From a virus, in IMG/VR virus record IMGVR_UViG_3300033145_002388, positions 1-64,000 of that record: a stretch of DNA of 64,000 nt, one strand, 5' to 3'. The position numbers and the translations under genes were made by a program. This document shows positions 1 through 64,000 of this stretch, one piece after another. Under the pieces are notes generated by a model. The model worked only from the letters and a program-made list of their open reading frames with translations. It had not been told where the DNA came from and searched no databases. Each line of letters opens with the position of its first letter. Position 1 is the first letter of the stretch.

Positions 1-78
1 GCAAGATATGGGCAAAAATTTGAGAGAGGTTATAATCAAGCTTTAAATGACATTTTAAAAGAATTAAATAAATAAGTT

Positions 79-411
79 ATGAAAAATTGGGAAAAAGATT
101 TTATAGAAAAAGGAGCTAACCTTGAACACGAAAGGTGGGCAAGGTGGCAAAAGTATGTTCATTCTCTTTGTAAGAAAAACAAAGATGGGAGTTTAACAAT
201 TCCTAAAGAAAGAGTTGAGTGGTGGGAAAAAGAAATTGCTACACCTTATTCAGAATTAACAGAAAAACTAAAAGAATATGATAGAATGGAAACAAGGAAT
301 TATATTTCCCTTGTTCAGAACCTTTTAGATAAACAAAAAAAAGAAATAGAAAATCAATTACCGAATACTTATGATGAAGATGGTAATCCAGCAAGAATTA
401 GTTGGAGTTAA
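79..411 (+). CDS. hypothetical phage protein
   Basis: 110-aa ORF with AT-rich leader ending AAGTTATG; HERWARWQKY..PYSELTE.KEYDR motif resembles small phage proteins. Confidence 0.7.
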   Translation: MKNWEKDFIEKGANLEHERWARWQKYVHSLCKKNKDGSLTIPKERVEWWEKEIATPYSELTEKLKEYDRMETRNYISLVQNLLDKQKKEIENQLPNTYDEDGNPARISWS

Positions 412-437
412 AATTAAATAAACTAAACAAATAAATT

Positions 438-689
438 ATGGAAAACCTAAAATCAATAAATCAAGTTTTAAAATATTGTATTAAAAATAAGAAAATTGAA
501 TTGTATGGAGGAAAAAACAGATGGAATTCTATGATGCCAGGATTTAAAGAAAAAGAATGGGTGGAATTAGTAGGAATAACAAGACAAGATAATTGTGAGG
601 GTGGATTTGGTATAATCATTAAAAGAAAAAACAAAAAGACAAAAGTTACTTGTAGTGTGTGCTGGTTTGAAAAAATTAGAATTAAATAA
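438..689 (+). CDS. hypothetical protein
   Basis: 83-aa ORF, typical TAAATTATG leader, tightly packed. Confidence 0.6.
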   Translation: MENLKSINQVLKYCIKNKKIELYGGKNRWNSMMPGFKEKEWVELVGITRQDNCEGGFGIIIKRKNKKTKVTCSVCWFEKIRIK

Positions 690-695
690 ATAATT

Positions 696-956
696 ATGGA
701 AAGAAAGAAAAAAAAAGAAAAGTATAATTATTCAAAACAAAAAGCAGAATTATCTATTCAATTTTGGTGGAATAAGAAAGAATACTGTTGGAATTTGCTA
801 TTAACAAAAAATAAGAAAAGGGAACCTTTTTCTTATTTGGTAGACCCAATGATATTTGGAGAATCTTTAGCTAAAACTGGTGATCTTGATGAAAATGATA
901 AACAATTTTTAAAAAGAGTTTTTAGATATTATTTAATATATTTAGAAAAATTTTAA
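696..956 (+). CDS. hypothetical protein
   Basis: 86-aa ORF, TAATTATG leader. Confidence 0.6.
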   Translation: MERKKKKEKYNYSKQKAELSIQFWWNKKEYCWNLLLTKNKKREPFSYLVDPMIFGESLAKTGDLDENDKQFLKRVFRYYLIYLEKF

Positions 957-971
957 AAAACTTAAATAAAT

Positions 972-1388
972 ATGAAAAAAGAAAAACAAGTATGCTCGCT
1001 TGAATTAGCGAGAAAGTTAAAAAAGTTAAATTGTAAACAAGAGAGTTTGTTTTGGTGGTGTGAATGGGCAGACAGAAAACCAACTATTGAATATGTAGAA
1101 AATTATGATAAAGATTTTATTGTAGAAACCGGTGGTTCTATGGATAGATGTTCAGCATATACAGTAGCTGAACTTGGAGAAATGTTGCATAAAGATACTA
1201 AAAATAACAAGTTTCCATTTTATTGTTCAACACAATGTATTTCAAGAACCGATAAAACAAGGAATTGGATGTGTTTTAAAGGAACTGGTTGGGTGAGAAA
1301 TGAATTGCAATTTAATGCTGAAAAAGAAGCAGATGCCAGAGCTAAAATGTTAATCTATTTAATTGAGAATAAGTTATTAAATAAATAA
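972..1388 (+). CDS. hypothetical phage protein
   Basis: QVCSLELARKLKKL..QESLFWW, SAYTVAELGEML and EADARAKMLIYLIEN are recurrent small-phage-protein motifs. Confidence 0.75.
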   Translation: MKKEKQVCSLELARKLKKLNCKQESLFWWCEWADRKPTIEYVENYDKDFIVETGGSMDRCSAYTVAELGEMLHKDTKNNKFPFYCSTQCISRTDKTRNWMCFKGTGWVRNELQFNAEKEADARAKMLIYLIENKLLNK

Positions 1389-1436
1389 TTATATGAGAAA
1401 AATAATCAAAAAATACAGATTGTTAGAAATTATAGA

Positions 1437-1508
1437 TGCGGGGTAGAGCAATGGCAGCTCGCTGGGCTCATAATCCAGAGGTCGCAGGTTCGAATCCCGC
1501 CCCCGCAA
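1437..1508 (+). tRNA. tRNA-Met (CAT), initiator-like; CCA not encoded
   Basis: Cloverleaf: acceptor TGCGGGG/CCCCGCA, D stem GAGC/GCTC (A11:U24), anticodon arm CTGGG-CTCATAA-TCCAG, T arm GCAGG-TTCGAAT-CCCGC, discriminator A. Confidence 0.92.
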
Positions 1509-1539
1509 TATAAAATTTTAATTTGTTTTATAAATAATT

Positions 1540-1716
1540 ATGAAAAAGAAAGATTCTAAAGAAAAAGGAATTAACCTTGAAAACAACAGGCGGATAAAGT
1601 GGTCAAAGCAATTATATAGATTAAAATATTATTATCTAAAAACTTTTATTATACCTCCTTTAAGTTTAATAAAAATGATATTTGAAGATAAAGAAATAAA
1701 TAAAATGGTTTTTTAA
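1540..1716 (+). CDS. small hypothetical protein (58 aa, not in ORF track)
   Basis: Manually translated MKKKDSKEKG...KMVF*, with TAAATAATTATG leader. Confidence 0.45.
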   Translation: MKKKDSKEKGINLENNRRIKWSKQLYRLKYYYLKTFIIPPLSLIKMIFEDKEINKMVF

Positions 1717-1833
1717 CCGAAGATTTAAGACAACTAGAAATACTTATAGAAGAATTAGAATCTCTCAAACTTAAAACAACCACTAATCCTAATGTTTATT
1801 TAAATTAAATTATGAAAAAAATAAGGTTGCAAT

Positions 1834-2049
1834 ATGAAAAGATTAATAGCGGGGACAAAAATAAAGAAAAACGATATATTTGTTATTGATGGACATATAA
1901 AACAAATTTATTATGCTCGGAGAGCAACTAAAAAAGATGATAAATGGTTGTTTAGATTTTTTAAAGCAGATAAAGATTATCTCGGGGGAGAAACTATGGT
2001 TAAATATAATAAAAATATAATTAAGTTTAAAGAGATAAAAATAATATGA
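1834..2049 (+). CDS. hypothetical protein
   Basis: 71-aa ORF. Confidence 0.5.
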   Translation: MKRLIAGTKIKKNDIFVIDGHIKQIYYARRATKKDDKWLFRFFKADKDYLGGETMVKYNKNIIKFKEIKII

Positions 2050-2097
2050 AATGTAAATTTTGTATAATTCATTTTAATTAATTAATATAAAATTTAT

Positions 2098-2379
2098 ATG
2101 ACAGAAGATAAAAAGAAATTAGAAAAAATAAAGAAAGATTTTGGGTTTAACCCAAATGATGTTGGAAATAGACCAAGAGGATATTGGATTGTTGATGAAA
2201 TAGAAGAAGAGGAAGAATTAGCTGGTGCTCAAATTGGAGATTTATGTATAAAAACAAGAGATGGTGGTGGCAATGAACCAGATATGAAAGCAGGTTTATT
2301 TAGAAATTATGTTGGAACTTCTTGTGATAATTTTGATGAGACTTATAGATATTATTATTACAGAAGACTAATTAACTAA
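2098..2379 (+). CDS. hypothetical protein
   Basis: 93-aa ORF, TTAATTAA..AAATTTATATG leader. Confidence 0.65.
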   Translation: MTEDKKKLEKIKKDFGFNPNDVGNRPRGYWIVDEIEEEEELAGAQIGDLCIKTRDGGGNEPDMKAGLFRNYVGTSCDNFDETYRYYYYRRLIN

Positions 2380-2389
2380 TATAAAATTT

Positions 2390-2620
2390 ATGGAATTTCA
2401 ACAAACAGGAAGTCAAAATGAATCACAAAACAACGAATCACAAACTTTAATTGCCGAGATTCGGGATAAAATTAATACATTAAAGAGTAGACTTGACTTT
2501 GTTTTGACTGATGAACCGACACAAGAAGAAATGAAAGAAATTTGTGGTTCCCTTTTAATTAGAGATTTAAGTTTAATTAAAAAAGAATTGGAAAGTATTT
2601 TAAACAGACTTCATTTATAA
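2390..2620 (+). CDS. hypothetical coiled-coil protein
   Basis: 76-aa ORF, TTAACTAA..AAATTTATG leader. Confidence 0.65.
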   Translation: MEFQQTGSQNESQNNESQTLIAEIRDKINTLKSRLDFVLTDEPTQEEMKEICGSLLIRDLSLIKKELESILNRLHL

Positions 2621-2636
2621 AAAAAGGAGGTGTAAA

Positions 2637-2720
2637 ATGCTGACAAGGTTGGAAAGAAAGTGGTTACCGGTAATTCTGTTTCTTGTGGCTTGTTTATTAA
2701 TACTTTGGAAGGGAGGTTAA
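2637..2720 (+). CDS. 27-aa single-TM peptide (MLTRLERKWLPVILFLVACLLILWKGG)
   Basis: Perfect SD AGGAGGTG upstream of ATG; hydrophobic stretch. Confidence 0.55.
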   Translation: MLTRLERKWLPVILFLVACLLILWKGG

Positions 2721-2721
2721 A

Positions 2722-2856
2722 ATGTATGAACAATCGTGGATAATGGGATTATTTTCTTTAATAGGAATTGTGTTTACGACCGTAATTGGATGGATGTTTA
2801 AAATCGTCTGTATTTGGGCGATAATTAGAATAACACTTTGGTTAACTGGGGGATAA
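2722..2856 (+). CDS. 44-aa hydrophobic membrane peptide (MYEQSWIMGLFSLIGIV...LWLTGG)
   Basis: SD GGGAGGT overlapping the upstream stop; almost entirely hydrophobic. Confidence 0.55.
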   Translation: MYEQSWIMGLFSLIGIVFTTVIGWMFKIVCIWAIIRITLWLTGG

Positions 2857-2863
2857 CAATTTA

Positions 2864-2943
2864 GGGGTGGTAGAACAAAAAAGGTATGTCTATAATTGAC
2901 TACACAGCTAAACAATTTAGCAAAATGCCACCCCCCATTCCCA
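2864..2943 (+). other. GC-clamped structured intergenic element (possible ncRNA or terminator)
   Basis: GGGGTGGTA(2864-2872)/TGCCACCCC(2926-2934) encloses two small hairpins; same clamp and ATTCCCA-like tail as 4141-4172. Confidence 0.45.
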
Positions 2944-2988
2944 TAAGTAAAAATTTCAAATAGTTCTTTTAAAAAAAGGAGGTGTAAA

Positions 2989-4134
2989 ATGAAACCGATT
3001 AGGGACAACGAAAAGAGAGAAAAGTATTTTCGTGAGAACAAAGAGAAAATGACCTATGAAGAATTCGCGCCAGTTTTCGGATTAAAAAATGGTGAGGTTG
3101 TCAGGACTTGGGCAAGGCGACATAATATGCCTAATAAGCGTCTCAACTCTCAGGCACTCAGAAGTAAAGCTCCATTATGTGATTTAGTTGCTAAGGCAAT
3201 TAAAACTAAGAAGTTTTTCATTATCGATTTAGCTGACCGCTTTAATGTTCCACCTAAAAAGATTTATGAAGCAGTGGAAGATTTGAAAAAGAAAAATGTT
3301 ATTGTCGACAATTTTGAAAATGGAAATGTTCAACTTGCTCGAGAGATTAAACCCACTGAAAAACCGATGGTAATTGATATTCACAAACACGAAGAAGAGG
3401 AATTCTGTATCGGTGTTACTGCTGATAATCATCTTGGGAGTAAGTATGAACGTCTTGATGTTTTGAATGCTCTTTACGACAGATTTAAGGATTATGGCGT
3501 TAAAACTGTGTATGATTGTGGTAATTGGATTGATGGCGAAAGCCGTTATAACAAATACGACATTTATGTTCACGGTGTTAATGCTCAAATCAAAAACTTT
3601 GTGGAGAGGTTTCCGTATCGCGATGGAATAAAAACTTATTTCATCTCTGGTGATGATCACGAGGGTTGGTATGTTCAAAGAGAACATATTGATATCGGAC
3701 AAGTAATGGTCGATGCTGCGAAGAATGCTGGCAGAAATGATTTTGTAAATCTCGGTTATATGGAAAGAGACATTGTATATCGAAGGGAAAAGGGAAAATC
3801 CATTATCAGAGTTATACACGCTGGTGGTGGATCAACCTATGCCATTTCATATACCTCTCAGAAGTATGCTGAAAGTTTACAGGGTGGCGAAAAACCAGAT
3901 ATTATTCTTGTGGGTCATTATCATAAGTTCGAGTACTCTTATCCCCGAGAAATTCATATCATTCAGCCAGGTTGTACCCAAGACCAAACTCCATTTATGC
4001 GAAAAAAAAGAATTCAGGCAATGGTTGGCGGTTGTGTTCTTTGGATAAAGCAAAATGATTTAGGCATTTTTACTTCAGTTAAAGTTGAGTGGTTGCCATT
4101 TTTTGATAAGAAGTTCTTTAGGTATCATTGGTAG
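2989..4134 (+). CDS. calcineurin-like metallophosphoesterase with N-terminal HTH-like domains
   Basis: ADNHLGS, DCGNWIDG, ISGDDHEGW, VIHAGGG and VGHYH metal motifs; SD AGGAGGTG. Confidence 0.85.
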   Translation: MKPIRDNEKREKYFRENKEKMTYEEFAPVFGLKNGEVVRTWARRHNMPNKRLNSQALRSKAPLCDLVAKAIKTKKFFIIDLADRFNVPPKKIYEAVEDLKKKNVIVDNFENGNVQLAREIKPTEKPMVIDIHKHEEEEFCIGVTADNHLGSKYERLDVLNALYDRFKDYGVKTVYDCGNWIDGESRYNKYDIYVHGVNAQIKNFVERFPYRDGIKTYFISGDDHEGWYVQREHIDIGQVMVDAAKNAGRNDFVNLGYMERDIVYRREKGKSIIRVIHAGGGSTYAISYTSQKYAESLQGGEKPDIILVGHYHKFEYSYPREIHIIQPGCTQDQTPFMRKKRIQAMVGGCVLWIKQNDLGIFTSVKVEWLPFFDKKFFRYHW

Positions 4135-4140
4135 GTTTAT

Positions 4141-4172
4141 TGGGGGTGGTGAAACTCCACCCCCATTTCCCA
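4141..4172 (+). terminator. stem-loop, possible terminator
   Basis: TGGGGGTGG-TGAAACT-CCACCCCCA followed by TTTCCCA, directly after the stop. Confidence 0.55.
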
Positions 4173-4192
4173 ACAATTTAATTAATTAATTT

Positions 4193-4603
4193 ATGAACAA
4201 AACAAAAACAAATTTTAAAAAACTTTGTTTAAAATATTTAAAAGAATTAAAAAATCTTTATTTTACTGATGAATATAAAATTATAATAACTTATAAAGAT
4301 AAAGATGAAAATATAAAAAATGATTTTACGGTAAATATTTCAATTTTACCAGATGTAGTATATTTAAGACTATATATCAAAATTTATCCAAATATGTTTC
4401 GTATTTGGAAACAAAATGGAAATGAAGAATTATTAAAATCATTAAATCATGAAATGGCACATACCTTAACCGAACCATTATATTTACTAAGTTGTGATTT
4501 ACTTGATGGAAAATTAGTTACTAATAAACATTTAGAAGAAGTTAGAGAAAGACAAACACAACGAATAGCTGGTATAATTTATACAACCTGGAAAGATAAT
4601 TAA
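4193..4603 (+). CDS. zincin-like (HExxH) small metallopeptidase
   Basis: LNHEMAH motif with downstream E. Confidence 0.6.
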   Translation: MNKTKTNFKKLCLKYLKELKNLYFTDEYKIIITYKDKDENIKNDFTVNISILPDVVYLRLYIKIYPNMFRIWKQNGNEELLKSLNHEMAHTLTEPLYLLSCDLLDGKLVTNKHLEEVRERQTQRIAGIIYTTWKDN

Positions 4604-4618
4604 ATTAATACTTTTAAA

Positions 4619-5611
4619 ATGTCAAAATTAGAAGAAACATTAAAAAACATTAAAAAACGTTTTGGCGCTGAATCAATTATGACTTCTAAAGATTATAAAG
4701 AACTTAAAATTGATGTGATCTCTACTGGTTTAATATCATTAGATATTGCATTAGGAAGGGGGGGGATTCCCAAAGGAAGAATCTCTGAAATATTTGGAAA
4801 AGAAAGTAGTGGTAAGTCTACTTTATCTTTAATGATAATTGCTGAAGCTCAAAAACAAAATGAGGCAGTAGCTTTAATTGATGCAGAGATGGCTTTTGAT
4901 CCTGAATATGCCAGAAGTTTAGGAGTTGATACTGAAAAATTAATTATTTCTCAACCCAAAAATGGCGAAGAAGGTTTAGAAATTGTAGAAGAATTGGTAA
5001 GATCAAAAAATTTAGGAGTGATTGTTGTTGATTCGGTATCTGCTTTGGTTCCCAAAAAAGAAATAGAAGGAGAAATGGGAGATGCTCAAATGGGTCTTCA
5101 GGCTCGATTAATGAGTCAAGCGATGCGTAAACTAACAGGAATTACCTCTAAGGCTAATACCGCAATTATTTTTATTAATCAAATTAGAATGAAATTAGGA
5201 AACGCTTGGGGTTCACCTGAGACTACTTCTGGAGGACTGGCACTTAAATTCTATAGTTCATTAAGACTTGAACTCAAACGAGGCAAACAGCTTATTAAAG
5301 ATAACAAACATGTTGGAAATGTTATTCATTTTAGAGTAATTAAAAATAAAATTGCTCCGCCTTATAAAACTTGTGACCTAGAAATGTATGATGATGAAGT
5401 TGGATTTAATATTGCAAGTGATCTATTTTTAAGCGCGACTCAATTTGGATTAATACATAAAACTGGAAACACGTGGTTTTTAAATGAAAAAAAATTAGGA
5501 GTTGGAATTTCTAATGCTATGCAAAATATAAACCGTGTTGAATTAAAAAAACTTATTATAGACAAATGGAAAGCTAATAATAAAATATCAAATGTCAAAA
5601 TAAACAACTAA
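4619..5611 (+). CDS. recA: recombinase RecA
   Basis: ISTGLISLDIALGRGGIPKGRISEIFGKESSGKST, IVVDSVSALVPKKEIEGEMGD, QARLMSQAMRKL, FINQIRMK, GGLALKFYSS. Confidence 0.97.
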   Translation: MSKLEETLKNIKKRFGAESIMTSKDYKELKIDVISTGLISLDIALGRGGIPKGRISEIFGKESSGKSTLSLMIIAEAQKQNEAVALIDAEMAFDPEYARSLGVDTEKLIISQPKNGEEGLEIVEELVRSKNLGVIVVDSVSALVPKKEIEGEMGDAQMGLQARLMSQAMRKLTGITSKANTAIIFINQIRMKLGNAWGSPETTSGGLALKFYSSLRLELKRGKQLIKDNKHVGNVIHFRVIKNKIAPPYKTCDLEMYDDEVGFNIASDLFLSATQFGLIHKTGNTWFLNEKKLGVGISNAMQNINRVELKKLIIDKWKANNKISNVKINN

Positions 5612-5620
5612 ATAAAAAAA

Positions 5621-5812
5621 ATGGAAAATAATTCTATTGAAAAAATAGTTAAAGAAAGATTAAAAAAAATGGGAATTAGAATATCAAAATGTTCTAAATG
5701 TGGAAAAGAGATTTTATTTCTTCCCACTAATAAAGGTAAGCATATGCCAGTTACTATGGAATTAGTTAGTCATTTTTCTGATTGTCCATTTGCTAAAAAT
5801 TTTAGGAAATAA
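5621..5812 (+). CDS. small zinc-finger protein
   Basis: CSKCG...GKHMPV...HFSDCP. Confidence 0.7.
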   Translation: MENNSIEKIVKERLKKMGIRISKCSKCGKEILFLPTNKGKHMPVTMELVSHFSDCPFAKNFRK

Positions 5813-5828
5813 TTTAATAAGAAAATTT

Positions 5829-6263
5829 ATGAAAATAACAATTAAGGGCAGAATTCCTTCAAAAAAAAATAGCAGAATTCTTGTTTGCACTGGAAGAAAA
5901 TTTCCTAATTCTTTCCCTTCTAAGGCATATACAAAATGGCATGCCGAAGCAAAAAAACAAATTGAGCAATTTATTCCCAAAAAACCAATTACTAAATGTA
6001 AAGTTCTTTTATTGTTTTGGGCACCAGATAAAAGAAAAGCTGATCTTACAAATAAATCAGAATCAATAATGGATTTACTTGTTGATTTAAAATTTTTAGA
6101 AGATGATAATTGGTTTGTAGTTAATGATATCCATCCTATATTTCAAAAAATCGATAAAAAAAATCCTAGAGTAGAAATTCATATTATGAAACCAACCATG
6201 ATTTTAAATTCTAATCTTGATAAATCTCAGAAAAAGAAACTAACTTTAAAAGATTTAAAATGA
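5829..6263 (+). CDS. rusA: RusA-family Holliday junction resolvase
   Basis: GRIPSKKNS, RKADLTNKSESIMDLL, LEDDN, NPRVEI; start moved to ATG 5829. Confidence 0.8.
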   Translation: MKITIKGRIPSKKNSRILVCTGRKFPNSFPSKAYTKWHAEAKKQIEQFIPKKPITKCKVLLLFWAPDKRKADLTNKSESIMDLLVDLKFLEDDNWFVVNDIHPIFQKIDKKNPRVEIHIMKPTMILNSNLDKSQKKKLTLKDLK

Positions 6264-6619
6264 AACCAATGCCTCCCAAGTTAAGAAAAGAATTAAGTAA
6301 AGATTCTTATTATAAAAAATGTTGTTTAACAAAAAGCAATGAGAATATAGAATGGCATCATGCTTGGATCTACGCTGGTAAACAGATTAATGAAAAGTGG
6401 GCAATTATGCCAGTATGTAAAGAAAAACATTCTGCTTATAAAGATTCTGATAGTATTCATAATTGTTTAATAACTAGACAAATTGTAAAATACCTTTCAT
6501 TACTTCGAATAAATTTAGATTATTTATGTAAAAAATTTCCACGTATAGATTGGAAACAAGAGTTTAAATATTTAGAAAGTATATATAAAAAAAACAAAAT
6601 TAATTTTCCTAAATTATGA
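6260..6619 (+). CDS. HNH/NinG-like His-Me finger protein
   Basis: CCL..IEWHH..WAIMPVCKEKH; overlaps both neighbours by ATGA. Confidence 0.6.
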   Translation: MKPMPPKLRKELSKDSYYKKCCLTKSNENIEWHHAWIYAGKQINEKWAIMPVCKEKHSAYKDSDSIHNCLITRQIVKYLSLLRINLDYLCKKFPRIDWKQEFKYLESIYKKNKINFPKL

Positions 6620-7611
6620 AAACAATAACTTGGAATTCTCAATTTGATTTTTATTCAACTTATGGGGTTATTTCAACTAGAATGTGTGAGGAACTTTTAA
6701 AATTAGGAGTTGATGTAAGATTAGACCCATGGAAAGAATCATCTTATTTTAGTCCAGAACTTGAAAAAATTAAACATAAAAAACCTGAAGGAATTAAAAT
6801 TAGAATGTCAGGAATAGATTCAATTTCAGGTTTTGATGATTATAATTTTATTCCAGATTATGTACCCTCATATCAATCTGCTTATTTTGATGAAGAGATG
6901 GCTCAATTAAGTAAAGCTAAACGATTAATTATTCCTTCAATATTTCAAAAAGCTGCTTTTGATTCTCTGGCCTTGAAAGCTAAAGTTGTTCCAAGGGGTT
7001 CTGATTTTAAACCAATATTAAGAATCAGAAGAAAAGCAGATATTTATACATTTCTTTTTATTGGTTATCTTTCTGAATATAAGGGTCTTCATTATTTAGC
7101 TAAGGCATTTTCTAAAGCATTTTCTAAAAAGGAAAAAGTTAAATTAATTTTAAAAGGAAATTCTATGGACACTCATCCTAATCAAATGACTAATAAAGAA
7201 ATAGAATCACTTTTTAAAAATCCAAAAATGCAAATTAAAATCATAAAAGAAAATTGGCAATTACCTAAACTTCAAAATTTATACAGAGATTCAGATTGTT
7301 TTGTTTCTCCACATTGTAGTCTTGGAATGTTTGGGACTAGAGTTGCTTTAGATGCTAGAAAAACTAGTTTACCATTAATTGCGCCTAGATTTGGGGAAGT
7401 TCAAAATTGGGGAGATGAACGTTTTCTTATTGATTATGAACTTTGTGATAATGGAATTAAACCTAATTTAGATCAATTTGCTAAATCTTTGAGAATGTGT
7501 TATTATAACAAGGTGAGTTCGGTTCCTATAGATCCCGATGAATGGACATGGGAAAAATCAGCTAATAAATTTTTAAAAATATTAAATGAAGATTTTAATT
7601 TGGGGCGATAG
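6616..7611 (+). CDS. GT-B (GT4-like) glycosyltransferase
   Basis: FLFIGYLSEYKGLHYLAKAF, YRDSDCFVSP, WTWEKSANKF; ExxG-x-E motif is atypical (GMFGTRVALDA). Confidence 0.8.
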   Translation: MKTITWNSQFDFYSTYGVISTRMCEELLKLGVDVRLDPWKESSYFSPELEKIKHKKPEGIKIRMSGIDSISGFDDYNFIPDYVPSYQSAYFDEEMAQLSKAKRLIIPSIFQKAAFDSLALKAKVVPRGSDFKPILRIRRKADIYTFLFIGYLSEYKGLHYLAKAFSKAFSKKEKVKLILKGNSMDTHPNQMTNKEIESLFKNPKMQIKIIKENWQLPKLQNLYRDSDCFVSPHCSLGMFGTRVALDARKTSLPLIAPRFGEVQNWGDERFLIDYELCDNGIKPNLDQFAKSLRMCYYNKVSSVPIDPDEWTWEKSANKFLKILNEDFNLGR

Positions 7612-8785
7612 TCCTACTGCAACAACTGGGTTTGCTAGAGTATTACGTGAAATATTCACTAAATTAATTAAATTTAAAAATCCTGAAATAGCCTGGCTTG
7701 GAGTTAACTACTCAGGTTCTCCTCATAATTTTCCATTTAAAATATATCCAGCTCAAGAACAACTTGTTAAATTTCCTGATATAACTGGGATAAAAAGATT
7801 ACCTGGTTTTATAGAAGAATTTAAACCAGATGTTCTTTTTATTTTACAAGATTTATGGATGTTTAATCGATCAACATCAAGATTATCTAATTTAAAAATG
7901 ATTGCCAAAGATAAAGGAAGGCCATTTAAAATTGTTTATTATTTTCCTGTAGATGGTGAAGTCCATCAAGATTGGGCCGATTCTTTAGACATAGCTGATA
8001 TTCCAATTACCTATACTCAGTGGGCTAAGAACCAATGTGTAAAAAAGAATCCCAAATTAAAAGATAAACTTCAAGTTATTCCACATGGTGTAAATACCAA
8101 AACTTTTTATCCTATTCAATTAGATAAAACTAAATGTTTTACTTTTACTAATATAGGAAGAAACATGCAACGCAAACAATTAGCTTTAGGCTTAATTGCT
8201 TTATCTAAACTTAAGTTAAAGGATGTAAAAAATCATAAAATGTATATTCATGCTCAACCAGATGAATTCGGAATATCACTTTTTAAAATTGCTAAATCAT
8301 TAGGATTAAAATATGGGTTTTTAGATGATGATGGAAATTATGATGTACTATTTCCTGAGTTTGGATTTACAGAACATAAAGGAATTTCTGATAAAGAATT
8401 AAATAAAGTTTATAATGAAGCAGATTGTTTTTTTTCAACTACAGTTGGCGAAGGGTGGGGGCTTCCATTACTTGAAGCTGCTGCCTGTAAAAAACTTCTT
8501 CTGGTTCCAGAAATAGAACCATTAATAGAAAATTTAAAAGATCGTGCAATTTTTTATAAGACTAATGGCTGTGTAACTTTTGAAAGTGATTTATCATTAA
8601 TAAGACCTATTCCAGACATAGATGATTTAACAAATAAAATGGAATCTATATTGCGTAATTCAAAAAAATATGATAAATTAAAGCAGAATGCTTATGACTG
8701 GGCTCAAAGTTTAAGTTGGGAAAAAGTTTTTCAAAATTATTGGCTTAAAATATTTAAAAAAATTTATGACTTATATGGATTATAA
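7586..8785 (+). CDS. GT4 glycosyltransferase
   Basis: MKILIWGDSP..TGFARV, IPHGVNT, GRNMQRK, GEGWGLPLLEAAAC. Confidence 0.9.
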   Translation: MKILIWGDSPTATTGFARVLREIFTKLIKFKNPEIAWLGVNYSGSPHNFPFKIYPAQEQLVKFPDITGIKRLPGFIEEFKPDVLFILQDLWMFNRSTSRLSNLKMIAKDKGRPFKIVYYFPVDGEVHQDWADSLDIADIPITYTQWAKNQCVKKNPKLKDKLQVIPHGVNTKTFYPIQLDKTKCFTFTNIGRNMQRKQLALGLIALSKLKLKDVKNHKMYIHAQPDEFGISLFKIAKSLGLKYGFLDDDGNYDVLFPEFGFTEHKGISDKELNKVYNEADCFFSTTVGEGWGLPLLEAAACKKLLLVPEIEPLIENLKDRAIFYKTNGCVTFESDLSLIRPIPDIDDLTNKMESILRNSKKYDKLKQNAYDWAQSLSWEKVFQNYWLKIFKKIYDLYGL

Positions 8786-9038
8786 AACTACAGATCTTAA
8801 TCTTGCTACGTCCTTGACAGTAGTTGGAGTTCAAATTAAGGAAGTTACCTATGAAGATTCTCAACGAGTTTGTTTTCATTTTGAATTTACTCAAGAATTA
8901 AAAAAATTAGTTAGTGATTTTCGTTTAGACAAATTAATGCTTCCAGCTCAAAGTCTTTTAATTAAATATCGTCAGCTTAAGGCAATAGTTAAGGAAATTA
9001 AAAAAGAAGAAATGAATTTTAATCATTCTCGGAAATAA
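8766..9038 (+). CDS. DUF5659-like small protein
   Basis: YKTTDLNLATSL..RVCFHF pattern recognised from memory. Confidence 0.55.
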   Translation: MTYMDYKTTDLNLATSLTVVGVQIKEVTYEDSQRVCFHFEFTQELKKLVSDFRLDKLMLPAQSLLIKYRQLKAIVKEIKKEEMNFNHSRK

Positions 9039-9045
9039 TTTCCGA
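9029..9045. repeat. 17-bp palindrome copy 1 (TCGGAAATAATTTCCGA)
   Basis: Perfect 8-1-8 inverted repeat spanning the stop codon of 8766..9038. Confidence 0.85.
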
Positions 9046-9061
9046 ATTTTAAAATTAAAAT

Positions 9062-11782
9062 ATGTTTGAAGAAGAAGATGAAATTTATTTAGAAATATTA
9101 AATTCTCCAATAGATTCTGGTCCTAAACCTAAAGATTTAATTAAGATCAAAGCAAAAGAATTATCAGAAAAATTTGGAACTGTAGATATTATTTTTGTTA
9201 GATTTAATCTAAAAGAAGTTGAAGAAAAAGCTTTAGTAGAATTGAAAAAAAATACTATCTATCCTTTTAATTTAATTGATCATGATAATTATAAAAAGAA
9301 AGAAAAACTGTCTTCTTTATGGAATCGACTAATTAAAAACTCTAAAGCAAAATATATTTGTCTTTTAAATACTGATGCTTTTGTTACCGAAGGTTGGCTT
9401 ACAGAAATAATGGAAGCTTTTAATGATGATAAAGTAGCTGCAGTTGGGCCGTCAGGAGATAAGGTGGGTGGGATTCAACGCACTTTAAGAACACTTCAAG
9501 ATGCTAATGAGCATAAAAATTCATATGTAGAACTTAAAGGAAGAGACAATTTATCGGGTTTTTGTTTTGTTCTTAAGAAAAGTGTGTCTGATGAAATAGG
9601 GGGATTTCCAAAAGAAGTACCGTTTTATGGTGGAGAACATGCTTGGGACATTAAAGCAAAAGAAGCTGGTTATAAATTAATTTGGGCTCAAGGCGCATTT
9701 GTTTATCATCTTTCAGAAGCTTCTGCAAAAAATGAAGGAATTGATAAAAAATTAAGAGACGAAGCTGCTCAACAATATTTAAAATGGATAGTAAAAAGAA
9801 TTCCTATTTTAATGGTTACTTATAATCGTTTAGCATATACTAAACAAAGTCTTAAAACTTTAATTAAATTTTATCCAAAAAATCAAATAATAATTTGGGA
9901 TAATCATTCTACAGATGGAACAATTAAATGGTTAAGGGGTCAAGCCAAGATTCATAAAAATTTAAAAGTTTTTTATTCTAAGAAAAATTTTGGCTCTGCC
10001 TATGCCACTAATGAATTTATAAAAAAATTTAAAAATAAAGAGTTTTTTGCAATTCTTAATAATGATACTCTGATTTATAAAGACTGGTTAAAAAATTTAG
10101 CTATCATTATGATTAATGATAAAGTAGATATTTTATCTCCTATTCATGAAGATCTTATTGGAGAGCAATCTTTTGAAAATAAAAAGAAAAATTTTAGAAA
10201 AACAAATAGAATAATTTTTACAGATTATGTTTCAGGAACTGGATCTTTAATAAGAGGCTGTGTTTTAGAAGGCAAAATTCCAGAATCTGAATTTGGTTTT
10301 TGTGATTGGAAACAGTATTTTAGGAATAATCCTAATATTCTCAGAGGCTATGCATTTAAAGAACGAGTAAAATTATTAGACATGAAAGATAATTACTTGC
10401 CAGATTATAAAAAATTTCCATCTTATTATAAAGCAACTGGAAAAATTGAATCTAAAATGAATAGAACAGTTTCTACTGAAGTTACTTTTAATACAATTAA
10501 AGAAGGTTTGAATAAAGATAGGTTTGCTTATTTAAGATTTGGAGATGGGGAACTTTTAATGATAGATGATCCAAATTTTAAAGGAACAAAGCGGTGCCAA
10601 TATAAATCAAATCGTTTAGTAGAAGAACTAACAGAATCATTTAAAATTAAAAGTGATAATTATTTAATAGGAAATATGGCTGGAGTAATTAATGAACCGA
10701 ATATGGAACCGGGACTATTTGCTAGTTTTGATACTAATGATTTTTTAAAAAAGATAACTTCAAAATTTCATAAAAATAAAAAGTTTTATAATCCAATAAC
10801 ATTACATTATTATTCAGTATTTAAACAAGATGAATTTATTAATCTAGTTAATTTAATTAATACTAAAAAAGTTGGTTTTGTTGGTTCGATTAAAATTGAT
10901 CAATTAATAGATATTTTTAAAATTGAAGAATTTGTAAAAATTCCTCCTACTCAATCATATAATACTTTTGAAACATGGTATCCTAAAGTAGAAGCAATGG
11001 CTGAAAAGGTAGATATTATTTTATTTAGCGCGGGGATGTCAGCTAATGTTGCTCAGAAAAGATTATGGAAAAAAAATATTCCTATTATTACGCTTGATTT
11101 AGGAAGTGTTATCGAAGCTTTGATTCTTACTAGTGCTGATGAACACACTTGGCTAAAAAAAGCCAAATCACAAATAGATCGATTAAGATCTAAATTTAAA
11201 AAAACTCCCCTTGTTTCAATTCTAATTCCTAATAAGAAAGGAAGAGAAATAACTAGCATTGGTTCAATCAAGGCTCAATCATATAAGAATATAGAATTTG
11301 TAGTTTCTGTTGATGGGGGCCATGGAAAGAATTGGGCTATTAATCAGAAACAACCTTTGCTTAGTGGAAAATATTTATTTGTTTGCGATGATGATATAAT
11401 CCTTAACCATGATTGTATTGAAAAGATGGTTAAAGTTTTAGAACAAAATGAAAATATTTCCTTTGTTTACTGTGATTATATCAGATTAGGTTCTAAATCA
11501 GGAATTTTAAAATCTGAGCCTTTTTCAGTTGAACAATTAAAAAATCATAATTATATTAGTGAAATGTCTTTGGTAAGAATGAAAGATACGGTAATAAGAG
11601 ATGAATCAATTAAAAAGTATACTGATTGGGATTTTTGGAGAACCCTAGTTGATAATGGAAAAATAGGTTATTATATTCCCGAAACATTATTTGCAGCATA
11701 TTATGGAAAAGATTGTCTTTCTAATATGTCAAAGGAAGAAACTAAAAAATGGTTTGATATTATACAATTAAAACATAATTAG
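9062..11782 (+). CDS. multidomain glycosyltransferase GT2-GT2-GT-D(DUF1792-like)-GT2
   Basis: CLLNTD; LMVTYNR..WDNHSTDGT..LNND; RFAYLRFGDGEL..SAGMSANV..LDLGS (GT-D-like); PLVSILIP..VCDDDI..DWDFW. Confidence 0.85.
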   Translation: MFEEEDEIYLEILNSPIDSGPKPKDLIKIKAKELSEKFGTVDIIFVRFNLKEVEEKALVELKKNTIYPFNLIDHDNYKKKEKLSSLWNRLIKNSKAKYICLLNTDAFVTEGWLTEIMEAFNDDKVAAVGPSGDKVGGIQRTLRTLQDANEHKNSYVELKGRDNLSGFCFVLKKSVSDEIGGFPKEVPFYGGEHAWDIKAKEAGYKLIWAQGAFVYHLSEASAKNEGIDKKLRDEAAQQYLKWIVKRIPILMVTYNRLAYTKQSLKTLIKFYPKNQIIIWDNHSTDGTIKWLRGQAKIHKNLKVFYSKKNFGSAYATNEFIKKFKNKEFFAILNNDTLIYKDWLKNLAIIMINDKVDILSPIHEDLIGEQSFENKKKNFRKTNRIIFTDYVSGTGSLIRGCVLEGKIPESEFGFCDWKQYFRNNPNILRGYAFKERVKLLDMKDNYLPDYKKFPSYYKATGKIESKMNRTVSTEVTFNTIKEGLNKDRFAYLRFGDGELLMIDDPNFKGTKRCQYKSNRLVEELTESFKIKSDNYLIGNMAGVINEPNMEPGLFASFDTNDFLKKITSKFHKNKKFYNPITLHYYSVFKQDEFINLVNLINTKKVGFVGSIKIDQLIDIFKIEEFVKIPPTQSYNTFETWYPKVEAMAEKVDIILFSAGMSANVAQKRLWKKNIPIITLDLGSVIEALILTSADEHTWLKKAKSQIDRLRSKFKKTPLVSILIPNKKGREITSIGSIKAQSYKNIEFVVSVDGGHGKNWAINQKQPLLSGKYLFVCDDDIILNHDCIEKMVKVLEQNENISFVYCDYIRLGSKSGILKSEPFSVEQLKNHNYISEMSLVRMKDTVIRDESIKKYTDWDFWRTLVDNGKIGYYIPETLFAAYYGKDCLSNMSKEETKKWFDIIQLKHN

Positions 11783-11841
11783 AAAAAAAATCCAAATGCT
11801 TTAAAATTTTGGAATAAAGTTAAATTATTTAAATAAATAAA

Positions 11842-12459
11842 ATGGAAGAATTAAAACAAAGTAATCAATTAGAATGGACAGGTGAACGAGTTATTGAAGA
11901 AAAAATGCAAGATAAGGATCCAATAGAAAATGCTCGTTTAAAAAAAATCCTATATCAACACTTGGCTCGATATCATTTTGCAGCTAGTTATTGTTTTGAA
12001 AAATCTATATTAGATGCTGCTTGCGGAAGTGGTTATGGAACTGAATTGTTAGGAAAACTTTCCTCTAAAATATTAGGAGTGGATAATGATGAAAAAACAA
12101 TTGAATACGCAGAAAATTATAGAACAAGTAAAGTTAAATTTGAAGTTTGTGATTTAGAAAAAGATTTTCCCCAAGGAGAATTCGATACCATAATTTCATT
12201 TGAAACAATAGAACATTTAAAAGACCCTAATTTATTTTTATCAAACGTAGCTAAACATTGTAAAACTTTTATATTTTCTATTCCACTTAATAATAAAAGT
12301 CAATTTCATCTTGGAGTATATAATTTAATCGAGGCTCAAGAACTAATTGGAAAATATTTTAAAAATGTTACTTGGTATAAACAATCAGATATTATTATAG
12401 AATCTTTGTCTGAACCTACAGATAAGTGTAGATTTTTAATTGGTGTAACTAAAATATAA
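11842..12459 (+). CDS. class I SAM-dependent methyltransferase
   Basis: WTGER, HLARYHFA, LDAACGSGYG, SFETIEHL. Confidence 0.9.
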   Translation: MEELKQSNQLEWTGERVIEEKMQDKDPIENARLKKILYQHLARYHFAASYCFEKSILDAACGSGYGTELLGKLSSKILGVDNDEKTIEYAENYRTSKVKFEVCDLEKDFPQGEFDTIISFETIEHLKDPNLFLSNVAKHCKTFIFSIPLNNKSQFHLGVYNLIEAQELIGKYFKNVTWYKQSDIIIESLSEPTDKCRFLIGVTKI

Positions 12460-12998
12460 TGGCATTAAGAAGATTATTGGGTTATTCTCATGGAACCTTT
12501 TTGGGTGGAGAGCTTTGTTGTTCTCAGGCTGAATTAAATTTATGGGAGAAAATTTTAACTAAGTATGATTTTAAAAGAATCTTAAATTTTGGAACATGGA
12601 AAGGCGAACATGCTCTATTCCTTTTATTATTTTGTATTAAGAAAAAAGCTGAATTTTTAACTTATGATAATCTATCTGGTGGAAATTATATTGATTGTCC
12701 AGTTAAACAAGTTTTAGATTTTAAAAAGCATACAGTAATTGTAGATATATTTGCAGAGATTGGAAAAGAAAAGCAACCAATTCGAGATAAGATAAAAGAA
12801 CCAGGCAGAACAATTTTATTTTGTGATGATGGAAATAAAACTTCAGAATTTCGTTTATTTTCCCCCCATCTTAAAATAAATGATATAGTAGCAATTCATG
12901 ATTGGAAACAACAAGTAGATCCAGAAGTAGTAGATACTTCTAATTTTAGAGAGATAGGATCAGTAGACAAAGTCATATTCTTTTTAAAAATAAAATAA
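12459..12998 (+). CDS. Methyltransf_24/CmcI-like methyltransferase-fold protein
   Basis: ILNFGTWKG, LFCDDGNK, IVAIHD. Confidence 0.65.
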   Translation: MALRRLLGYSHGTFLGGELCCSQAELNLWEKILTKYDFKRILNFGTWKGEHALFLLLFCIKKKAEFLTYDNLSGGNYIDCPVKQVLDFKKHTVIVDIFAEIGKEKQPIRDKIKEPGRTILFCDDGNKTSEFRLFSPHLKINDIVAIHDWKQQVDPEVVDTSNFREIGSVDKVIFFLKIK

Positions 12999-13006
12999 CT
13001 TAAATT

Positions 13007-13261
13007 ATGAAATTTACTTTAGAAGAAAAAAATCAAATTAAATTAGAACTTTTAAAAGCTTTCTGGAAAGAAGTAAATGCTATACATATCCGTAATAAAG
13101 TTGAGTTTAGACAATTAAGTCAGGATTCAATGGTAATTTCAGATTCTGAAGCTCTTAAAGGCTTAGTAGAAAGAAAATCTAGAGCAAGAATCGCAAAAGA
13201 AACTACTGCAACGACCTTAAAATTAATCGAAGACGAAATCGAAAATTTATTTAAAGTCTAA
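13007..13261 (+). CDS. hypothetical coiled-coil protein
   Basis: 84-aa ORF, last gene before terminator. Confidence 0.65.
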   Translation: MKFTLEEKNQIKLELLKAFWKEVNAIHIRNKVEFRQLSQDSMVISDSEALKGLVERKSRARIAKETTATTLKLIEDEIENLFKV

Positions 13262-13285
13262 AGTAGCGAAAGCTACGTCGCCATT

Positions 13286-13320
13286 AGAACCATCCCCCTC
13301 CAGATGGTTCTTTTGGTTTT
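13286..13320 (+). terminator. intrinsic terminator
   Basis: AGAACCATC-CCCCTCCA-GATGGTTCT followed by TTTGGTTTT; preceded by GNRA hairpin GTAGC-GAAA-GCTAC (13263-13276). Confidence 0.75.
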
Positions 13321-13360
13321 CCCCCTTCTTCTAACTAATAGGATTAGTATAAGATTAATT

Positions 13361-13452
13361 AATTACTCTGGTAGGGGGGTGAGCAAAAACTGACAATTAC
13401 TGGCAGGGGCGAGTAATTACTGGTAATTATTGATAATTACTGGCAGGGGCGA
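13361..13452. repeat. phased direct repeats (iteron-like) in non-coding region
   Basis: AATTACTGGCAGGGGCGA at 13395 and 13435; AATTAY at 13395/13415/13425/13435 (10-bp phase); variant AATTACTCTGGTAGGGGGG at 13361. Confidence 0.75.
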
Positions 13453-13656
13453 ATACTCTATCAATTATTTATATATAGGGGTCTGGGGGGGAATTTATTT
13501 TGAGAAAGTAGAATATTAATATATATATTACAGGGCCCGGCCTCTACGGATTATCTTGCCATCTGCTCCATTCCATTCCGCAGATTGGCTCGCTATCCTT
13601 TAAAGAACTATGGTGATACACATAAAGTTGAATTTAATTTATTTAACTTTAATCTT

Positions 13657-13848
13657 ATGACATTCTTTATTTTTCTCGACCGTAAATATATCGGCAAGAG
13701 TAGGACTTGGGAGGAAGCGGAAATGAACGTTAGGTTTAGTATCTATGCAAAGTTTTTGAACGGTACATACAAAGGAACTATTCCCAAGTCAAAAGAAGAA
13801 TTTAATAGCTTTTTCAGAAATAAGGGCTATGAAATTTTTTGCTATTAA
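13657..13848 (+). CDS. hypothetical protein
   Basis: ORF 13585..13848; ATG 13657 after AT-rich leader preferred. Confidence 0.5.
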   Translation: MTFFIFLDRKYIGKSRTWEEAEMNVRFSIYAKFLNGTYKGTIPKSKEEFNSFFRNKGYEIFCY

Positions 13849-13867
13849 TTTGTTTAAATAATTGCTT

Positions 13868-14089
13868 ATGAAGCTAGAGTTTATGCCTGAACCGCTTAAA
13901 GATGCTCCTCTTCAAGCGGTGGGTAAGATCAAGGTTAGAGACAATTATGACTCTGACAAGCCTATTTTATTAGGTGAGGGGAACCTGCCCCAAGGATTAG
14001 TCACCTTGGAAGGCGGGGAAAAGTTTCAAGTTTTTATCCTATCAGATAAAATTATCTTGGAGCTTTATGATAATAAAAAAAGTTTATGA
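13868..14089 (+). CDS. hypothetical protein
   Basis: ATG 13868; ATGA overlap with next gene. Confidence 0.6.
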   Translation: MKLEFMPEPLKDAPLQAVGKIKVRDNYDSDKPILLGEGNLPQGLVTLEGGEKFQVFILSDKIILELYDNKKSL

Positions 14090-14349
14090 AGTTAAATTTT
14101 AGTTCTTCAAAAAAAGATTCTTGGGTTAGAGTTGGTTCAGGTTGGGACCATAGAATGGACGGTAAAGCAATTGCACAGGATGGAATTAGTATTACTATCG
14201 GGAATGGTTTAGAAGCGGACAAGAAAACTCCTAAAAAATGTGAGCTTATTTTAAAGGAAGGTGACAGATTAATGGTATTTAAGAATTCTAATGTCACAGG
14301 AAAAGGCCCCACTCATAGATTAATGGTAAATACTGAGTCAAAGAAATAG
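14086..14349 (+). CDS. DUF736-like small beta protein (possible ssDNA-binding)
   Basis: WVRVGSGW..GISITI..LMVFKN..GPTHRL pattern. Confidence 0.45.
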   Translation: MKLNFSSSKKDSWVRVGSGWDHRMDGKAIAQDGISITIGNGLEADKKTPKKCELILKEGDRLMVFKNSNVTGKGPTHRLMVNTESKK

Positions 14350-14356
14350 ATTTATA

Positions 14357-14404
14357 GGGGGGAAAGCGATAAAGTTTCGTTTTCCTCCCATATTTCTTCT
14401 TTTA
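14357..14404 (+). terminator. intrinsic terminator
   Basis: GGGGGGAAAGCGA-loop-TCGTTTTCCTCCC followed by T-rich tract. Confidence 0.65.
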
Positions 14405-14520
14405 TTTCTATTTAAAAGGATTCCCTTTCACTACGTATGAGAACTATTCCGTTCCACTCAAACTTGAAAATAAACTTCTTACGCTAGTCGAACGTAAGTT
14501 TTAAGTAATCTTAATACTAT

Positions 14521-14733
14521 ATGCTTATGAAAAATAAGTTTTGGCCTCTTTTAAATGATAAAGAGGTAGGAAGGCGCGCAGCAATAGAGAATGTACGTGC
14601 AGGTTTTGGGCTGCACGATAAGCCCAAGCATCTAAAGCATAGAAAGAGTTTGGCTAGATGGTGTTTTGACGGGTTTTATCTGTGTTGTTTGTTGATTCTT
14701 TTATTGTTTTTGTTTGTTGCTTTCATGCTATGA
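14521..14733 (+). CDS. hypothetical protein with C-terminal TM helix
   Basis: LCCLLILLLFLFVAFML at C-terminus. Confidence 0.55.
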   Translation: MLMKNKFWPLLNDKEVGRRAAIENVRAGFGLHDKPKHLKHRKSLARWCFDGFYLCCLLILLLFLFVAFML

Positions 14734-14879
14734 TGTGTAGTTTAAGGGTTTTTTGTACCGTCCACGTACATACAAGTAAGTTCTTTCTAATTAATTTATT
14801 AATATTATCTCTTTATATGGGATGGTAAAGAAAAGAGGGGAAAATTACTCTATATAGGAGATAATAAGGGGAAAAATGT

Positions 14880-15095
14880 ATGGAAATTATTATTTTTATT
14901 TTGGTACTAATTCTGCTTCGTGTAAGTAGATTAACCTACACGAAGTATATGAAGTTAATGTTTTATCGTCTTCTTGACACTGCTAAGATGGAAGCGGGAG
15001 AAAAAACTTGTATACGATATCAAGTTAGTCGGCTTGATACTCGTTTTAAAGATTTAATTAGTTACAAAAAATGGAGAAAATGGAAGAAAAAATAA
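14880..15095 (+). CDS. hypothetical membrane-anchored protein
   Basis: N-terminal hydrophobic stretch; purine-rich leader. Confidence 0.55.
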   Translation: MEIIIFILVLILLRVSRLTYTKYMKLMFYRLLDTAKMEAGEKTCIRYQVSRLDTRFKDLISYKKWRKWKKK

Positions 15096-15484
15096 CTCAA
15101 CAAGAAGTCCAAATTTGGTTAGCAAGTATTGGTGTAAATACGCCTATGGATAATTGGAATTTAAGTAATCGAGCAATTGTTAAAGCTATTTATGTTGATT
15201 ATTTGTATGGGAGAAAACAAATTTTTAAGCTAGAAAATTTAATGGCAGAGGTAAGAGTTAGATTAATAAGAGAAATTGGATTTAGTAGTCTTAAAAATGT
15301 GTATTATGACTGGAGAGGTATAGTTTTTGATACGCCTCAGGAGAATCTGAAGCCTCGTTATAGAGAGTTTTGGGATATTTGCGCACATTATGGTGTTTCT
15401 GATGAAAAACAGCTGAAAAGGGATGAAAATAATCAAATTAATCTTAAAGCTAATGACTATTTCAAAAAAATTAAGAGAACTTAG
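15071..15484 (+). CDS. hypothetical protein
   Basis: 137-aa ORF overlapping neighbours. Confidence 0.65.
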   Translation: MEKMEEKITQQEVQIWLASIGVNTPMDNWNLSNRAIVKAIYVDYLYGRKQIFKLENLMAEVRVRLIREIGFSSLKNVYYDWRGIVFDTPQENLKPRYREFWDICAHYGVSDEKQLKRDENNQINLKANDYFKKIKRT

Positions 15485-16022
15485 GGACGAGGTTACAGCT
15501 TGTAAAATGTGTAAAGCTAGTAAGTATCGAATTAAGCCCGTAATGGGACAAGGTTCGCACGCTCCTAGGGTTATTTTTATAGGAGAAAGTCCAAGTCGAG
15601 AAGAAAATTTATCAGGTTTTTGTTCGGTACTTAAAAATCAAGTAAAAGAAACTAATTGTTATCTCTGTTATGCTATTAAATGTTTTATTCCTCAATGCCA
15701 TAATTTAACAGATGAAGTAGAAAATTGTTCTGTTTATCTACATTTTCAAATTGAACTGTTAAAACCAGATTTTATAGTTACTTTAGGTATAAATGGTATG
15801 AAAGCAATTCTTAAATTATATTCTGATTTAGAACCTGATTTGGAAAAAGATCATGGGAAAATATTTGATTTGAAATTAGATGGGGGAAAATTTGTTAAGT
15901 ATATTCCTATGAAAAGGTCTAAGATTAAAAAAGGGGGGCTAAATTTAATTTATGAAAACAAAAGGATTAGAGAAAAATTTAAAGCCGAAAAAAGGACAAC
16001 CGACAACAGTAATTACAAATAA
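15453..16022 (+). CDS. family-4 uracil-DNA glycosylase-like protein, degenerate active site
   Basis: CKMC, PVMGQG..RVIFIGESPSREE, AIKC, CSVYL.FQIELLKPDFIVTLG; lacks PFVG and HP motifs. Confidence 0.75.
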   Translation: MTISKKLRELRDEVTACKMCKASKYRIKPVMGQGSHAPRVIFIGESPSREENLSGFCSVLKNQVKETNCYLCYAIKCFIPQCHNLTDEVENCSVYLHFQIELLKPDFIVTLGINGMKAILKLYSDLEPDLEKDHGKIFDLKLDGGKFVKYIPMKRSKIKKGGLNLIYENKRIREKFKAEKRTTDNSNYK

Positions 16023-16093
16023 TAAAGGAAAAAGAATAGAAGCAGATTTTTTGGAGGTTTTACTTAATCTTAATAAATTAACTAAATAAGCAT

Positions 16094-16231
16094 ATGAAAA
16101 AAACAATTATTAAAATTATTTCTGGCATATTAACATTTTATGGAATATATTTACTTATTTCAGGTAATTTAACAAACGGATTATTAGCTATAATAGCTGG
16201 TGAAATATCTGATATTCCAAAAAATAAATAA
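16094..16231 (+). CDS. 45-aa two-TM small membrane protein
   Basis: Manually translated MKKTIIKIISGILTFYGIYLLISGNLTNGLLAIIAGEISDIPKNK. Confidence 0.5.
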   Translation: MKKTIIKIISGILTFYGIYLLISGNLTNGLLAIIAGEISDIPKNK

Positions 16232-16244
16232 ATAATTCTAATTT

Positions 16245-16457
16245 ATGAAAATATTTACATTTCATATTGATACTACTGCTTCTGTTGAGGCAAAAAATAA
16301 ACAAGAAGCAAGAAGTATTATTCAAAATGCTATTGAAAATAACAAAGAAGCAGTAAATGACGAAGCAATTATTATTGATGAAATTATTTCTGGATCACAA
16401 GTTGGAGAACTTATAAATTGGAAGGCTATCATAATTAATTTAACTAAAAATTCATGA
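16245..16457 (+). CDS. DpnD/PcfM-like small protein
   Basis: VEAKNKQEAR motif. Confidence 0.55.
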   Translation: MKIFTFHIDTTASVEAKNKQEARSIIQNAIENNKEAVNDEAIIIDEIISGSQVGELINWKAIIINLTKNS

Positions 16458-16639
16458 AACAAAAATTAAAAATGTTTACTATTAATTATTATTTTAATGG
16501 AAATGGTAAGGTTAATGTTAAAGCAAAAAATGAAGAAGAAGCAAGAGAATTATTTTTTGAGGGAAATTTTGAAAATGAAGAAGAATGGGGAGATCAATAT
16601 CAAATTGACAACATTAAAACAATTAAAGGTCTAAACTAA
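16454..16639 (+). CDS. DpnD/PcfM-like small protein (paralogue of upstream gene)
   Basis: VKAKNEEEAR motif. Confidence 0.55.
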   Translation: MKQKLKMFTINYYFNGNGKVNVKAKNEEEARELFFEGNFENEEEWGDQYQIDNIKTIKGLN

Positions 16640-16658
16640 TTAGCTTAACTAAAAATTT

Positions 16659-16826
16659 ATGAAATACATAAAAAATTTAAGCACAGGAAAAGATTTTAAT
16701 GTACAAGACGGTTGGACAAATAAAAAAATTATTATAAGAGAAATCCCCTGGTGGTGTTGGAAACCAATAATTTCTAAAAAAATTATTACTTGGGGTTGTT
16801 GGCAAATAATTTTACCTCATAAATAA
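16659..16826 (+). CDS. 55-aa Trp-rich hypothetical protein
   Basis: Manual translation; TTAACTAAAAATTTATG leader. Confidence 0.45.
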   Translation: MKYIKNLSTGKDFNVQDGWTNKKIIIREIPWWCWKPIISKKIITWGCWQIILPHK

Positions 16827-16834
16827 AGTTAATT

Positions 16835-17002
16835 ATGAAAAAAATAAATAAAGTTTTATATCAAACAGGAAGAAAATATGAAAGTAAAAGATACCCAATG
16901 ATAAGAATTGCAAATAATCATTTATTAGAAGCAGGATTTAAATATGGAAACTCAATAGAAATTAATTATAAAAAAGATATAATAATTATAAAAAAGTATT
17001 AA
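16835..17002 (+). CDS. SymE/AbrB-fold small protein (55 aa)
   Basis: YPMIRIANNHLLEAGFKYGNSIEINYKKDIIII matches SymE-like P.I.L...L.EAGF..G..I pattern. Confidence 0.6.
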   Translation: MKKINKVLYQTGRKYESKRYPMIRIANNHLLEAGFKYGNSIEINYKKDIIIIKKY

Positions 17003-17016
17003 CTAATTTAAAATTT

Positions 17017-17229
17017 ATGAAAAGATTAGCAACAATTAAAGAACTTAAAGGGAGAAAAATTTTATATTTATTAGCTATTGGACATTTAAAGCTCTATTTA
17101 AAAGAACTTTTAAGGGGAAATTCAAAACATAAAGGATCAGAGGGAAAAATGTATACTCATTTAGAATTAGCAAAAGCTAATTTTTCTCAATGGATTTTTC
17201 CTCCTCATTATAAAGATAGATTAAATTAA
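17017..17229 (+). CDS. hypothetical protein
   Basis: 70-aa ORF with conserved leader. Confidence 0.55.
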   Translation: MKRLATIKELKGRKILYLLAIGHLKLYLKELLRGNSKHKGSEGKMYTHLELAKANFSQWIFPPHYKDRLN

Positions 17230-17233
17230 ATTT

Positions 17234-17443
17234 ATGGAAAATAAAAATTTTAAACAATTTATTGTTAAAACAATATGTCGTGCTGATTTAATTAATTATT
17301 TATCAACTAAACAAATTGATAAACTTGATGATGATGATATGCAAGCTCTTGCAAGTAAAATTGGAGATAGTTTATCTGAATCTTATTGGGTTTCAGTTAA
17401 AACATTAGTAGATGAGTGTGATATTTTTGATTTAAAAGGTTAA
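17234..17443 (+). CDS. hypothetical protein
   Basis: 69-aa ORF; ICRADL..LDDDDMQALASKIGD..YW. Confidence 0.6.
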   Translation: MENKNFKQFIVKTICRADLINYLSTKQIDKLDDDDMQALASKIGDSLSESYWVSVKTLVDECDIFDLKG

Positions 17444-17453
17444 CTTTATATTT

Positions 17454-17714
17454 ATGAAATTATTTAAAGTAAAATTTAATTCTAGATTATTTGATGAAAT
17501 GAAATTACAGAAAATTCTTGAAAGAAATTCTAATCTTAAATTAGATATTTCTAGGATTAAGAATATAACTTTACAAATTGATCCTGCTTATCGATCAGGT
17601 ATTTTAATTTGTAAAAATAAAAATAAAGTCGAAGTAGTCAGAGAGCGATGTGTTCCAGTTGGTTTAGATGATATTGATAGTGATTTTGAATTGCTTTGTG
17701 AATATGAGGTATAA
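17454..17714 (+). CDS. hypothetical protein
   Basis: 86-aa ORF. Confidence 0.55.
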   Translation: MKLFKVKFNSRLFDEMKLQKILERNSNLKLDISRIKNITLQIDPAYRSGILICKNKNKVEVVRERCVPVGLDDIDSDFELLCEYEV

Positions 17715-17715
17715 T

Positions 17716-18903
17716 ATGAAAAAAGTTTTAGTTTTACAAAAAAAATTAATAAAACTTTGGTCTGAAAATATTGAAGAAGGCGCATTAATTCAGCTAAAAA
17801 ATCTTGCTAATTTACCATTTATTTTTAAGTGGATTTGTGCTATGCCAGATTGTCATCAAGGTTATGGTATGCCTATTGGTGGCGTAATGGCAACACAAGA
17901 TGTTATAGTTCCTAATTGTGTAGGAGTTGATATTGGATGTGGTATATGTGCTGTAAGGACTTTTTTAACTGAAATAAATACTGATACTCTTAAGGAAATA
18001 ATAGGGAAAATTAGGGAAGTTATACCAGTTGGGTTTAACAAACATAAAGAAAAATTACATTCAGGATTTTTACCAACTTATAAATTTGATACTGATTCAA
18101 AAACTTGTCCAATAGTTTATCAAGAATGGGATAATGCTAGAAAATCTATCGGAACTCTTGGAGGAGGAAATCATTTTATAGAAATTCAAAAAGGCTCTGA
18201 TGGATATATTTGGATTATGATACATAGTGGTTCAAGAAATTTAGGATATAAAGTAGCTAAACATTATAACGAAATTGCAAAGAAACTAAATAAAGAATGG
18301 TTTAGTTCGGTTCCAGAAAAATATGAATTAGCATTTTTACCCATTAAGAGTAAAGAAGGAAAAGCATATTTAAGAGAGATGAAATATTGTATCGAATTTG
18401 CTTTTGCTAATAGAAAGTTAATGATGCAACGAATTATAGAAATATTTTGTAATCAATTTAATATAGAAAATGTTGAAGATAGTTTTGATAAGTTAATAAA
18501 CATAGCTCATAATTATGTTTCATTAGAAAATCATTTTGGAAAAAATGTTTGGGTTCATAGAAAGGGCGCAACACTTGCCAAGAAAGGAACAATAGGAATA
18601 ATTCCAGGAAGTCAGGGAACTAAATCATATATTGTGGAGGGTCTTGGAAATCCAGATAGTTTTATGTCTTGTTCTCATGGAGCTGGAAGAATTATGGGAA
18701 GAAATCAAGCTAGAAAAGATTTAAATTTAAAAGAACAACAAGATAAATTAGATAAACAGGGTATTATTCATTCAATTAGAGGAATTGAGGATTTAGATGA
18801 AGCTCCTGATGCTTATAAAGATATTTCACAAGTAATGGAAAATCAAAAAGATTTAGTGAAAGTTTTGGTCGAGCTTTCACCATTAGCAGTTATTAAAGGT
18901 TAA
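17716..18903 (+). CDS. rtcB: RtcB RNA ligase
   Basis: MPDCHQGYGMPIGGV, VGVDIGCG, GTLGGGNHFIEIQ, HSGSRNLG, AHNY, HRKGAT, SCSHGAGR, DEAPDAYK; start at ATG 17716. Confidence 0.96.
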   Translation: MKKVLVLQKKLIKLWSENIEEGALIQLKNLANLPFIFKWICAMPDCHQGYGMPIGGVMATQDVIVPNCVGVDIGCGICAVRTFLTEINTDTLKEIIGKIREVIPVGFNKHKEKLHSGFLPTYKFDTDSKTCPIVYQEWDNARKSIGTLGGGNHFIEIQKGSDGYIWIMIHSGSRNLGYKVAKHYNEIAKKLNKEWFSSVPEKYELAFLPIKSKEGKAYLREMKYCIEFAFANRKLMMQRIIEIFCNQFNIENVEDSFDKLINIAHNYVSLENHFGKNVWVHRKGATLAKKGTIGIIPGSQGTKSYIVEGLGNPDSFMSCSHGAGRIMGRNQARKDLNLKEQQDKLDKQGIIHSIRGIEDLDEAPDAYKDISQVMENQKDLVKVLVELSPLAVIKG

Positions 18904-18904
18904 A

Positions 18905-19441
18905 ATGAAAAAAGTAAAATGTTTTAAGTGTAATAAAAAAGGAAATGCTAGAGAGTTTACTCATGTTTTTACTCTTAGTGTTTCAGATTTAAAACACTTA
19001 AAAGAATTAAAAAAGAATTATAATGGACAAATTTTGAATTATCAAGAGATAAAGAAACAATTTAATGATGAGAGTAAAGCAAGAAAACAATTAAAGAAAA
19101 CTAATTTCAATTTTCATATGTCTGATGTTGCTTATGAATTACATATTACCAATTTAATGAAATTACAAAGACTAATTAAAGAAAAAAAGCTTAAGATAAG
19201 AGGAAAAATTTGGAAAGCAAAAGATTTTAAGAATATTGGTCCTTCGGGTTTAAAAATTGATTTTAAGCGCTGTATTTGGATTTGTAAGAAATGTTTTGAA
19301 CATACTTGTAAAAGATGTTCGATAGGTTTGTCTAATGAATGGCGTTGTCGATGTGAGGTTTATCATGGAGAATTTTATCCCAAGCATCCTAATTATTGTA
19401 AGAAATGTTGGGATGAAATGAAGCATGAGAAAAAAACTTAA
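18905..19441 (+). CDS. Cys-rich zinc-binding hypothetical protein
   Basis: Multiple CxxC pairs (CFKC, CKKC, CKRC, CKKC). Confidence 0.65.
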   Translation: MKKVKCFKCNKKGNAREFTHVFTLSVSDLKHLKELKKNYNGQILNYQEIKKQFNDESKARKQLKKTNFNFHMSDVAYELHITNLMKLQRLIKEKKLKIRGKIWKAKDFKNIGPSGLKIDFKRCIWICKKCFEHTCKRCSIGLSNEWRCRCEVYHGEFYPKHPNYCKKCWDEMKHEKKT

Positions 19442-19467
19442 AGATTTAATTAATTAAAAAAATTTAT

Positions 19468-19785
19468 ATGAAAGAACTTAAAAAAACTATTGAAGAAATA
19501 GTTAAACATGGTGATGCTAGTAAGATTACTGAAAGAATTATGAAAGTAATTAAGGATTTGCCAAAATTTAATAGTTATTCTTCTATTTCAGATATAAAAA
19601 ATAGAAGTATTTCTGCTAGAGTTGCCTTAAGGGCAGCAATAAATGCTTGGGATAAAATAGATACCACTAATTTAAAGAATGTTCAAGAATTAGCAAATGA
19701 TTATTATGTTTGGCTTAGAGTTAAACAAGAAGCAGGAATGCTTAAAGAGGTTACTAAAGAGATAAATAAAATTGAACCTTTTTAA
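19468..19785 (+). CDS. hypothetical protein
   Basis: 105-aa ORF, conserved leader. Confidence 0.65.
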   Translation: MKELKKTIEEIVKHGDASKITERIMKVIKDLPKFNSYSSISDIKNRSISARVALRAAINAWDKIDTTNLKNVQELANDYYVWLRVKQEAGMLKEVTKEINKIEPF

Positions 19786-19830
19786 GAGATGAATTTAGTC
19801 TTATATAATTAAGTTAATAAAAAAAAGCTT

Positions 19831-20949
19831 ATGTATCCAGTAAATTTAAAGCAACTTAATGAGTTGCTTCCTTATTATTACAAGTTAAACAAACCTTTGT
19901 ATTTATGGGGAAAACCAAGTACTGCAAAGTCTTCTATTATTAGACAATTTGCACAAGAAGAAGCGGTTAGACAAAAATTAAAATATTCTGAAGATGAATT
20001 TGGTCCAGATATCTTTACATGTAAAGTAATTCCTTTATCACAATTTGATGCTCCAGATTTAAGAGGAATGCCAGAAATAAAAAACAATACAACTGTATTT
20101 ATTCCAGGAGCAGAACTTCCTCGGGATGGCCAAGGAATTATTTTCTTTGATGAAATGAATTTAGCTGATGAAATTGTTCGTAAGAGTATGTATATGTATA
20201 TTTTAGAGGGAAGATATTCTAACCTTCCTCCTGTTGTAGACAAAGAAGGTAAATTAAAATATTGGAGAATTGCTGCTAGTAATGATGAAAGTGATTTTAG
20301 TAATGTTGGAAGATTAAGATTAGCTTTACTTAGAAGATTTCATCATTTAGAAGTGGTACCTGACTCAAAAGAAATTACAGATTATTTTTCTAAGATAGGG
20401 GGAAATCCAATGGTGATTGCTTTTTTACTTAATTATCCATCTGAATTATTTCCTCAACCTTATGATGAAAAGATGCTTGAATTAAAAGCTAATCCTTTTC
20501 CATGTATGTGGGAATCAATATCTGATTTTATGAATGCAAATCCAAAAATTAAATCTTCTCAATTAAGAATATTTGTTTCTTCTGCGGTTGGTAATGGCGC
20601 AGGCGCAAAATTTATAGGATTTATTACACTAGCTTCTAAATTAAAAATAGATGATTTAATAAAGAATCCGAAATTAGAAATTGAAAAAATATCTAAAGAA
20701 CCTGAAAAAATTTCATTGCTGTATGCAGTAATTGCTACTTTACAAGATAGATGGAATCATAATAAATTAACTCCAGCTCAAGTCGAAGGAGTTATAACAT
20801 TCCTAGATTTAGAATTTCAAACTGCTTTTTTGAAAATGTTAATAGGAAATAGTAAAGGAAAAAGAAGATTGCCGAAACTTTTAGAATGTCCAAAAATTGT
20901 TAAGATAATGGAAAATTTAGGAGTCTATTTTGGTGATGATAATGAATAA
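19831..20949 (+). CDS. MoxR-like AAA+ ATPase
   Basis: Walker A variant WGKPSTAKS, DLRGMP, Walker B IIFFDEMN, AASN, LLRRF. Confidence 0.88.
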   Translation: MYPVNLKQLNELLPYYYKLNKPLYLWGKPSTAKSSIIRQFAQEEAVRQKLKYSEDEFGPDIFTCKVIPLSQFDAPDLRGMPEIKNNTTVFIPGAELPRDGQGIIFFDEMNLADEIVRKSMYMYILEGRYSNLPPVVDKEGKLKYWRIAASNDESDFSNVGRLRLALLRRFHHLEVVPDSKEITDYFSKIGGNPMVIAFLLNYPSELFPQPYDEKMLELKANPFPCMWESISDFMNANPKIKSSQLRIFVSSAVGNGAGAKFIGFITLASKLKIDDLIKNPKLEIEKISKEPEKISLLYAVIATLQDRWNHNKLTPAQVEGVITFLDLEFQTAFLKMLIGNSKGKRRLPKLLECPKIVKIMENLGVYFGDDNE

Positions 20950-22141
20950 AGAAAGATTTATGAAAGCAAAAATTCAAATGTTAGTTGATCAACCTTTCTT
21001 TGGACAGCTAGCTTCTTATTTAATTCCTATTGTAAATGATAAAATTTGTCCAACAATGGGTGTTAATCAATTGGGAGAATTATTTGTAAATTCTAAATGG
21101 GTTGATGCTTTAGCTTTTAATGAATTGAAAGGAGTTCTTATGCATGAAATATTACATTTAGCTTTCTTGCATCCTGTAAGATCAAAAGTTTTTGATAAGA
21201 AATTATATAATATTGCTGCTGATTTAAAAATAAATGATTTGTTATTAAATGGAGAAAAATATAAAGTAAATTTGCCGAAGGATGGATTTCTTCCTAATTA
21301 TAATCATAGTTGGGAAATGGATAAAATTAAAATAGAAAAAATTGACGAGAAAACTACTGAACAAATTTATTATGAATTAGAAAAAGTTTATGAGACTTTG
21401 AAAGATAAAAAATATAGACAAGATTTAATAATTGTTTCTGATAGAGATCAAAATAAGGAGTCTAAATCAGGATCTAAGTCACAATCAAAAAAGTATTCAG
21501 AAATTTCAGCAGAAAAATTACAACAAGCTAAAGATTTATGGACCGATAGAGTTAATTCAATTAAGATTCAAGGACTTTTACCAGGAGAAATTTCAAGAGC
21601 TTTAAATTCTTTAAGAGCGCATAAAATTACTTGGAATTCTTGGTTACACGGAAGATTTGCTCGATTAATTAAAGAAAGATCTTGGAGTCGTCCAAGTAAA
21701 CGTTGGCTTCCTTGGTATTTTCCTGCTTCTACTAAAGTTAAAGGCTTACGTTGTGTAATAGGAGTTGATACTTCAGGTTCAATTTCAGATAAAGAATATT
21801 CGGAAATTATTTCCGAACTTTATGGAATCTATGTTGATTACAGAGGTGCTGTTGAAATGATTGTACTTGGTTGTGATTCTAAAGTACATAATGTTTATAA
21901 TTTCAAAGATAATGAACAGGAGAAATTAAAGAAGATTAAAATGACTGGAGGAGGAGGAACAGATTTTCGTCCAGTATTTAATTGGATTAAAACAAAATTA
22001 AGACAACCAGTCGATTGTCTTATATATTTTACAGATGGGTGTGGAAGTTTTCCTCAAAATTCTAATTTACCTTTTGAGGTGATTTGGGTTATTACTTCAA
22101 ATATTGAGCCCCCATTTGGAAAAAGATTAAGTCTAAAATAA
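20942..22141 (+). CDS. DUF2201-type zincin metallopeptidase plus vWA domain protein
   Basis: QPFFG, MHEILH, NIAADLKIN; MIDAS VDTSGS, GGGGTDF, YFTDG. Confidence 0.9.
   Translation: MNKERFMKAKIQMLVDQPFFGQLASYLIPIVNDKICPTMGVNQLGELFVNSKWVDALAFNELKGVLMHEILHLAFLHPVRSKVFDKKLYNIAADLKINDLLLNGEKYKVNLPKDGFLPNYNHSWEMDKIKIEKIDEKTTEQIYYELEKVYETLKDKKYRQDLIIVSDRDQNKESKSGSKSQSKKYSEISAEKLQQAKDLWTDRVNSIKIQGLLPGEISRALNSLRAHKITWNSWLHGRFARLIKERSWSRPSKRWLPWYFPASTKVKGLRCVIGVDTSGSISDKEYSEIISELYGIYVDYRGAVEMIVLGCDSKVHNVYNFKDNEQEKLKKIKMTGGGGTDFRPVFNWIKTKLRQPVDCLIYFTDGCGSFPQNSNLPFEVIWVITSNIEPPFGKRLSLK
21800..21816. repeat. 17-bp palindrome copy 2 (TCGGAAATTATTTCCGA; extends to 19 bp)
   Basis: Inside vWA gene, read as SEIISE with TCG/TCC codons. 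Confidence 0.85.
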
Positions 22142-22146
22142 ATATT

Positions 22147-22383
22147 ATGGCAGAAACAAAAATTAAAGTTCAAAAAGAAATATATGATTTTAAGTTATCA
22201 TTTTCAATTGATAAAAAAGTAGAAACTCAAGGTTCGTATTCTCCTGATTATAGATTATTAAGAACGATGGATCAAGGTAGTTTTATTTTTCGTTGTAAAA
22301 GTTTAGAAGAAGCAAGAGAGTTTAGTCGGGCTTTTCTTTCATTATTAAAATTAAATAAAGAAAATGGAAATAAAGAAAAATAA
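22147..22383 (+). CDS. hypothetical protein
   Basis: 78-aa ORF. Confidence 0.6.
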   Translation: MAETKIKVQKEIYDFKLSFSIDKKVETQGSYSPDYRLLRTMDQGSFIFRCKSLEEAREFSRAFLSLLKLNKENGNKEK

Positions 22384-23398
22384 AATTGAAAAATTTAAAC
22401 TTCCTTTAAAATCAGATATTCTAAAATATTTTGAAGAATTAAAGGAAATAGATCTTAGAATAGAAAAGGAACAACAAGAAGTAGAAAATAAGTATTCTAC
22501 ACAAAAACTTAATGCACAATTTAAATTAGCAAAAGAAAAAATAAAATTTCATTTAAATTTAGAAAGAGAATTAAGAAAGAAAAAATATTTAGAAGCTTTT
22601 AATCTTTTAAAAGTAGTTAAAAGATTTCAATCTAATTTGAATTATGCATTATATTTTGCTTGTGTAAAATTAGAAAGGATAGTTATAGATGGTTTTACTT
22701 TTCGTCCATATATTTCTTGGGATTCAAAAGTAGGAGCTGATTTTTTTCATTATAAATGTCAGCTTCCCTTAAAAAAATTAATAGCACTTTTTGATAAAGA
22801 TCTTAAAATTTATCAAGAAAATAACAAATGGTTTTTGAATAAATTAGATTTATCAGTAATTTATGAACATCCAGCGGTAAATAAAGCTCTATTTTTAAAG
22901 CTCCTGAAAATTAAGAAAAAAATTCAAGATGTAATTGAGGAACTCGATCTTTATAATGTTTGTGGTTATAATTCAATTATGATTAACTTACCTGAATCTA
23001 ATTTTGAAATTACTGAAAATGCTATTATATGCAGAGTGGGATCTTATTATAATGTAGAATCTTTTAAATTTTTATTTTCGAAAGATAATAATGAAGTATC
23101 CAGACTTGATCCTAAATTCAGATTTGAATTGGTTTATAAAGAAATAGATAATTTTTTATTGTTAAATTATGATGAAGCGATTAAAAAATATCCTGTTTTT
23201 GATTTTATAGATTCATTAAAGTATGATCTTTGCAAAGAAGATAAGATAACAAATTTACTTTCTGCTTTACAAAGTAATATTTTAATTAATACTCTTGATA
23301 AAATTAGAAGGCTTATTGATGTAATAAATGTAGAAGCTGAAAAATTATCTTGTTATGAGAAAAGGTCATTAAGTTTAATTAAATTACTTAAAAAATAA
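22364..23398 (+). CDS. hypothetical protein
   Basis: 344-aa ORF with coiled-coil ends. Confidence 0.7.
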   Translation: MEIKKNKIEKFKLPLKSDILKYFEELKEIDLRIEKEQQEVENKYSTQKLNAQFKLAKEKIKFHLNLERELRKKKYLEAFNLLKVVKRFQSNLNYALYFACVKLERIVIDGFTFRPYISWDSKVGADFFHYKCQLPLKKLIALFDKDLKIYQENNKWFLNKLDLSVIYEHPAVNKALFLKLLKIKKKIQDVIEELDLYNVCGYNSIMINLPESNFEITENAIICRVGSYYNVESFKFLFSKDNNEVSRLDPKFRFELVYKEIDNFLLLNYDEAIKKYPVFDFIDSLKYDLCKEDKITNLLSALQSNILINTLDKIRRLIDVINVEAEKLSCYEKRSLSLIKLLKK

Positions 23399-23402
23399 TT
23401 GT

Positions 23403-24365
23403 ATGGAAAAAAATATCTTTGAAGAAGCAGATAAATCATTAAAGAAGATTATTAAACTACAACAATCTGATTTTAAATTAAGAGTAAAATTAATAGAAAC
23501 TATTTCGAATCATCCAGTAATTAAACTAATGAGTAGAGTTCAGAAAATAATCTGGAATGAATCTAATAATATGGATTATCTGGTTAGATCAATTCCATAT
23601 CCTCTTAGGGTTCCCTTAGTTGTAGTAAAAAGTTCTATTTCTAATTATAATAATCTTAAAAATCCTATTTTTCATAGAAACTTTGGAATAAAAGGTAAGT
23701 CATCTTATGATTCTTTTAATCAATTTAGTTTATTAATTGAAAGTTCTAAGCTTATTAAAGATAATCAGCTTTTTCTTAATTCAGAGGATTTGATTATAGA
23801 TTTAGAACCTGCTTTATATTCTGCTAAAAAAATTAATCATAGTAATTTAGATTTATTAATAACTTTAATTAAACATTTTAATTCTGATTATAAAATGTAT
23901 TGGGAGTTTCCTTTTAAATGTGAAAATGAAATGGGATTTTTAAAGTTTGATTTTTCTAGATCATTATCATTAAAATCTGGTGAACCAACTCTTAATTTAG
24001 AATTTGGTTCTAAGGTTTCCAGTAATTATCGAAATAAAATAGGATTTTTTGATTTCTTTGGTTATTCTATATCAAGAATCTGTAGAGGAATTTTAGGTAA
24101 TGGATATTCTCTTTCTTCTTCTGATTATTTTTCAATTGATTATCGTTATGAATTAAATATTAAAAAGAAAATTGATGATTTTGAAAGATTAGAAAAATAT
24201 GAAACTCAACTTAGAGGATTCCTAAGTAAATGGAATGAAATTGATAAAAGTCTTAATGATTTTTATAGATCAAATAAATTTAAATTTGATTTGATTTTAT
24301 CAGATTATGAAAAGTTTACTAAAAAAATTAAGTCTTATGAATTATTACAGAAATTAAAAAAATGA
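23403..24365 (+). CDS. hypothetical protein
   Basis: 320-aa ORF with coiled-coil ends. Confidence 0.7.
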   Translation: MEKNIFEEADKSLKKIIKLQQSDFKLRVKLIETISNHPVIKLMSRVQKIIWNESNNMDYLVRSIPYPLRVPLVVVKSSISNYNNLKNPIFHRNFGIKGKSSYDSFNQFSLLIESSKLIKDNQLFLNSEDLIIDLEPALYSAKKINHSNLDLLITLIKHFNSDYKMYWEFPFKCENEMGFLKFDFSRSLSLKSGEPTLNLEFGSKVSSNYRNKIGFFDFFGYSISRICRGILGNGYSLSSSDYFSIDYRYELNIKKKIDDFERLEKYETQLRGFLSKWNEIDKSLNDFYRSNKFKFDLILSDYEKFTKKIKSYELLQKLKK

Positions 24366-24865
24366 TAAATAAAATTAAAAACTTTTCTTTACAAAGTTTA
24401 AATTTACCTAGTTACTTTGATGTAGTAAAAAGTCTTTTAACGTATGAAGAATCTGATTGTTGGAGTATTAATCATGAATTAGTTTTTGGTTATAAAAAGA
24501 ATTCTAAAAAGAGTTGGGAAGAAATACAATTAATTATTGCGCATGAAATTATGCATTTAATTCTTTTGCATCCTTTTATTAAAAAACCTGATTGTGAATT
24601 TCTGTTTCAGAAAGCTTGTGATTATGTTGTGAATGGAATGTTAATTAATAAATATGGCTTAAAGGATTTAAAGAAATATGCAATATATAAACCTGATGAA
24701 AAATGGAATGTTAAGGAATGTAATAAATTGATTTGTATTAAAAATTTATCAAGTATTGAATTATTTTTTAAATTTTGTAAACTTAATAATAGAAAAGAAT
24801 TCAAGATAGATTTTTTAATTTTAGAAATGGCTAATTTTATTTCTCAATGTAAAGAAAAAGTTTAG
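24362..24865 (+). CDS. stand-alone DUF2201_N-like zincin metallopeptidase
   Basis: IAHEIMHLILLHP..FQKACDYVVN parallels LMHEILHLAFLHP..YNIAADLKIN of 20942..22141. Confidence 0.75.
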   Translation: MINKIKNFSLQSLNLPSYFDVVKSLLTYEESDCWSINHELVFGYKKNSKKSWEEIQLIIAHEIMHLILLHPFIKKPDCEFLFQKACDYVVNGMLINKYGLKDLKKYAIYKPDEKWNVKECNKLICIKNLSSIELFFKFCKLNNRKEFKIDFLILEMANFISQCKEKV

Positions 24866-24873
24866 GATTCATG

Positions 24874-24930
24874 AAAAAAAAGTTAGGACTCTGGCTTTTA
24901 TTGCCAGGGTCTTGACTTTTTTTTTCTTTT
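24874..24930 (+). terminator. strong (possibly bidirectional) intrinsic terminator
   Basis: A-run, AGTTAGGACTCTGGC-TTTTATT-GCCAGGGTCTTGACT, T-run. Confidence 0.8.
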
Positions 24931-24939
24931 ATCTAAAAT
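24912..24939 (+). promoter_or_regulatory. candidate sigma70-type promoter for the morphogenesis module
   Basis: TTGACT-16nt-TAAAAT (TATAAT 5 nt further downstream). Confidence 0.4.
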
Positions 24940-24961
24940 ATAATTAAATTTCCTACGTATT

Positions 24962-25261
24962 ATGATTTTACCTAAATTAGTTAAAGTTTTATTTAGAATT
25001 CATTTAAATCTTTTTGAAAATAAACATCAATGTTGGGTTGATAATAAACCGTTTGTTTTGAATAAAATTAAAATTCGTGGGACTGGAAAAGATTTGCGTT
25101 ATTATTTATTTGGTTCTTATATGTTAATAGAACAAAACCCTTATAAGAATACTCAAGAAGCTAAGTTAGCCAGAAAGGGGGAGAAAATTACTTGGTTAAT
25201 CGAAACTAAAACTGATAAATATTTATATAGAATTAATCAAAATAAAATTAAAAAATTATGA
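24962..25261 (+). CDS. hypothetical protein
   Basis: 99-aa ORF, IEQNPYKNT..AKLARKGEKITW. Confidence 0.65.
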   Translation: MILPKLVKVLFRIHLNLFENKHQCWVDNKPFVLNKIKIRGTGKDLRYYLFGSYMLIEQNPYKNTQEAKLARKGEKITWLIETKTDKYLYRINQNKIKKL

Positions 25262-25560
25262 TTACTCAATTAAAGGAGGTAAAAAAAGAAGAGATTAAAA
25301 AACCATCGGTAGTAATTCCCCCTTTAGATTCAGAGAAAAAAGAAAAATCAAACTGTTATCAAGATTATCCTCATATAAAAACATTAGGAAGATTTAGTAA
25401 ATTTATTATTATTAGTTGTTCTTTATCTATATTTTTTTTAGCAGGGACAATTTTTATTTCAAATTTAAATACTGCTTTAAGTTTTAAAATAATTTCGGTA
25501 ATCACTTTATTTTTATTTGTATTTGATCTTTTACATTCTTATAAATTCTTTTTTAAATAA
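25258..25560 (+). CDS. two-TM membrane protein
   Basis: Two hydrophobic helices in C-terminal half. Confidence 0.65.
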   Translation: MITQLKEVKKEEIKKPSVVIPPLDSEKKEKSNCYQDYPHIKTLGRFSKFIIISCSLSIFFLAGTIFISNLNTALSFKIISVITLFLFVFDLLHSYKFFFK

Positions 25561-25561
25561 T

Positions 25562-27184
25562 ATGAATAGATTGAAAAAAAAAGATACTGCCATTTTTAAA
25601 TGGTTAGACGATACTGGTATTTTAACTGATAGGGGAATGCCATTTGAATTTAAAGATCATGCTTTTATTAGGGACTTATTTAGTAATTTCAACAAAAAAA
25701 TTGTAGTTAAAAAATGTTCTCAGATTGGTGTTTCATTAGCATTACTTTGTAAGATTCTTTATTTATCTGATGTAATGGCAAAAAGAACTTCAACTCTTTA
25801 TACTTTACCAACTGATGATGATGTTAAAGATTTTGTTAGAACTAAATTTGATCCGATTGTTTTAGGTTCTAATCTTAGTAGATTTGCTGAAGGTGTTAGA
25901 AAAGAAGATAAAGTTTATTCTATTCAATTAAAAAAGATTGCTGATTCATTCTTTTATTTTAGAGGTTCAAGGTCAATGTCTAGAGCTTTAAGTGTTTCAA
26001 TTGATATCTGGATAGGAGACGAATGGGATTATCAGGAACAGGGAATTAAAGAAATGTATACCGAAAGATTAAAAGGTTCGGATTCTTTAAGAATAAATTG
26101 GATGGTAGGTAATCCTACAATTCCTAATTATGGAATAGCAAAAGAGTTTGAAGATTCAACTCAGAATTATTGGTATGTTACTTGTCCTATTTGCAAGCAT
26201 GTTCAACGTTTGGTTTGGCCAGACTCAATTGATAAGGAAAGAAAAACATTTGTATGTCGTAGCTGTAATCGTCCACTTTCAGATGATGATAGAAGAAAAG
26301 GATTTTGGAAACCCGTTTATCCCGATAGAGAAATGGTAGGTTATTCTTTTAATCGTTTAATGGCTCCATGGTTTTCTGCACAAGATATTTTAGATGATTT
26401 TCAAAATAAAAAGAAGGAAAATTTTTATAGATTTGTTTTGGGTGAAGCTTATGAAGGAAGTGGGATTGATGTTAAGTCTAAATTTAAAACCTTTTTGACT
26501 GATTCTAAATTAAAAGAAGGAAAACGGATTATGGGTATAGACCAAGGAGATAAATTTTTTGTGACTAGCGGGATTGCCGGAAAGTCATTTAGGATTATAG
26601 ATTATAATGCTGAAACTGAATTGCCTGCTGATATTAATGATATGATTTCGACATTAAAACCTGATTTAATTGTAATGGATGCGCTTCCAAATAAACATTT
26701 AGGGAGGATTTTTCAAAAGCAATATAGTAAAACTAAATTCCTTTTGGCTAATGAAAGAGATAGATCTCTAAAAGTTTCTGAACCAATAATAGTTGATTAT
26801 AAAACTGGAATTGTTAGCGCAGACAGGACTATGATTTTAGATGATATGTTTGAAACTTTAGAGAAAGGAATTTTAAAAATAAATAAAAGCGTTTCTCATC
26901 AAGATCTTTTTAAAAAGCATCTTGGAAATATAATACCAGAGGAAAAAGAAGTTAATGGGAGTTTTAAAAGAAGATATAAGAAAATAGGTGAGGATCATTA
27001 TGCATTTGCTTTATCATTTTTTACTATTGGTGCATCACTTTTAATGCCAATTAAAATTGAAAAAAAGGAAATTAAAAAAGAGGAAGAAAAGAAAGTAAAA
27101 ACTTTTATGGAAGATCCCGATTTCATAAAAGCATTAAGAAGAAACAAAGATTCTGAATCGTGGGATTTAATTAAAGAGATTTAA
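25562..27184 (+). CDS. terL: terminase large subunit, GpA-like
   Basis: VVKKCSQIGVS (GpA-type P-loop), IWIGDEWD, GNPT, CPIC/CRSC Zn ribbon, MGIDQG, DHYAFA; start ATG 25562. Confidence 0.85.
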   Translation: MNRLKKKDTAIFKWLDDTGILTDRGMPFEFKDHAFIRDLFSNFNKKIVVKKCSQIGVSLALLCKILYLSDVMAKRTSTLYTLPTDDDVKDFVRTKFDPIVLGSNLSRFAEGVRKEDKVYSIQLKKIADSFFYFRGSRSMSRALSVSIDIWIGDEWDYQEQGIKEMYTERLKGSDSLRINWMVGNPTIPNYGIAKEFEDSTQNYWYVTCPICKHVQRLVWPDSIDKERKTFVCRSCNRPLSDDDRRKGFWKPVYPDREMVGYSFNRLMAPWFSAQDILDDFQNKKKENFYRFVLGEAYEGSGIDVKSKFKTFLTDSKLKEGKRIMGIDQGDKFFVTSGIAGKSFRIIDYNAETELPADINDMISTLKPDLIVMDALPNKHLGRIFQKQYSKTKFLLANERDRSLKVSEPIIVDYKTGIVSADRTMILDDMFETLEKGILKINKSVSHQDLFKKHLGNIIPEEKEVNGSFKRRYKKIGEDHYAFALSFFTIGASLLMPIKIEKKEIKKEEEKKVKTFMEDPDFIKALRRNKDSESWDLIKEI

Positions 27185-27188
27185 ATTT

Positions 27189-30100
27189 ATGGAGATTAAA
27201 GATTTCTCAAGTCAAATTAGTGCAGCTCATGAAGTTCATAATAATTTTTTGACTGCAACTGAAAAAAATATTTCTTATTTTTTTTGGGGTAAAGATCAGG
27301 AAATTATTTCTTATAATCAGGGAAGATATGCATATGGAGATTTTATTAGTTCTATGGAATCAGTTACTCCTTCTGCATTTAATTCTTGTTTAATTCCTTT
27401 ACAAGTAATGTTTCAAGAAATGGGAAATACGATGATATCTGTTAAGGTTGATCCAGTTGGCGCAATACGAAAAATTAAAGGAAGTGAAGAGTTTGCGAAT
27501 ATGCTTTCAAAAAAACTTTCTGATCTCTTTAAAAATTTTTCTTCATTGGGACTTTCTTCATTATTTGAAATGATAAATCATTCTTACTCGGTTTTTTATT
27601 TAGATCCGATATTGAAAAGATTTTATTCTTTATCAGCTTCAGATTTTATTCCTGGGAATCCGGAGATAGCCAATATTCAAGATCAGCCTTTTTTAATTCG
27701 TTTAACTTTTCCATCCAAGGCTGATCTATTAAAAGGAATTGCTTCTCCAGCTTCAGATCCCAGAGTTAACAGTAAAGTTTATTCTGATATTCAAAAATTA
27801 GAAGATTGTACTTCAATTAGAATTCAAGATCTATGGAGTAAAGATTTAAATTCTAGAATTTTAACTGTTCCAACTGGAGAAGTTTTATTTAAAGATCAGT
27901 TTCCCGAACCTTTTATTTATCCTTTTTTTAAAGTCAATGAATCTTTAAGTCAATCTCAGTTTTATGCTTTGCCTTTAATGAGTAAAGCCATTCCTTTAAT
28001 GGAAAAATATAAAAAGATAACCTTGTCAATTGATCATGCTTCTCATGCTCAAGCTAGAGCTTTGTTAGTCTATGACAAGGAAGCACAGATAGATATCAAT
28101 AGACTTAAATCTGAGCTTCAAGAAGGAGATAAAAATATTATTGTGGGTAAAAGTGAAATAGGAGATATTAGTTATAAACAACCAGCACAGCTTCCTGAGT
28201 ATGTTTTAATCCATCAACAAAATTTACTTAATCAAATTTTACAATTATTTGGAACTGGTTCAATTGCAAGGGTTGGATCAGTTCGTGAGAAAGGTGCAGT
28301 AGAAGCTATGATTAGAGCATCACTTCGTCAATTTGTTTTTTATTCAAATCGAATTAAAGATGCGTTAGAAAACTTAGCTGATTATTATTTAAAATATATA
28401 CAGACTCATCGATTACAATTTATAAAAGAATTTGATTCACTTTCATCTTCTGTTTTAAGAGAAGGAACTTTTAAATCTACTATAGAATTACTTCCTTCTT
28501 CTTCTTCCAGGACTATGATGGAACAAACATTTATTTTAAGGAAAAGAAAAGAAGGCCTGATTTCTAGAAAACAATCATTAAAAGAATTAGGTTATCCCAA
28601 TCCAAATAGAATTAGAGATGAAATAGAAACTGAGATGCTTGAGCAAAGAGACTTAGCAGAAAAATTAAAACAACAACCTTTAAGTCTTAATCAAAAGATT
28701 TCTCAAACTCTTTCATCAGTTTTGGATTATACTCCTGATATTATTTTATCTGGTTCAGACAAAGCGGTTGTTCAAGTCAAAGAAAAAGATGTTGAAAAAA
28801 CTAGATTTCTTTTATCTGATTTGGAAGAGAGAATTTATATAGATGGAACTAGATCTGAAAGTGCTCCAAATATTATAGAGTCTGAACCAAAACCGGAAAT
28901 AATTTCCGAACCTAAAAAAGAAAAGGAAATTGAAAAGCCAGAACAAAAAGAAGAAGTAAAAAAAGAAAGTTCAATTGTAAAAAAATCTTCGCAGGCTCCA
29001 GAAGTTTCTAAATTTAAACAGATTTTAGAAAAACTTATTGAATTATCTAAGATGGGAATTAAAAAGGAATCGGTTGGAAAGTTTATTCAAAAATATCCTG
29101 GACTTTATTTAGTAGATCCCCATGCTCCAGATATTTATTCTGGAAAAAAATTAATGATTATCAAGTCTCGTTTATTTGATATTATAGATAAACCTCAAAT
29201 ATTACTTGGTTCTAAATATGCTTATGGAATTTTAATTCCTAGAATAGTATTTAAGATTGGGCCTAAGCGATTTAAAGAAACTGAAAAGTATCATTTAATT
29301 TCTGATGAACAAAGAAAAAAATGGTGGGATGAAAAGACTTTATATGGATACTTATTTGAGTTTCACAAATTTGAAGAACCAGTTGAATGGGAAAGGAAAC
29401 CTGGTATTAAAAATTTTGTAAAAGCTCCTATTCCTTTACGAACAGAACATACTGGAGTTCCTTATACTGGAGATTTAAAACCAGTTTCTTTAAGTCCTTT
29501 TAAGCTTCCTCCTCCAGCTAAACCAGAAAAGAAAGCTTTTCAACCTTATGAAATTTTTTCTCCTGCTAGATTAAAAGAAATTATTCCTGCTGGAACTTAT
29601 AATGTTTCAGAAAAAATAGATGGAATAAGAACTTTTTGTTGGAAAGATAATGAAACTATAAAGTTTTTTACTGATACGGGAAATGAAATTAATGCACAAA
29701 AATTAATTTTGGTAGCCGATTCAATTCGTAATTTATTCAAAACTCAAAGTGTTTTATTAGATGGTGAACTTTCTTTAAAAGGAGTTAAACATGAAAATGT
29801 TACAGGTTTTATTCATAAAAAATCTCCTGTTTCAAATGAAGAAAAAAAAGCTTTAGAGTTTGTGGTCTGGGATATTCTTTATCTTAATGGAAAATCTTTA
29901 GCTGATAAACCTTTTATAGATAGATATAGATTACTTAATTTAAAAATTAAACCCGGACAGACAAAAGGAAAAATTCGTAGAGTAAAAACTACTAATGCTT
30001 CTCGAGATCAGTTAGCTAAAGCTAGTAAATTAGTAACTTCTAATGAAGGAGTAGTTATTAGAGATATTGATGCTGCTTATTGGGCAACTCATTCTATGTA

Positions 30101-31526
30101 TAAATGTGCTCATGGTGATACTTATATCTTTACAGATCGTGGAATGGTAAGAGCAAAGAATATAAAGGCTGATGATAAAATTTTAAATGGTCAAGGAAAA
30201 TTTGTGGGAATTAAAAACATAATGAAAAGAAAAGTAACTTCATTAGATAAAATAATGGAACTAAAAACTTTTGGAACTTTCCCTGTTAAATTTACTTCTG
30301 ATCATTTAATTAAATCAGGCAAAAAATGGATTGAATTGGATAAACTTAGGTTTAAAAGGGGGGCTTTAAGAGAAAATTATGTTAGAAAAGCTAATGACTT
30401 TTTAAGTCTTCCTATTTATAAGCGATTAAAAGGAAAAATTAAAAGTATTAAATTAAGCAGAGTTCCAAAGTATGAAAAGGAAATAAAACTTTCAAAAGAT
30501 TTTTGGTGGCTAGTTGGATTAATTTTAGCAGAGGGAAGTTGGAATAAGTCTGTATTTATATCTAACAAAAATTTATCTCTTTTAAAGAAAGCTCAACAGA
30601 TAGCGATCCAGACCCTGGGAATAGAAGAAGGAAAAATTATTAAGATGAAGAATGATTGTTATGTTTTAACTATATTTGATATGGGATTTGCTAACTGGCT
30701 TGCTCAAAATTTCTCACAAGGAAAAAGAAATGGTTGGCATATAGGACATACTAAAATTCTCCCCCAGTTTATAGATTATTTAACTAAAGAGGAATTTCAA
30801 TCTTTATTTGATGGATGGTGGATAGGAGATAAAGGATGTTCTATTGATAATCCATTAATTATGAAATTCTATTTATTAGGAAGAAGCCATGGAATGCCTT
30901 TAAGTATAAGCTTTTATGATTCTAAATATAAGAACAAGTCTTTCATTTATTGGAAAATTAGAATTCTAGATAAAATGTATAAGAAAAATTGGGGACGAAT
31001 TAGATCTATTGTTACTTATAATAAGCATTCAGAATTTCTTTATGACTTTGAATTAGAGGGTGAATGTCCAGAAATTGCTTCTGCTATAATAGTTCATAAT
31101 TGCAAGAAAACAGCTGATTTAGATGTTAAGGTTATAGCTGTGGAAAAAACTAAAAATAATCTTCCTATTTTTCATTGTGTTTTGAGAGATGGAACTTATA
31201 TGGGACAAACTTATGCACAAGGAGAAGTAAAGGCCAAGCCAGGTGACACCATTAGAGTTATGGTTGATCACTTTACTTTAAGACCAGATGGAGCTTTGGG
31301 TTGGTTTGCGCCTCGTCCTAAAGATATAAAAGGAAAACTTGGGGCTACAACTTCTTTAAAACAAAAGGGAATTTCTGGACCTGATACTTTAGCATTTGTT
31401 AAGGAACATTATCTTTCTCATGGTGGCACTGAGGCGACCTGGAAAGAATGGTTGCCTAAACATGCTGCTTGGAAGGTCAAAGAAAATAAAAGATTAATTG
31501 CTAATGTTAAAAAAGTTTATGGCTAA
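27189..31526 (+). CDS. fusion protein: portal-like N-terminus + ASCH/PUA-like domain + ATP-dependent DNA ligase (intein-containing)
   Basis: Directly follows terL; portal-like first ~500 aa ending LISRKQSLKELGYPNP; ligase motifs EKIDG (K809), LLDGEL, FVVWDIL, EGVVIR, YK|CKK; portal call is positional and motif-level. Confidence 0.8.
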   Translation: MEIKDFSSQISAAHEVHNNFLTATEKNISYFFWGKDQEIISYNQGRYAYGDFISSMESVTPSAFNSCLIPLQVMFQEMGNTMISVKVDPVGAIRKIKGSEEFANMLSKKLSDLFKNFSSLGLSSLFEMINHSYSVFYLDPILKRFYSLSASDFIPGNPEIANIQDQPFLIRLTFPSKADLLKGIASPASDPRVNSKVYSDIQKLEDCTSIRIQDLWSKDLNSRILTVPTGEVLFKDQFPEPFIYPFFKVNESLSQSQFYALPLMSKAIPLMEKYKKITLSIDHASHAQARALLVYDKEAQIDINRLKSELQEGDKNIIVGKSEIGDISYKQPAQLPEYVLIHQQNLLNQILQLFGTGSIARVGSVREKGAVEAMIRASLRQFVFYSNRIKDALENLADYYLKYIQTHRLQFIKEFDSLSSSVLREGTFKSTIELLPSSSSRTMMEQTFILRKRKEGLISRKQSLKELGYPNPNRIRDEIETEMLEQRDLAEKLKQQPLSLNQKISQTLSSVLDYTPDIILSGSDKAVVQVKEKDVEKTRFLLSDLEERIYIDGTRSESAPNIIESEPKPEIISEPKKEKEIEKPEQKEEVKKESSIVKKSSQAPEVSKFKQILEKLIELSKMGIKKESVGKFIQKYPGLYLVDPHAPDIYSGKKLMIIKSRLFDIIDKPQILLGSKYAYGILIPRIVFKIGPKRFKETEKYHLISDEQRKKWWDEKTLYGYLFEFHKFEEPVEWERKPGIKNFVKAPIPLRTEHTGVPYTGDLKPVSLSPFKLPPPAKPEKKAFQPYEIFSPARLKEIIPAGTYNVSEKIDGIRTFCWKDNETIKFFTDTGNEINAQKLILVADSIRNLFKTQSVLLDGELSLKGVKHENVTGFIHKKSPVSNEEKKALEFVVWDILYLNGKSLADKPFIDRYRLLNLKIKPGQTKGKIRRVKTTNASRDQLAKASKLVTSNEGVVIRDIDAAYWATHSMYKCAHGDTYIFTDRGMVRAKNIKADDKILNGQGKFVGIKNIMKRKVTSLDKIMELKTFGTFPVKFTSDHLIKSGKKWIELDKLRFKRGALRENYVRKANDFLSLPIYKRLKGKIKSIKLSRVPKYEKEIKLSKDFWWLVGLILAEGSWNKSVFISNKNLSLLKKAQQIAIQTLGIEEGKIIKMKNDCYVLTIFDMGFANWLAQNFSQGKRNGWHIGHTKILPQFIDYLTKEEFQSLFDGWWIGDKGCSIDNPLIMKFYLLGRSHGMPLSISFYDSKYKNKSFIYWKIRILDKMYKKNWGRIRSIVTYNKHSEFLYDFELEGECPEIASAIIVHNCKKTADLDVKVIAVEKTKNNLPIFHCVLRDGTYMGQTYAQGEVKAKPGDTIRVMVDHFTLRPDGALGWFAPRPKDIKGKLGATTSLKQKGISGPDTLAFVKEHYLSHGGTEATWKEWLPKHAAWKVKENKRLIANVKKVYG
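28893..28909. repeat. palindrome copy 3 (CCGGAAATAATTTCCGA)
   Basis: In the linker of the fusion gene, read as PEIISE. Confidence 0.85.
30105..31100 (+). mobile_element. intein (332 aa) with LAGLIDADG-type homing endonuclease
   Basis: N-terminal CAHGDTYIFTDRG, block B FTSDH, LVGLILAEGS, FDGWWIGD, YDFELE..IIVHN followed by Cys. Confidence 0.92.
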
Positions 31527-32193
31527 TTATACTAAATTTTATATCAAAGGAGAACGAGATGGAAAACCAACTCGTATCTTCGAATCCAATCTTAATAAAG
31601 CTATTAAAGCTGCTAGAAAAATTGGAATGAAACCAACCTCTAAAGATGCTTATGGCTATGATGCAAAAAAAAAGAAATGGGTTCCTCTGTTAAAGGCTTC
31701 AGATCCTCGTAGAGCAACTGCTAAATCTTTTGCTATAAAGGATTATTTTGATAAGATAGCAAATCCTCGTAGCGTAACTGCTAAATCTTTATTGAAAAAA
31801 ACTCCAGTCTTATTAAAGAAACAATATGAAAAAAAAGATTTAATTAAAAGTAGAGGAAAAAAAACTTCTAAGTATTTGATGCCAATTGTTAAATTAATGG
31901 GTGAAAAAATTAAAACGGCTAAGTCAGAGACTGAAGCTAATCAAGCACGTAAAGCATTATTAAAAAGATTTTCTAAAGATTTGCCATCTACAATAATGGG
32001 AAGGAAAAATTATAATACTGCGGTTAAGAATATTGATAATTACTTAAAGAAAGGAAATTATGTAGGAGCCTCTAATTATATGGTAGGACAATTGTTTAAA
32101 TTAGAAAATCAATTAAGGGGAACCGGAAGTTATAAATATGTGGCAGACAAACTTGGTGATTGGTATGGAACTCATTTAAAATTTGATGAATAA
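31519..32193 (+). CDS. basic hypothetical protein in head module
   Basis: Lys-rich ORF; internal 20-aa-period repeat (DPRRATAKSF/NPRSVTAKSL). Confidence 0.7.
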   Translation: MANYTKFYIKGERDGKPTRIFESNLNKAIKAARKIGMKPTSKDAYGYDAKKKKWVPLLKASDPRRATAKSFAIKDYFDKIANPRSVTAKSLLKKTPVLLKKQYEKKDLIKSRGKKTSKYLMPIVKLMGEKIKTAKSETEANQARKALLKRFSKDLPSTIMGRKNYNTAVKNIDNYLKKGNYVGASNYMVGQLFKLENQLRGTGSYKYVADKLGDWYGTHLKFDE

Positions 32194-32194
32194 T

Positions 32195-32509
32195 ATGAAT
32201 AAAAAAATTTTTCTCCTCACTTCTGTAGTGAGAAGGTTAGCAAATTTAAAAGGAAATAGAGATAAGATTTTTGTAGTGGGAGGATTGGTTACTCAGGGAA
32301 GATCTAGTCATGATATTGATATCTGTATTAAAGATCAAAAAGATATTCCAATTGTTAAAGATATTCTTGGTCCTTATCATAAAGATGTACATTTTTCAAT
32401 TCTCAAAGGTAATCGGCCCAGTTCTAAAATTTATCTTACAATTGATAAAAAAAATTTAGAATTGGGATCTAAAGGAATGTATAATGAAAATAGAAACAAT
32501 AAAACCTAA
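32195..32509 (+). CDS. minimal Pol-beta-superfamily nucleotidyltransferase
   Basis: IFVVGGLVTQGRSSHDIDICI (hG[GS]..DxD motif) and VHF strand. Confidence 0.75.
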   Translation: MNKKIFLLTSVVRRLANLKGNRDKIFVVGGLVTQGRSSHDIDICIKDQKDIPIVKDILGPYHKDVHFSILKGNRPSSKIYLTIDKKNLELGSKGMYNENRNNKT

Positions 32510-33401
32510 AAGTGGAACTCATTTTAAAACTTATAAAGGAACAAAAAGAATACCAACTAAAGCAGAGTTTTTGAGACGAGCTTTAAAGAAAGCTCACGGA
32601 CCTTTAGATGTCCATGAAGAATGGATTGAGTTTATTCCTGGAAAATTTACTGTTCAATTACATGGATGGTTTGATGAGGGAAGTTATGGAAAGGGAAAAG
32701 AAGCCTTGACAAAAATTCAGTCAATTGTTAAGATGGCATTGAAGAATCATGAAGATCCAATTATTCATTTAACTAAAGGAAAGTTTCATTATGATATTAG
32801 AATTTTAAAAAAGGGATCCTTAACTTGGTTTGGTTTTACAACATTTAGGTTGCCGTGGACTGGAACTCTTGAAGATAAAGTGATGGGAACCGTTAAAGGC
32901 TATCAGTCCTTAGTTAAAGGATCTAAAGCTCTTAATAAATTTTTAAGAGAGAAAGCTGAAATTGCTTTGACTAAAGAAGGAACCGCTGAAAGAAGAGATC
33001 GTCCTAAATGGCTTAGAATTAAAGCAGAATATTGGAAACCTCCTGGGATTGGAACCCCCAGTGGACAACCGGGAATAATGATTGCATTAGAATCTTTACA
33101 ACCTTGTATAGTTCACAGAAGAGAATTAGATTTTTTAGATATAACTTTTATAGGAAAATATTTTAATGGAAGATATTTTGATAGATTAGTAGAAAGAAAA
33201 ATAGCTAAAAAATTTATTCTTGGATTTTATTTATGGCGAGCAAAGAAAGCTTTTGATATTTCTAAAATGAAAAATATTAGTATTGGAAAACAAAAGCATG
33301 AACCAATTGAAGTTAGATTTCAAGATAATTATTTAAAGATTCAATCTCCTTTAAAGCCTTCATGGAAATTTAAACGCGGGGGGAAAATCTTAACAACATA
33401 A
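32484..33401 (+). CDS. LigD 3'-phosphoesterase (PE)-like protein
   Basis: KFTVQLH...FHYDIRI resembles PE FVVQxH..LHYDFRL; GKYFNGRY resembles PE G.KL.GRW. Confidence 0.6.
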   Translation: MKIETIKPKSGTHFKTYKGTKRIPTKAEFLRRALKKAHGPLDVHEEWIEFIPGKFTVQLHGWFDEGSYGKGKEALTKIQSIVKMALKNHEDPIIHLTKGKFHYDIRILKKGSLTWFGFTTFRLPWTGTLEDKVMGTVKGYQSLVKGSKALNKFLREKAEIALTKEGTAERRDRPKWLRIKAEYWKPPGIGTPSGQPGIMIALESLQPCIVHRRELDFLDITFIGKYFNGRYFDRLVERKIAKKFILGFYLWRAKKAFDISKMKNISIGKQKHEPIEVRFQDNYLKIQSPLKPSWKFKRGGKILTT

Positions 33402-33422
33402 CTAATTTACTAATTAAATTTT

Positions 33423-33671
33423 ATGGCTAAAATTACTTTGGTTTGTCCTAAATGCGGAGCGAAGGTTAACGTTGAACCTGAGAAAGCAAAAGGACTTAAA
33501 TGTGCTAAATGTGGGGTTGCATTATTGACTCCCGAAAAAGCTGCGGTTTATGCTAAAGCATATGCTGCTGCAAAAAAAAGAAAAAAAAGAAGAACTGCGG
33601 CTGGTAGTTTAATTAAGAAAACTTTGCCAGCTAACTATGGTTATGGTGGAGAAAAAGAAGAATCAAAATAA
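33423..33671 (+). CDS. zinc-ribbon protein with basic tail
   Basis: CPKCG..CAKCG; AKKRKKRR. Confidence 0.7.
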   Translation: MAKITLVCPKCGAKVNVEPEKAKGLKCAKCGVALLTPEKAAVYAKAYAAAKKRKKRRTAAGSLIKKTLPANYGYGGEKEESK

Positions 33672-33692
33672 TTAATTAATTAATTTTATTTT

Positions 33693-34484
33693 ATGAAAAT
33701 TAAATTTGGGGAAAAAAAAGATCCTGAAAATACAGAAAATAAAGATGTTAAAGAAACTGAAACTATAGATTCTGATAATGTGAAAGAAAAAGATTCTACA
33801 GAAATTAAAGAAGATCCTATAAAAACAGTAGTTGAAACTGTTAGAAATATTCAAAAATCTGTAGAAGAAATAAAAGAATCTAATTCTGGGTTGAAGTCTA
33901 GACTTGATTTATTTGAAGAAGAAAAAGAAGAATCATTTAATTCTTCTGGTGATGATTTATTTAATGAAGCTGAAAAAGAAGTTGTTGAGGAAGAAAAAAT
34001 TAAATCTGAACCAATTGAGTCTGATAAAAAAGAAGATGGAATTGATGAAGCAATTAAACAAGATCAAGATTTTAGAGATTCAATTACTGAAAAGCAAAAG
34101 AAAATTATTGAAAGACAGGAAATGATTGAAAAAAAAATTGATGAAGATAATTTGAATAGAGAAGTTAATGAAGCAATAAAAGAATTTCCTTCTATTAACA
34201 AAACTGATATTTTAAGAGAAATTGAAAATGATCCAAGTAAAACAGCATCTGAGATTGCAGAATCTTTAGATGCGCAACGTATAAAAGATCGCGCTGCTAT
34301 GCGTGATGAGATAAAAAAGGAAATAGAAGAAGAGCTTACTAAAGAGCAAAAAGGAAATGTCTCTGTACCTCAAGCTTCTGGTTCCTCTAATCCCAACTCT
34401 TCTACTCAAAATCCAGCTGAACCTGAGGGCGATCCTTGGGAAGAAGCTAGGAATAAAGCTAAGTCGGAGATAACAGAAGAGTAA
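33693..34484 (+). CDS. capsid scaffolding protein
   Basis: Very acidic coiled coil immediately upstream of MCP, with Pro/Ser linker and short C-terminal helix. Confidence 0.75.
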   Translation: MKIKFGEKKDPENTENKDVKETETIDSDNVKEKDSTEIKEDPIKTVVETVRNIQKSVEEIKESNSGLKSRLDLFEEEKEESFNSSGDDLFNEAEKEVVEEEKIKSEPIESDKKEDGIDEAIKQDQDFRDSITEKQKKIIERQEMIEKKIDEDNLNREVNEAIKEFPSINKTDILREIENDPSKTASEIAESLDAQRIKDRAAMRDEIKKEIEEELTKEQKGNVSVPQASGSSNPNSSTQNPAEPEGDPWEEARNKAKSEITEE

Positions 34485-34512
34485 TTGTTTAATTAAAACT
34501 TTATAGTCTTGT

Positions 34513-35502
34513 ATGTCCTTAATAGCTGAACTTAATTCTGCGACTTTAAAGTATTATTCTCCGGTAGTCGTTGATCAGATCTTTAAATATTCTCCTTTAC
34601 TCTATCGCATTTTTAAAATTGCGAAAGAAGGTAATTGGGGGATGGCTCAGACAACTAGTGGTGGACGAAAAATTGCTGAACCCCTTGAATATCAAGAAGC
34701 TGCGCAAGCCAGTAATTCTCATGGTTCTTATGATTCAAGTGATACTTGGGCTGCTGATGATCAAGATGTATTGACTCTAGCTGAATACAGTTGGAAGCAA
34801 TATCATTCAACCATCAAAATTCCAAATCTCACTGTTTCAGAGAATGCTGGTAAAGCTAGAATTTTTGATATTGCTGCAATCAAGTTGAAGAATGCTGCTA
34901 AAACTTTGAGAAAAGATTTGGCAACTGATCTTTTTGGAGATAATACTGGTGAAAGTGGAAAAAATATTTTAGGCTTACAAGCACTAGTCGCTGCAACAGG
35001 TACTGTTGGTGGAATTGATAAAAGTAGTTATTCTTGGTGGCAGGGAAAGGTAAATACAACTGGCGGAATTCTTGACTGGTCGATCTTAAATGATCTCTAT
35101 GTTGGGACAAAACGCTATGGTGATGGAGTTCCTCTTTCTATTATTGTATGCTCAGATGGAGTTATGCAAAAATATGAAGATACTTATTCCAAAGTTGTGT
35201 CTGCTACTAATTCAGGAGTTAGATTAACCCTAGGTAGTAAAGTTTTAGATGGTGGTTTTCGCGCTTTTTCTTTTAAAGGTATTCCAATCGTAAGTGATCC
35301 ATTCTGTGGTTCTGGGCTTTTGTTCGGATTAACAGAACAATTCTTGCATGCTAGAATTTTAAAACAATTCGGAACCCAAGGTTGGAAATCAATTGAAGAT
35401 CAAGGCAAAGATTATCTTCAAGCAACTTATAAAGGTTATTTGGCCTTTACTTCAAGTTGTGCTAGAAAGCAGTCAATGGCTAGTGGCTTGACAGAAGCAT
35501 AG
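34513..35502 (+). CDS. major capsid protein (HK97-fold)
   Basis: 329 aa after scaffold; VVDQIFKYSPLL, GGRKI.EPLEY, AEYSWKQ, ILGLQALV, VGGID..SWWQ, FKGIPIVSDP; followed by terminator. Confidence 0.85.
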   Translation: MSLIAELNSATLKYYSPVVVDQIFKYSPLLYRIFKIAKEGNWGMAQTTSGGRKIAEPLEYQEAAQASNSHGSYDSSDTWAADDQDVLTLAEYSWKQYHSTIKIPNLTVSENAGKARIFDIAAIKLKNAAKTLRKDLATDLFGDNTGESGKNILGLQALVAATGTVGGIDKSSYSWWQGKVNTTGGILDWSILNDLYVGTKRYGDGVPLSIIVCSDGVMQKYEDTYSKVVSATNSGVRLTLGSKVLDGGFRAFSFKGIPIVSDPFCGSGLLFGLTEQFLHARILKQFGTQGWKSIEDQGKDYLQATYKGYLAFTSSCARKQSMASGLTEA

Positions 35503-35520
35503 ACATAATCTGAATTTGAT

Positions 35521-35558
35521 AAGGAGACAAGACTTTATGTACTTGTCTCCTTTGTTTT
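35521..35558 (+). terminator. intrinsic terminator after MCP
   Basis: AAGGAGACAAG-ACTTTATGTA-CTTGTCTCCTT followed by TGTTTT. Confidence 0.8.
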
Positions 35559-36041
35559 ATGAAAAGAAAAAATTATTGTTATATAACTTGGTATCATCCA
35601 AATTTAAAGAATAGACAAGATCTATTAAACTTAAAAAATTTATTTGTTCTTTTTCAAAATAATCATCAGAGTTTAGTTAATTTTAAATGTAAAAAATTTT
35701 TAACTTTAATAGAGGATAAATCTGTAGCTATGAATACTCTTATGAATTATTTAAAGGAACAATATTTTTGGGCTATTATATTTCATCCTAATGTTAAAGT
35801 TGATTTATCAAAAGTAGAATTTCCTAAAGTTTCCAGAGTTTTTTATTCTAATGGTTTAGATTGGCAAAATTTTTCTCGAGAATTTAATGCATTACATTTT
35901 GCATTTGTTACTAGAACACAAGGTTTTTTGCCATGGAATTCATTTAAATTTCAATCTGATTCACAAGATAGTTTAATAACTTCAATTAAATATTCTAAGA
36001 TGGCTAAGAGAATAGATCCATTTTGGAAATTAATTAATTAA
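35559..36041 (+). CDS. hypothetical protein
   Basis: 160-aa ORF. Confidence 0.6.
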   Translation: MKRKNYCYITWYHPNLKNRQDLLNLKNLFVLFQNNHQSLVNFKCKKFLTLIEDKSVAMNTLMNYLKEQYFWAIIFHPNVKVDLSKVEFPKVSRVFYSNGLDWQNFSREFNALHFAFVTRTQGFLPWNSFKFQSDSQDSLITSIKYSKMAKRIDPFWKLIN

Positions 36042-36050
36042 AAAAATCTT

Positions 36051-36512
36051 ATGATAAATGTATTTATATTTCCTACTAATAAAGAAAGTTCTAAATTTTT
36101 TAAGGAATATTTAAAAACTAAAAAGATTAATATTGTTACTCCTTCATTTAAGAAAATTCATGTTATTCATTTTTTTAATTGTAGATTGGGAGAAATAGTA
36201 AAACAAATTAAAATTCATAAACCTAATTTAGTTGTTTTACATTCTAAACATTATCCAAGAATAGCTTATAATATTCCTTATATTTATATGCCAATTACTA
36301 AGAAAAAACATTTTTATAATTTAGTTACTGTTTATACTAATAATAAGTCTCTGTCCACCCTCTACTTAAATAAATTACAGATTACTTATAATTTAAAAAT
36401 GTTTACTTCAGAAGCAACTTATTCTAAAAATTTTAGATTAGTTCTTTTAAATATTTCTAAAAATTTTAAATCCAAATTATATAAATTTAAAAGTAAGCTT
36501 TTAATAGCATGA
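36051..36512 (+). CDS. hypothetical basic protein
   Basis: 153-aa ORF, extremely AT-rich. Confidence 0.55.
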   Translation: MINVFIFPTNKESSKFFKEYLKTKKINIVTPSFKKIHVIHFFNCRLGEIVKQIKIHKPNLVVLHSKHYPRIAYNIPYIYMPITKKKHFYNLVTVYTNNKSLSTLYLNKLQITYNLKMFTSEATYSKNFRLVLLNISKNFKSKLYKFKSKLLIA

Positions 36513-37180
36513 GAGGTTCATATGAAATTGTTCTTTATATAGACGAAGATAAATTTTATATAAAGAGATGGATTAAATGTTTTCATAATATTCGATATTT
36601 AAGTATTAAAGAAAGGATTAAATATATTAGATCTTGGGGGACTCCATCAATTAGTATTCTATTTAAGAATGCAGATTTAAATAGATTTAGTTGGATAATA
36701 AGAAAGTATAAATTTTATCCTAGTTATGTTAGAATTTATTTTGGGGTTACTTTAGCAGATTTTATAACAGATAAATTATTTAGTCCTCGAACCAAAGCAA
36801 TTTTATTTATTCAAGCTCCAGTAAAATTTGCTAGTTCAAATCAGGATAGTCTAATTAAAGCTTCTCATTTTTTTTCTTGTATAATGTTTCCATTATTTAG
36901 AAGAAATTGGAGAAGTGCTAAATCTAAATATCCCGAGCTTGACGCAATTTATAATGGTGGTAAGATAGATAATGATAATTGTTTTGAAGAAGTAGGAAAG
37001 AAATTAGGATTATCTTGTTGTTATTTTCAATCTGATTATAAAAAATTAATTCCAAAAAAACCATATTGTTTTGCAATTTGTAGAAGTGAATTAAAAAATT
37101 TAAAGTTAAATCTAGATGGTACTATAACACCAACTAAAAATAAAAGAGTTTTACTAGATAATTTTTATGACGTTATTTAA
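36509..37180 (+). CDS. hypothetical protein
   Basis: 223-aa ORF overlapping neighbours. Confidence 0.6.
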   Translation: MRGSYEIVLYIDEDKFYIKRWIKCFHNIRYLSIKERIKYIRSWGTPSISILFKNADLNRFSWIIRKYKFYPSYVRIYFGVTLADFITDKLFSPRTKAILFIQAPVKFASSNQDSLIKASHFFSCIMFPLFRRNWRSAKSKYPELDAIYNGGKIDNDNCFEEVGKKLGLSCCYFQSDYKKLIPKKPYCFAICRSELKNLKLNLDGTITPTKNKRVLLDNFYDVI

Positions 37181-40100
37181 GTTGTTTAAAGAACAAAACT
37201 TGAGTCTACCTTCAGTAGAAAGAAGGAAACAGCTATACTCAAGATATAAGCTAGGCACAGATTATAAAGGATCTTTTGAACAGAATACTTTACTTTCTAA
37301 AGCTATTAAAAAAGATCCAAGAGAATTTAATATTTTTGTTAATGCTTTAAAGTTTCCTTTAGCTCCAACTATAATTAAATCATCTCCTGTTAAGTCTAAA
37401 GTTAAATCTGTAGCAAAACTAGAACCTGTAAAGATTTCTAAATCCTTAAAGAAAGAATCATTTGAATATGATCGTTTGACTCCTGGTAAAACCGTAGGAG
37501 ATTGGCTTAAAGCAAAGAAAATAAAATTTGAGGACTTTCAAAAACTTAATCCCGCTTATAAAACCCAGGATTTTAAAGTTGAGAGTCCTTTTAAAGTTAA
37601 GATTCCTAAATTAGATTCTGTTTTAATTAAAGAATTTCCAAAAGTAAAAGAAATTCTTGATAAAAAATCAGGAGAAATTAAAGATCCTGCTGATATTCAG
37701 AAGATTTTAAGACAATCAATATCCAATTTATTAATAGGTGGCATTAAAGCATTGCCAGAAATTATTGTTAAGGGAAAAAATTTACTTCCAGCTTATACTA
37801 AAAATATTTCTGAGGGTATTAAACAAACTAAAATATCTGTTGATAAAAAAAATTTAGCTACTGATCTTGGTCAAAAAGAAAAAGCTTATGCTGCTAATTG
37901 GGATCCTGTTAAAATATTAGACACAACAGCGAAAACTGTTATTTCTTTGTCAGTTATGAAGAAAGGTTTCCGACCGATTTCCAGTGATTTAATTTCATTA
38001 ATTAAAAAATCACAAAAATTAAAATTAAAGGAAAAGCAAGAAAAAGAAAGAAAATTAGTAATTCCTTCCGTTGAAGATTTTTTAGCTGGGGAAAAAATAG
38101 ATTTATCTTCAGAAGAAAAAAAGATTATTACTAAACCAAAAGAAGAAAATGAAAGTCCAGAATATACTACTGCTAGATTAAAAAATATTATTTCTAAATT
38201 AGATTCTATTAAAAAAGATATTCAATTACAACAATCAAATTTAAAAGCCGAAGATAGTTCCATTATTGGCCTTATTAACAAGGAGGGAAAATTTTTACCT
38301 TGGGAAACTTTAGAAAAAGATACAGGATTGGCAAAAAATCTTCAATCTGAAATAGAAGCAATGAGTAAAAAAATTGGTCCTGCTACTAATAGAATGCAAG
38401 AGAATACTAATGAATCTATTAAGTGGCAAAATATTCTTTTTAAAAATTTAGATAAATATTCTGATGTTATATTTAATTTAATTTCAGATCCAGAAGTTAT
38501 AAAGGATCCAACAATTTTAACAAAGGTTCAGACATGGTTTCCAAATCGTGAAAGTTTTTTATTGGGAGTAACTAAATCTCCCACTGATGTTTTGGTTTCT
38601 ACGCCTGAAGTTAAGAAATTACAAAAAGAAATGGAGAGTCTTTTAACACCAGAGATGAAAGAAATTATTGATAATGCTTCTAAATTAGATCCTGAAAATG
38701 ATGAACAAGCTGATAAATTTTGGTTAGGATTAAGTTTGGATCAACAAAAATCCTATCAGAGATTAATGACTCTGAATCGTTTAATTGGGGAAAAAGATGA
38801 TGCAACCAAACTTCAAAAAACCTGGGCTTTATTAGAAGATCCTTATTTTCAAAAAACAATTTTAGAAAGTGCTAAATATTTATCTGAAGATCAAAAGAAA
38901 ATTATCCAGCCTGTTATAGAAATTGCTAAGTTAAATGCAGAAAGAACTATCTTATGGCCAAAAGTAGATAATGAAATGAAATCTCAAACAGAAGAAATAA
39001 AAAATAAATATACTGAGTATCAAAAATTAGTTGAAGGAATTAATCAAAGAATAGTAGCTTTGGGTGATCCTAAAAAACAGGGCACACTTGCTCATTGGTT
39101 AGTTGATTACGGTGATGCTATTCATGAGTATCAAAAAAGTTTATTAAAAGCTGAACTTAAGTCAGAAAAAAAAGTTGCTGAATTTCAGGATGCATATATT
39201 GAAGCTAGAAGTTTTAAATCTGTATCTAGGAATTTCATGAATGCAATTACTTCTTTCTTGAAGAATCATAGTTGGGAAATAAAAGCTGAAGATGAAAAAG
39301 GTTTCTTTTTAAAACTTAGAAAAAGTCAAGAAGAAATTTTAGCCAAGGATAAATTAAAAATAATGAGTCAAGTTGTTTTTCCTACTGGTTTTAAAAATTA
39401 TTTTATAGAAGGAGGCTATAAATATGATCTTCCTATAGCCATTACTCCAATTGGATATGAAGTCACAAAGAATGCTTTTTCTGGATTACAATGGATCTGG
39501 GATAGAACCTTGCCAGCTGCTGAGGTTGCTGTTACTGCTTTATCTCAAATAGGTTCAACTTTTTATCAAACAGTTTTAGAAGAAACGGGGGATTTGTGGG
39601 GTATGGAAAGAAAAAAAGTAGAAGAGTTAACTACAATTGGAGAATTTCCTTTTAAAGAAAAAAATTTAGTAAGTAAATTATGGAATTTAAATTGTTTTAA
39701 TTTTTTTAATTTATATGATGCTGCCAATTTAACTGATTTACAAAAGATTGCACCTGGTAAACGATTTGAAATTCAAAATCTTCCTAAATGGATAGATTTA
39801 AAAAAGGGCGGTTATCTTCCAACTCTTTATTCAAATTATAGACATCCTCGTTCTTATCAAGAAATTATGATAAAAAGCAGAATGAAAGCAGTTGAGGTTT
39901 TACCTTCTGAATTTAAAATTATTCAAGAAGAATTTTTAAGCTTAAATAATCTGAACAAGGATAGTGTTCTTAGTATTGGCGATAGGATTTTAATTCCAAC
40001 TCAGGGTTATATTGCGCCTAGAAATTTAATTAAACCTAATGAAAGAACAAAAATGGAGCAAACATCAGATGGTAGATTAGCTTTGCTTGCAATAGATTTT

Positions 40101-43100
40101 ATAGGATGGGGCTTTCTTGACCCTACTTCAATTTTTTGGACTAGAATAGGATCCTTGTCTAAATCAATTTTTAAAAATATTTGTCCTCAACTTTATAATC
40201 AATTAAAGACTCGTAAAGATTTATATAAATTTGCAAATGAATATTCTAGGGCTAGTGATTTAGCAGAGGATTTAATGAGTTTTGCTTCTTTAGATGCCAT
40301 ACCTGGGGGCAAATTTAAAGAAATGTTTCCCTCTTTGATTAATAGTCGTAAAGCTTTTATGAGCTTAAAAGTTTTAGATAATTTAGATCCAAAAGTTTTA
40401 GCTAAGATTGAGAAGTATGCGCAAGAAGGAGAATTATGGAGAAGTGGATATTTTTCAAAGTTGTTTATTGACAATGTAAAAACTAAAGTTGGGAAGGACA
40501 AACTTAAAACATTTCAAGATTCTTTAAGGGCTTTAATGTTAGAAGGAAAGATTCCTGCTGCTTCTGATAATTTAGTTTGGGAAGTTTTAAATCAATTTGG
40601 TGGTAACGGATTTGATTTAATTAAACAGATTGCAAATAATGGTCCGAAAGCTTTAGAGATTGGTTTGAATAAAGTTGTAAAAAATTATCATTCAGCAAGG
40701 TTAAGAGAATATTTACTTAAGAAAAATTTAGATAAAACTTTATATGGACTTTCTCCGTTAGAAAGAAATCAGGTTTTAAATTTATCTCAGAAGACTGAAG
40801 CTCAAATTACTAAAGAATTAAATTTAATGAGAGAACTTGGGAAGGGAAAAACATTTAAAGAAAGATTTCTTATTCGGCCAGAATTTACCCCCAAATCTAT
40901 AAATAAAATTGAGCAAGCTGTTAAGCAAACTAAAATAAATTTACTCAATGCAGAAAAGATTTTAAAGGAAAGTAAGGTTACTATTAATTTACCTGATAGC
41001 TATAAGATTTTATATAATCTTAAGAAAGAAGGGAAAAATTATTTTGATATAGTTAATAAGCAATTTGTAGTAGAACAGTTAGGAAAGAGAGGGGTACCGG
41101 GCTTAATTAAGGATTGGTATAGTCAAGTTGGTACAAAGTTAGTAACTTATCTTGATAATATTACAGGTTATTTTTCTGAAAGTACTTTAATGGCTAGAAA
41201 AAATTTAACTTATTCTGAAATAGTTAATGGTATTAAACAAGGGCATGGTGGCTTAGGTTTACGATTATTAGATACAGTTAGATTTAAAGATAAGGATATG
41301 ACAGTTAGAGCTTTAATGAAAGAATTAGAAAAAGTAGCAAAGGGCCAAAAGTCAAAAGCTACATTTCTTTCTACTAAATGGCCTATTAAAATTCCATTAC
41401 AAAAGAAACAATCTTCTTCTTTACTTGATGCAATTTATAAAAGTATAAAGTTTGATTCATTTAAAAATAAAGATTGGGTTGGAATGAATTCTTATAGTTT
41501 TAAAGAATTATTAGGTAAGGTTCAAAAGTTAGATAAAAATTTTGTGCCTGTTTCAAAAACTAAAGATGTTTATAATACTTTACCTTTGCAATGGTTTAAT
41601 GCTAATAAAAATACTCAGGGCTATGCTGTATTTGGCGGACTTCCATCTCGTCATGGAATGTCTAAAATAATTAAAGTAAAATCTAAAGAAAAATTAATTA
41701 TTCAAGATCCAAAAGATTTTAAAGCTTATTTTGAAGAAGCAGTAAATCTTTATTTTTTACAAAAATATTCTCCATTAGAATATAAGCGTTATCAAGATGA
41801 TTTAGTTCAGATGGTAAAAAGACAAACTGATAAACAATTAAAAGCTTGGTTAACCCCTCAAGATAGAATTGCTTTACTTATTTTTGAAAATGAGAAAAAG
41901 GGAATTGCTTCTCTACCCAATTCTATTATAGATTTATTTGAATCTTTAACAGGTAGCGCTGATGATATTAAAAGATCTATAACTTTATTTTTAAATAAAA
42001 GAATGGGATTAGAAAAAGAACAAATCCTTGCTTCAAAAAAAGCTGAATTAATTAAATCTTTTAAAGCTCATGGAATTAAAGAACCAGAAAGAGAATGGTT
42101 ACTTTATAGAAGACGTTGGAATTTTGATTTAGTTATTAATCCTCAAGTTGAAGAGTTTGCAACAATTCATAATTTACTTTCAAAGTTTCCTATTTTAAGT
42201 TTCAAAAAAACTTCTAAATTAATTCCTGCTAAATATGTTACTAGATTAGAAAAAAATAGTTATCCATTTAGAAGCAGATATCCTAGTGAAATTGATAGAT
42301 TGTTTTATGAAATTCAACAGGGGGGTCGAAAAAGATTCTCGGAAATTATTTCCGAAAAAAAATCTTTACCTCAGAAAATAGAAGAGATAAAGAATATCAA
42401 AGCTGAAACCTTAAATATTCAAGCTAATAATTTTTTATTTTGTCCTTCTGCTTCCAAACTTCATACTGATAGAGATATTAGATTAGCTGTACAAAAATAT
42501 GGAAGTCGTGGGAATTTTATTATTCCAGGTGATTATAAAAATGCTGAGTATGCTAGAAAGAAATTTGAAACTTATTTGCCACAAGGAAGAGCTAAAGTAC
42601 TAAAAAAAGATTTTCAAAAAGGTAGTCAAACTCAGTTTGTTTTAAATCAACCTCAATTTATAGATGATCTTAAAAATGTAAATCAATTAGATGAAATGAC
42701 TTTGGGAGGAGTAATTCCTGAAAAAAAGTTAGCTGAATTTTGGGCTCAAATTCCAGAAGATCTTCCTAGCAGAAAAATTTTTAAAACTGGAAAATATTAT
42801 CCCTCAGAAACTATTGGTGCTGGGGTTAGGGCTAGTAAATTAAAAAAACTTGAAGACCAATTTGGAAAAAAAATTGCTAAACAAAAAATGGCAGATATTG
42901 AAAAAACAATGGCTGAACAAAAAAAATATTGGCTTCCTCAAAAAAAGTACAGTCTTGGTTATGATTATGATGCAATAGATGATATTCAAAAGAATATAAA
43001 TTTTGTAATGAAAGATGTTAATGATCCAATAGCTAAAGAATTTAAAAGTTGGATTAGATACGAAGAATTAGAAGAGTTAGAAAAAAATCATAAAGGAATG

Positions 43101-46100
43101 GTTATAGAAATATTTGAAATACTAAGTGCAAAAAAACGAGTTCTTAATTCCATTTTTTCTTCTAAAGAATTTTATGTACAAAAAAATAATATAGTCTTTA
43201 CTTCATTAAAAGGAGTACCGCTTGATACCACAATCGCAATCGGTTTTACTAAGGGCAAAGTTTTAGGAAAACCTAGAGCTTTAATGGCTAACCAGGTTAA
43301 AGCTTATGTAAAAGATATTGCTTATAAGAATAATTTATCTAAAGCTGAATGGCCAAAAGATATGAGTTTCAATAAAGTTTCTGATGATATTAAGAAAGCT
43401 TTTTATTTGAATAAATACAATACTAGAGAGCAATTTAGAAAAGGATTTAAAGAAGTTATTAAACCAGTTAAAAAAGGAAAAACAGACAAAGCATTAAATA
43501 AATTAATGAGAGATTTAGATTTAGAAAAAAAAGGAATTGTTTATTCTAAATTAGATAGATATTTTACAGATCAAGTTAAAAATTTATATACTATAGAAGA
43601 GAGAGGAAGTTTTCTTGGAACAATTAAAACTGAATTAGAATTAGCTAAGAAAAATCTTAACTTTTTAAATTTAGGTTATAAGAAATTAATTTCTGCTAAA
43701 AAATCTGGAAAGAAATATATCTATTTAAAAAAACAAAATGTTTGGGTTAAGGGTGAAAAACCTGGCCCGATTATGAAAGATTATGTTAAAGATGAAAGTA
43801 TACTTTGGAAACCAACTCAAACTTTAATTCCCGAAGGTTTTCAATCGAGGGGAGAAATTACTTCTAAGATGTTAATGTCTGAAAATATTTTAACTAAATC
43901 TAGAGGCACTGAAAAAATTAGTATTGATAATGCAATTAAAAGTATAGCAATTGATTTACAAAAACAAAGACAATATGTTCCTAAAGTAGAAAGTCTGGAA
44001 AGAGTCTTTGGATTATTTAATTTTAAATCTGAATATATTAAAAATTTGGATGATTTTATAGATGCTTTGTGGGATATTTCACATAAGAATCCTTCATCTA
44101 AAGCAACTGGTTTAGTTGGGGAATGGAGAACTAACTTTATAATTAATTCAAGAGGACCAAATGTTTTAAGACCTAGTCTTATAGATTTAAAGAAACATAA
44201 ATTAAAAATAGCTGAGATTAAAGCTTATCCAATTCCAAAACTTACAAAATTTATTGAGTCTCAACAAATAGCAAATGTTAAATTTCCGATTTCTATGAGT
44301 AAAGAAGCTGCATCTCTTAAGACTCTTAGACATTTTAATACTAATATTATAGTTGCAGTAGATTTAAAAATTCCTATAGAAATTTCAAGTAAATATAAAA
44401 CTATTTGGAAATCAAATTCTAGAAACTTTTTTCCTATTGGCTCTAAGTTCGCTACTAAAGAAGAAATTAATTTAACTCGAAAAGTTAGAGATGCTTTTTT
44501 TAATAAAAAGAAGGTAGTTTTTGTAGGAGAAAATGCTGATTTAGTTAGATTAAGAGTCTTGTCTTTATTTCCTCCAGAGGAATTTGCTACATATAAAGGA
44601 TTGTTTACTTTAAAAAGAATTCCAGCAATGAGAACTAAAACTTATCCTGGTTATACGTGGGAATTTAGAAAAGGAAAGAGACCAATTTTAATGAATGAAA
44701 CAGAAAAGAAATTGTTAACTGAAATTCTTCCAAAAAAAGATTGGGATGATTTAGTTAGTTACCTTAAAAGTCCTGGCATTCCTAGAACAGTTGAAGAGAT
44801 TCCTGCCGAACAAACAAAGAGATTGGTTGCAGATTTCTTATCTGATCTAGAAAACTCTATTAAAATTTCTCCTGATTATAATAAGTTTTGGATTAGTAAA
44901 ACCAGGAAAGCAATTGGCAGTAAAGTTAAACATGTTAAGGTTGAATTACCCACAATGTTATCTTTTTCTGATATTGAAAATCTAGGTTTACTTAAAAATG
45001 CTGGAGTAAATTTATATATTGAAAGAGTTTCAGGAATGAGAGAAGCTGCTCTAAAACAATTAAGACATGAAGGAATAAATCCTAAATTAATTAGCTCAGC
45101 TAAAGCAAAACAAATTCATTATTCTTATGTTAAAGGAAAAAAGGGAGCTGGTCAAATTTACGAAAAAATTCAAGGTTTAAAATCAAATGTTTTTGATGGA
45201 ATAAAAAAAGATCTTAATATTTTTTTTAAGGATTTTAAAAAAGTTATTCCTGTTTCTGCTATTGATCGTGGAACTTTAAGAAAAAGCACATATGAATGGT
45301 TAGATAATGCTTATGCATTAAAAGGAAAAAAGGATTTAATAACTCAATGGAAAGGAACTTCAAAAATTCTTACTAGAGAATTTCGAGATAATTTAGAAAA
45401 TGTCTTATTAAAAGAATTTGGAACTTTAAATAATAAGGTTGCTCAAAATATCTTAGCTAGAAAGATGTCTAAGTTTGATGATTATCTTAAATTAGCAGAA
45501 GAAATGAAATTAGGTTTTGGGGGTCAGAAAAGATTATCTTTTTACTCTATCGGAAATAAACTTAAAGCTTTAATCAATTCAGGATTTGAATGGGTTGCAG
45601 AAAAAAAAGTTGGTACTCCTTTAACTATGGGGGAAAAAGGAATGATTTTAACCCTACAAGCATTGGATAAAACTATAAAAACTACTGATTTAATGATATC
45701 ACTTCCACTTAGAACCTTAAGAACTATGTGGATATGGGGAGTTTTATTTTTAAGACCTGGTTGGCATTTAAATAATATGTTGGGAGATAGTTTAAGGGGT
45801 ACCATGGCCTCACATGACCTTAAATATTTTATAGATTCATCTAGACAATTTAGTTTATTAACAACATCTTATCTTAAATTTTTAGGAAGAGATATTCGTA
45901 GTTTATTTTATCCTCTTTATCGAAATTTTATTCCAACCAAATTAAGAAAGTTTAATTTATTTAAAGATCCTTTAAAGGTTAGTAGGAATGAAATGAGGAA
46001 AGTTTTAAAGCAAACTGTTGCTCCTAATACTGTTAAGAATAAGAGAAGATTAAAACTTTTGTTAAAGAATTATGATCTTACTTTTAATCCTAAAACCATT

Positions 46101-49100
46101 AGATTACTTCATGCAAAAAGTCCAATAAGCTGGGCACCTAAAAAAGTTTTTAAAAGTTTATCTAGTCCGCAATACTGGTCTAGAAAATATAAGATTCCCA
46201 TGAGTTCAGTAGAACAAGCTGCTCATATGGGAATGTTAACTGCGTTAGAAGATCCTATTTATGCTTCAAAATTATGGAAGTTAATGGCAGAAACTGGAAT
46301 CAAATCAGCTATTAAGAAACGTGCTACATTATTAAAATTAGATATAACTCTTTATGCAAATATAAACGAGAAGATGCGAAGACTTTTATTGCTAGATAGT
46401 TTAATGAAAAATAAAGCAATGAGTTTAGCCAAGGCTTCTATGCGAGTTAAAAGTTATATTTTTGATTATTCTCATTTATCTCGAGCAGAAAGAGTTTTTA
46501 GAATTATTTGTCCATTTTGGTCATTTAGTAGATTTAGTGTTGAGCTTTATACTAAAATACTTTTAAAAGAAGGCCCAAAATTTTATTGGGCTGGAAAGTT
46601 TTTTATTGAAGCTTTAGATGAAGTTTCTAAAAATTTACCAGAGCAATTTAAAAACAGAATTCCTATTCCATTTACTGGAACCTTTGCTTATTTGCCTTTT
46701 GGTATAATTGATTATTGGAGAATGATGGCTAATCCCAAAGAAGAACTTTTAAGATTTGTAGATAATCCATTACAAATGCCTTTTGGATTAGGAATGGATC
46801 CTATGCTTGGTACAACTACTGCGTTATTAATTAAAAGAAAATGGTATGAAACTTCTAGAATTTTAAAAGATAATACTGGATGGACTGATGAACAAATAAA
46901 AAAAGAAATGGATAAATTTGGAGCTCCTAATTTAAATATGTTAATTGATTTTCCTACCTTTCTTTCTAATTATTTTCCACCTGCAGCAATTGCCGGGATA
47001 GTGTTTCCTAGTTTATTTAAAGTTGATCGTGCTACTATAGAAGATGAATTTTCTGTAATTCAATCTACTACGCTTAGATCATTATTTAAATGGTTTGGTT
47101 TTAATATTTTAAAAGAAGAACCTTGGATGGAATTTGGAAATCTCTATGAAAAAACCGCGCCCCATCTTAGACCTTTCCTTATAGAAAAAACTAAGAAAGA
47201 AAATCCTTTTATATATGAAGCTTGGGAGAATTTTATAGCTAAGACTAAGATGCTTAATCTTTTAAATGCTAGGACTCCCGATGAAAAAGTTCTTGCTATG
47301 CATGATTTAGAAAAGTTTGAGGTAGTTTCAAAGTATTATGAACTTGAAGAACAACATAAGGGCTATGGTACTAGATGGATAGAATCAATGGCGGCCAAAG
47401 GAAATATGGGTCCAAAGGCTTTACTTCAAGAACACTTTAATTATGATATTAATGAAAGTAGCTGGCGGAGAGAACAAAAAGCTAAGTATGATAAAATGCA
47501 AGCTAAGATTTTCATGAAACAAGTAGAAAAAGAATTTGTTGCAAAAATTACTCCTACTACCGGAGCCGCGATGGATGTTTTAAATATTCCTCATCCTGAT
47601 GTAGGATTTAAAGAAGCATTTGAATCACAGATTTATGATGGGTATGGTAATGTACGTTTTGATACAGTTGATGAAGCAATTCAAGCTTCTAAAGAAATGG
47701 CTGAAAAATATAATTTAGATAATTTAGTTCCAGAAGAAATTAAAAGTAGAATAAATCAAGAATCTCAAGAGTGGAAATTAAGAAGTTGGGAAGCTAAAGA
47801 GCAAAAAAAATTAGAAGATTCAAAATATTATGCTCAATTAGGAGTTGCTTATTCATATATTCCTGAAAATATTGATAAGCTTTCAGCTGAACAACAACGA
47901 TTAGTTTACGCTAAACGAGATAAATATATTTCTGGAATGTCAAAAGAATTTCAATCAAGATGGAAAGAATCTCAACCAGAATATATACAACATTATAAGG
48001 AACTTTTAAATACTGCTTATGATCGAATTGGTTCTATCTATAAAAAATGTCAAATTTCTCCTTATGATAAAAATTATTATGTAGAATTTGAGAAGCTTCC
48101 TGAGTGGATAAAAAATTTACATTTTGTTTATCATCCTGAAGACAAAGACATTATTCCATTTAAAGCGGAATTATTTAGAAGATTTCAAATAGATAGAAAA
48201 CAAAATTTAAAAGGTTATAGCTCAAATAAAAGGGATAGTTTTTATTTTTCTAATGATTTAATTGCTATTAAGGGCAGAAAAGCAATAGCTAAAGATGATC
48301 CCGTGGCTTATGAATTTTCTAAATTAAGTCAGGATCTAAGTTATAAGGTTGATTTAAGTTATCAATCAGGTTCCTTGGTTGGTTATTATACTTTATTTAA
48401 TACAATGCCAGCATGGTGGAAAGATAGATTTTGGGAGTTAAAAGAAGAGTCTGTTAAATCAGGTTGGTTATCAGAAGAAGATTATGATATGTCTAAAAAA
48501 TGGTTTGAATTTAATTCTAGATTAGAAAAAGCTAAAATTAAAGATAGAGAAAATTTAGAAAATGGAATTATTTCTAATTTAAATGAAAAGATTTGGTTTG
48601 AAAAAAAATATAATGATGTTAAAAATTGGAATGAAAAGAATGAAATGAATAAGGGATATAAACTTTATACTAGACTTCAATTTCAATTTAATAGGAAAGT
48701 AGAAAAAGAAGGTCCACAAAATTATTATTTATTTGTAAAAAATCTTCCCGAAGAAGCTAAGCTATATTATTTGCGCCATCATTTAGACTCAATTCAGTAT
48801 ATTGATTTTATGGCTAAGTATAATCAGTTATTTTTTGATAAGGAATTTATTGAAGATAGTGATGCTAAAGCTAATGATTTCTTTTGGGCTCCTGAAAATA
48901 CTATTGCTAGAAATGTCTATTTTCAAACTCATCCAAATGAAGAATATTATAGAAAGGAAAGAGAGCGAATTTTCGCTCTAGCTAATACTGCGGGAGAATA
49001 TTATGATTTAATTCTTTCTGCTCCTCAAAAATTTCAAGATATATATTTTAAAAAGCATCCATTAGCTAAACTCTATTTGTCAGAAGTTCAGAAATATTTT

Positions 49101-50900
49101 AAAGCTATTTCTATTGATGAAGAAAATAAAAGAAAAGGAATTAAATCAAATTTAGCTAAGGAAGTTTTTAAAAGTAAATCTTTTCAATCTGCACTTAAGA
49201 TTTGGGATAAAGCAGATAAAGGAGTTTATGATTATTATACTGGATGGTTTGAGATTTCAGAATTAGTTGATAAAAAAGGAGTAGATAAATGGGGTGAAAT
49301 TTATGAACAATATATTAAATCACATTTAGCTTTTAAAGAACAATTAAAATTAAGACAACCAAAAAAATATAAAATTCTTTATCCTTTTAAAATAGAAATG
49401 GGAAAATTATCTCCAGATAAAGCACAAGAATTTTTCTTAGCTGATAAGAATGCTGAGGCTAGAAAGATGATGGAAGCTGAAGATCCTGGAATTATTGCTT
49501 ATTATAAATTTTGGCAAAATCTTTCTAGTCTTGCAGATAAGGGACATTGGCAACGTTATTTTAGATATTATTTTAGTGATCAAAATAAAGCAAATAGATT
49601 ACGTCATTGGGATAAGCATCCTGAAGCTAAAAAAACTTTTCCTGCTTGGATGAAATATCAATTAATGCCAGCAAATAATTGGGAAGAAAGAAAGAAAAAA
49701 TCTGATTACCTAGAAAGTAATTTAGATCTTAAGAAATTTTTTCAAAAAGATTTAACAGTTAAAGATTTAGAATTACGAAAAAAGATTGATGATTATTTTA
49801 AAATAAGACAATCGGTTAAAGAATATGGTACAGATTTAGATTACTTTTTTGATTGGAGAAAAAAAGGAATTTTAGCAAATAAATATTTGGAAAAAAATCC
49901 TGAGGTTTTAGAATATTTACAGAGTCATTCTAAACAATATGGTGATGAACAAAAAGGATTAATTCAAGAATTATCTGAGACTTATGATAAATTAGAAACT
50001 TGGACTGAAAAGGATAGGTTTATAGATAAACATCCTGAATTTTTAGAATTTTTAATTAGGTATTCTCCGCCTGGAATTAGAAAAGTGATTAAACTTCAAA
50101 GACAGTATTTTAATTTTGAAGCTGAAGATTGGGATTCTAAAAATAAATTTCTTAATAATTTTCCTGAATTAAAAAATTATTGGGAAATAAAATCTTATCC
50201 TGAAATCTTTTTTACAAATTCAATTATTCGTAAAAAATATTTAGATATTGACAAAAAAGTATTAGATTATTATAATGAGATTAAGAGTTCTTCGTGGGCT
50301 AAAGCTGAATTGCTTAGAAAGAATTTGCCAAGTTTTTATAATCAACCTGGATCTGGAAAAATTGCTGAATGGTTTATTCCTCGTATTTATAGAGAAGCTA
50401 TGTCTGCTTGGTCTAGCCTTTTAAAAAGAAATAAAATTGGTGGAATAGCTTTTTTTAGACAATTACCAAGTTGGATAAGAGATAAATATTTAAAAGCTAA
50501 TCCACAATACAATTTGATTTCTAAATATTCTCTTGAAAGATTTTTAGAAGAACCATTAAGATTAGATTTATTAGCAAAGTCTAAGCTTAGAACTTATTTA
50601 GCTGAAAAGATTCATTATAAATATTCTTCTAATGTTCCATATAAACTTCAAGATAAGATTAGAAAAGAATTTATAAGAGCAGGTATCTGGAAATCAAGAG
50701 CGCATTGGCAAAAAGCAGATTGGCAAAATTATTATTTAAAAAGAGCTATAGAAAAAAATAATTTAATAGCTTTAGATTTATATTATAATCCTTTGTTAAG
50801 AAAAGAATTAGAAAGACTTTCAAAACTTTGGTTAACAAGAGGTAGAATTATTCCATTTAAAAGAAGAATAGTTCCTCATGAGGTAAAGTTAATTGATTAA
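37167..50900 (+). CDS. giant (4577 aa) internal virion/DNA-ejection-type protein with N-terminal LysM-like motifs
   Basis: Lies in structural module; LysM-like segments at ~37476, ~39708, ~39918; LRPGWHLNNMLGD and FDYSHLS..PFWSF resemble large polyvalent/ejection proteins; C-terminal Y/W-rich HPE helical repeats. Confidence 0.75.
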   Translation: MTLFKLFKEQNLSLPSVERRKQLYSRYKLGTDYKGSFEQNTLLSKAIKKDPREFNIFVNALKFPLAPTIIKSSPVKSKVKSVAKLEPVKISKSLKKESFEYDRLTPGKTVGDWLKAKKIKFEDFQKLNPAYKTQDFKVESPFKVKIPKLDSVLIKEFPKVKEILDKKSGEIKDPADIQKILRQSISNLLIGGIKALPEIIVKGKNLLPAYTKNISEGIKQTKISVDKKNLATDLGQKEKAYAANWDPVKILDTTAKTVISLSVMKKGFRPISSDLISLIKKSQKLKLKEKQEKERKLVIPSVEDFLAGEKIDLSSEEKKIITKPKEENESPEYTTARLKNIISKLDSIKKDIQLQQSNLKAEDSSIIGLINKEGKFLPWETLEKDTGLAKNLQSEIEAMSKKIGPATNRMQENTNESIKWQNILFKNLDKYSDVIFNLISDPEVIKDPTILTKVQTWFPNRESFLLGVTKSPTDVLVSTPEVKKLQKEMESLLTPEMKEIIDNASKLDPENDEQADKFWLGLSLDQQKSYQRLMTLNRLIGEKDDATKLQKTWALLEDPYFQKTILESAKYLSEDQKKIIQPVIEIAKLNAERTILWPKVDNEMKSQTEEIKNKYTEYQKLVEGINQRIVALGDPKKQGTLAHWLVDYGDAIHEYQKSLLKAELKSEKKVAEFQDAYIEARSFKSVSRNFMNAITSFLKNHSWEIKAEDEKGFFLKLRKSQEEILAKDKLKIMSQVVFPTGFKNYFIEGGYKYDLPIAITPIGYEVTKNAFSGLQWIWDRTLPAAEVAVTALSQIGSTFYQTVLEETGDLWGMERKKVEELTTIGEFPFKEKNLVSKLWNLNCFNFFNLYDAANLTDLQKIAPGKRFEIQNLPKWIDLKKGGYLPTLYSNYRHPRSYQEIMIKSRMKAVEVLPSEFKIIQEEFLSLNNLNKDSVLSIGDRILIPTQGYIAPRNLIKPNERTKMEQTSDGRLALLAIDFIGWGFLDPTSIFWTRIGSLSKSIFKNICPQLYNQLKTRKDLYKFANEYSRASDLAEDLMSFASLDAIPGGKFKEMFPSLINSRKAFMSLKVLDNLDPKVLAKIEKYAQEGELWRSGYFSKLFIDNVKTKVGKDKLKTFQDSLRALMLEGKIPAASDNLVWEVLNQFGGNGFDLIKQIANNGPKALEIGLNKVVKNYHSARLREYLLKKNLDKTLYGLSPLERNQVLNLSQKTEAQITKELNLMRELGKGKTFKERFLIRPEFTPKSINKIEQAVKQTKINLLNAEKILKESKVTINLPDSYKILYNLKKEGKNYFDIVNKQFVVEQLGKRGVPGLIKDWYSQVGTKLVTYLDNITGYFSESTLMARKNLTYSEIVNGIKQGHGGLGLRLLDTVRFKDKDMTVRALMKELEKVAKGQKSKATFLSTKWPIKIPLQKKQSSSLLDAIYKSIKFDSFKNKDWVGMNSYSFKELLGKVQKLDKNFVPVSKTKDVYNTLPLQWFNANKNTQGYAVFGGLPSRHGMSKIIKVKSKEKLIIQDPKDFKAYFEEAVNLYFLQKYSPLEYKRYQDDLVQMVKRQTDKQLKAWLTPQDRIALLIFENEKKGIASLPNSIIDLFESLTGSADDIKRSITLFLNKRMGLEKEQILASKKAELIKSFKAHGIKEPEREWLLYRRRWNFDLVINPQVEEFATIHNLLSKFPILSFKKTSKLIPAKYVTRLEKNSYPFRSRYPSEIDRLFYEIQQGGRKRFSEIISEKKSLPQKIEEIKNIKAETLNIQANNFLFCPSASKLHTDRDIRLAVQKYGSRGNFIIPGDYKNAEYARKKFETYLPQGRAKVLKKDFQKGSQTQFVLNQPQFIDDLKNVNQLDEMTLGGVIPEKKLAEFWAQIPEDLPSRKIFKTGKYYPSETIGAGVRASKLKKLEDQFGKKIAKQKMADIEKTMAEQKKYWLPQKKYSLGYDYDAIDDIQKNINFVMKDVNDPIAKEFKSWIRYEELEELEKNHKGMVIEIFEILSAKKRVLNSIFSSKEFYVQKNNIVFTSLKGVPLDTTIAIGFTKGKVLGKPRALMANQVKAYVKDIAYKNNLSKAEWPKDMSFNKVSDDIKKAFYLNKYNTREQFRKGFKEVIKPVKKGKTDKALNKLMRDLDLEKKGIVYSKLDRYFTDQVKNLYTIEERGSFLGTIKTELELAKKNLNFLNLGYKKLISAKKSGKKYIYLKKQNVWVKGEKPGPIMKDYVKDESILWKPTQTLIPEGFQSRGEITSKMLMSENILTKSRGTEKISIDNAIKSIAIDLQKQRQYVPKVESLERVFGLFNFKSEYIKNLDDFIDALWDISHKNPSSKATGLVGEWRTNFIINSRGPNVLRPSLIDLKKHKLKIAEIKAYPIPKLTKFIESQQIANVKFPISMSKEAASLKTLRHFNTNIIVAVDLKIPIEISSKYKTIWKSNSRNFFPIGSKFATKEEINLTRKVRDAFFNKKKVVFVGENADLVRLRVLSLFPPEEFATYKGLFTLKRIPAMRTKTYPGYTWEFRKGKRPILMNETEKKLLTEILPKKDWDDLVSYLKSPGIPRTVEEIPAEQTKRLVADFLSDLENSIKISPDYNKFWISKTRKAIGSKVKHVKVELPTMLSFSDIENLGLLKNAGVNLYIERVSGMREAALKQLRHEGINPKLISSAKAKQIHYSYVKGKKGAGQIYEKIQGLKSNVFDGIKKDLNIFFKDFKKVIPVSAIDRGTLRKSTYEWLDNAYALKGKKDLITQWKGTSKILTREFRDNLENVLLKEFGTLNNKVAQNILARKMSKFDDYLKLAEEMKLGFGGQKRLSFYSIGNKLKALINSGFEWVAEKKVGTPLTMGEKGMILTLQALDKTIKTTDLMISLPLRTLRTMWIWGVLFLRPGWHLNNMLGDSLRGTMASHDLKYFIDSSRQFSLLTTSYLKFLGRDIRSLFYPLYRNFIPTKLRKFNLFKDPLKVSRNEMRKVLKQTVAPNTVKNKRRLKLLLKNYDLTFNPKTIRLLHAKSPISWAPKKVFKSLSSPQYWSRKYKIPMSSVEQAAHMGMLTALEDPIYASKLWKLMAETGIKSAIKKRATLLKLDITLYANINEKMRRLLLLDSLMKNKAMSLAKASMRVKSYIFDYSHLSRAERVFRIICPFWSFSRFSVELYTKILLKEGPKFYWAGKFFIEALDEVSKNLPEQFKNRIPIPFTGTFAYLPFGIIDYWRMMANPKEELLRFVDNPLQMPFGLGMDPMLGTTTALLIKRKWYETSRILKDNTGWTDEQIKKEMDKFGAPNLNMLIDFPTFLSNYFPPAAIAGIVFPSLFKVDRATIEDEFSVIQSTTLRSLFKWFGFNILKEEPWMEFGNLYEKTAPHLRPFLIEKTKKENPFIYEAWENFIAKTKMLNLLNARTPDEKVLAMHDLEKFEVVSKYYELEEQHKGYGTRWIESMAAKGNMGPKALLQEHFNYDINESSWRREQKAKYDKMQAKIFMKQVEKEFVAKITPTTGAAMDVLNIPHPDVGFKEAFESQIYDGYGNVRFDTVDEAIQASKEMAEKYNLDNLVPEEIKSRINQESQEWKLRSWEAKEQKKLEDSKYYAQLGVAYSYIPENIDKLSAEQQRLVYAKRDKYISGMSKEFQSRWKESQPEYIQHYKELLNTAYDRIGSIYKKCQISPYDKNYYVEFEKLPEWIKNLHFVYHPEDKDIIPFKAELFRRFQIDRKQNLKGYSSNKRDSFYFSNDLIAIKGRKAIAKDDPVAYEFSKLSQDLSYKVDLSYQSGSLVGYYTLFNTMPAWWKDRFWELKEESVKSGWLSEEDYDMSKKWFEFNSRLEKAKIKDRENLENGIISNLNEKIWFEKKYNDVKNWNEKNEMNKGYKLYTRLQFQFNRKVEKEGPQNYYLFVKNLPEEAKLYYLRHHLDSIQYIDFMAKYNQLFFDKEFIEDSDAKANDFFWAPENTIARNVYFQTHPNEEYYRKERERIFALANTAGEYYDLILSAPQKFQDIYFKKHPLAKLYLSEVQKYFKAISIDEENKRKGIKSNLAKEVFKSKSFQSALKIWDKADKGVYDYYTGWFEISELVDKKGVDKWGEIYEQYIKSHLAFKEQLKLRQPKKYKILYPFKIEMGKLSPDKAQEFFLADKNAEARKMMEAEDPGIIAYYKFWQNLSSLADKGHWQRYFRYYFSDQNKANRLRHWDKHPEAKKTFPAWMKYQLMPANNWEERKKKSDYLESNLDLKKFFQKDLTVKDLELRKKIDDYFKIRQSVKEYGTDLDYFFDWRKKGILANKYLEKNPEVLEYLQSHSKQYGDEQKGLIQELSETYDKLETWTEKDRFIDKHPEFLEFLIRYSPPGIRKVIKLQRQYFNFEAEDWDSKNKFLNNFPELKNYWEIKSYPEIFFTNSIIRKKYLDIDKKVLDYYNEIKSSSWAKAELLRKNLPSFYNQPGSGKIAEWFIPRIYREAMSAWSSLLKRNKIGGIAFFRQLPSWIRDKYLKANPQYNLISKYSLERFLEEPLRLDLLAKSKLRTYLAEKIHYKYSSNVPYKLQDKIRKEFIRAGIWKSRAHWQKADWQNYYLKRAIEKNNLIALDLYYNPLLRKELERLSKLWLTRGRIIPFKRRIVPHEVKLID
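42339..42355. repeat. palindrome copy 4 (TCGGAAATTATTTCCGA)
   Basis: Inside giant gene, read as SEIISE; shares ATTCTCGGAAATWATTTCCGAA with copy 1. Confidence 0.85.
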
Positions 50901-50909
50901 TATTTTAAA

Positions 50910-51533
50910 ATGACTACAGCAAATTTTATAAAAGAATTAGCAGGTTCTTTTTCTGATTCTAATTTCCAATTATTTTCTCCCGAAGATTGGAAAGAAATAA
51001 TTAATTTTCAATTAAAAGAACTAGCAATTGATATAGCTATTAAGACTACTACTGAAGTAACTTATGATTCTTCTACTTTACAAATAGATTTATCTGCTAG
51101 TACCTTTGATGATTTAATAAGTGTAAATGCAATTTTATTAGAAGCAACTAATGGAAGATTAGTTGAATATGATCATTGGTGTTATCTTCCAGAGAAAAAA
51201 ATAGTTGATCTTAATCCAGATTCCTATAAAGATCCTCAAAAAAATATTGCTGACTATTCTAAAACTTATGTTAGGTGGTCTCATTATGCTACTGAATTAA
51301 CAGATGAAAATGATGAAATTCCTATTGAAATGAAAAACATTGGTTTCCTTAAAAAACTTTGTCGAAAGGAAGCTTTATCTAGAATCTTAATGGATAAAAC
51401 TAAATTTAAACGTTATCAGGTTTATGCAGGAAATGTCTCGCATTTTTTTATTTTAAGTTGTATTAAAGATATTAGTAATGAAATTTTAAGTGATAAAATG
51501 CTTCAACGTCAAAATCAAGTTGATACTTTTTAA
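50910..51533 (+). CDS. putative head-tail adaptor protein
   Basis: ~200 aa with helical ends and beta-rich core; position before nozzle-like gene. Confidence 0.5.
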   Translation: MTTANFIKELAGSFSDSNFQLFSPEDWKEIINFQLKELAIDIAIKTTTEVTYDSSTLQIDLSASTFDDLISVNAILLEATNGRLVEYDHWCYLPEKKIVDLNPDSYKDPQKNIADYSKTYVRWSHYATELTDENDEIPIEMKNIGFLKKLCRKEALSRILMDKTKFKRYQVYAGNVSHFFILSCIKDISNEILSDKMLQRQNQVDTF

Positions 51534-51535
51534 GT

Positions 51536-54085
51536 ATGGAAAATATAAATTTAGATCAAAAATATGATATAGAACTGGATTATTATGGATATTTAATTGA
51601 TCCAGGTTCTTTTAGGACCGTACCTGCTTCATTATTTGGAACTCGATTTTCTCAAGGTAGACCTGAATATTCTAATTTAGATTTGTGGCAAATTGGCGCG
51701 CTCACTGATTTTTCTAAAGGTTTAGGTCAAGATTTTTTAGTTGATCCATCTCGCTTTTATTTCTCTACTGGAATTGATATTACAACTCCAGGAGAAATTA
51801 AGATTGAAAAAGATTTAGTTGCAATCCCAGCAGATAAATATCCAACTTCTAAGGGAAAGGTAAGTGCACATTATCGTACTTCTTCGGCTCTTTATTTAGG
51901 AACTGAAGATGGAAATATTTTAAAATCTACTGATGGTGAAACTTTTACTTTAGTTAAAGCTACAGGAACTGGAAAAATTTATCAGTTTTTTGAAACAGAT
52001 AATTTTTTATTTGCTAGTAAGGGTGCAAATACAACTTGGATATATTCTACTTGGGATAAGATTTTTAGTTATCCTTATTCTAATTGGTCAGGTGCAGATT
52101 TGCCTGGTAATAAATACAAATATGGACAAACTTTTACTACAACTAATACTAAATATAAGATAAGAATGATTAAGACAATGATGAGAGCTTTAGCAGGTGT
52201 TGCTACAGGAAATGTAGAGTGTGCAATTTATAATGTTAATAATGATCATGAGCCTTATGGTGATGCTATTGCGACTGCGGAACACGGCCCTCTCTGTAAT
52301 TTTGGAGATGATAATGCTAGTGAAAATAATTATAGATGGGTAACATTTCATTTTTCAGAAGATATTGTTTTGAAAAAAGAAGAAGAATATGCTTTTGTTA
52401 TTAGTGTAATTGGAGGAGCTGATCAATCAACTATTATGGCAAAAGACACATTAAACCCCACAGATCCAGGTTATGCAGTTTCATATGATGGAACAAATTG
52501 GACAGCAACTGATACTAGTGCTTTCATTTATGAAATCTGGAATAAGGAAGGTTCTGAAATTTGGGCTGAAATTGGACCTGAGAATTTATATTTTGTTTCA
52601 GTAGAAAGTCAAATAATTTATGGATATTTTAATGATGGGATTCGTCAATCAGAAGATGGAATAGTTTGGATTCCTGAACCACCAGACCCTTTGTGGGCTG
52701 TTCCTTCTGGAGATGGAATTCCAATTAATGCTTTAACAATCCCAAGAGGATTTTTATTAGGAACTTCTAGGGGTTTATGGATGTTAAGCGCTGGTTCTTC
52801 TGGTTATGCAATAAGAGATTTTAGTGGCCAAGCATCAACTAGTAATTTTAAAGGCTTTGCTAAGTATGATTATTTTGGATTATTTTCTATTGAAAATGAG
52901 GGAATTTTTTATACTGATGGCAAATCTTCTTTTGTTACCAATATAGATTCTCAATCAAAAGCTTTTCCATTTAAATCATGCGCAGGAATAGAAAGTCTTG
53001 GTCAAGATATTTTTGTTTTAATAAAGAATTCAAGTAATGAGTGGTATTTAGCTCGATCAAATCAACGTTATTTTTCTAATCCAACTCATTTTACTATGGT
53101 TAAAAAATTGTCAAAAGAACCTTCTCACCTTTCTTCTTTTGGTTCTTCTACAATTAAAAAAGTATTTGTTCATTATGCAGATGAAACAACTGATGTATTG
53201 GATTTAATTAATGGTGCTTATCAAACTTCGGGCTATTTGATTACTTCAAAAATAGATGAAAATTTAATTCGACTCCAAAAACTTTACAAAAATATTTCTG
53301 TAATTCTTTCTGAATCTCCAGCTTCTTCTTTAGTTTCAATTGCTTATGCTTTAAATAATGATAGTATCGGTTCTTATTCAGATACTATTTTAACTGCATC
53401 TTCTTTTCAAGTAGATAAGGAATTAAGTAATGGAACTACTGGAAATAGAATAACAATTAAAATAAAGCTAACTAAAACAGGATCTTTAACTCCTGTAGTT
53501 ACTGATCTTACTTGGAAGTTTTTTCTAGAAAGACCATTAGAAGAAACTGAAGCTAAGAAAAGTTTTAGTATGACAATTTTAGCTGAAGATAATTTGGAAG
53601 CTAAAAATGGTTCTGATTTTCCTTATACAAGAAGAGAAATTTTAGATCATATTTGGGAAACAAAATCTAAAAAACAATTATTAAATTTTGTAGGTCAAGA
53701 TAATATTGAAACAGATGCAATTAAATTTAGTCATGATTCAGCATTTAGTGTAACGATTGATCAAACAGATAATTTAATTAAATTTTATGATGCATCTGGA
53801 ATACTACAACATTCTATTTCTTCTAATCAAACTTTATCTGCAATTCAAATTGCTGTAGATGCGTTAAGTGGTTATTCAGCTGAGCTTTCACCAGATGCTG
53901 ATGAAACTGTTTCAGGAAAAAATCTTATGCCAGTTTCTTTAAGCTCAATTAAAGGAGGTAAAATATTTAAACTTGGAACATCAGTTCATAAAGTTTTAAT
54001 TACCTCAGGAACTCCTATTGAAACAACAATAGATCCTGAGGGTGCGGGTTCCAGTAGGATTAATTTAGTTTTAAGAGAAGTTTAA
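51536..54085 (+). CDS. putative tail nozzle/stabilisation protein (beta-propeller-like)
   Basis: DFSKGLGQ, LYLGTEDG.ILKSTDGETF, LLGTSRGLW propeller-like blades; SGYLITSKID. Confidence 0.6.
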   Translation: MENINLDQKYDIELDYYGYLIDPGSFRTVPASLFGTRFSQGRPEYSNLDLWQIGALTDFSKGLGQDFLVDPSRFYFSTGIDITTPGEIKIEKDLVAIPADKYPTSKGKVSAHYRTSSALYLGTEDGNILKSTDGETFTLVKATGTGKIYQFFETDNFLFASKGANTTWIYSTWDKIFSYPYSNWSGADLPGNKYKYGQTFTTTNTKYKIRMIKTMMRALAGVATGNVECAIYNVNNDHEPYGDAIATAEHGPLCNFGDDNASENNYRWVTFHFSEDIVLKKEEEYAFVISVIGGADQSTIMAKDTLNPTDPGYAVSYDGTNWTATDTSAFIYEIWNKEGSEIWAEIGPENLYFVSVESQIIYGYFNDGIRQSEDGIVWIPEPPDPLWAVPSGDGIPINALTIPRGFLLGTSRGLWMLSAGSSGYAIRDFSGQASTSNFKGFAKYDYFGLFSIENEGIFYTDGKSSFVTNIDSQSKAFPFKSCAGIESLGQDIFVLIKNSSNEWYLARSNQRYFSNPTHFTMVKKLSKEPSHLSSFGSSTIKKVFVHYADETTDVLDLINGAYQTSGYLITSKIDENLIRLQKLYKNISVILSESPASSLVSIAYALNNDSIGSYSDTILTASSFQVDKELSNGTTGNRITIKIKLTKTGSLTPVVTDLTWKFFLERPLEETEAKKSFSMTILAEDNLEAKNGSDFPYTRREILDHIWETKSKKQLLNFVGQDNIETDAIKFSHDSAFSVTIDQTDNLIKFYDASGILQHSISSNQTLSAIQIAVDALSGYSAELSPDADETVSGKNLMPVSLSSIKGGKIFKLGTSVHKVLITSGTPIETTIDPEGAGSSRINLVLREV

Positions 54086-54169
54086 TATGAAATGTGGGTT
54101 TCAAATATGAAATATAACATAAGGAATGGACAAAGAAAAGTTAAAATTTTAATTAAATAAACTAAAAAA

Positions 54170-54337
54170 ATGCAAGAAGTAAAGTGTTATTGCGTTAAAT
54201 GTAAGAAGATTATGCCTATGGTTAATCCAACTAGACTAGTAAAGAAAACCAAAGGAGGAAAAAAAATGGTTTTTCTTAGAGGAAAATGTAAAGCATGCGG
54301 AACCGGAATGGCAAAAATGCTTCCAATAAAAAAATAA
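54170..54337 (+). CDS. DUF5679-like zinc-ribbon protein (55 aa)
   Basis: Manual translation: CYCVKCKK..NP..RGKCKACGTGMAKM. Confidence 0.7.
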   Translation: MQEVKCYCVKCKKIMPMVNPTRLVKKTKGGKKMVFLRGKCKACGTGMAKMLPIKK

Positions 54338-54338
54338 A

Positions 54339-55052
54339 ATGGCTAAATCATTAAAGTATAGAAGATTACGTGCTTTAGAAGAAAGACGTTATAATAACTT
54401 TGACTATATTAATACTCAGATTAAGAGCAAAGAATTTGCTTGGTCTAGTATTACTCCTAATATTCCAGGAAGTGTACCAGAAAAAATGATTTATGATTAT
54501 CTAGTAAAATTAGGTTTACATTTCCAATTTCAATACCATTTAAAAGATGAACCTGAAACTTATACTGCTGAAAATAGATGGATACCAGATTTTATTCTTC
54601 CAGAATATGATGTTATAATTGAAGTTTATGGAGTCTATTGGCATTCAATGCCAGAAACAGAAGACAAAGATCAAATTAAAGCTTTGTATATGTTGAATAA
54701 AGGTTATACTAGATACATGAGAGGAATCCCTATATATCCAACTGGAGGGTATCAAGGTAAACGATTAATTGTTTGGACTGATATGGAAATTTATTTGGGC
54801 GTTGCTCAATTATTTGCTAGAGATTTGCCAGATATTATATTTAGTCCAATACGAAGAGGAATGCCTGATCAGTATTTAAAAGATAAAGAAGCAGAATTAC
54901 TTAGAATCGAAAGACAAAAAGATGCTCAAGCTGCACGTAGAATCCTTCCTAAAATTTATCCACGTAAACAAAATATAGTTTCTAAATATAAAAAACATGT
55001 TAACAAAATTTCCAAAAAATTACACCCAGGATCCGTGTCTAGAGCCTTATGA
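54339..55052 (+). CDS. Vsr/DUF559-like PD-(D/E)xK nuclease-fold protein
   Basis: SVPEKMIYDYL..FQFQY..IPDFILPEYDVIIEVYGVYWH. Confidence 0.75.
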   Translation: MAKSLKYRRLRALEERRYNNFDYINTQIKSKEFAWSSITPNIPGSVPEKMIYDYLVKLGLHFQFQYHLKDEPETYTAENRWIPDFILPEYDVIIEVYGVYWHSMPETEDKDQIKALYMLNKGYTRYMRGIPIYPTGGYQGKRLIVWTDMEIYLGVAQLFARDLPDIIFSPIRRGMPDQYLKDKEAELLRIERQKDAQAARRILPKIYPRKQNIVSKYKKHVNKISKKLHPGSVSRAL

Positions 55053-57924
55053 TCCTCAGAAAGCTGAAATATTAAGAGATTCTCAACAGAATGCTGTTAT
55101 TCAAATGGGAAGAAAATCTGTAATTAGATTAGCTACCTTGCCTGGATCAACTAAAGTAAGAGGCGGAACTATCGGAATGAATGAAGGTCAAACACGACCC
55201 GAAGATATTTCTTCTGGAATTTTTGAAAATGTTTTAGATTTAGGTCATGATTCCCTTGTTAAACTTAGTAATGAGGGAATTTTAATTGGGCCAAATGTTG
55301 GAATTAGTGGAGGAGGTTGGGCTATGGGACACCAGGGTTTGTTTGGATATGCAGATGCTTCCTTACGTTTTAGATTATACTTAGAACAAACTGAGTCAAT
55401 AGAGCCAGGTACCTGTATTATTGGAGATTTAGAAAATGATCAGTATGCTATGTGGGATCAAGCCAATGCTCAGTTTATAGTTAAAGGAACTTTTTATGCA
55501 ACTGCGGGTGTAATTGGTGGATGGAGCATATCTTCTGATGCACTTTATAAAGATGATGGAGTTAATTCTGCGGGAATGGTACCTAGTGACTATGCTTTCT
55601 ATGCTGGAGATACTTTTGTTAATAGAGCTTCAGCTCCCTTTAGGGTTTATAAAGATGGAAGCGCAGTAATTTCTAATGCAAATGTAACTGGAACTATTGT
55701 TGCATCTAGTGGCCAAATAGGAGGTTGGATTATTAGTGGAAGACAATTAGTTAGTTATAACAATGCAATTGAATTAGATCCCGCACAAGCTACTTTGAGT
55801 GGAACTGCTGATGCAACTGAAACAAAAAAACTCCATGATGCAAATGGAGAATTTGATAAAGGCTTAGTAGGTTCAATTGTTCATAATACTACTGATGATA
55901 CTTACGCACAAATTCTTGGTTATGTTGATAGTGGAGAATTGGATTTGTCTGCAGATATTTTTACTAGTGGAGAAAATTATACTATTGATGTTAGTGCTCA
56001 TATTAAAATTTATTCTGAAGGTAGCGCTAATTCTAATGATTTTGCTCAGATAACTGGAGCAGAAGATCTTAATGATGCAAATATTGGTGTTCCAAGATTA
56101 GATATTTATAGAGATATTATTGAGACAGGTGGAAATGTTAGAACTCAATATGGAAAAATTCTTTGGTTTAATACTAAATATCAGATTGATTCTTACTATC
56201 CTTGTCCCTTTGTTCAGATTTGGACAAAAGATGGTAAAGAATATAATGAAGAGTTTGGAACTTCGTTACCAGAAAAAGATGGAATTTCAATATGGGCTTT
56301 ATTTATGAAATCTGCTGGTGATGGTAGCAGTGTTGTAAAGTCTGCAATTCAATTTTATGGTTATACTGCTCAATCTGGTTCCACGGGAGAAATAGGTTTA
56401 ACTGGTCAAGTAATTGCTCCTCAAACTACAATGCGACTTGGAGATTATAATGCTAAGTTTTCTCAGTTATATTTAGATCAATTAGTAAGCGATCCAGTAG
56501 GAGATTATTTAGCTGAGGGAGTTATATTTGCTAGAGATAATCACCATTTATATTTCTATAATGGAACTTCTTTAATTCAATTAGATGATGCAGCTTCTGG
56601 AATTTATTTACCATTAGCAGGTGGAACAATGTCTGGTGAAATTGCAATGGGAAATAATTTAATAACTGGTTTAGCAACTCCTATTTTTAATACAGACGCT
56701 GCTACCAAAGGCTATATAGATTCTGCTTTAACTAGTTTTTTAGCATTATCGGGAGGAACTATGACTGGTGAAATTGCTATGAGCAATCACAAAATAACAG
56801 GATTAGCAACTCCTGTTGCTTCTGATGATGCTGCTACTAAAGATTATATTGATAACGCAGCTTTTCTTGCTGAAGTAAAAGATGATTCTACGCCTCAATT
56901 AGGAGGAAATTTAGATTGTCAATCACTTTATAAGATTTATAATATGACAACTCCTACTGATTCTGCAGATGGGACTACTAAAGGTTATGTTGATGATTTA
57001 GTTTCTGATTATCTTTCTCTTGCTGGAGGAACTATGACAGGAGAAATAGCAATGGGTAATCATAAAATAACAGGATTAGCAACTCCAGTAGTGGACACAG
57101 ATGCTTCTACTAAAGGTTATATAGATTCTGCCTTAACTTCATATTTAGGATTAAGTGGAGGAACAATGACAGGAAATATCAATATGGGTGGTAACTCAAT
57201 TACTAATGCTAATACGGCAACATTCAGCCAAGCTATAACAGTTGGGACACCTACAAACGTGGGACATGCTGCGACAAAAGGATATGTAGATGATAATTTC
57301 TTATCAACAGCGGGCGGAACAATGGATGCAGGAATAGATATGGATTCTAACCCTATTATTGATGTAAGTTATGTTTTGTTTGATGCGATTGCTACTCCAG
57401 GAACACCAATAAATGGTATGTTATTTAATTGGTCTGGCGACGGACATTTATATTATAGATTTGATGATGATTGGGTTGGACCAATAGACGGAAGCTTTTT
57501 GCCATTATCGGGCGGAGTTATGAACGGAAATATCAATATGGATCGTAATAACATTTCTAATATTACTGATTGTGAAATAGAAGGATTGGCATATATAGGA
57601 ACATTACAAGTTGGCGCGTCTGGTACTGGCAATCTAATCAATGCTAATCTTAGTATGACAAATCATAATATAACTAATTTAGCAGTTCCAGTAGATGCTA
57701 CTTGTGCTGCAACAAAAGGATATGTGGACGACAATTTCTTATCGTTAGCAGGCGGTAGTATGGATGGCAATAGAATTACAGATGTATTACCGGTATTAGA
57801 AAGTCTTGCTTCTGATCCAGGAACACCAGCAAATGGTTTAATGTATTATAACACAACAAATGACGAGGTAAGGGTTTATCTTGGAGGTAATTGGTGGAGA
57901 TTTGATTTAACACTTATAATATGA
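54997..57924 (+). CDS. tail fibre protein
   Basis: AGVIGGWSI repeats, SAPFRV; multiple L.L.GGTM.G.I.M.N.KITGLATP..DAATKGYVD repeats. Confidence 0.85.
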   Translation: MLTKFPKNYTQDPCLEPYDPQKAEILRDSQQNAVIQMGRKSVIRLATLPGSTKVRGGTIGMNEGQTRPEDISSGIFENVLDLGHDSLVKLSNEGILIGPNVGISGGGWAMGHQGLFGYADASLRFRLYLEQTESIEPGTCIIGDLENDQYAMWDQANAQFIVKGTFYATAGVIGGWSISSDALYKDDGVNSAGMVPSDYAFYAGDTFVNRASAPFRVYKDGSAVISNANVTGTIVASSGQIGGWIISGRQLVSYNNAIELDPAQATLSGTADATETKKLHDANGEFDKGLVGSIVHNTTDDTYAQILGYVDSGELDLSADIFTSGENYTIDVSAHIKIYSEGSANSNDFAQITGAEDLNDANIGVPRLDIYRDIIETGGNVRTQYGKILWFNTKYQIDSYYPCPFVQIWTKDGKEYNEEFGTSLPEKDGISIWALFMKSAGDGSSVVKSAIQFYGYTAQSGSTGEIGLTGQVIAPQTTMRLGDYNAKFSQLYLDQLVSDPVGDYLAEGVIFARDNHHLYFYNGTSLIQLDDAASGIYLPLAGGTMSGEIAMGNNLITGLATPIFNTDAATKGYIDSALTSFLALSGGTMTGEIAMSNHKITGLATPVASDDAATKDYIDNAAFLAEVKDDSTPQLGGNLDCQSLYKIYNMTTPTDSADGTTKGYVDDLVSDYLSLAGGTMTGEIAMGNHKITGLATPVVDTDASTKGYIDSALTSYLGLSGGTMTGNINMGGNSITNANTATFSQAITVGTPTNVGHAATKGYVDDNFLSTAGGTMDAGIDMDSNPIIDVSYVLFDAIATPGTPINGMLFNWSGDGHLYYRFDDDWVGPIDGSFLPLSGGVMNGNINMDRNNISNITDCEIEGLAYIGTLQVGASGTGNLINANLSMTNHNITNLAVPVDATCAATKGYVDDNFLSLAGGSMDGNRITDVLPVLESLASDPGTPANGLMYYNTTNDEVRVYLGGNWWRFDLTLII
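56605..57780 (+). repeat. intragenic tail-fibre shaft repeats (~40 aa)
   Basis: About 7 GGTM/GGVM/GGSM units with TKGY(I/V)D. Confidence 0.8.
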
Positions 57925-58280
57925 TAAAAAAGATTTTAGAAAAAATGATAATTATTTCGGGGATTGTAATCTTGGTTTGTTTAATATTTTTAATTAGAAC
58001 AAAAAAAATAGAACAGCCACAAACTTTTTATCAATTAAAAAGTTATCAATTAGCAAAATATAGCATAGGAACTTGGGGGGGGATATGCTATGAATATGCT
58101 AACAGAATGAAACGATTATTCCCTGAAGTTCAAAAAGAACATATAATAATTAAATATAGAGGTTTTGACACTTTAGCACATTACAGAATAATACTTTTTG
58201 AAAATGATAATTTAATAATCTATACTGATAGTAATTATATGGGATATCAAATAATTAGAACTTGGTTTGAATGGAAATAA
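57921..58280 (+). CDS. membrane-anchored protein with transglutaminase-like Cys-His-Asp
   Basis: N-terminal TM; GGICYEYA, AHY, YTDSN. Confidence 0.5.
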   Translation: MIKKILEKMIIISGIVILVCLIFLIRTKKIEQPQTFYQLKSYQLAKYSIGTWGGICYEYANRMKRLFPEVQKEHIIIKYRGFDTLAHYRIILFENDNLIIYTDSNYMGYQIIRTWFEWK

Positions 58281-58283
58281 CTA

Positions 58284-58311
58284 TTGACAAATTATTTAAT
58301 TTATTTAATAT
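58284..58311 (+). promoter_or_regulatory. candidate sigma70-type promoter (possibly leaderless transcript)
   Basis: TTGACA-16nt-TAATAT; ATG 58318 follows 6 nt later. Confidence 0.45.
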
Positions 58312-58317
58312 GTAGAC

Positions 58318-58554
58318 ATGATAAAAGCAATTTTTAAAGGTTCAAGAAATATAAAATCTTATCAGACAAAAGAATTTGATGCCAGTCATGGCAATACTGT
58401 TTTTATGTCTGAAGAAATTTGGATGGAGATTAAGAACAGGGGTGATGCTAAGCTTTTTAAAAAGGTCGTGAGTGATGCAAAAAAATTTCCCCCTTATAGA
58501 AATGTATCTCCAGGAGTGCCTTTTGATAGGGCAAAAATTAAACAATCTAATTAA
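58318..58554 (+). CDS. hypothetical protein
   Basis: 78-aa ORF. Confidence 0.6.
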   Translation: MIKAIFKGSRNIKSYQTKEFDASHGNTVFMSEEIWMEIKNRGDAKLFKKVVSDAKKFPPYRNVSPGVPFDRAKIKQSN

Positions 58555-58559
58555 AATTT

Positions 58560-59066
58560 ATGGCCGCTACAATAAAACTAATGTGTTGTAATGGTGTTGA
58601 TGCAGGATCAGAAACAGACATTACTGGAGCAGGAATTGATTATATTACCGCAGATAATGCAATCAACTCTTCAGCAAATAGAGAAGCTTATCCAATTACA
58701 ATTCCAGCAGTAGGCACAGCTTACTCCTATGAAAAATGGTTAAGATGGAAATGTACTGTTGTTCCAGATACTCAATGTACGAATTTTAAATTCTGGGGTC
58801 CGAATTCTGCTCCCGGAACGGGAATTGTAATTTATGTTGGAACTACTGATACGGGGCTTACTCCAGTTGTAACAGATTCTTCCATTGCCGACACTCAACA
58901 AGATACAAATTATTATGATACAGATCATCAATTAAGTATTTCTGGCACACTTACTTCAGAAAATGATGAAACAGATTATTTGGTAATGCAAATGGATGTC
59001 AGTCCTACAGCTAATCAAGGAAATATGGCTCAACAAACCTATAATTATAGTTATGATGAAAATTGA
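58560..59066 (+). CDS. putative virion structural protein
   Basis: Acidic, beta-rich; SYEKWLR, NFKFW, TDYLVMQM, YSYDE C-terminus. Confidence 0.6.
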   Translation: MAATIKLMCCNGVDAGSETDITGAGIDYITADNAINSSANREAYPITIPAVGTAYSYEKWLRWKCTVVPDTQCTNFKFWGPNSAPGTGIVIYVGTTDTGLTPVVTDSSIADTQQDTNYYDTDHQLSISGTLTSENDETDYLVMQMDVSPTANQGNMAQQTYNYSYDEN

Positions 59067-59079
59067 TATAACTTCCTAT

Positions 59080-59109
59080 TTGACAAGAATTAAATTAGAT
59101 TACTATAAC
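59080..59109 (+). promoter_or_regulatory. weak candidate promoter
   Basis: TTGACA followed by TACTAT (15 nt) or TATAAC (18 nt) in intergenic gap. Confidence 0.3.
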
Positions 59110-59129
59110 TTAATGTGCTAAGTTAAAAT

Positions 59130-59567
59130 ATGAAATTAACAAATTATTATAAATATAAACTAATATTAGATTCTTCAAAAATTATTGAACAAAAGGAACC
59201 AGGTGAAAGTACAGGCTTTAAATTTAATTCTTCTAATCCAGATTTTTTTAAGATAAGATACTTTCAATTAATTCCTATAAAAGAAGGAGTAAATTTACCA
59301 CATTTATTAATAAAAATTCCCCTTAAAGCAAGATTGATTTGGTTTACTAGGACTGTTGTACACCAAGGTAAAACAGCTTTTAAAATGCATGTTTATATGA
59401 TAGGATGGCAAACAACTATAAAACGGCTTGGTTTAAAAAAAGATGTAAATATTAAACAGATTTCTTACTTTTATCCTGATGGAACAATAGAAAACTCTAC
59501 GGGGGAACCTACCTTGCTAGATATGAAAATTAATGCTATAGAAACCGGGATTTTAAATAAAGCTTAA
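59130..59567 (+). CDS. hypothetical phage protein
   Basis: ARLIWFTR..YMIGWQTT..FYPDG. Confidence 0.65.
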   Translation: MKLTNYYKYKLILDSSKIIEQKEPGESTGFKFNSSNPDFFKIRYFQLIPIKEGVNLPHLLIKIPLKARLIWFTRTVVHQGKTAFKMHVYMIGWQTTIKRLGLKKDVNIKQISYFYPDGTIENSTGEPTLLDMKINAIETGILNKA

Positions 59568-59576
59568 TTTTTTAAT

Positions 59577-59795
59577 ATGTCGAGTACATTTTTGGAAAAA
59601 AAGAATGGAGCAAAATCTCTTATAGAAAATGATCCTCTTGCTAGTGATGCAATCCAAGCTACAATAACTACTGGAGAAAATATTAAATTTCCCCAAACGG
59701 GATTATTTAGAGTAACCATTTGGGATTTAAATACTTATTCTGATCCTAATGATGATCCCAATATGGAAGAGCTAGAGAGGGAACCCCAGAAGTAG
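59577..59795 (+). pseudogene. N-terminal fragment of tail fibre, apparently split by deletion/frameshift
   Basis: KNGAKS..FP.TG.FRVTIWD..DPNME; sense continues in the -1 frame as RAREGT..HAKGSAFRILV, in frame with 59843. Confidence 0.55.
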
Positions 59796-59842
59796 AACAT
59801 GCTAAAGGTTCTGCTTTTCGTATTTTAGTTTCAACTGGTCAA

Positions 59843-62389
59843 ATGGAAGAATATGAAACCGCAATTAATAATTTAGAAGATGTAAAAGATTATGCCGATA
59901 GTCCAATGGTAATTTCTGGTGGAGAGATTTCAAAAGGTTCAGACCAAGAGACATATCCGGGTTCATTTAAAGTTGCCGCATTAACCGCTTTATTAAGAAA
60001 AACAAATAGTTCAACGGGAGAATTAGTCAAGGTTTCTTTAGATGAACAAGATAATCAAACAATAACTGCCGCTGATACAACTTATATTGTATGTCTAAAT
60101 TATAATGATGGCTCGCCAACAATTTCTTTATCAGAAACAAATCCTTATGATTCTGATAAAAGAAATATACCTATTGGAGAAGTAGCGAAAGACAGCTCAG
60201 ATAATGTTCACTTTATTTCTGGTGGTTTTAATTTTCAAGATGGAGTTGAAAAGCTTCATATGAGAGCAAGAACATTAAGAGAATTAGAGCTTAATGATGG
60301 CTCGGCTATTGCTTATTCTGGCACAAATAATTTTACAATGGAAGAAGGTATTGCTTATGGTGGAATAAATAAATTTCCCCTGAGTTCTTATGATAGCTCT
60401 ATAACTCAATTTACAGGACTTAGAGGAGATGGTGCTGGTGGCTGGACAGAAACACTTTCAAATGTTATTGATTTTGCTCATTATGATGATGGAGCAGGTG
60501 GATTAGGAAATATAGGAAATAATAAATACGGTTGTCATTGGGTTTATAAACATATAGACGACGATGATGTCTATGTTAGATTGGGCGTAGGAAGTTATAC
60601 ATTAGCGGAAGCTATGCTTGCCCAAGAACCAACAAAACCAGCTCATTTAACAGATTTTGGGGTTTTAATAGGGAAAATTATTGCACCTCAAAGCGGTAGT
60701 TCATTTACCGCGGTTCAAATGGTGACAGAAAGATTTTTTACAGGAACGGCTGTTTCTGACCACGGTAACCTTACTGGTTTAAGTGATGATGACCATACCC
60801 AATACGCTTTATTGGCTGGAAGGGCGGGTGGACAAACATTAATAGGTGGGACAGCAAGCGGTGAAGACTTAACTTTACAATCAAGTTCAGACGCGACAAA
60901 AGGAAATATATATTTAGGTGCTGCTCAAACTTCTTATTTTGACGAAGACAATGAGAATTTAAAAATAAATGGTGCTATAACAATTGGTAGTGCAGATACC
61001 GAAGCGCCTTTGAATTTTATTTTACCAGGAGCAGGAGACCAAACCGTAATTAAATTTCAAAATACAGAAACTACTGCAGACGCTGCTATTTCTTTTGATG
61101 GTAGTAGTGTTGGTTCAGATTTACTTTTTGGTTCAAATCTATATTTCTTGGGCTCTTCAATTACTCGATATAATACATCTAAAGCATCAAGTGCTATTTG
61201 GCTTAAAGAAACAGGAGAATTTTCAATTTATACGGGTGATACTGAAGCAATTGCTACTCAACGTTTAGCAATTAGTAGTGCGGGTGCTTTTGACTTCAAA
61301 TCTAATAATGTGTCTGGTATGGGAACTCTTGGTTGTGGTGCTATAACAAGTAGTGGAAATTTTCAAACAAATGGTGGTTATATTTATATCAATAGAAATG
61401 GGGATGCAGTAAATGCCCAATTTTATATAGCATCTGATAATGATAAGATTTGTGAAATAAATTTTGGTGACCCACAAGATGGAGATATTGGTAGAATATG
61501 GTACGACCATTCTGACAATAGTATGAAATTATATACTAGTGCAACATTAGCCCTAACCATAGATAGTTCCCAAAATGCTACTTTTGCTGGAGATATTGAA
61601 TGTGGTGCTATAACAGCAACTTCTTATGATGGTGTTTTAGCTGCTAATTTACTTGATAAGACTGTTAATGAAGTTATTACTGGGATTTGGAGTTTTAAGG
61701 GAGATGATTGGAACCCAATAACAATACAAAGGAGTAAAGATAGCATTGGTGCTGCATATTTTGTAGGATATAAATCAAGGGGTTCCGTCGGTAGTGAAAC
61801 TGCTATTGTAAGTGGAGATGTTCTTGGTGGTTTTCAATTTAGGGGATACGATGGCACAGGTTTTGATGAGAGTGCAAGGATTGATGTAGTATCAGAGGGA
61901 ACAATAGCAACTGGTCAAATTCCAACAAAATGGGTTTTTAAAACTTCTAATAGTTCAGGAACATTAACTGATGAATCAAGTGCAAGAGCATATTTAAGCA
62001 CTGACCAAACTATTCCAACTGGAACATATACAACACTTGCATTGGATACCGAAGAATGGGACACTCAATCAGAATTTGATACCAGTACTCATACATTTAC
62101 GGCAAAAAAAGCGGGTTATTATTTGGTTATAGTAAGGATAAAGTGGTCTACCAACACAACAACGAGTTGGAGAAGGTTAAGAGTTATAACACCCGATAAC
62201 ACAAATGAGTATATTTATACTGAAGCTGGTACTCAACCCACGGGACATTGGAGTCAAGGAGTTAGTGGTATTGTTTATTTAGGTGCAAATCATAGAGTAT
62301 ATGCTCAAGTATACCAAGCTTCTGGCGAAGATTTATCTATTTTTGGAGATAAAACTATGAGTTTTATGGCAATTCATAAATTAAACTAA
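59843..62389 (+). CDS. tail fibre/spike protein (C-terminal C1q-like domain)
   Basis: DHGNLTGLSDDDHTQY, Gly/Ser/Thr-rich beta repeats, ARAYLS.DQTI..EFDTSTHTFTAKKAGYYLV. Confidence 0.8.
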   Translation: MEEYETAINNLEDVKDYADSPMVISGGEISKGSDQETYPGSFKVAALTALLRKTNSSTGELVKVSLDEQDNQTITAADTTYIVCLNYNDGSPTISLSETNPYDSDKRNIPIGEVAKDSSDNVHFISGGFNFQDGVEKLHMRARTLRELELNDGSAIAYSGTNNFTMEEGIAYGGINKFPLSSYDSSITQFTGLRGDGAGGWTETLSNVIDFAHYDDGAGGLGNIGNNKYGCHWVYKHIDDDDVYVRLGVGSYTLAEAMLAQEPTKPAHLTDFGVLIGKIIAPQSGSSFTAVQMVTERFFTGTAVSDHGNLTGLSDDDHTQYALLAGRAGGQTLIGGTASGEDLTLQSSSDATKGNIYLGAAQTSYFDEDNENLKINGAITIGSADTEAPLNFILPGAGDQTVIKFQNTETTADAAISFDGSSVGSDLLFGSNLYFLGSSITRYNTSKASSAIWLKETGEFSIYTGDTEAIATQRLAISSAGAFDFKSNNVSGMGTLGCGAITSSGNFQTNGGYIYINRNGDAVNAQFYIASDNDKICEINFGDPQDGDIGRIWYDHSDNSMKLYTSATLALTIDSSQNATFAGDIECGAITATSYDGVLAANLLDKTVNEVITGIWSFKGDDWNPITIQRSKDSIGAAYFVGYKSRGSVGSETAIVSGDVLGGFQFRGYDGTGFDESARIDVVSEGTIATGQIPTKWVFKTSNSSGTLTDESSARAYLSTDQTIPTGTYTTLALDTEEWDTQSEFDTSTHTFTAKKAGYYLVIVRIKWSTNTTTSWRRLRVITPDNTNEYIYTEAGTQPTGHWSQGVSGIVYLGANHRVYAQVYQASGEDLSIFGDKTMSFMAIHKLN

Positions 62390-62480
62390 TGAACATCCAA
62401 ACTCTAACAATTATTCTCGCAGGGCTGGCTAATAAAATGTTAAATAAATAAAAAAGAGATAATTAACTAATTAAAATTTT

Positions 62481-62888
62481 ATGACTAATGAAAAAAACAT
62501 TAAAAAAGAAAAAGATGAAGAACCTAAATCTTATGTTCTTACTTTAACCGAAATAGCTTCTCGAGATCGAAAAGGAAAGGAACTAAAAGATTTAAAAGGA
62601 AATTTAATTTACAGACAATCTGATGCTTTTGCATTTAATCAAATTCTTGGCGCAATCGATACCGCTAACTATGATATTGATTCATTAAGGATTTTAGGAA
62701 AGCTTCAAGATAGATTTGAAGATGCATGGAAAAATGAAAAAACTAAAGTCGAGTTAAATCTAGATATGGTTTCATTTTTAAAAGAATTCTATAAAGATTA
62801 TAGAAAAAAACTCAGAAGGGATGCAATTATAAATACATTTTTATCACGAACTTTAGTGGATATTGCAGATCAAATAGCAAAATTTTAA
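62481..62888 (+). CDS. hypothetical protein
   Basis: 135-aa ORF with conserved leader. Confidence 0.65.
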   Translation: MTNEKNIKKEKDEEPKSYVLTLTEIASRDRKGKELKDLKGNLIYRQSDAFAFNQILGAIDTANYDIDSLRILGKLQDRFEDAWKNEKTKVELNLDMVSFLKEFYKDYRKKLRRDAIINTFLSRTLVDIADQIAKF

Positions 62889-62929
62889 TTTATTTTTAGC
62901 GATTCAACGCATTTTAATTTAACAATACC

Positions 62930-63949
62930 ATGTTCAATGTTGGTTTATACAATATTTCTGTTTATAATGCGGCAGGTTGGATTATCAAATCAAATACTTT
63001 TACTGGAAATGCTAATCTAAGAAAAAATCTCGCAAGCTCTTTTACAGGAGATGCAAATTTAAAAAAAGAATTTTCTTCTTCTTATACTGGGGATACAGAT
63101 TTAAAGAAAACTGTTATAGATTCTTTTAAAGGTGATAGTAACTTAAAAAAGGTAGGAATTTCTTCTAGTTTTACAGGAGATACTAACCTAAAGAAAAGCC
63201 TTGTTTCTCAATATACTGGTGATAGTAATCTAAAAAAAGTAATTAGTAGTTCATTTAAAGCTGATTCTTGTTTAGTAATAACTGTTCTTAATAGCTTTAC
63301 TGGAGATAGTGATTTAAAGAAGATAGTTATTTCTAGTTTTACCGGTGATAGTAATTTAAAAGAAACTCAAATTAATATCTTTACAGGTAATGTTAACTTA
63401 AGAAAAAATTTAATAGGATCATTTAAAGGAGATTCTAATTTAAAGAAAATAATTAGTAATACTTTTAAAGCTGATTCTTGTTTAGTAAAAACTATCTTAG
63501 ATTCTTTTACGGGAGATTCCAATTTAAAAAGTACATTATCTAATCAGTTTTCTGGAGATGCTAATCTGAAAAAAAACATTTCTAGTTCTTATACTGGAGA
63601 TAGTAATTTTAAGAAGAAATTTAGTTTTACTTACACTGGTAATAGTAATCTTAAAAAAACAATCTTAAGTTCTTTTAAAGGAGATTCAAATCTTAAAAAA
63701 AATATTGCTAATGACTTTAAAGGTGATAGCAATTTAAAGAAAACTATTTCTGATTCTTTTAAAGGCGATTGTAATCTTAAGAAAAATATTCTATCTTCAT
63801 TTACAGGAAATGCTTATTTACTTGCTCCGGGCTTCTTTTGGAAAGAATTCTATATTAAGATAGACTTAAAAGAATTAAAAACAAAACTAGACTTAAAAGA
63901 ATTAAAAACACAAATAGATTTAAAAGAATTTAATACTCAAATCCAATAA
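62930..63949 (+). CDS. Ser/Thr/Lys-rich 14-aa repeat protein (putative virion fibre)
   Basis: 20 copies of (F/Y)(T/K)GDSNLKKxxxxS, then 3 copies of a 9-aa xDLKExxTx unit. Confidence 0.8.
   Translation: MFNVGLYNISVYNAAGWIIKSNTFTGNANLRKNLASSFTGDANLKKEFSSSYTGDTDLKKTVIDSFKGDSNLKKVGISSSFTGDTNLKKSLVSQYTGDSNLKKVISSSFKADSCLVITVLNSFTGDSDLKKIVISSFTGDSNLKETQINIFTGNVNLRKNLIGSFKGDSNLKKIISNTFKADSCLVKTILDSFTGDSNLKSTLSNQFSGDANLKKNISSSYTGDSNFKKKFSFTYTGNSNLKKTILSSFKGDSNLKKNIANDFKGDSNLKKTISDSFKGDCNLKKNILSSFTGNAYLLAPGFFWKEFYIKIDLKELKTKLDLKELKTQIDLKEFNTQIQ
62999..63823 (+). repeat. 42-nt coding tandem repeat (20 units)
   Basis: Unit counted from the translation; one unit is 15 aa, the last is partial. Confidence 0.85.
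63860..63940 (+). repeat. 27-nt tandem repeat x3
   Basis: TAGACTTAAAAGAATTAAAAACA repeated, third copy degenerate. Confidence 0.8.
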
Positions 63950-63950
63950 T

Positions 63951-64000
63951 ATGGCACAAATAAAAATAAAACAATTTGAAAAGGGAAATTCTATTTATTT
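63951..64000 (+). CDS. partial ORF at window edge
   Basis: ATG 1 nt after upstream stop, open to the end of the window (MAQIKIKQFEKGNSIY). Confidence 0.4.
   Translation, partial: MAQIKIKQFEKGNSIY

Follow-up and report, generated by a model that had tools for sequence, protein, structure and literature searches.

A predicted phage portal and an ATP-dependent DNA ligase, assigned by family, are encoded as one 1445-aa open reading frame (ORF) in the stretch of DNA analysed here (hereafter the window; 64,000 nucleotides, positions 1 to 64,000 of a 72-kb virus record, IMGVR_UViG_3300033145_002388). We place at roughly 50% the probability that this uncultured phage uses its portal, the ring by which DNA passes into the head, to carry enzymes that process DNA ends and seal nicks inside the head. 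The arrangement points to a possible station for DNA repair inside the virus head, for which we infer both virion location and activity. Portals are usually viewed as having a purely mechanical task, and the ligases of phages as enzymes free in the cytoplasm. A portal-ligase chain that is natural and conserved would provide the first case found of DNA-sealing chemistry wired to the packaging vertex; its gain or loss is shared by an end-cleaning enzyme of LigD type and a small nucleotidyltransferase. The region is organised as follows.

25517..27184, + strand: terL, large terminase of the lambda gpA type, directly upstream of the portal-ligase ORF
27189..31526, + strand: portal-ligase ORF, 1445 aa, with portal, linker, mid domain and then an intein-split ATP-dependent DNA ligase
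27189..28673, + strand: portal fold, aa 1-495, by fold match of the predicted structure
28674..28853, + strand: small alpha/beta domain after the crown, aa 496-555, in the predicted model; conserved in relatives
28854..29006, + strand: disordered K/E/P-rich linker, aa 556-606 (pLDDT 29-39)
29007..29453, + strand: conserved mid domain, aa 607-755, a predicted beta-barrel with helices (pLDDT 81-88)
29454..29558, + strand: connector rich in Pro and Lys, aa 756-790, including the invariant stretch GDLKP...KPEKKAF
29559..30104, + strand: ligase nucleotidyltransferase domain, aa 791-972, with motifs I, III, IIIa, IV and the first half of V (MYK)
30105..31100, + strand: class-1 intein, aa 973-1304, separating the two lysines of ligase motif V and containing a LAGLIDADG homing-endonuclease core
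31101..31526, + strand: ligase C-terminal part, aa 1305-1445, with CKK completing motif V, an OB-like domain, WFAPRPKD as candidate motif VI and a tail
31498..32193, + strand: basic 231-aa protein, the true start probably a downstream ATG
32183..32509, + strand: minimal Pol-beta-type nucleotidyltransferase-fold protein (NTase), likely start ATG at 32195, giving 104 aa
32484..33401, + strand: divergent member of the LigD 3'-phosphoesterase (PE) superfamily, 305 aa, extended at both termini and carrying two large insertions
33423..33671, + strand: zinc-ribbon protein, 82 aa (weak Zn-ribbon Pfam matches, E 0.002-0.1)
33693..34484, + strand: candidate scaffolding protein, 263 aa, by position only
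34513..35502, + strand: major capsid protein (MCP; phrog_9953 'major head protein', E 1.5e-38)

The initial annotation, made from the window alone, had described a ligase-carrying portal chain as a single ORF right after terL, and this is confirmed. The ORF starts immediately 3' of terL, which matches Pfam GpA_ATPase (E 7.2e-24) and phrog_675 (E 1e-84), and terL also lies directly upstream of the portal ORF in relatives L002, L004-L006 and L010. The same annotation had worried about an assembly artefact. Portal, mid domain and ligase form one uninterrupted ORF in 9 distinct contigs drawn from different collections (IMG/VR, JGI metagenomes and GTDB MAGs), and the fusion ORF is also found in 7 of 12 cluster representatives; no point in favour of a chimeric assembly or of read-through across two genes was found, and such an origin is refuted to the extent that its chance is negligible.

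Residues 1-495 fold as a portal in the predicted structure, with clip, stem, wing and crown, as had been proposed for the N-terminus, and a structure search places podovirus portals as its closest structural relatives. The window protein matches no Pfam or PHROG portal family; relative P0007 reaches SU10_portal at E 7.8e-4 (18.4 bits, under the cut-off of 30). There is no other portal family match across the 72-kb record, which is estimated to be 73% complete, and a second portal, a protease or Ku could be in the missing part. The small domain that follows the crown is modelled with strands and a helix at 517-554 (pLDDT about 78-83). The linker is rich in K, E and P, as noted earlier, has pLDDT below 50, and ranges in length from 20 to 108 aa among 14 relatives.

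The mid domain recurs throughout the family, its HMM (MID) matching all 32 distinct contigs with a complete portal ORF, ligase-bearing or ligase-less alike; the connector is present in ligase-bearing forms only. As for the ASCH label that the mid domain had been given, the domain is a conserved, predicted barrel, and Pfam gives the label no match: ASCH (PF04266) matches 0 of 6 mid-domain sequences, and nothing in the 72-kb record, at E<=10. The label rests on a PDB profile search (E 0.4-0.6) and a language-model neighbour. The only PDB profile matches, 2dp9 (E 0.41) and 1wk2 (E 0.6), are weak, and their alignments to the mid domain span nearly the whole length of both; we take 2dp9 and 1wk2 (TTHA0113) to be ASCH proteins. 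The Atlas neighbour lies at 0.93, with ASCH on 16% of that cluster's members. An ASCH/PUA-like identity can thus be offered only as a lead, and a nucleic-acid-binding-type barrel is a weak candidate assignment.

The ligase motifs reported earlier are all readable after splicing (I, EKIDG, with K809; III, LLDGEL; IIIa, FVVWDIL; IV, EGVVIR; V, MYK/CKK, the slash marking the intein site), and in 11 sequences no variation is seen at their key positions (motif I: K, D, G; III: G, E; IIIa: W-D-x-L-Y; IV: E-G...R; V: K-x-K). Pfam DNA_ligase_A_M (PF01068) covers aa 806-967 with 69 bits (cut-off 26.2; E 5.9e-19); in the genome-wide search, the portal-ligase scores 73.1 bits and is the sole PF01068 match in the 72-kb record. 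By family, the chain carries an ATP-dependent DNA ligase of predicted activity. In a PDB profile search, archaeal/eukaryal ligases score better against this domain (archaeal ligase 2cfm, E 5.2e-5) than the ligase part of LigD does (1vs0, E 0.48).

The intein displays C973, TSDH, LVGLILAEG, HN1304 and the +1 nucleophile C1305. Its boundaries are proven by the intein-free homologue L002 (1126 aa), from which exactly aa 973-1304 are missing and which reads ..AMYK/MKKTADL.. across the junction. Pfam Intein_splicing matches at E 0.0047 (score 17.2, under the cut-off of 35.8), and tblastn matches the intein to inteins in Lactococcus phage NrdD genes (E 3e-6). Upon its excision the ligase is predicted to become whole. 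The 140-aa C-terminal part, WFAPRPKD included, is conserved in all ligase-bearing relatives; DNA_ligase_A_C finds no Pfam match, even for the intein-free L002 protein, so the OB and motif VI assignment is a reading from sequence only.

The 305-aa protein had been noted for LigD PE-like motifs, and both the PE barrel and the catalytic residue pattern bear this out. FTVQLH and HYDIRI are present, the predicted model (mean pLDDT 64) has an eight-stranded beta-barrel PE fold, and six residues (Q58-x-H60, H102-x-D104-x-R106 and H211) are invariant across 16 PE-family sequences. The correspondence to the CkoPE/MbaPE active site was drawn by motif order; in CkoPE, His9, His15 and Asp17 are Mn ligands and Arg19 and His51 bind phosphate, with Gln7 in addition (PMC3082917). 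Distant members of the family have an H-x6-H spacing, close to the canonical H-x5-H. The tyrosine found four residues past the last His in CkoPE (Tyr55) is not conserved, the sequence after H211 reading R-R-E/D-L/V/I-D-F; the CkoPE Tyr mutant retains diesterase activity (PMC3082917). The initial annotation had named PF13298 as a check for this protein, and no match was obtained. LigD_N matches 0 of 10 family members at E<=10 and nothing in the 72-kb record, and the protein is therefore filed as a distant superfamily relative rather than a LigD_N member. Its family comprises 51 clusters at 90% identity, none with a precomputed Pfam domain, and thereby defines a branch of the LigD phosphoesterase superfamily that is new and deeply divergent. 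A search at longer lengths returned intein-bearing forms only and no fusion to a capsid-targeting carrier, which weighs against the carrier reading.

The NTase carries VVGGLVTQGRSSHDIDI, and the Pol-beta-type GG..DID motif pointed out earlier is present, VGG-x9-DID being invariant in 5 homologues (34-77% identity). A PDB profile search gives a weak match to the AbiEii NTase 8an4 with the motif aligned (E 0.68). An Atlas structure search with the Atlas model (pTM 0.65) gives Polbeta/NTP_transf_2 clusters (TM 0.61-0.63), and also one cluster of S78 prohead proteases (TM 0.68) and one of DNA ligases (TM 0.52). There is no Pfam match, and the Pol-beta-type assignment of the 104-aa protein is weak. 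Its fold would be a minimal one of about 100 aa, without a nucleic-acid-binding domain.

An exhaustive HMMER search with aa 1-560 over 1.84 billion representatives returned 12 relatives, with PF01068 on 7 and a stand-alone portal of about 500-600 aa in none. Among 37 distinct contigs, 9 are ligase-bearing, 23 are ligase-less and 5 have the portal ORF cut by the contig end. Where at least 3 kb of downstream sequence is available, PE accompanies the ligase in 8/8 contigs and the NTase in 7/8; neither occurs in any of 13 ligase-less contigs. The ligase shares its inheritance and its loss with PE and NTase, in few independent events: a quick portal tree needs 3 label changes, at least 2 of them forced by well-supported branches, and clades without the ligase fall among lineages that carry it. 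In all 5 loci recovered by searching with the PE protein, a portal-ligase is upstream. The proposed gene order (terL, portal-ligase, NTase, PE, scaffold, MCP) is kept down to 27-31% portal identity. The candidate scaffolding protein has no family match and is kept just 5' of MCP in relatives.

In solved portals, the C-terminus, at the crown, faces the capsid interior. T4 gp20-GFP C-terminal fusions sit in the prohead interior (PMC10893049). From this orientation and the T4 location, it follows that up to twelve ligase modules would be inside the head, where they would hang around the inner mouth of the DNA channel. Precharged with AMP, the ligase would close nicks in phage DNA during packaging or storage, once the phosphoesterase had cleared blocked 3' ends (3'-phosphate or ribonucleotide). 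The NTase would be a third helper with an undefined role, and the outcome would be delivery of an intact, ejectable genome only. [quoted passage not shown] The 72-kb record shows none of three Pfam prohead-protease families, which leaves no obvious way to cut the cargo off the portal. Within the sealed capsid no ATP is available, and therefore only pre-adenylated, single-turnover sealing is conceivable there. More tentatively, and with some doubt, the capsid may be a working DNA-repair compartment rather than a passive container, in which twelve tethered pre-adenylated ligases, with recruited PE and NTase, would mend chromosome breaks inside the head or, alternatively, hold and process the two genome ends at the portal crown, the genome then arriving repaired and ready to circularise without a host end-joining system.

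Other destinations for these enzymes can be envisaged. The ligase module, alone or together with PE and NTase, might be cut off at the linker and ejected with the DNA, sealing cos ends or mending host-nuclease cuts before phage gene expression; this is rather improbable. It fits a terminase of the lambda gpA (cos) type, a linker that is long, disordered and hypervariable, the proposal that enzyme domains fused to portal or MuF proteins are packaged and injected (PMC5512222), and the circularisation of mycobacteriophages Omega and Corndog at cos via host LigD (PMC12848934, citing Pitcher 2006). However, the record holds no prohead protease of the three Pfam families and no detected Ku to keep the ends together, the closest structural relatives are podovirus portals, and cargo covalently held by a capsid-retained ring cannot leave. 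Podovirus-type phages usually mature without a protease. The suggestion of the initial annotation that the genome is circularised on entry is problematic because a portal-joined ligase should remain in the capsid unless cut off, and no protease was detected.

Ligase, PE and NTase might also be cytoplasmic enzymes acting on replicating or recombining DNA in the infected cell (Okazaki fragments, concatemer nicks), the portal fusion being incidental and serving late co-expression or bringing ligase to the packaging site from outside. We regard this as unlikely, even with the portal-ligase as the only PF01068 ligase in the record. Unassembled portal subunits, generally present in every infection, would favour it, as would the need of T4 encapsidation for ligase, nicked DNA packaging poorly (PMC10893049). 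A replication ligase, however, is expected among early or middle replication genes rather than in a head operon, and the fusion is retained across lineages with portals only 27-31% identical. Family portals always have the C-terminal mid domain, ligase or not, which favours a function for the C-terminal extension once the ring is assembled. A very improbable alternative is RNA repair, in which ligase, PE, NTase and the ASCH-like domain would mend host tRNAs or other RNAs cut by anticodon-nuclease defences, like T4 Pnkp and Rnl1. ASCH domains are usually predicted RNA binders, which would make the ASCH-like domain of RNA-binding type by prediction, and T4 RNA ligase 1 also serves as a tail-fibre attachment protein. 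The resection of 3' ribonucleotides by PE enzymes would fit as well (PMC3082917). Against this, the ligase matches DNA_ligase_A_M and archaeal DNA ligases rather than RNA ligase families, the ASCH assignment is weak, there is no 5'-kinase, and an enzyme encoded in the head operon and joined to the portal speaks for DNA.

Overall, the interpretation in the initial annotation holds for the portal fold, the fusion, the PE barrel, the synteny and the co-inheritance, and is limited in its ASCH label and its analogy to LigD of bacterial NHEJ. That analogy is apt for a ligase accompanied by a LigD-type PE. It does not extend to Ku (PF02735, no match at E<=1 in the 72-kb record, about 73% complete), to an AEP polymerase domain (no Pfam match in the five proteins of the region) or to the ligase itself, which is nearer to archaeal/eukaryal enzymes. 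As in LigD and archaeal PE proteins (PDB 3n9b, 3p43, 3p4h), the phage combines an ATP-dependent ligase with a 3'-phosphoesterase that has the same barrel, and the Gln / His / His-x-Asp-x-Arg / His pattern is in common (PMC3082917); the logic shared with LigD would be to heal the 3' end, then seal. In contrast to LigD, the phage has a Pol-beta-type NTase of about 100 aa in place of the AEP polymerase, its PE is a separate protein with large insertions and no LigD_N match, and its ligase is fused to a virion protein. The phages Omega and Corndog encode Ku. They offer an example of phage genome ends that depend on end joining by an ATP-dependent ligase (Pitcher et al. 2006, via PMC12848934), with the difference that they borrow host LigD (PMC12848934), whereas here the ligase and PE are phage-encoded and no Ku was found.

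The closest architectural parallel is provided by the portal and MuF effectors ('polyvalent' or head-packaged proteins) of Iyer, Burroughs, Anand, de Souza & Aravind (2017), in which an enzyme domain lies on the capsid-facing portal C-terminus of a terminase-portal phage and is proposed to be built into the head (PMC5512222). Under the definition given there, an enzymatic domain on the portal C-terminus, the present chain is a portal-fused effector. The fusions in that account are RNase (PBECR) and 2H phosphoesterase domains that attack or disarm the host (PMC5512222), whereas here the portal carries a predicted DNA-sealing enzyme whose two co-inherited partners have genes of their own. In the main text of PMC5512222, 'LigD' and 'ASCH' occur 0 times and 'ligase' 3 times, one concerning ATP-grasp RNA ligases. 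Portal-fused effectors were predicted in 2017; no portal-ligase was found in print, and the supplementary architecture lists of PMC5512222 might include such a fusion. T4 gp20-GFP proves by experiment that the portal C-terminus tolerates a folded domain, which lies inside the prohead, and T4 likewise illustrates that unsealed nicks hinder head filling (PMC10893049). The T4 fusions are artificial, with four to six of twelve positions filled in the cited assays (PMC10893049), and T4 ligase is a free cytoplasmic enzyme. The portal-ligase offers a handle on how phages cope with nicked or damaged DNA at packaging, on genome-end handling at the portal and on portal cargo capacity. Enzyme engineers could also take an interest in a ligase expected to self-assemble as a twelve-fold ring.

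Between the portal-ligase ORF and the NTase lies the ORF for the basic 231-aa protein, which the initial annotation did not include. The protein has no Pfam or PHROG match and is conserved in relatives L001 and L002 at 57% identity. The 82-aa zinc-ribbon protein is conserved in the same two relatives.

The window is phage sequence with a GC content of about 28%, in which essentially all genes lie on the plus strand. It comes from an IMG/VR virus record of 72,131 bases that is classed as linear, with a CheckV completeness of 73%. The genes of the head module are arranged as follows.

25517..27184, plus strand: large terminase (Pfam GpA_ATPase, E 7e-24; phrog_675, E 1e-84)
27189..31526, plus strand: portal-ligase ORF, 1445 aa
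31498-32193, plus strand: basic 231-aa ORF, the first downstream of the portal-ligase ORF
32183..32509, plus strand: nucleotidyltransferase (NTase)-like ORF, 108 aa (probably 104 aa, with an ATG at 32195 as start), next in order
32484..33401, plus strand: ORF of 305 aa resembling the LigD 3'-phosphoesterase (PE), next after the NTase ORF
Next after the PE ORF: zinc-ribbon ORF, 82 aa
Between the zinc-ribbon ORF and the capsid gene: 263-aa ORF, scaffold candidate by position only
After the 263-aa ORF: major capsid protein (MCP; phrog_9953, E 1.5e-38)

The 1445-aa ORF starts four bases after the large terminase, in agreement with the initial annotation, which had placed a single ORF of this length directly behind that gene. 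The 231-aa protein encoded between the portal-ligase and the NTase is very basic, is 57% identical in two related loci (L001 and L002) and is without a family match; it might bind DNA inside the head.

The N-terminal part of the large protein is a portal. A model of residues 1-790, predicted from 14 aligned rows of relatives (mean pLDDT 72.7), returned 223 matches at E<=0.001 in a Foldseek search of the PDB. The 50 of these that are listed all belong to phage portals or connectors, with 9vyf_R (E 5.1e-15) ranking first among them. The nearest folds among the matches listed are podovirus-type portals (KHP30, Pan3, GP4, SU10, LME-1, Pa223, Sf6, P22), which bears out the portal fold proposed for this region. 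Three further segments lie between the portal and the ligase.

aa 496-555: small alpha/beta domain, past the crown
aa 556-606: disordered K/E/P linker (pLDDT about 30), 20 to 108 aa long across relatives
aa 607-755: mid domain of 150 aa, a well-modelled barrel with helices (pLDDT 81-88)

The ligase itself is recognized by Pfam DNA_ligase_A_M, which matches aa 806-967 with 69 bits (cut-off 26.2), and the record holds a single PF01068 match, that of this protein. In the PDB it comes closest to archaeal DNA ligases (2cfm, E 5e-5), and the LigD ligase domain 1vs0 aligns with an E value of 0.48. Motifs I (with the lysine K809), III, IIIa, IV and V can all be read in the sequence and do not vary across 11 relatives, so that the earlier assignment as an ATP-dependent ligase is solid at the level of sequence. 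A 332-aa intein, built around a LAGLIDADG core, interrupts motif V; it starts at Cys973, contains a TSDH block and ends at HN1304, followed by Cys1305. An intein-free orthologue in L002 (1126 aa, 67% identical) is missing precisely this stretch, AMYK being followed directly by MKK, which fixes the intein boundaries; splicing would make the motif whole. The C-terminal 140 aa have an OB-domain-like look and include a candidate motif VI; the Pfam OB model did not match the ligase C-terminus, that of the intein-free protein included. Among the known phages of INPHARED, tblastn with the large protein gave matches through the intein alone, in 7 Lactococcus phage records.

Insertions are also seen or suggested in neighboring head genes of the relatives. 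The ligase-less locus L004 encodes an 836-aa large terminase (7449-9959) with an intein before its ATPase domain (Intein_splicing, E 9.5e-10), and the terminase ORF of L005 has 850 aa. In four relatives, the MCP gene matches that of the window in two pieces that are 0.2-1.6 kb apart (L004 15292-17767; L005 14051-16500; L006 15071-16294; L010 12420-14530), which suggests inteins, introns or homing-endonuclease inserts.

Because independent contigs carry the fusion as one ORF, an assembly artefact or a read-through of two genes is excluded. An exhaustive HMMER census with aa 1-560 against 1.84 billion cluster representatives found 12 relatives only. A portal standing alone at about 500-600 aa is not among them; seven have the ligase domain, four end after the mid domain and one is a 499-aa piece. 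Locus searches of IMG/VR, GTDB genomes and JGI metagenomes, using purpose-built HMMs over six-frame ORFs, yielded 37 distinct contigs, several of which are near-copies, so that these and the following contig counts overstate independence. Portal, mid domain and ligase form one ORF in nine of them, the ORF ends after the mid domain in 23, and the contig end cuts the portal ORF in the remaining five. The mid domain is present in every complete member of the family.

The identity of this mid domain is less firmly indicated. Fold searches with the 790-aa model are filled by portal matches and barely probe it. A profile of six mid-domain sequences gave two matches in the PDB, both to TTHA0113 (2dp9 and 1wk2), with weak E values (0.41 and 0.6) and alignments spanning nearly the full length; we take TTHA0113 to be an ASCH protein. 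In the neighbor cluster defined by a language model, ASCH occurs on 16% of members. However, Pfam ASCH matched none of the six sequences and nothing across the whole record. The ASCH-like label proposed earlier is therefore kept as a candidate identity, a lead only.

The 305-aa protein had been described as having LigD PE-like motifs, a reading that stands for the fold and the pattern of catalytic residues but does not extend to membership of LigD_N (PF13298). Its AlphaFold2 model (mean pLDDT 64.3) has as top Foldseek match the archaeal LigD-type phosphoesterase 3p43 (E 0.06, probability 0.93). By sequence, the protein has no match in Pfam, PHROGs or the PDB, and its family profile likewise recovered no PE from the PDB. 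Tblastn against the known phages of INPHARED gave no match, nor did Foldseek against BFVD at E<=0.001. A profile search delineated a family of 51 clusters, none with a Pfam domain. Across 16 diverse members, Q58, H60, H102, D104, R106 and H211 are invariant, and in the most distant members a 36-aa insertion is collapsed, leaving the motif Q-x-H-x6-H-x-D-x-R. These residues follow the same order as Gln7, His9, His15, Asp17, Arg19 and His51 of the Korarchaeum enzyme, in which two histidines and the aspartate bind manganese and the arginine and last histidine bind phosphate (PMC3082917). The active-site tyrosine of that enzyme has no conserved counterpart in the 16-member alignment. Given the fold match, the residue order, the missing tyrosine and the absence of a Pfam match, the protein belongs to the PE superfamily as a remote member, outside Pfam LigD_N.

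A search for longer PE-family proteins with fused domains gave three, on weak evidence; P0068 and P0069 each include a LAGLIDADG domain, P0070 is without a recorded Pfam domain, and no protease, ligase or portal is attached to any of them. In L010 (8693-10588) and L011 (8630-10513), the PE gene contains an in-frame LAGLIDADG insert of about 320 aa just past the HxDxR motif, and such repeated intein invasion marks the site as conserved and important. Right behind the PE gene of L009 lies a 118-aa ORF (4952-5308) with a weak, below-cut-off ParB_N match (E 0.005).

The 108-aa protein is without a Pfam match. Its VGG-x9-DID motif is invariant in five homologues and is aligned by a weak PDB profile match to the AbiEii nucleotidyltransferase (E 0.68), and its structure neighbors in the Atlas, a collection of protein clusters, are Polbeta/NTP_transf_2 clusters (TM 0.61-0.63). 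A nucleotidyltransferase fold, as first annotated under the name of a minimal Pol-beta enzyme, is thus reasonably supported, its substrate aside. The Atlas search with this gene (32195-32509) also returned a 288-aa Peptidase_S78 (prohead protease) cluster (TM 0.68) and a 762-aa DNA_ligase_A_M cluster (TM 0.52), hinting that NTase-like domains elsewhere are fused to head proteases and ligases.

Ligase domain, PE and NTase are inherited together. Where at least 3 kb of downstream sequence is available, the PE gene accompanies all eight ligase-bearing contigs and the NTase gene seven (it is absent in L011), and neither gene occurs in the 13 ligase-less contigs. Loci found with the PE query had a portal-ligase just upstream in five of five cases, and the ORFs in the PE slot of the ligase-less loci L004-L006 showed no relation to the PE profile by hhalign. 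For the portal domain, a quick maximum-likelihood tree was built from 40 rows, after dropping rows with <480 profile positions (L009, L020, L029, L039, L040, L041, L042, L043) and duplicates (L013, L015, L031); L022, which is 0.014 from L023, was labelled ligase-less though its ORF runs off the contig. On this tree the ligase label has to change three times, and branches with good support force at least two of these changes. Several deep lineages bear the ligase, and among them nest two large clades (support 100) that have neither ligase nor PE nor NTase. Most simply read, the trio is ancient in this portal family and has disappeared as a set on two or more occasions; this joint loss is the chief ground for thinking that the three enzymes cooperate. 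A predicted complex of the PE protein with L002 residues 626-1126 (intein-free mid domain and ligase) scored 0.00, the mark being 0.32, and counts neither way. In L010 alone, a metallo-beta-lactamase-fold gene (7854-8687; Lactamase_B_2, E 3.5e-14), possibly a further end-processing nuclease, lies between NTase and PE; this addition and the LAGLIDADG inserts in the PE genes fit the same history.

The C-terminal crown of portals with solved structures points into the capsid. Likewise, GFP placed on the C-terminus of the T4 portal ends up inside the prohead (PMC10893049). On both grounds, up to twelve copies of linker, mid domain and ligase would project into the head and surround the channel's inner opening. 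[quoted passage not shown] With this architecture, and with the folds, conserved catalytic residues and co-inheritance observed, we favor a healing-and-sealing station at the packaging vertex, at a probability of about 0.5. PE would clear blocked 3' ends, which the pre-adenylated ligase would then seal, while the mid domain may hold the DNA and the NTase may act as an undefined helper.

A sealed capsid without ATP speaks against every capsid-based reading, as does the incompleteness of the record. One of these readings, an injected kit that closes cohesive ends made by the lambda-type terminase of this phage, would parallel the mycobacteriophages that use host LigD (as cited in PMC12848934). 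However, none of three Pfam families of prohead protease was found in the record, leaving no evident means of cutting the cargo off the portal, and we consider this reading unlikely. A purely cytoplasmic role, to which the portal fusion would be incidental, is improbable, and a role in RNA repair very much so. As to the end-joining kit first proposed, its parts (portal, ligase, PE-superfamily protein and NTase fold) are present, the last three being co-inherited, but the likeness to bacterial LigD is confined to the pairing of a ligase with a PE. No Ku was found in the 72-kb record and no AEP polymerase domain in the five proteins of the region that were scanned, the ligase is of a different subtype, and the PE is a separate, much-embellished protein.

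That portal and MuF proteins carry fused enzymes into the head was proposed in 2017, the portal fusions named including PBECR RNase and 2H phosphoesterase domains (PMC5512222). The main text of that study uses the word ligase three times, one occurrence referring to ATP-grasp RNA ligases, and mentions neither LigD nor ASCH (PMC5512222). Head-packaged, portal-fused enzymes are thus a published idea, and a ligase on a portal was not found in print; the supplementary architecture tables of PMC5512222, which lie outside this comparison, may bear on novelty.

After the head and neck genes, positions 37167-50900 of the window form a single 4577-aa ORF, which may encode a giant ejection or tail protein; the ORF at the same position in L009 runs off the contig end after at least 2142 aa. 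The bins of L009, L010 and L011 are labelled candidate division WOR-3, uncultured archaeon and Candidatus Saccharibacteria, and so wide a spread of MAG labels within a single virus family points to artefacts of binning. The window also carries one tRNA gene, tRNA-Met (CAT), at 1437-1508.
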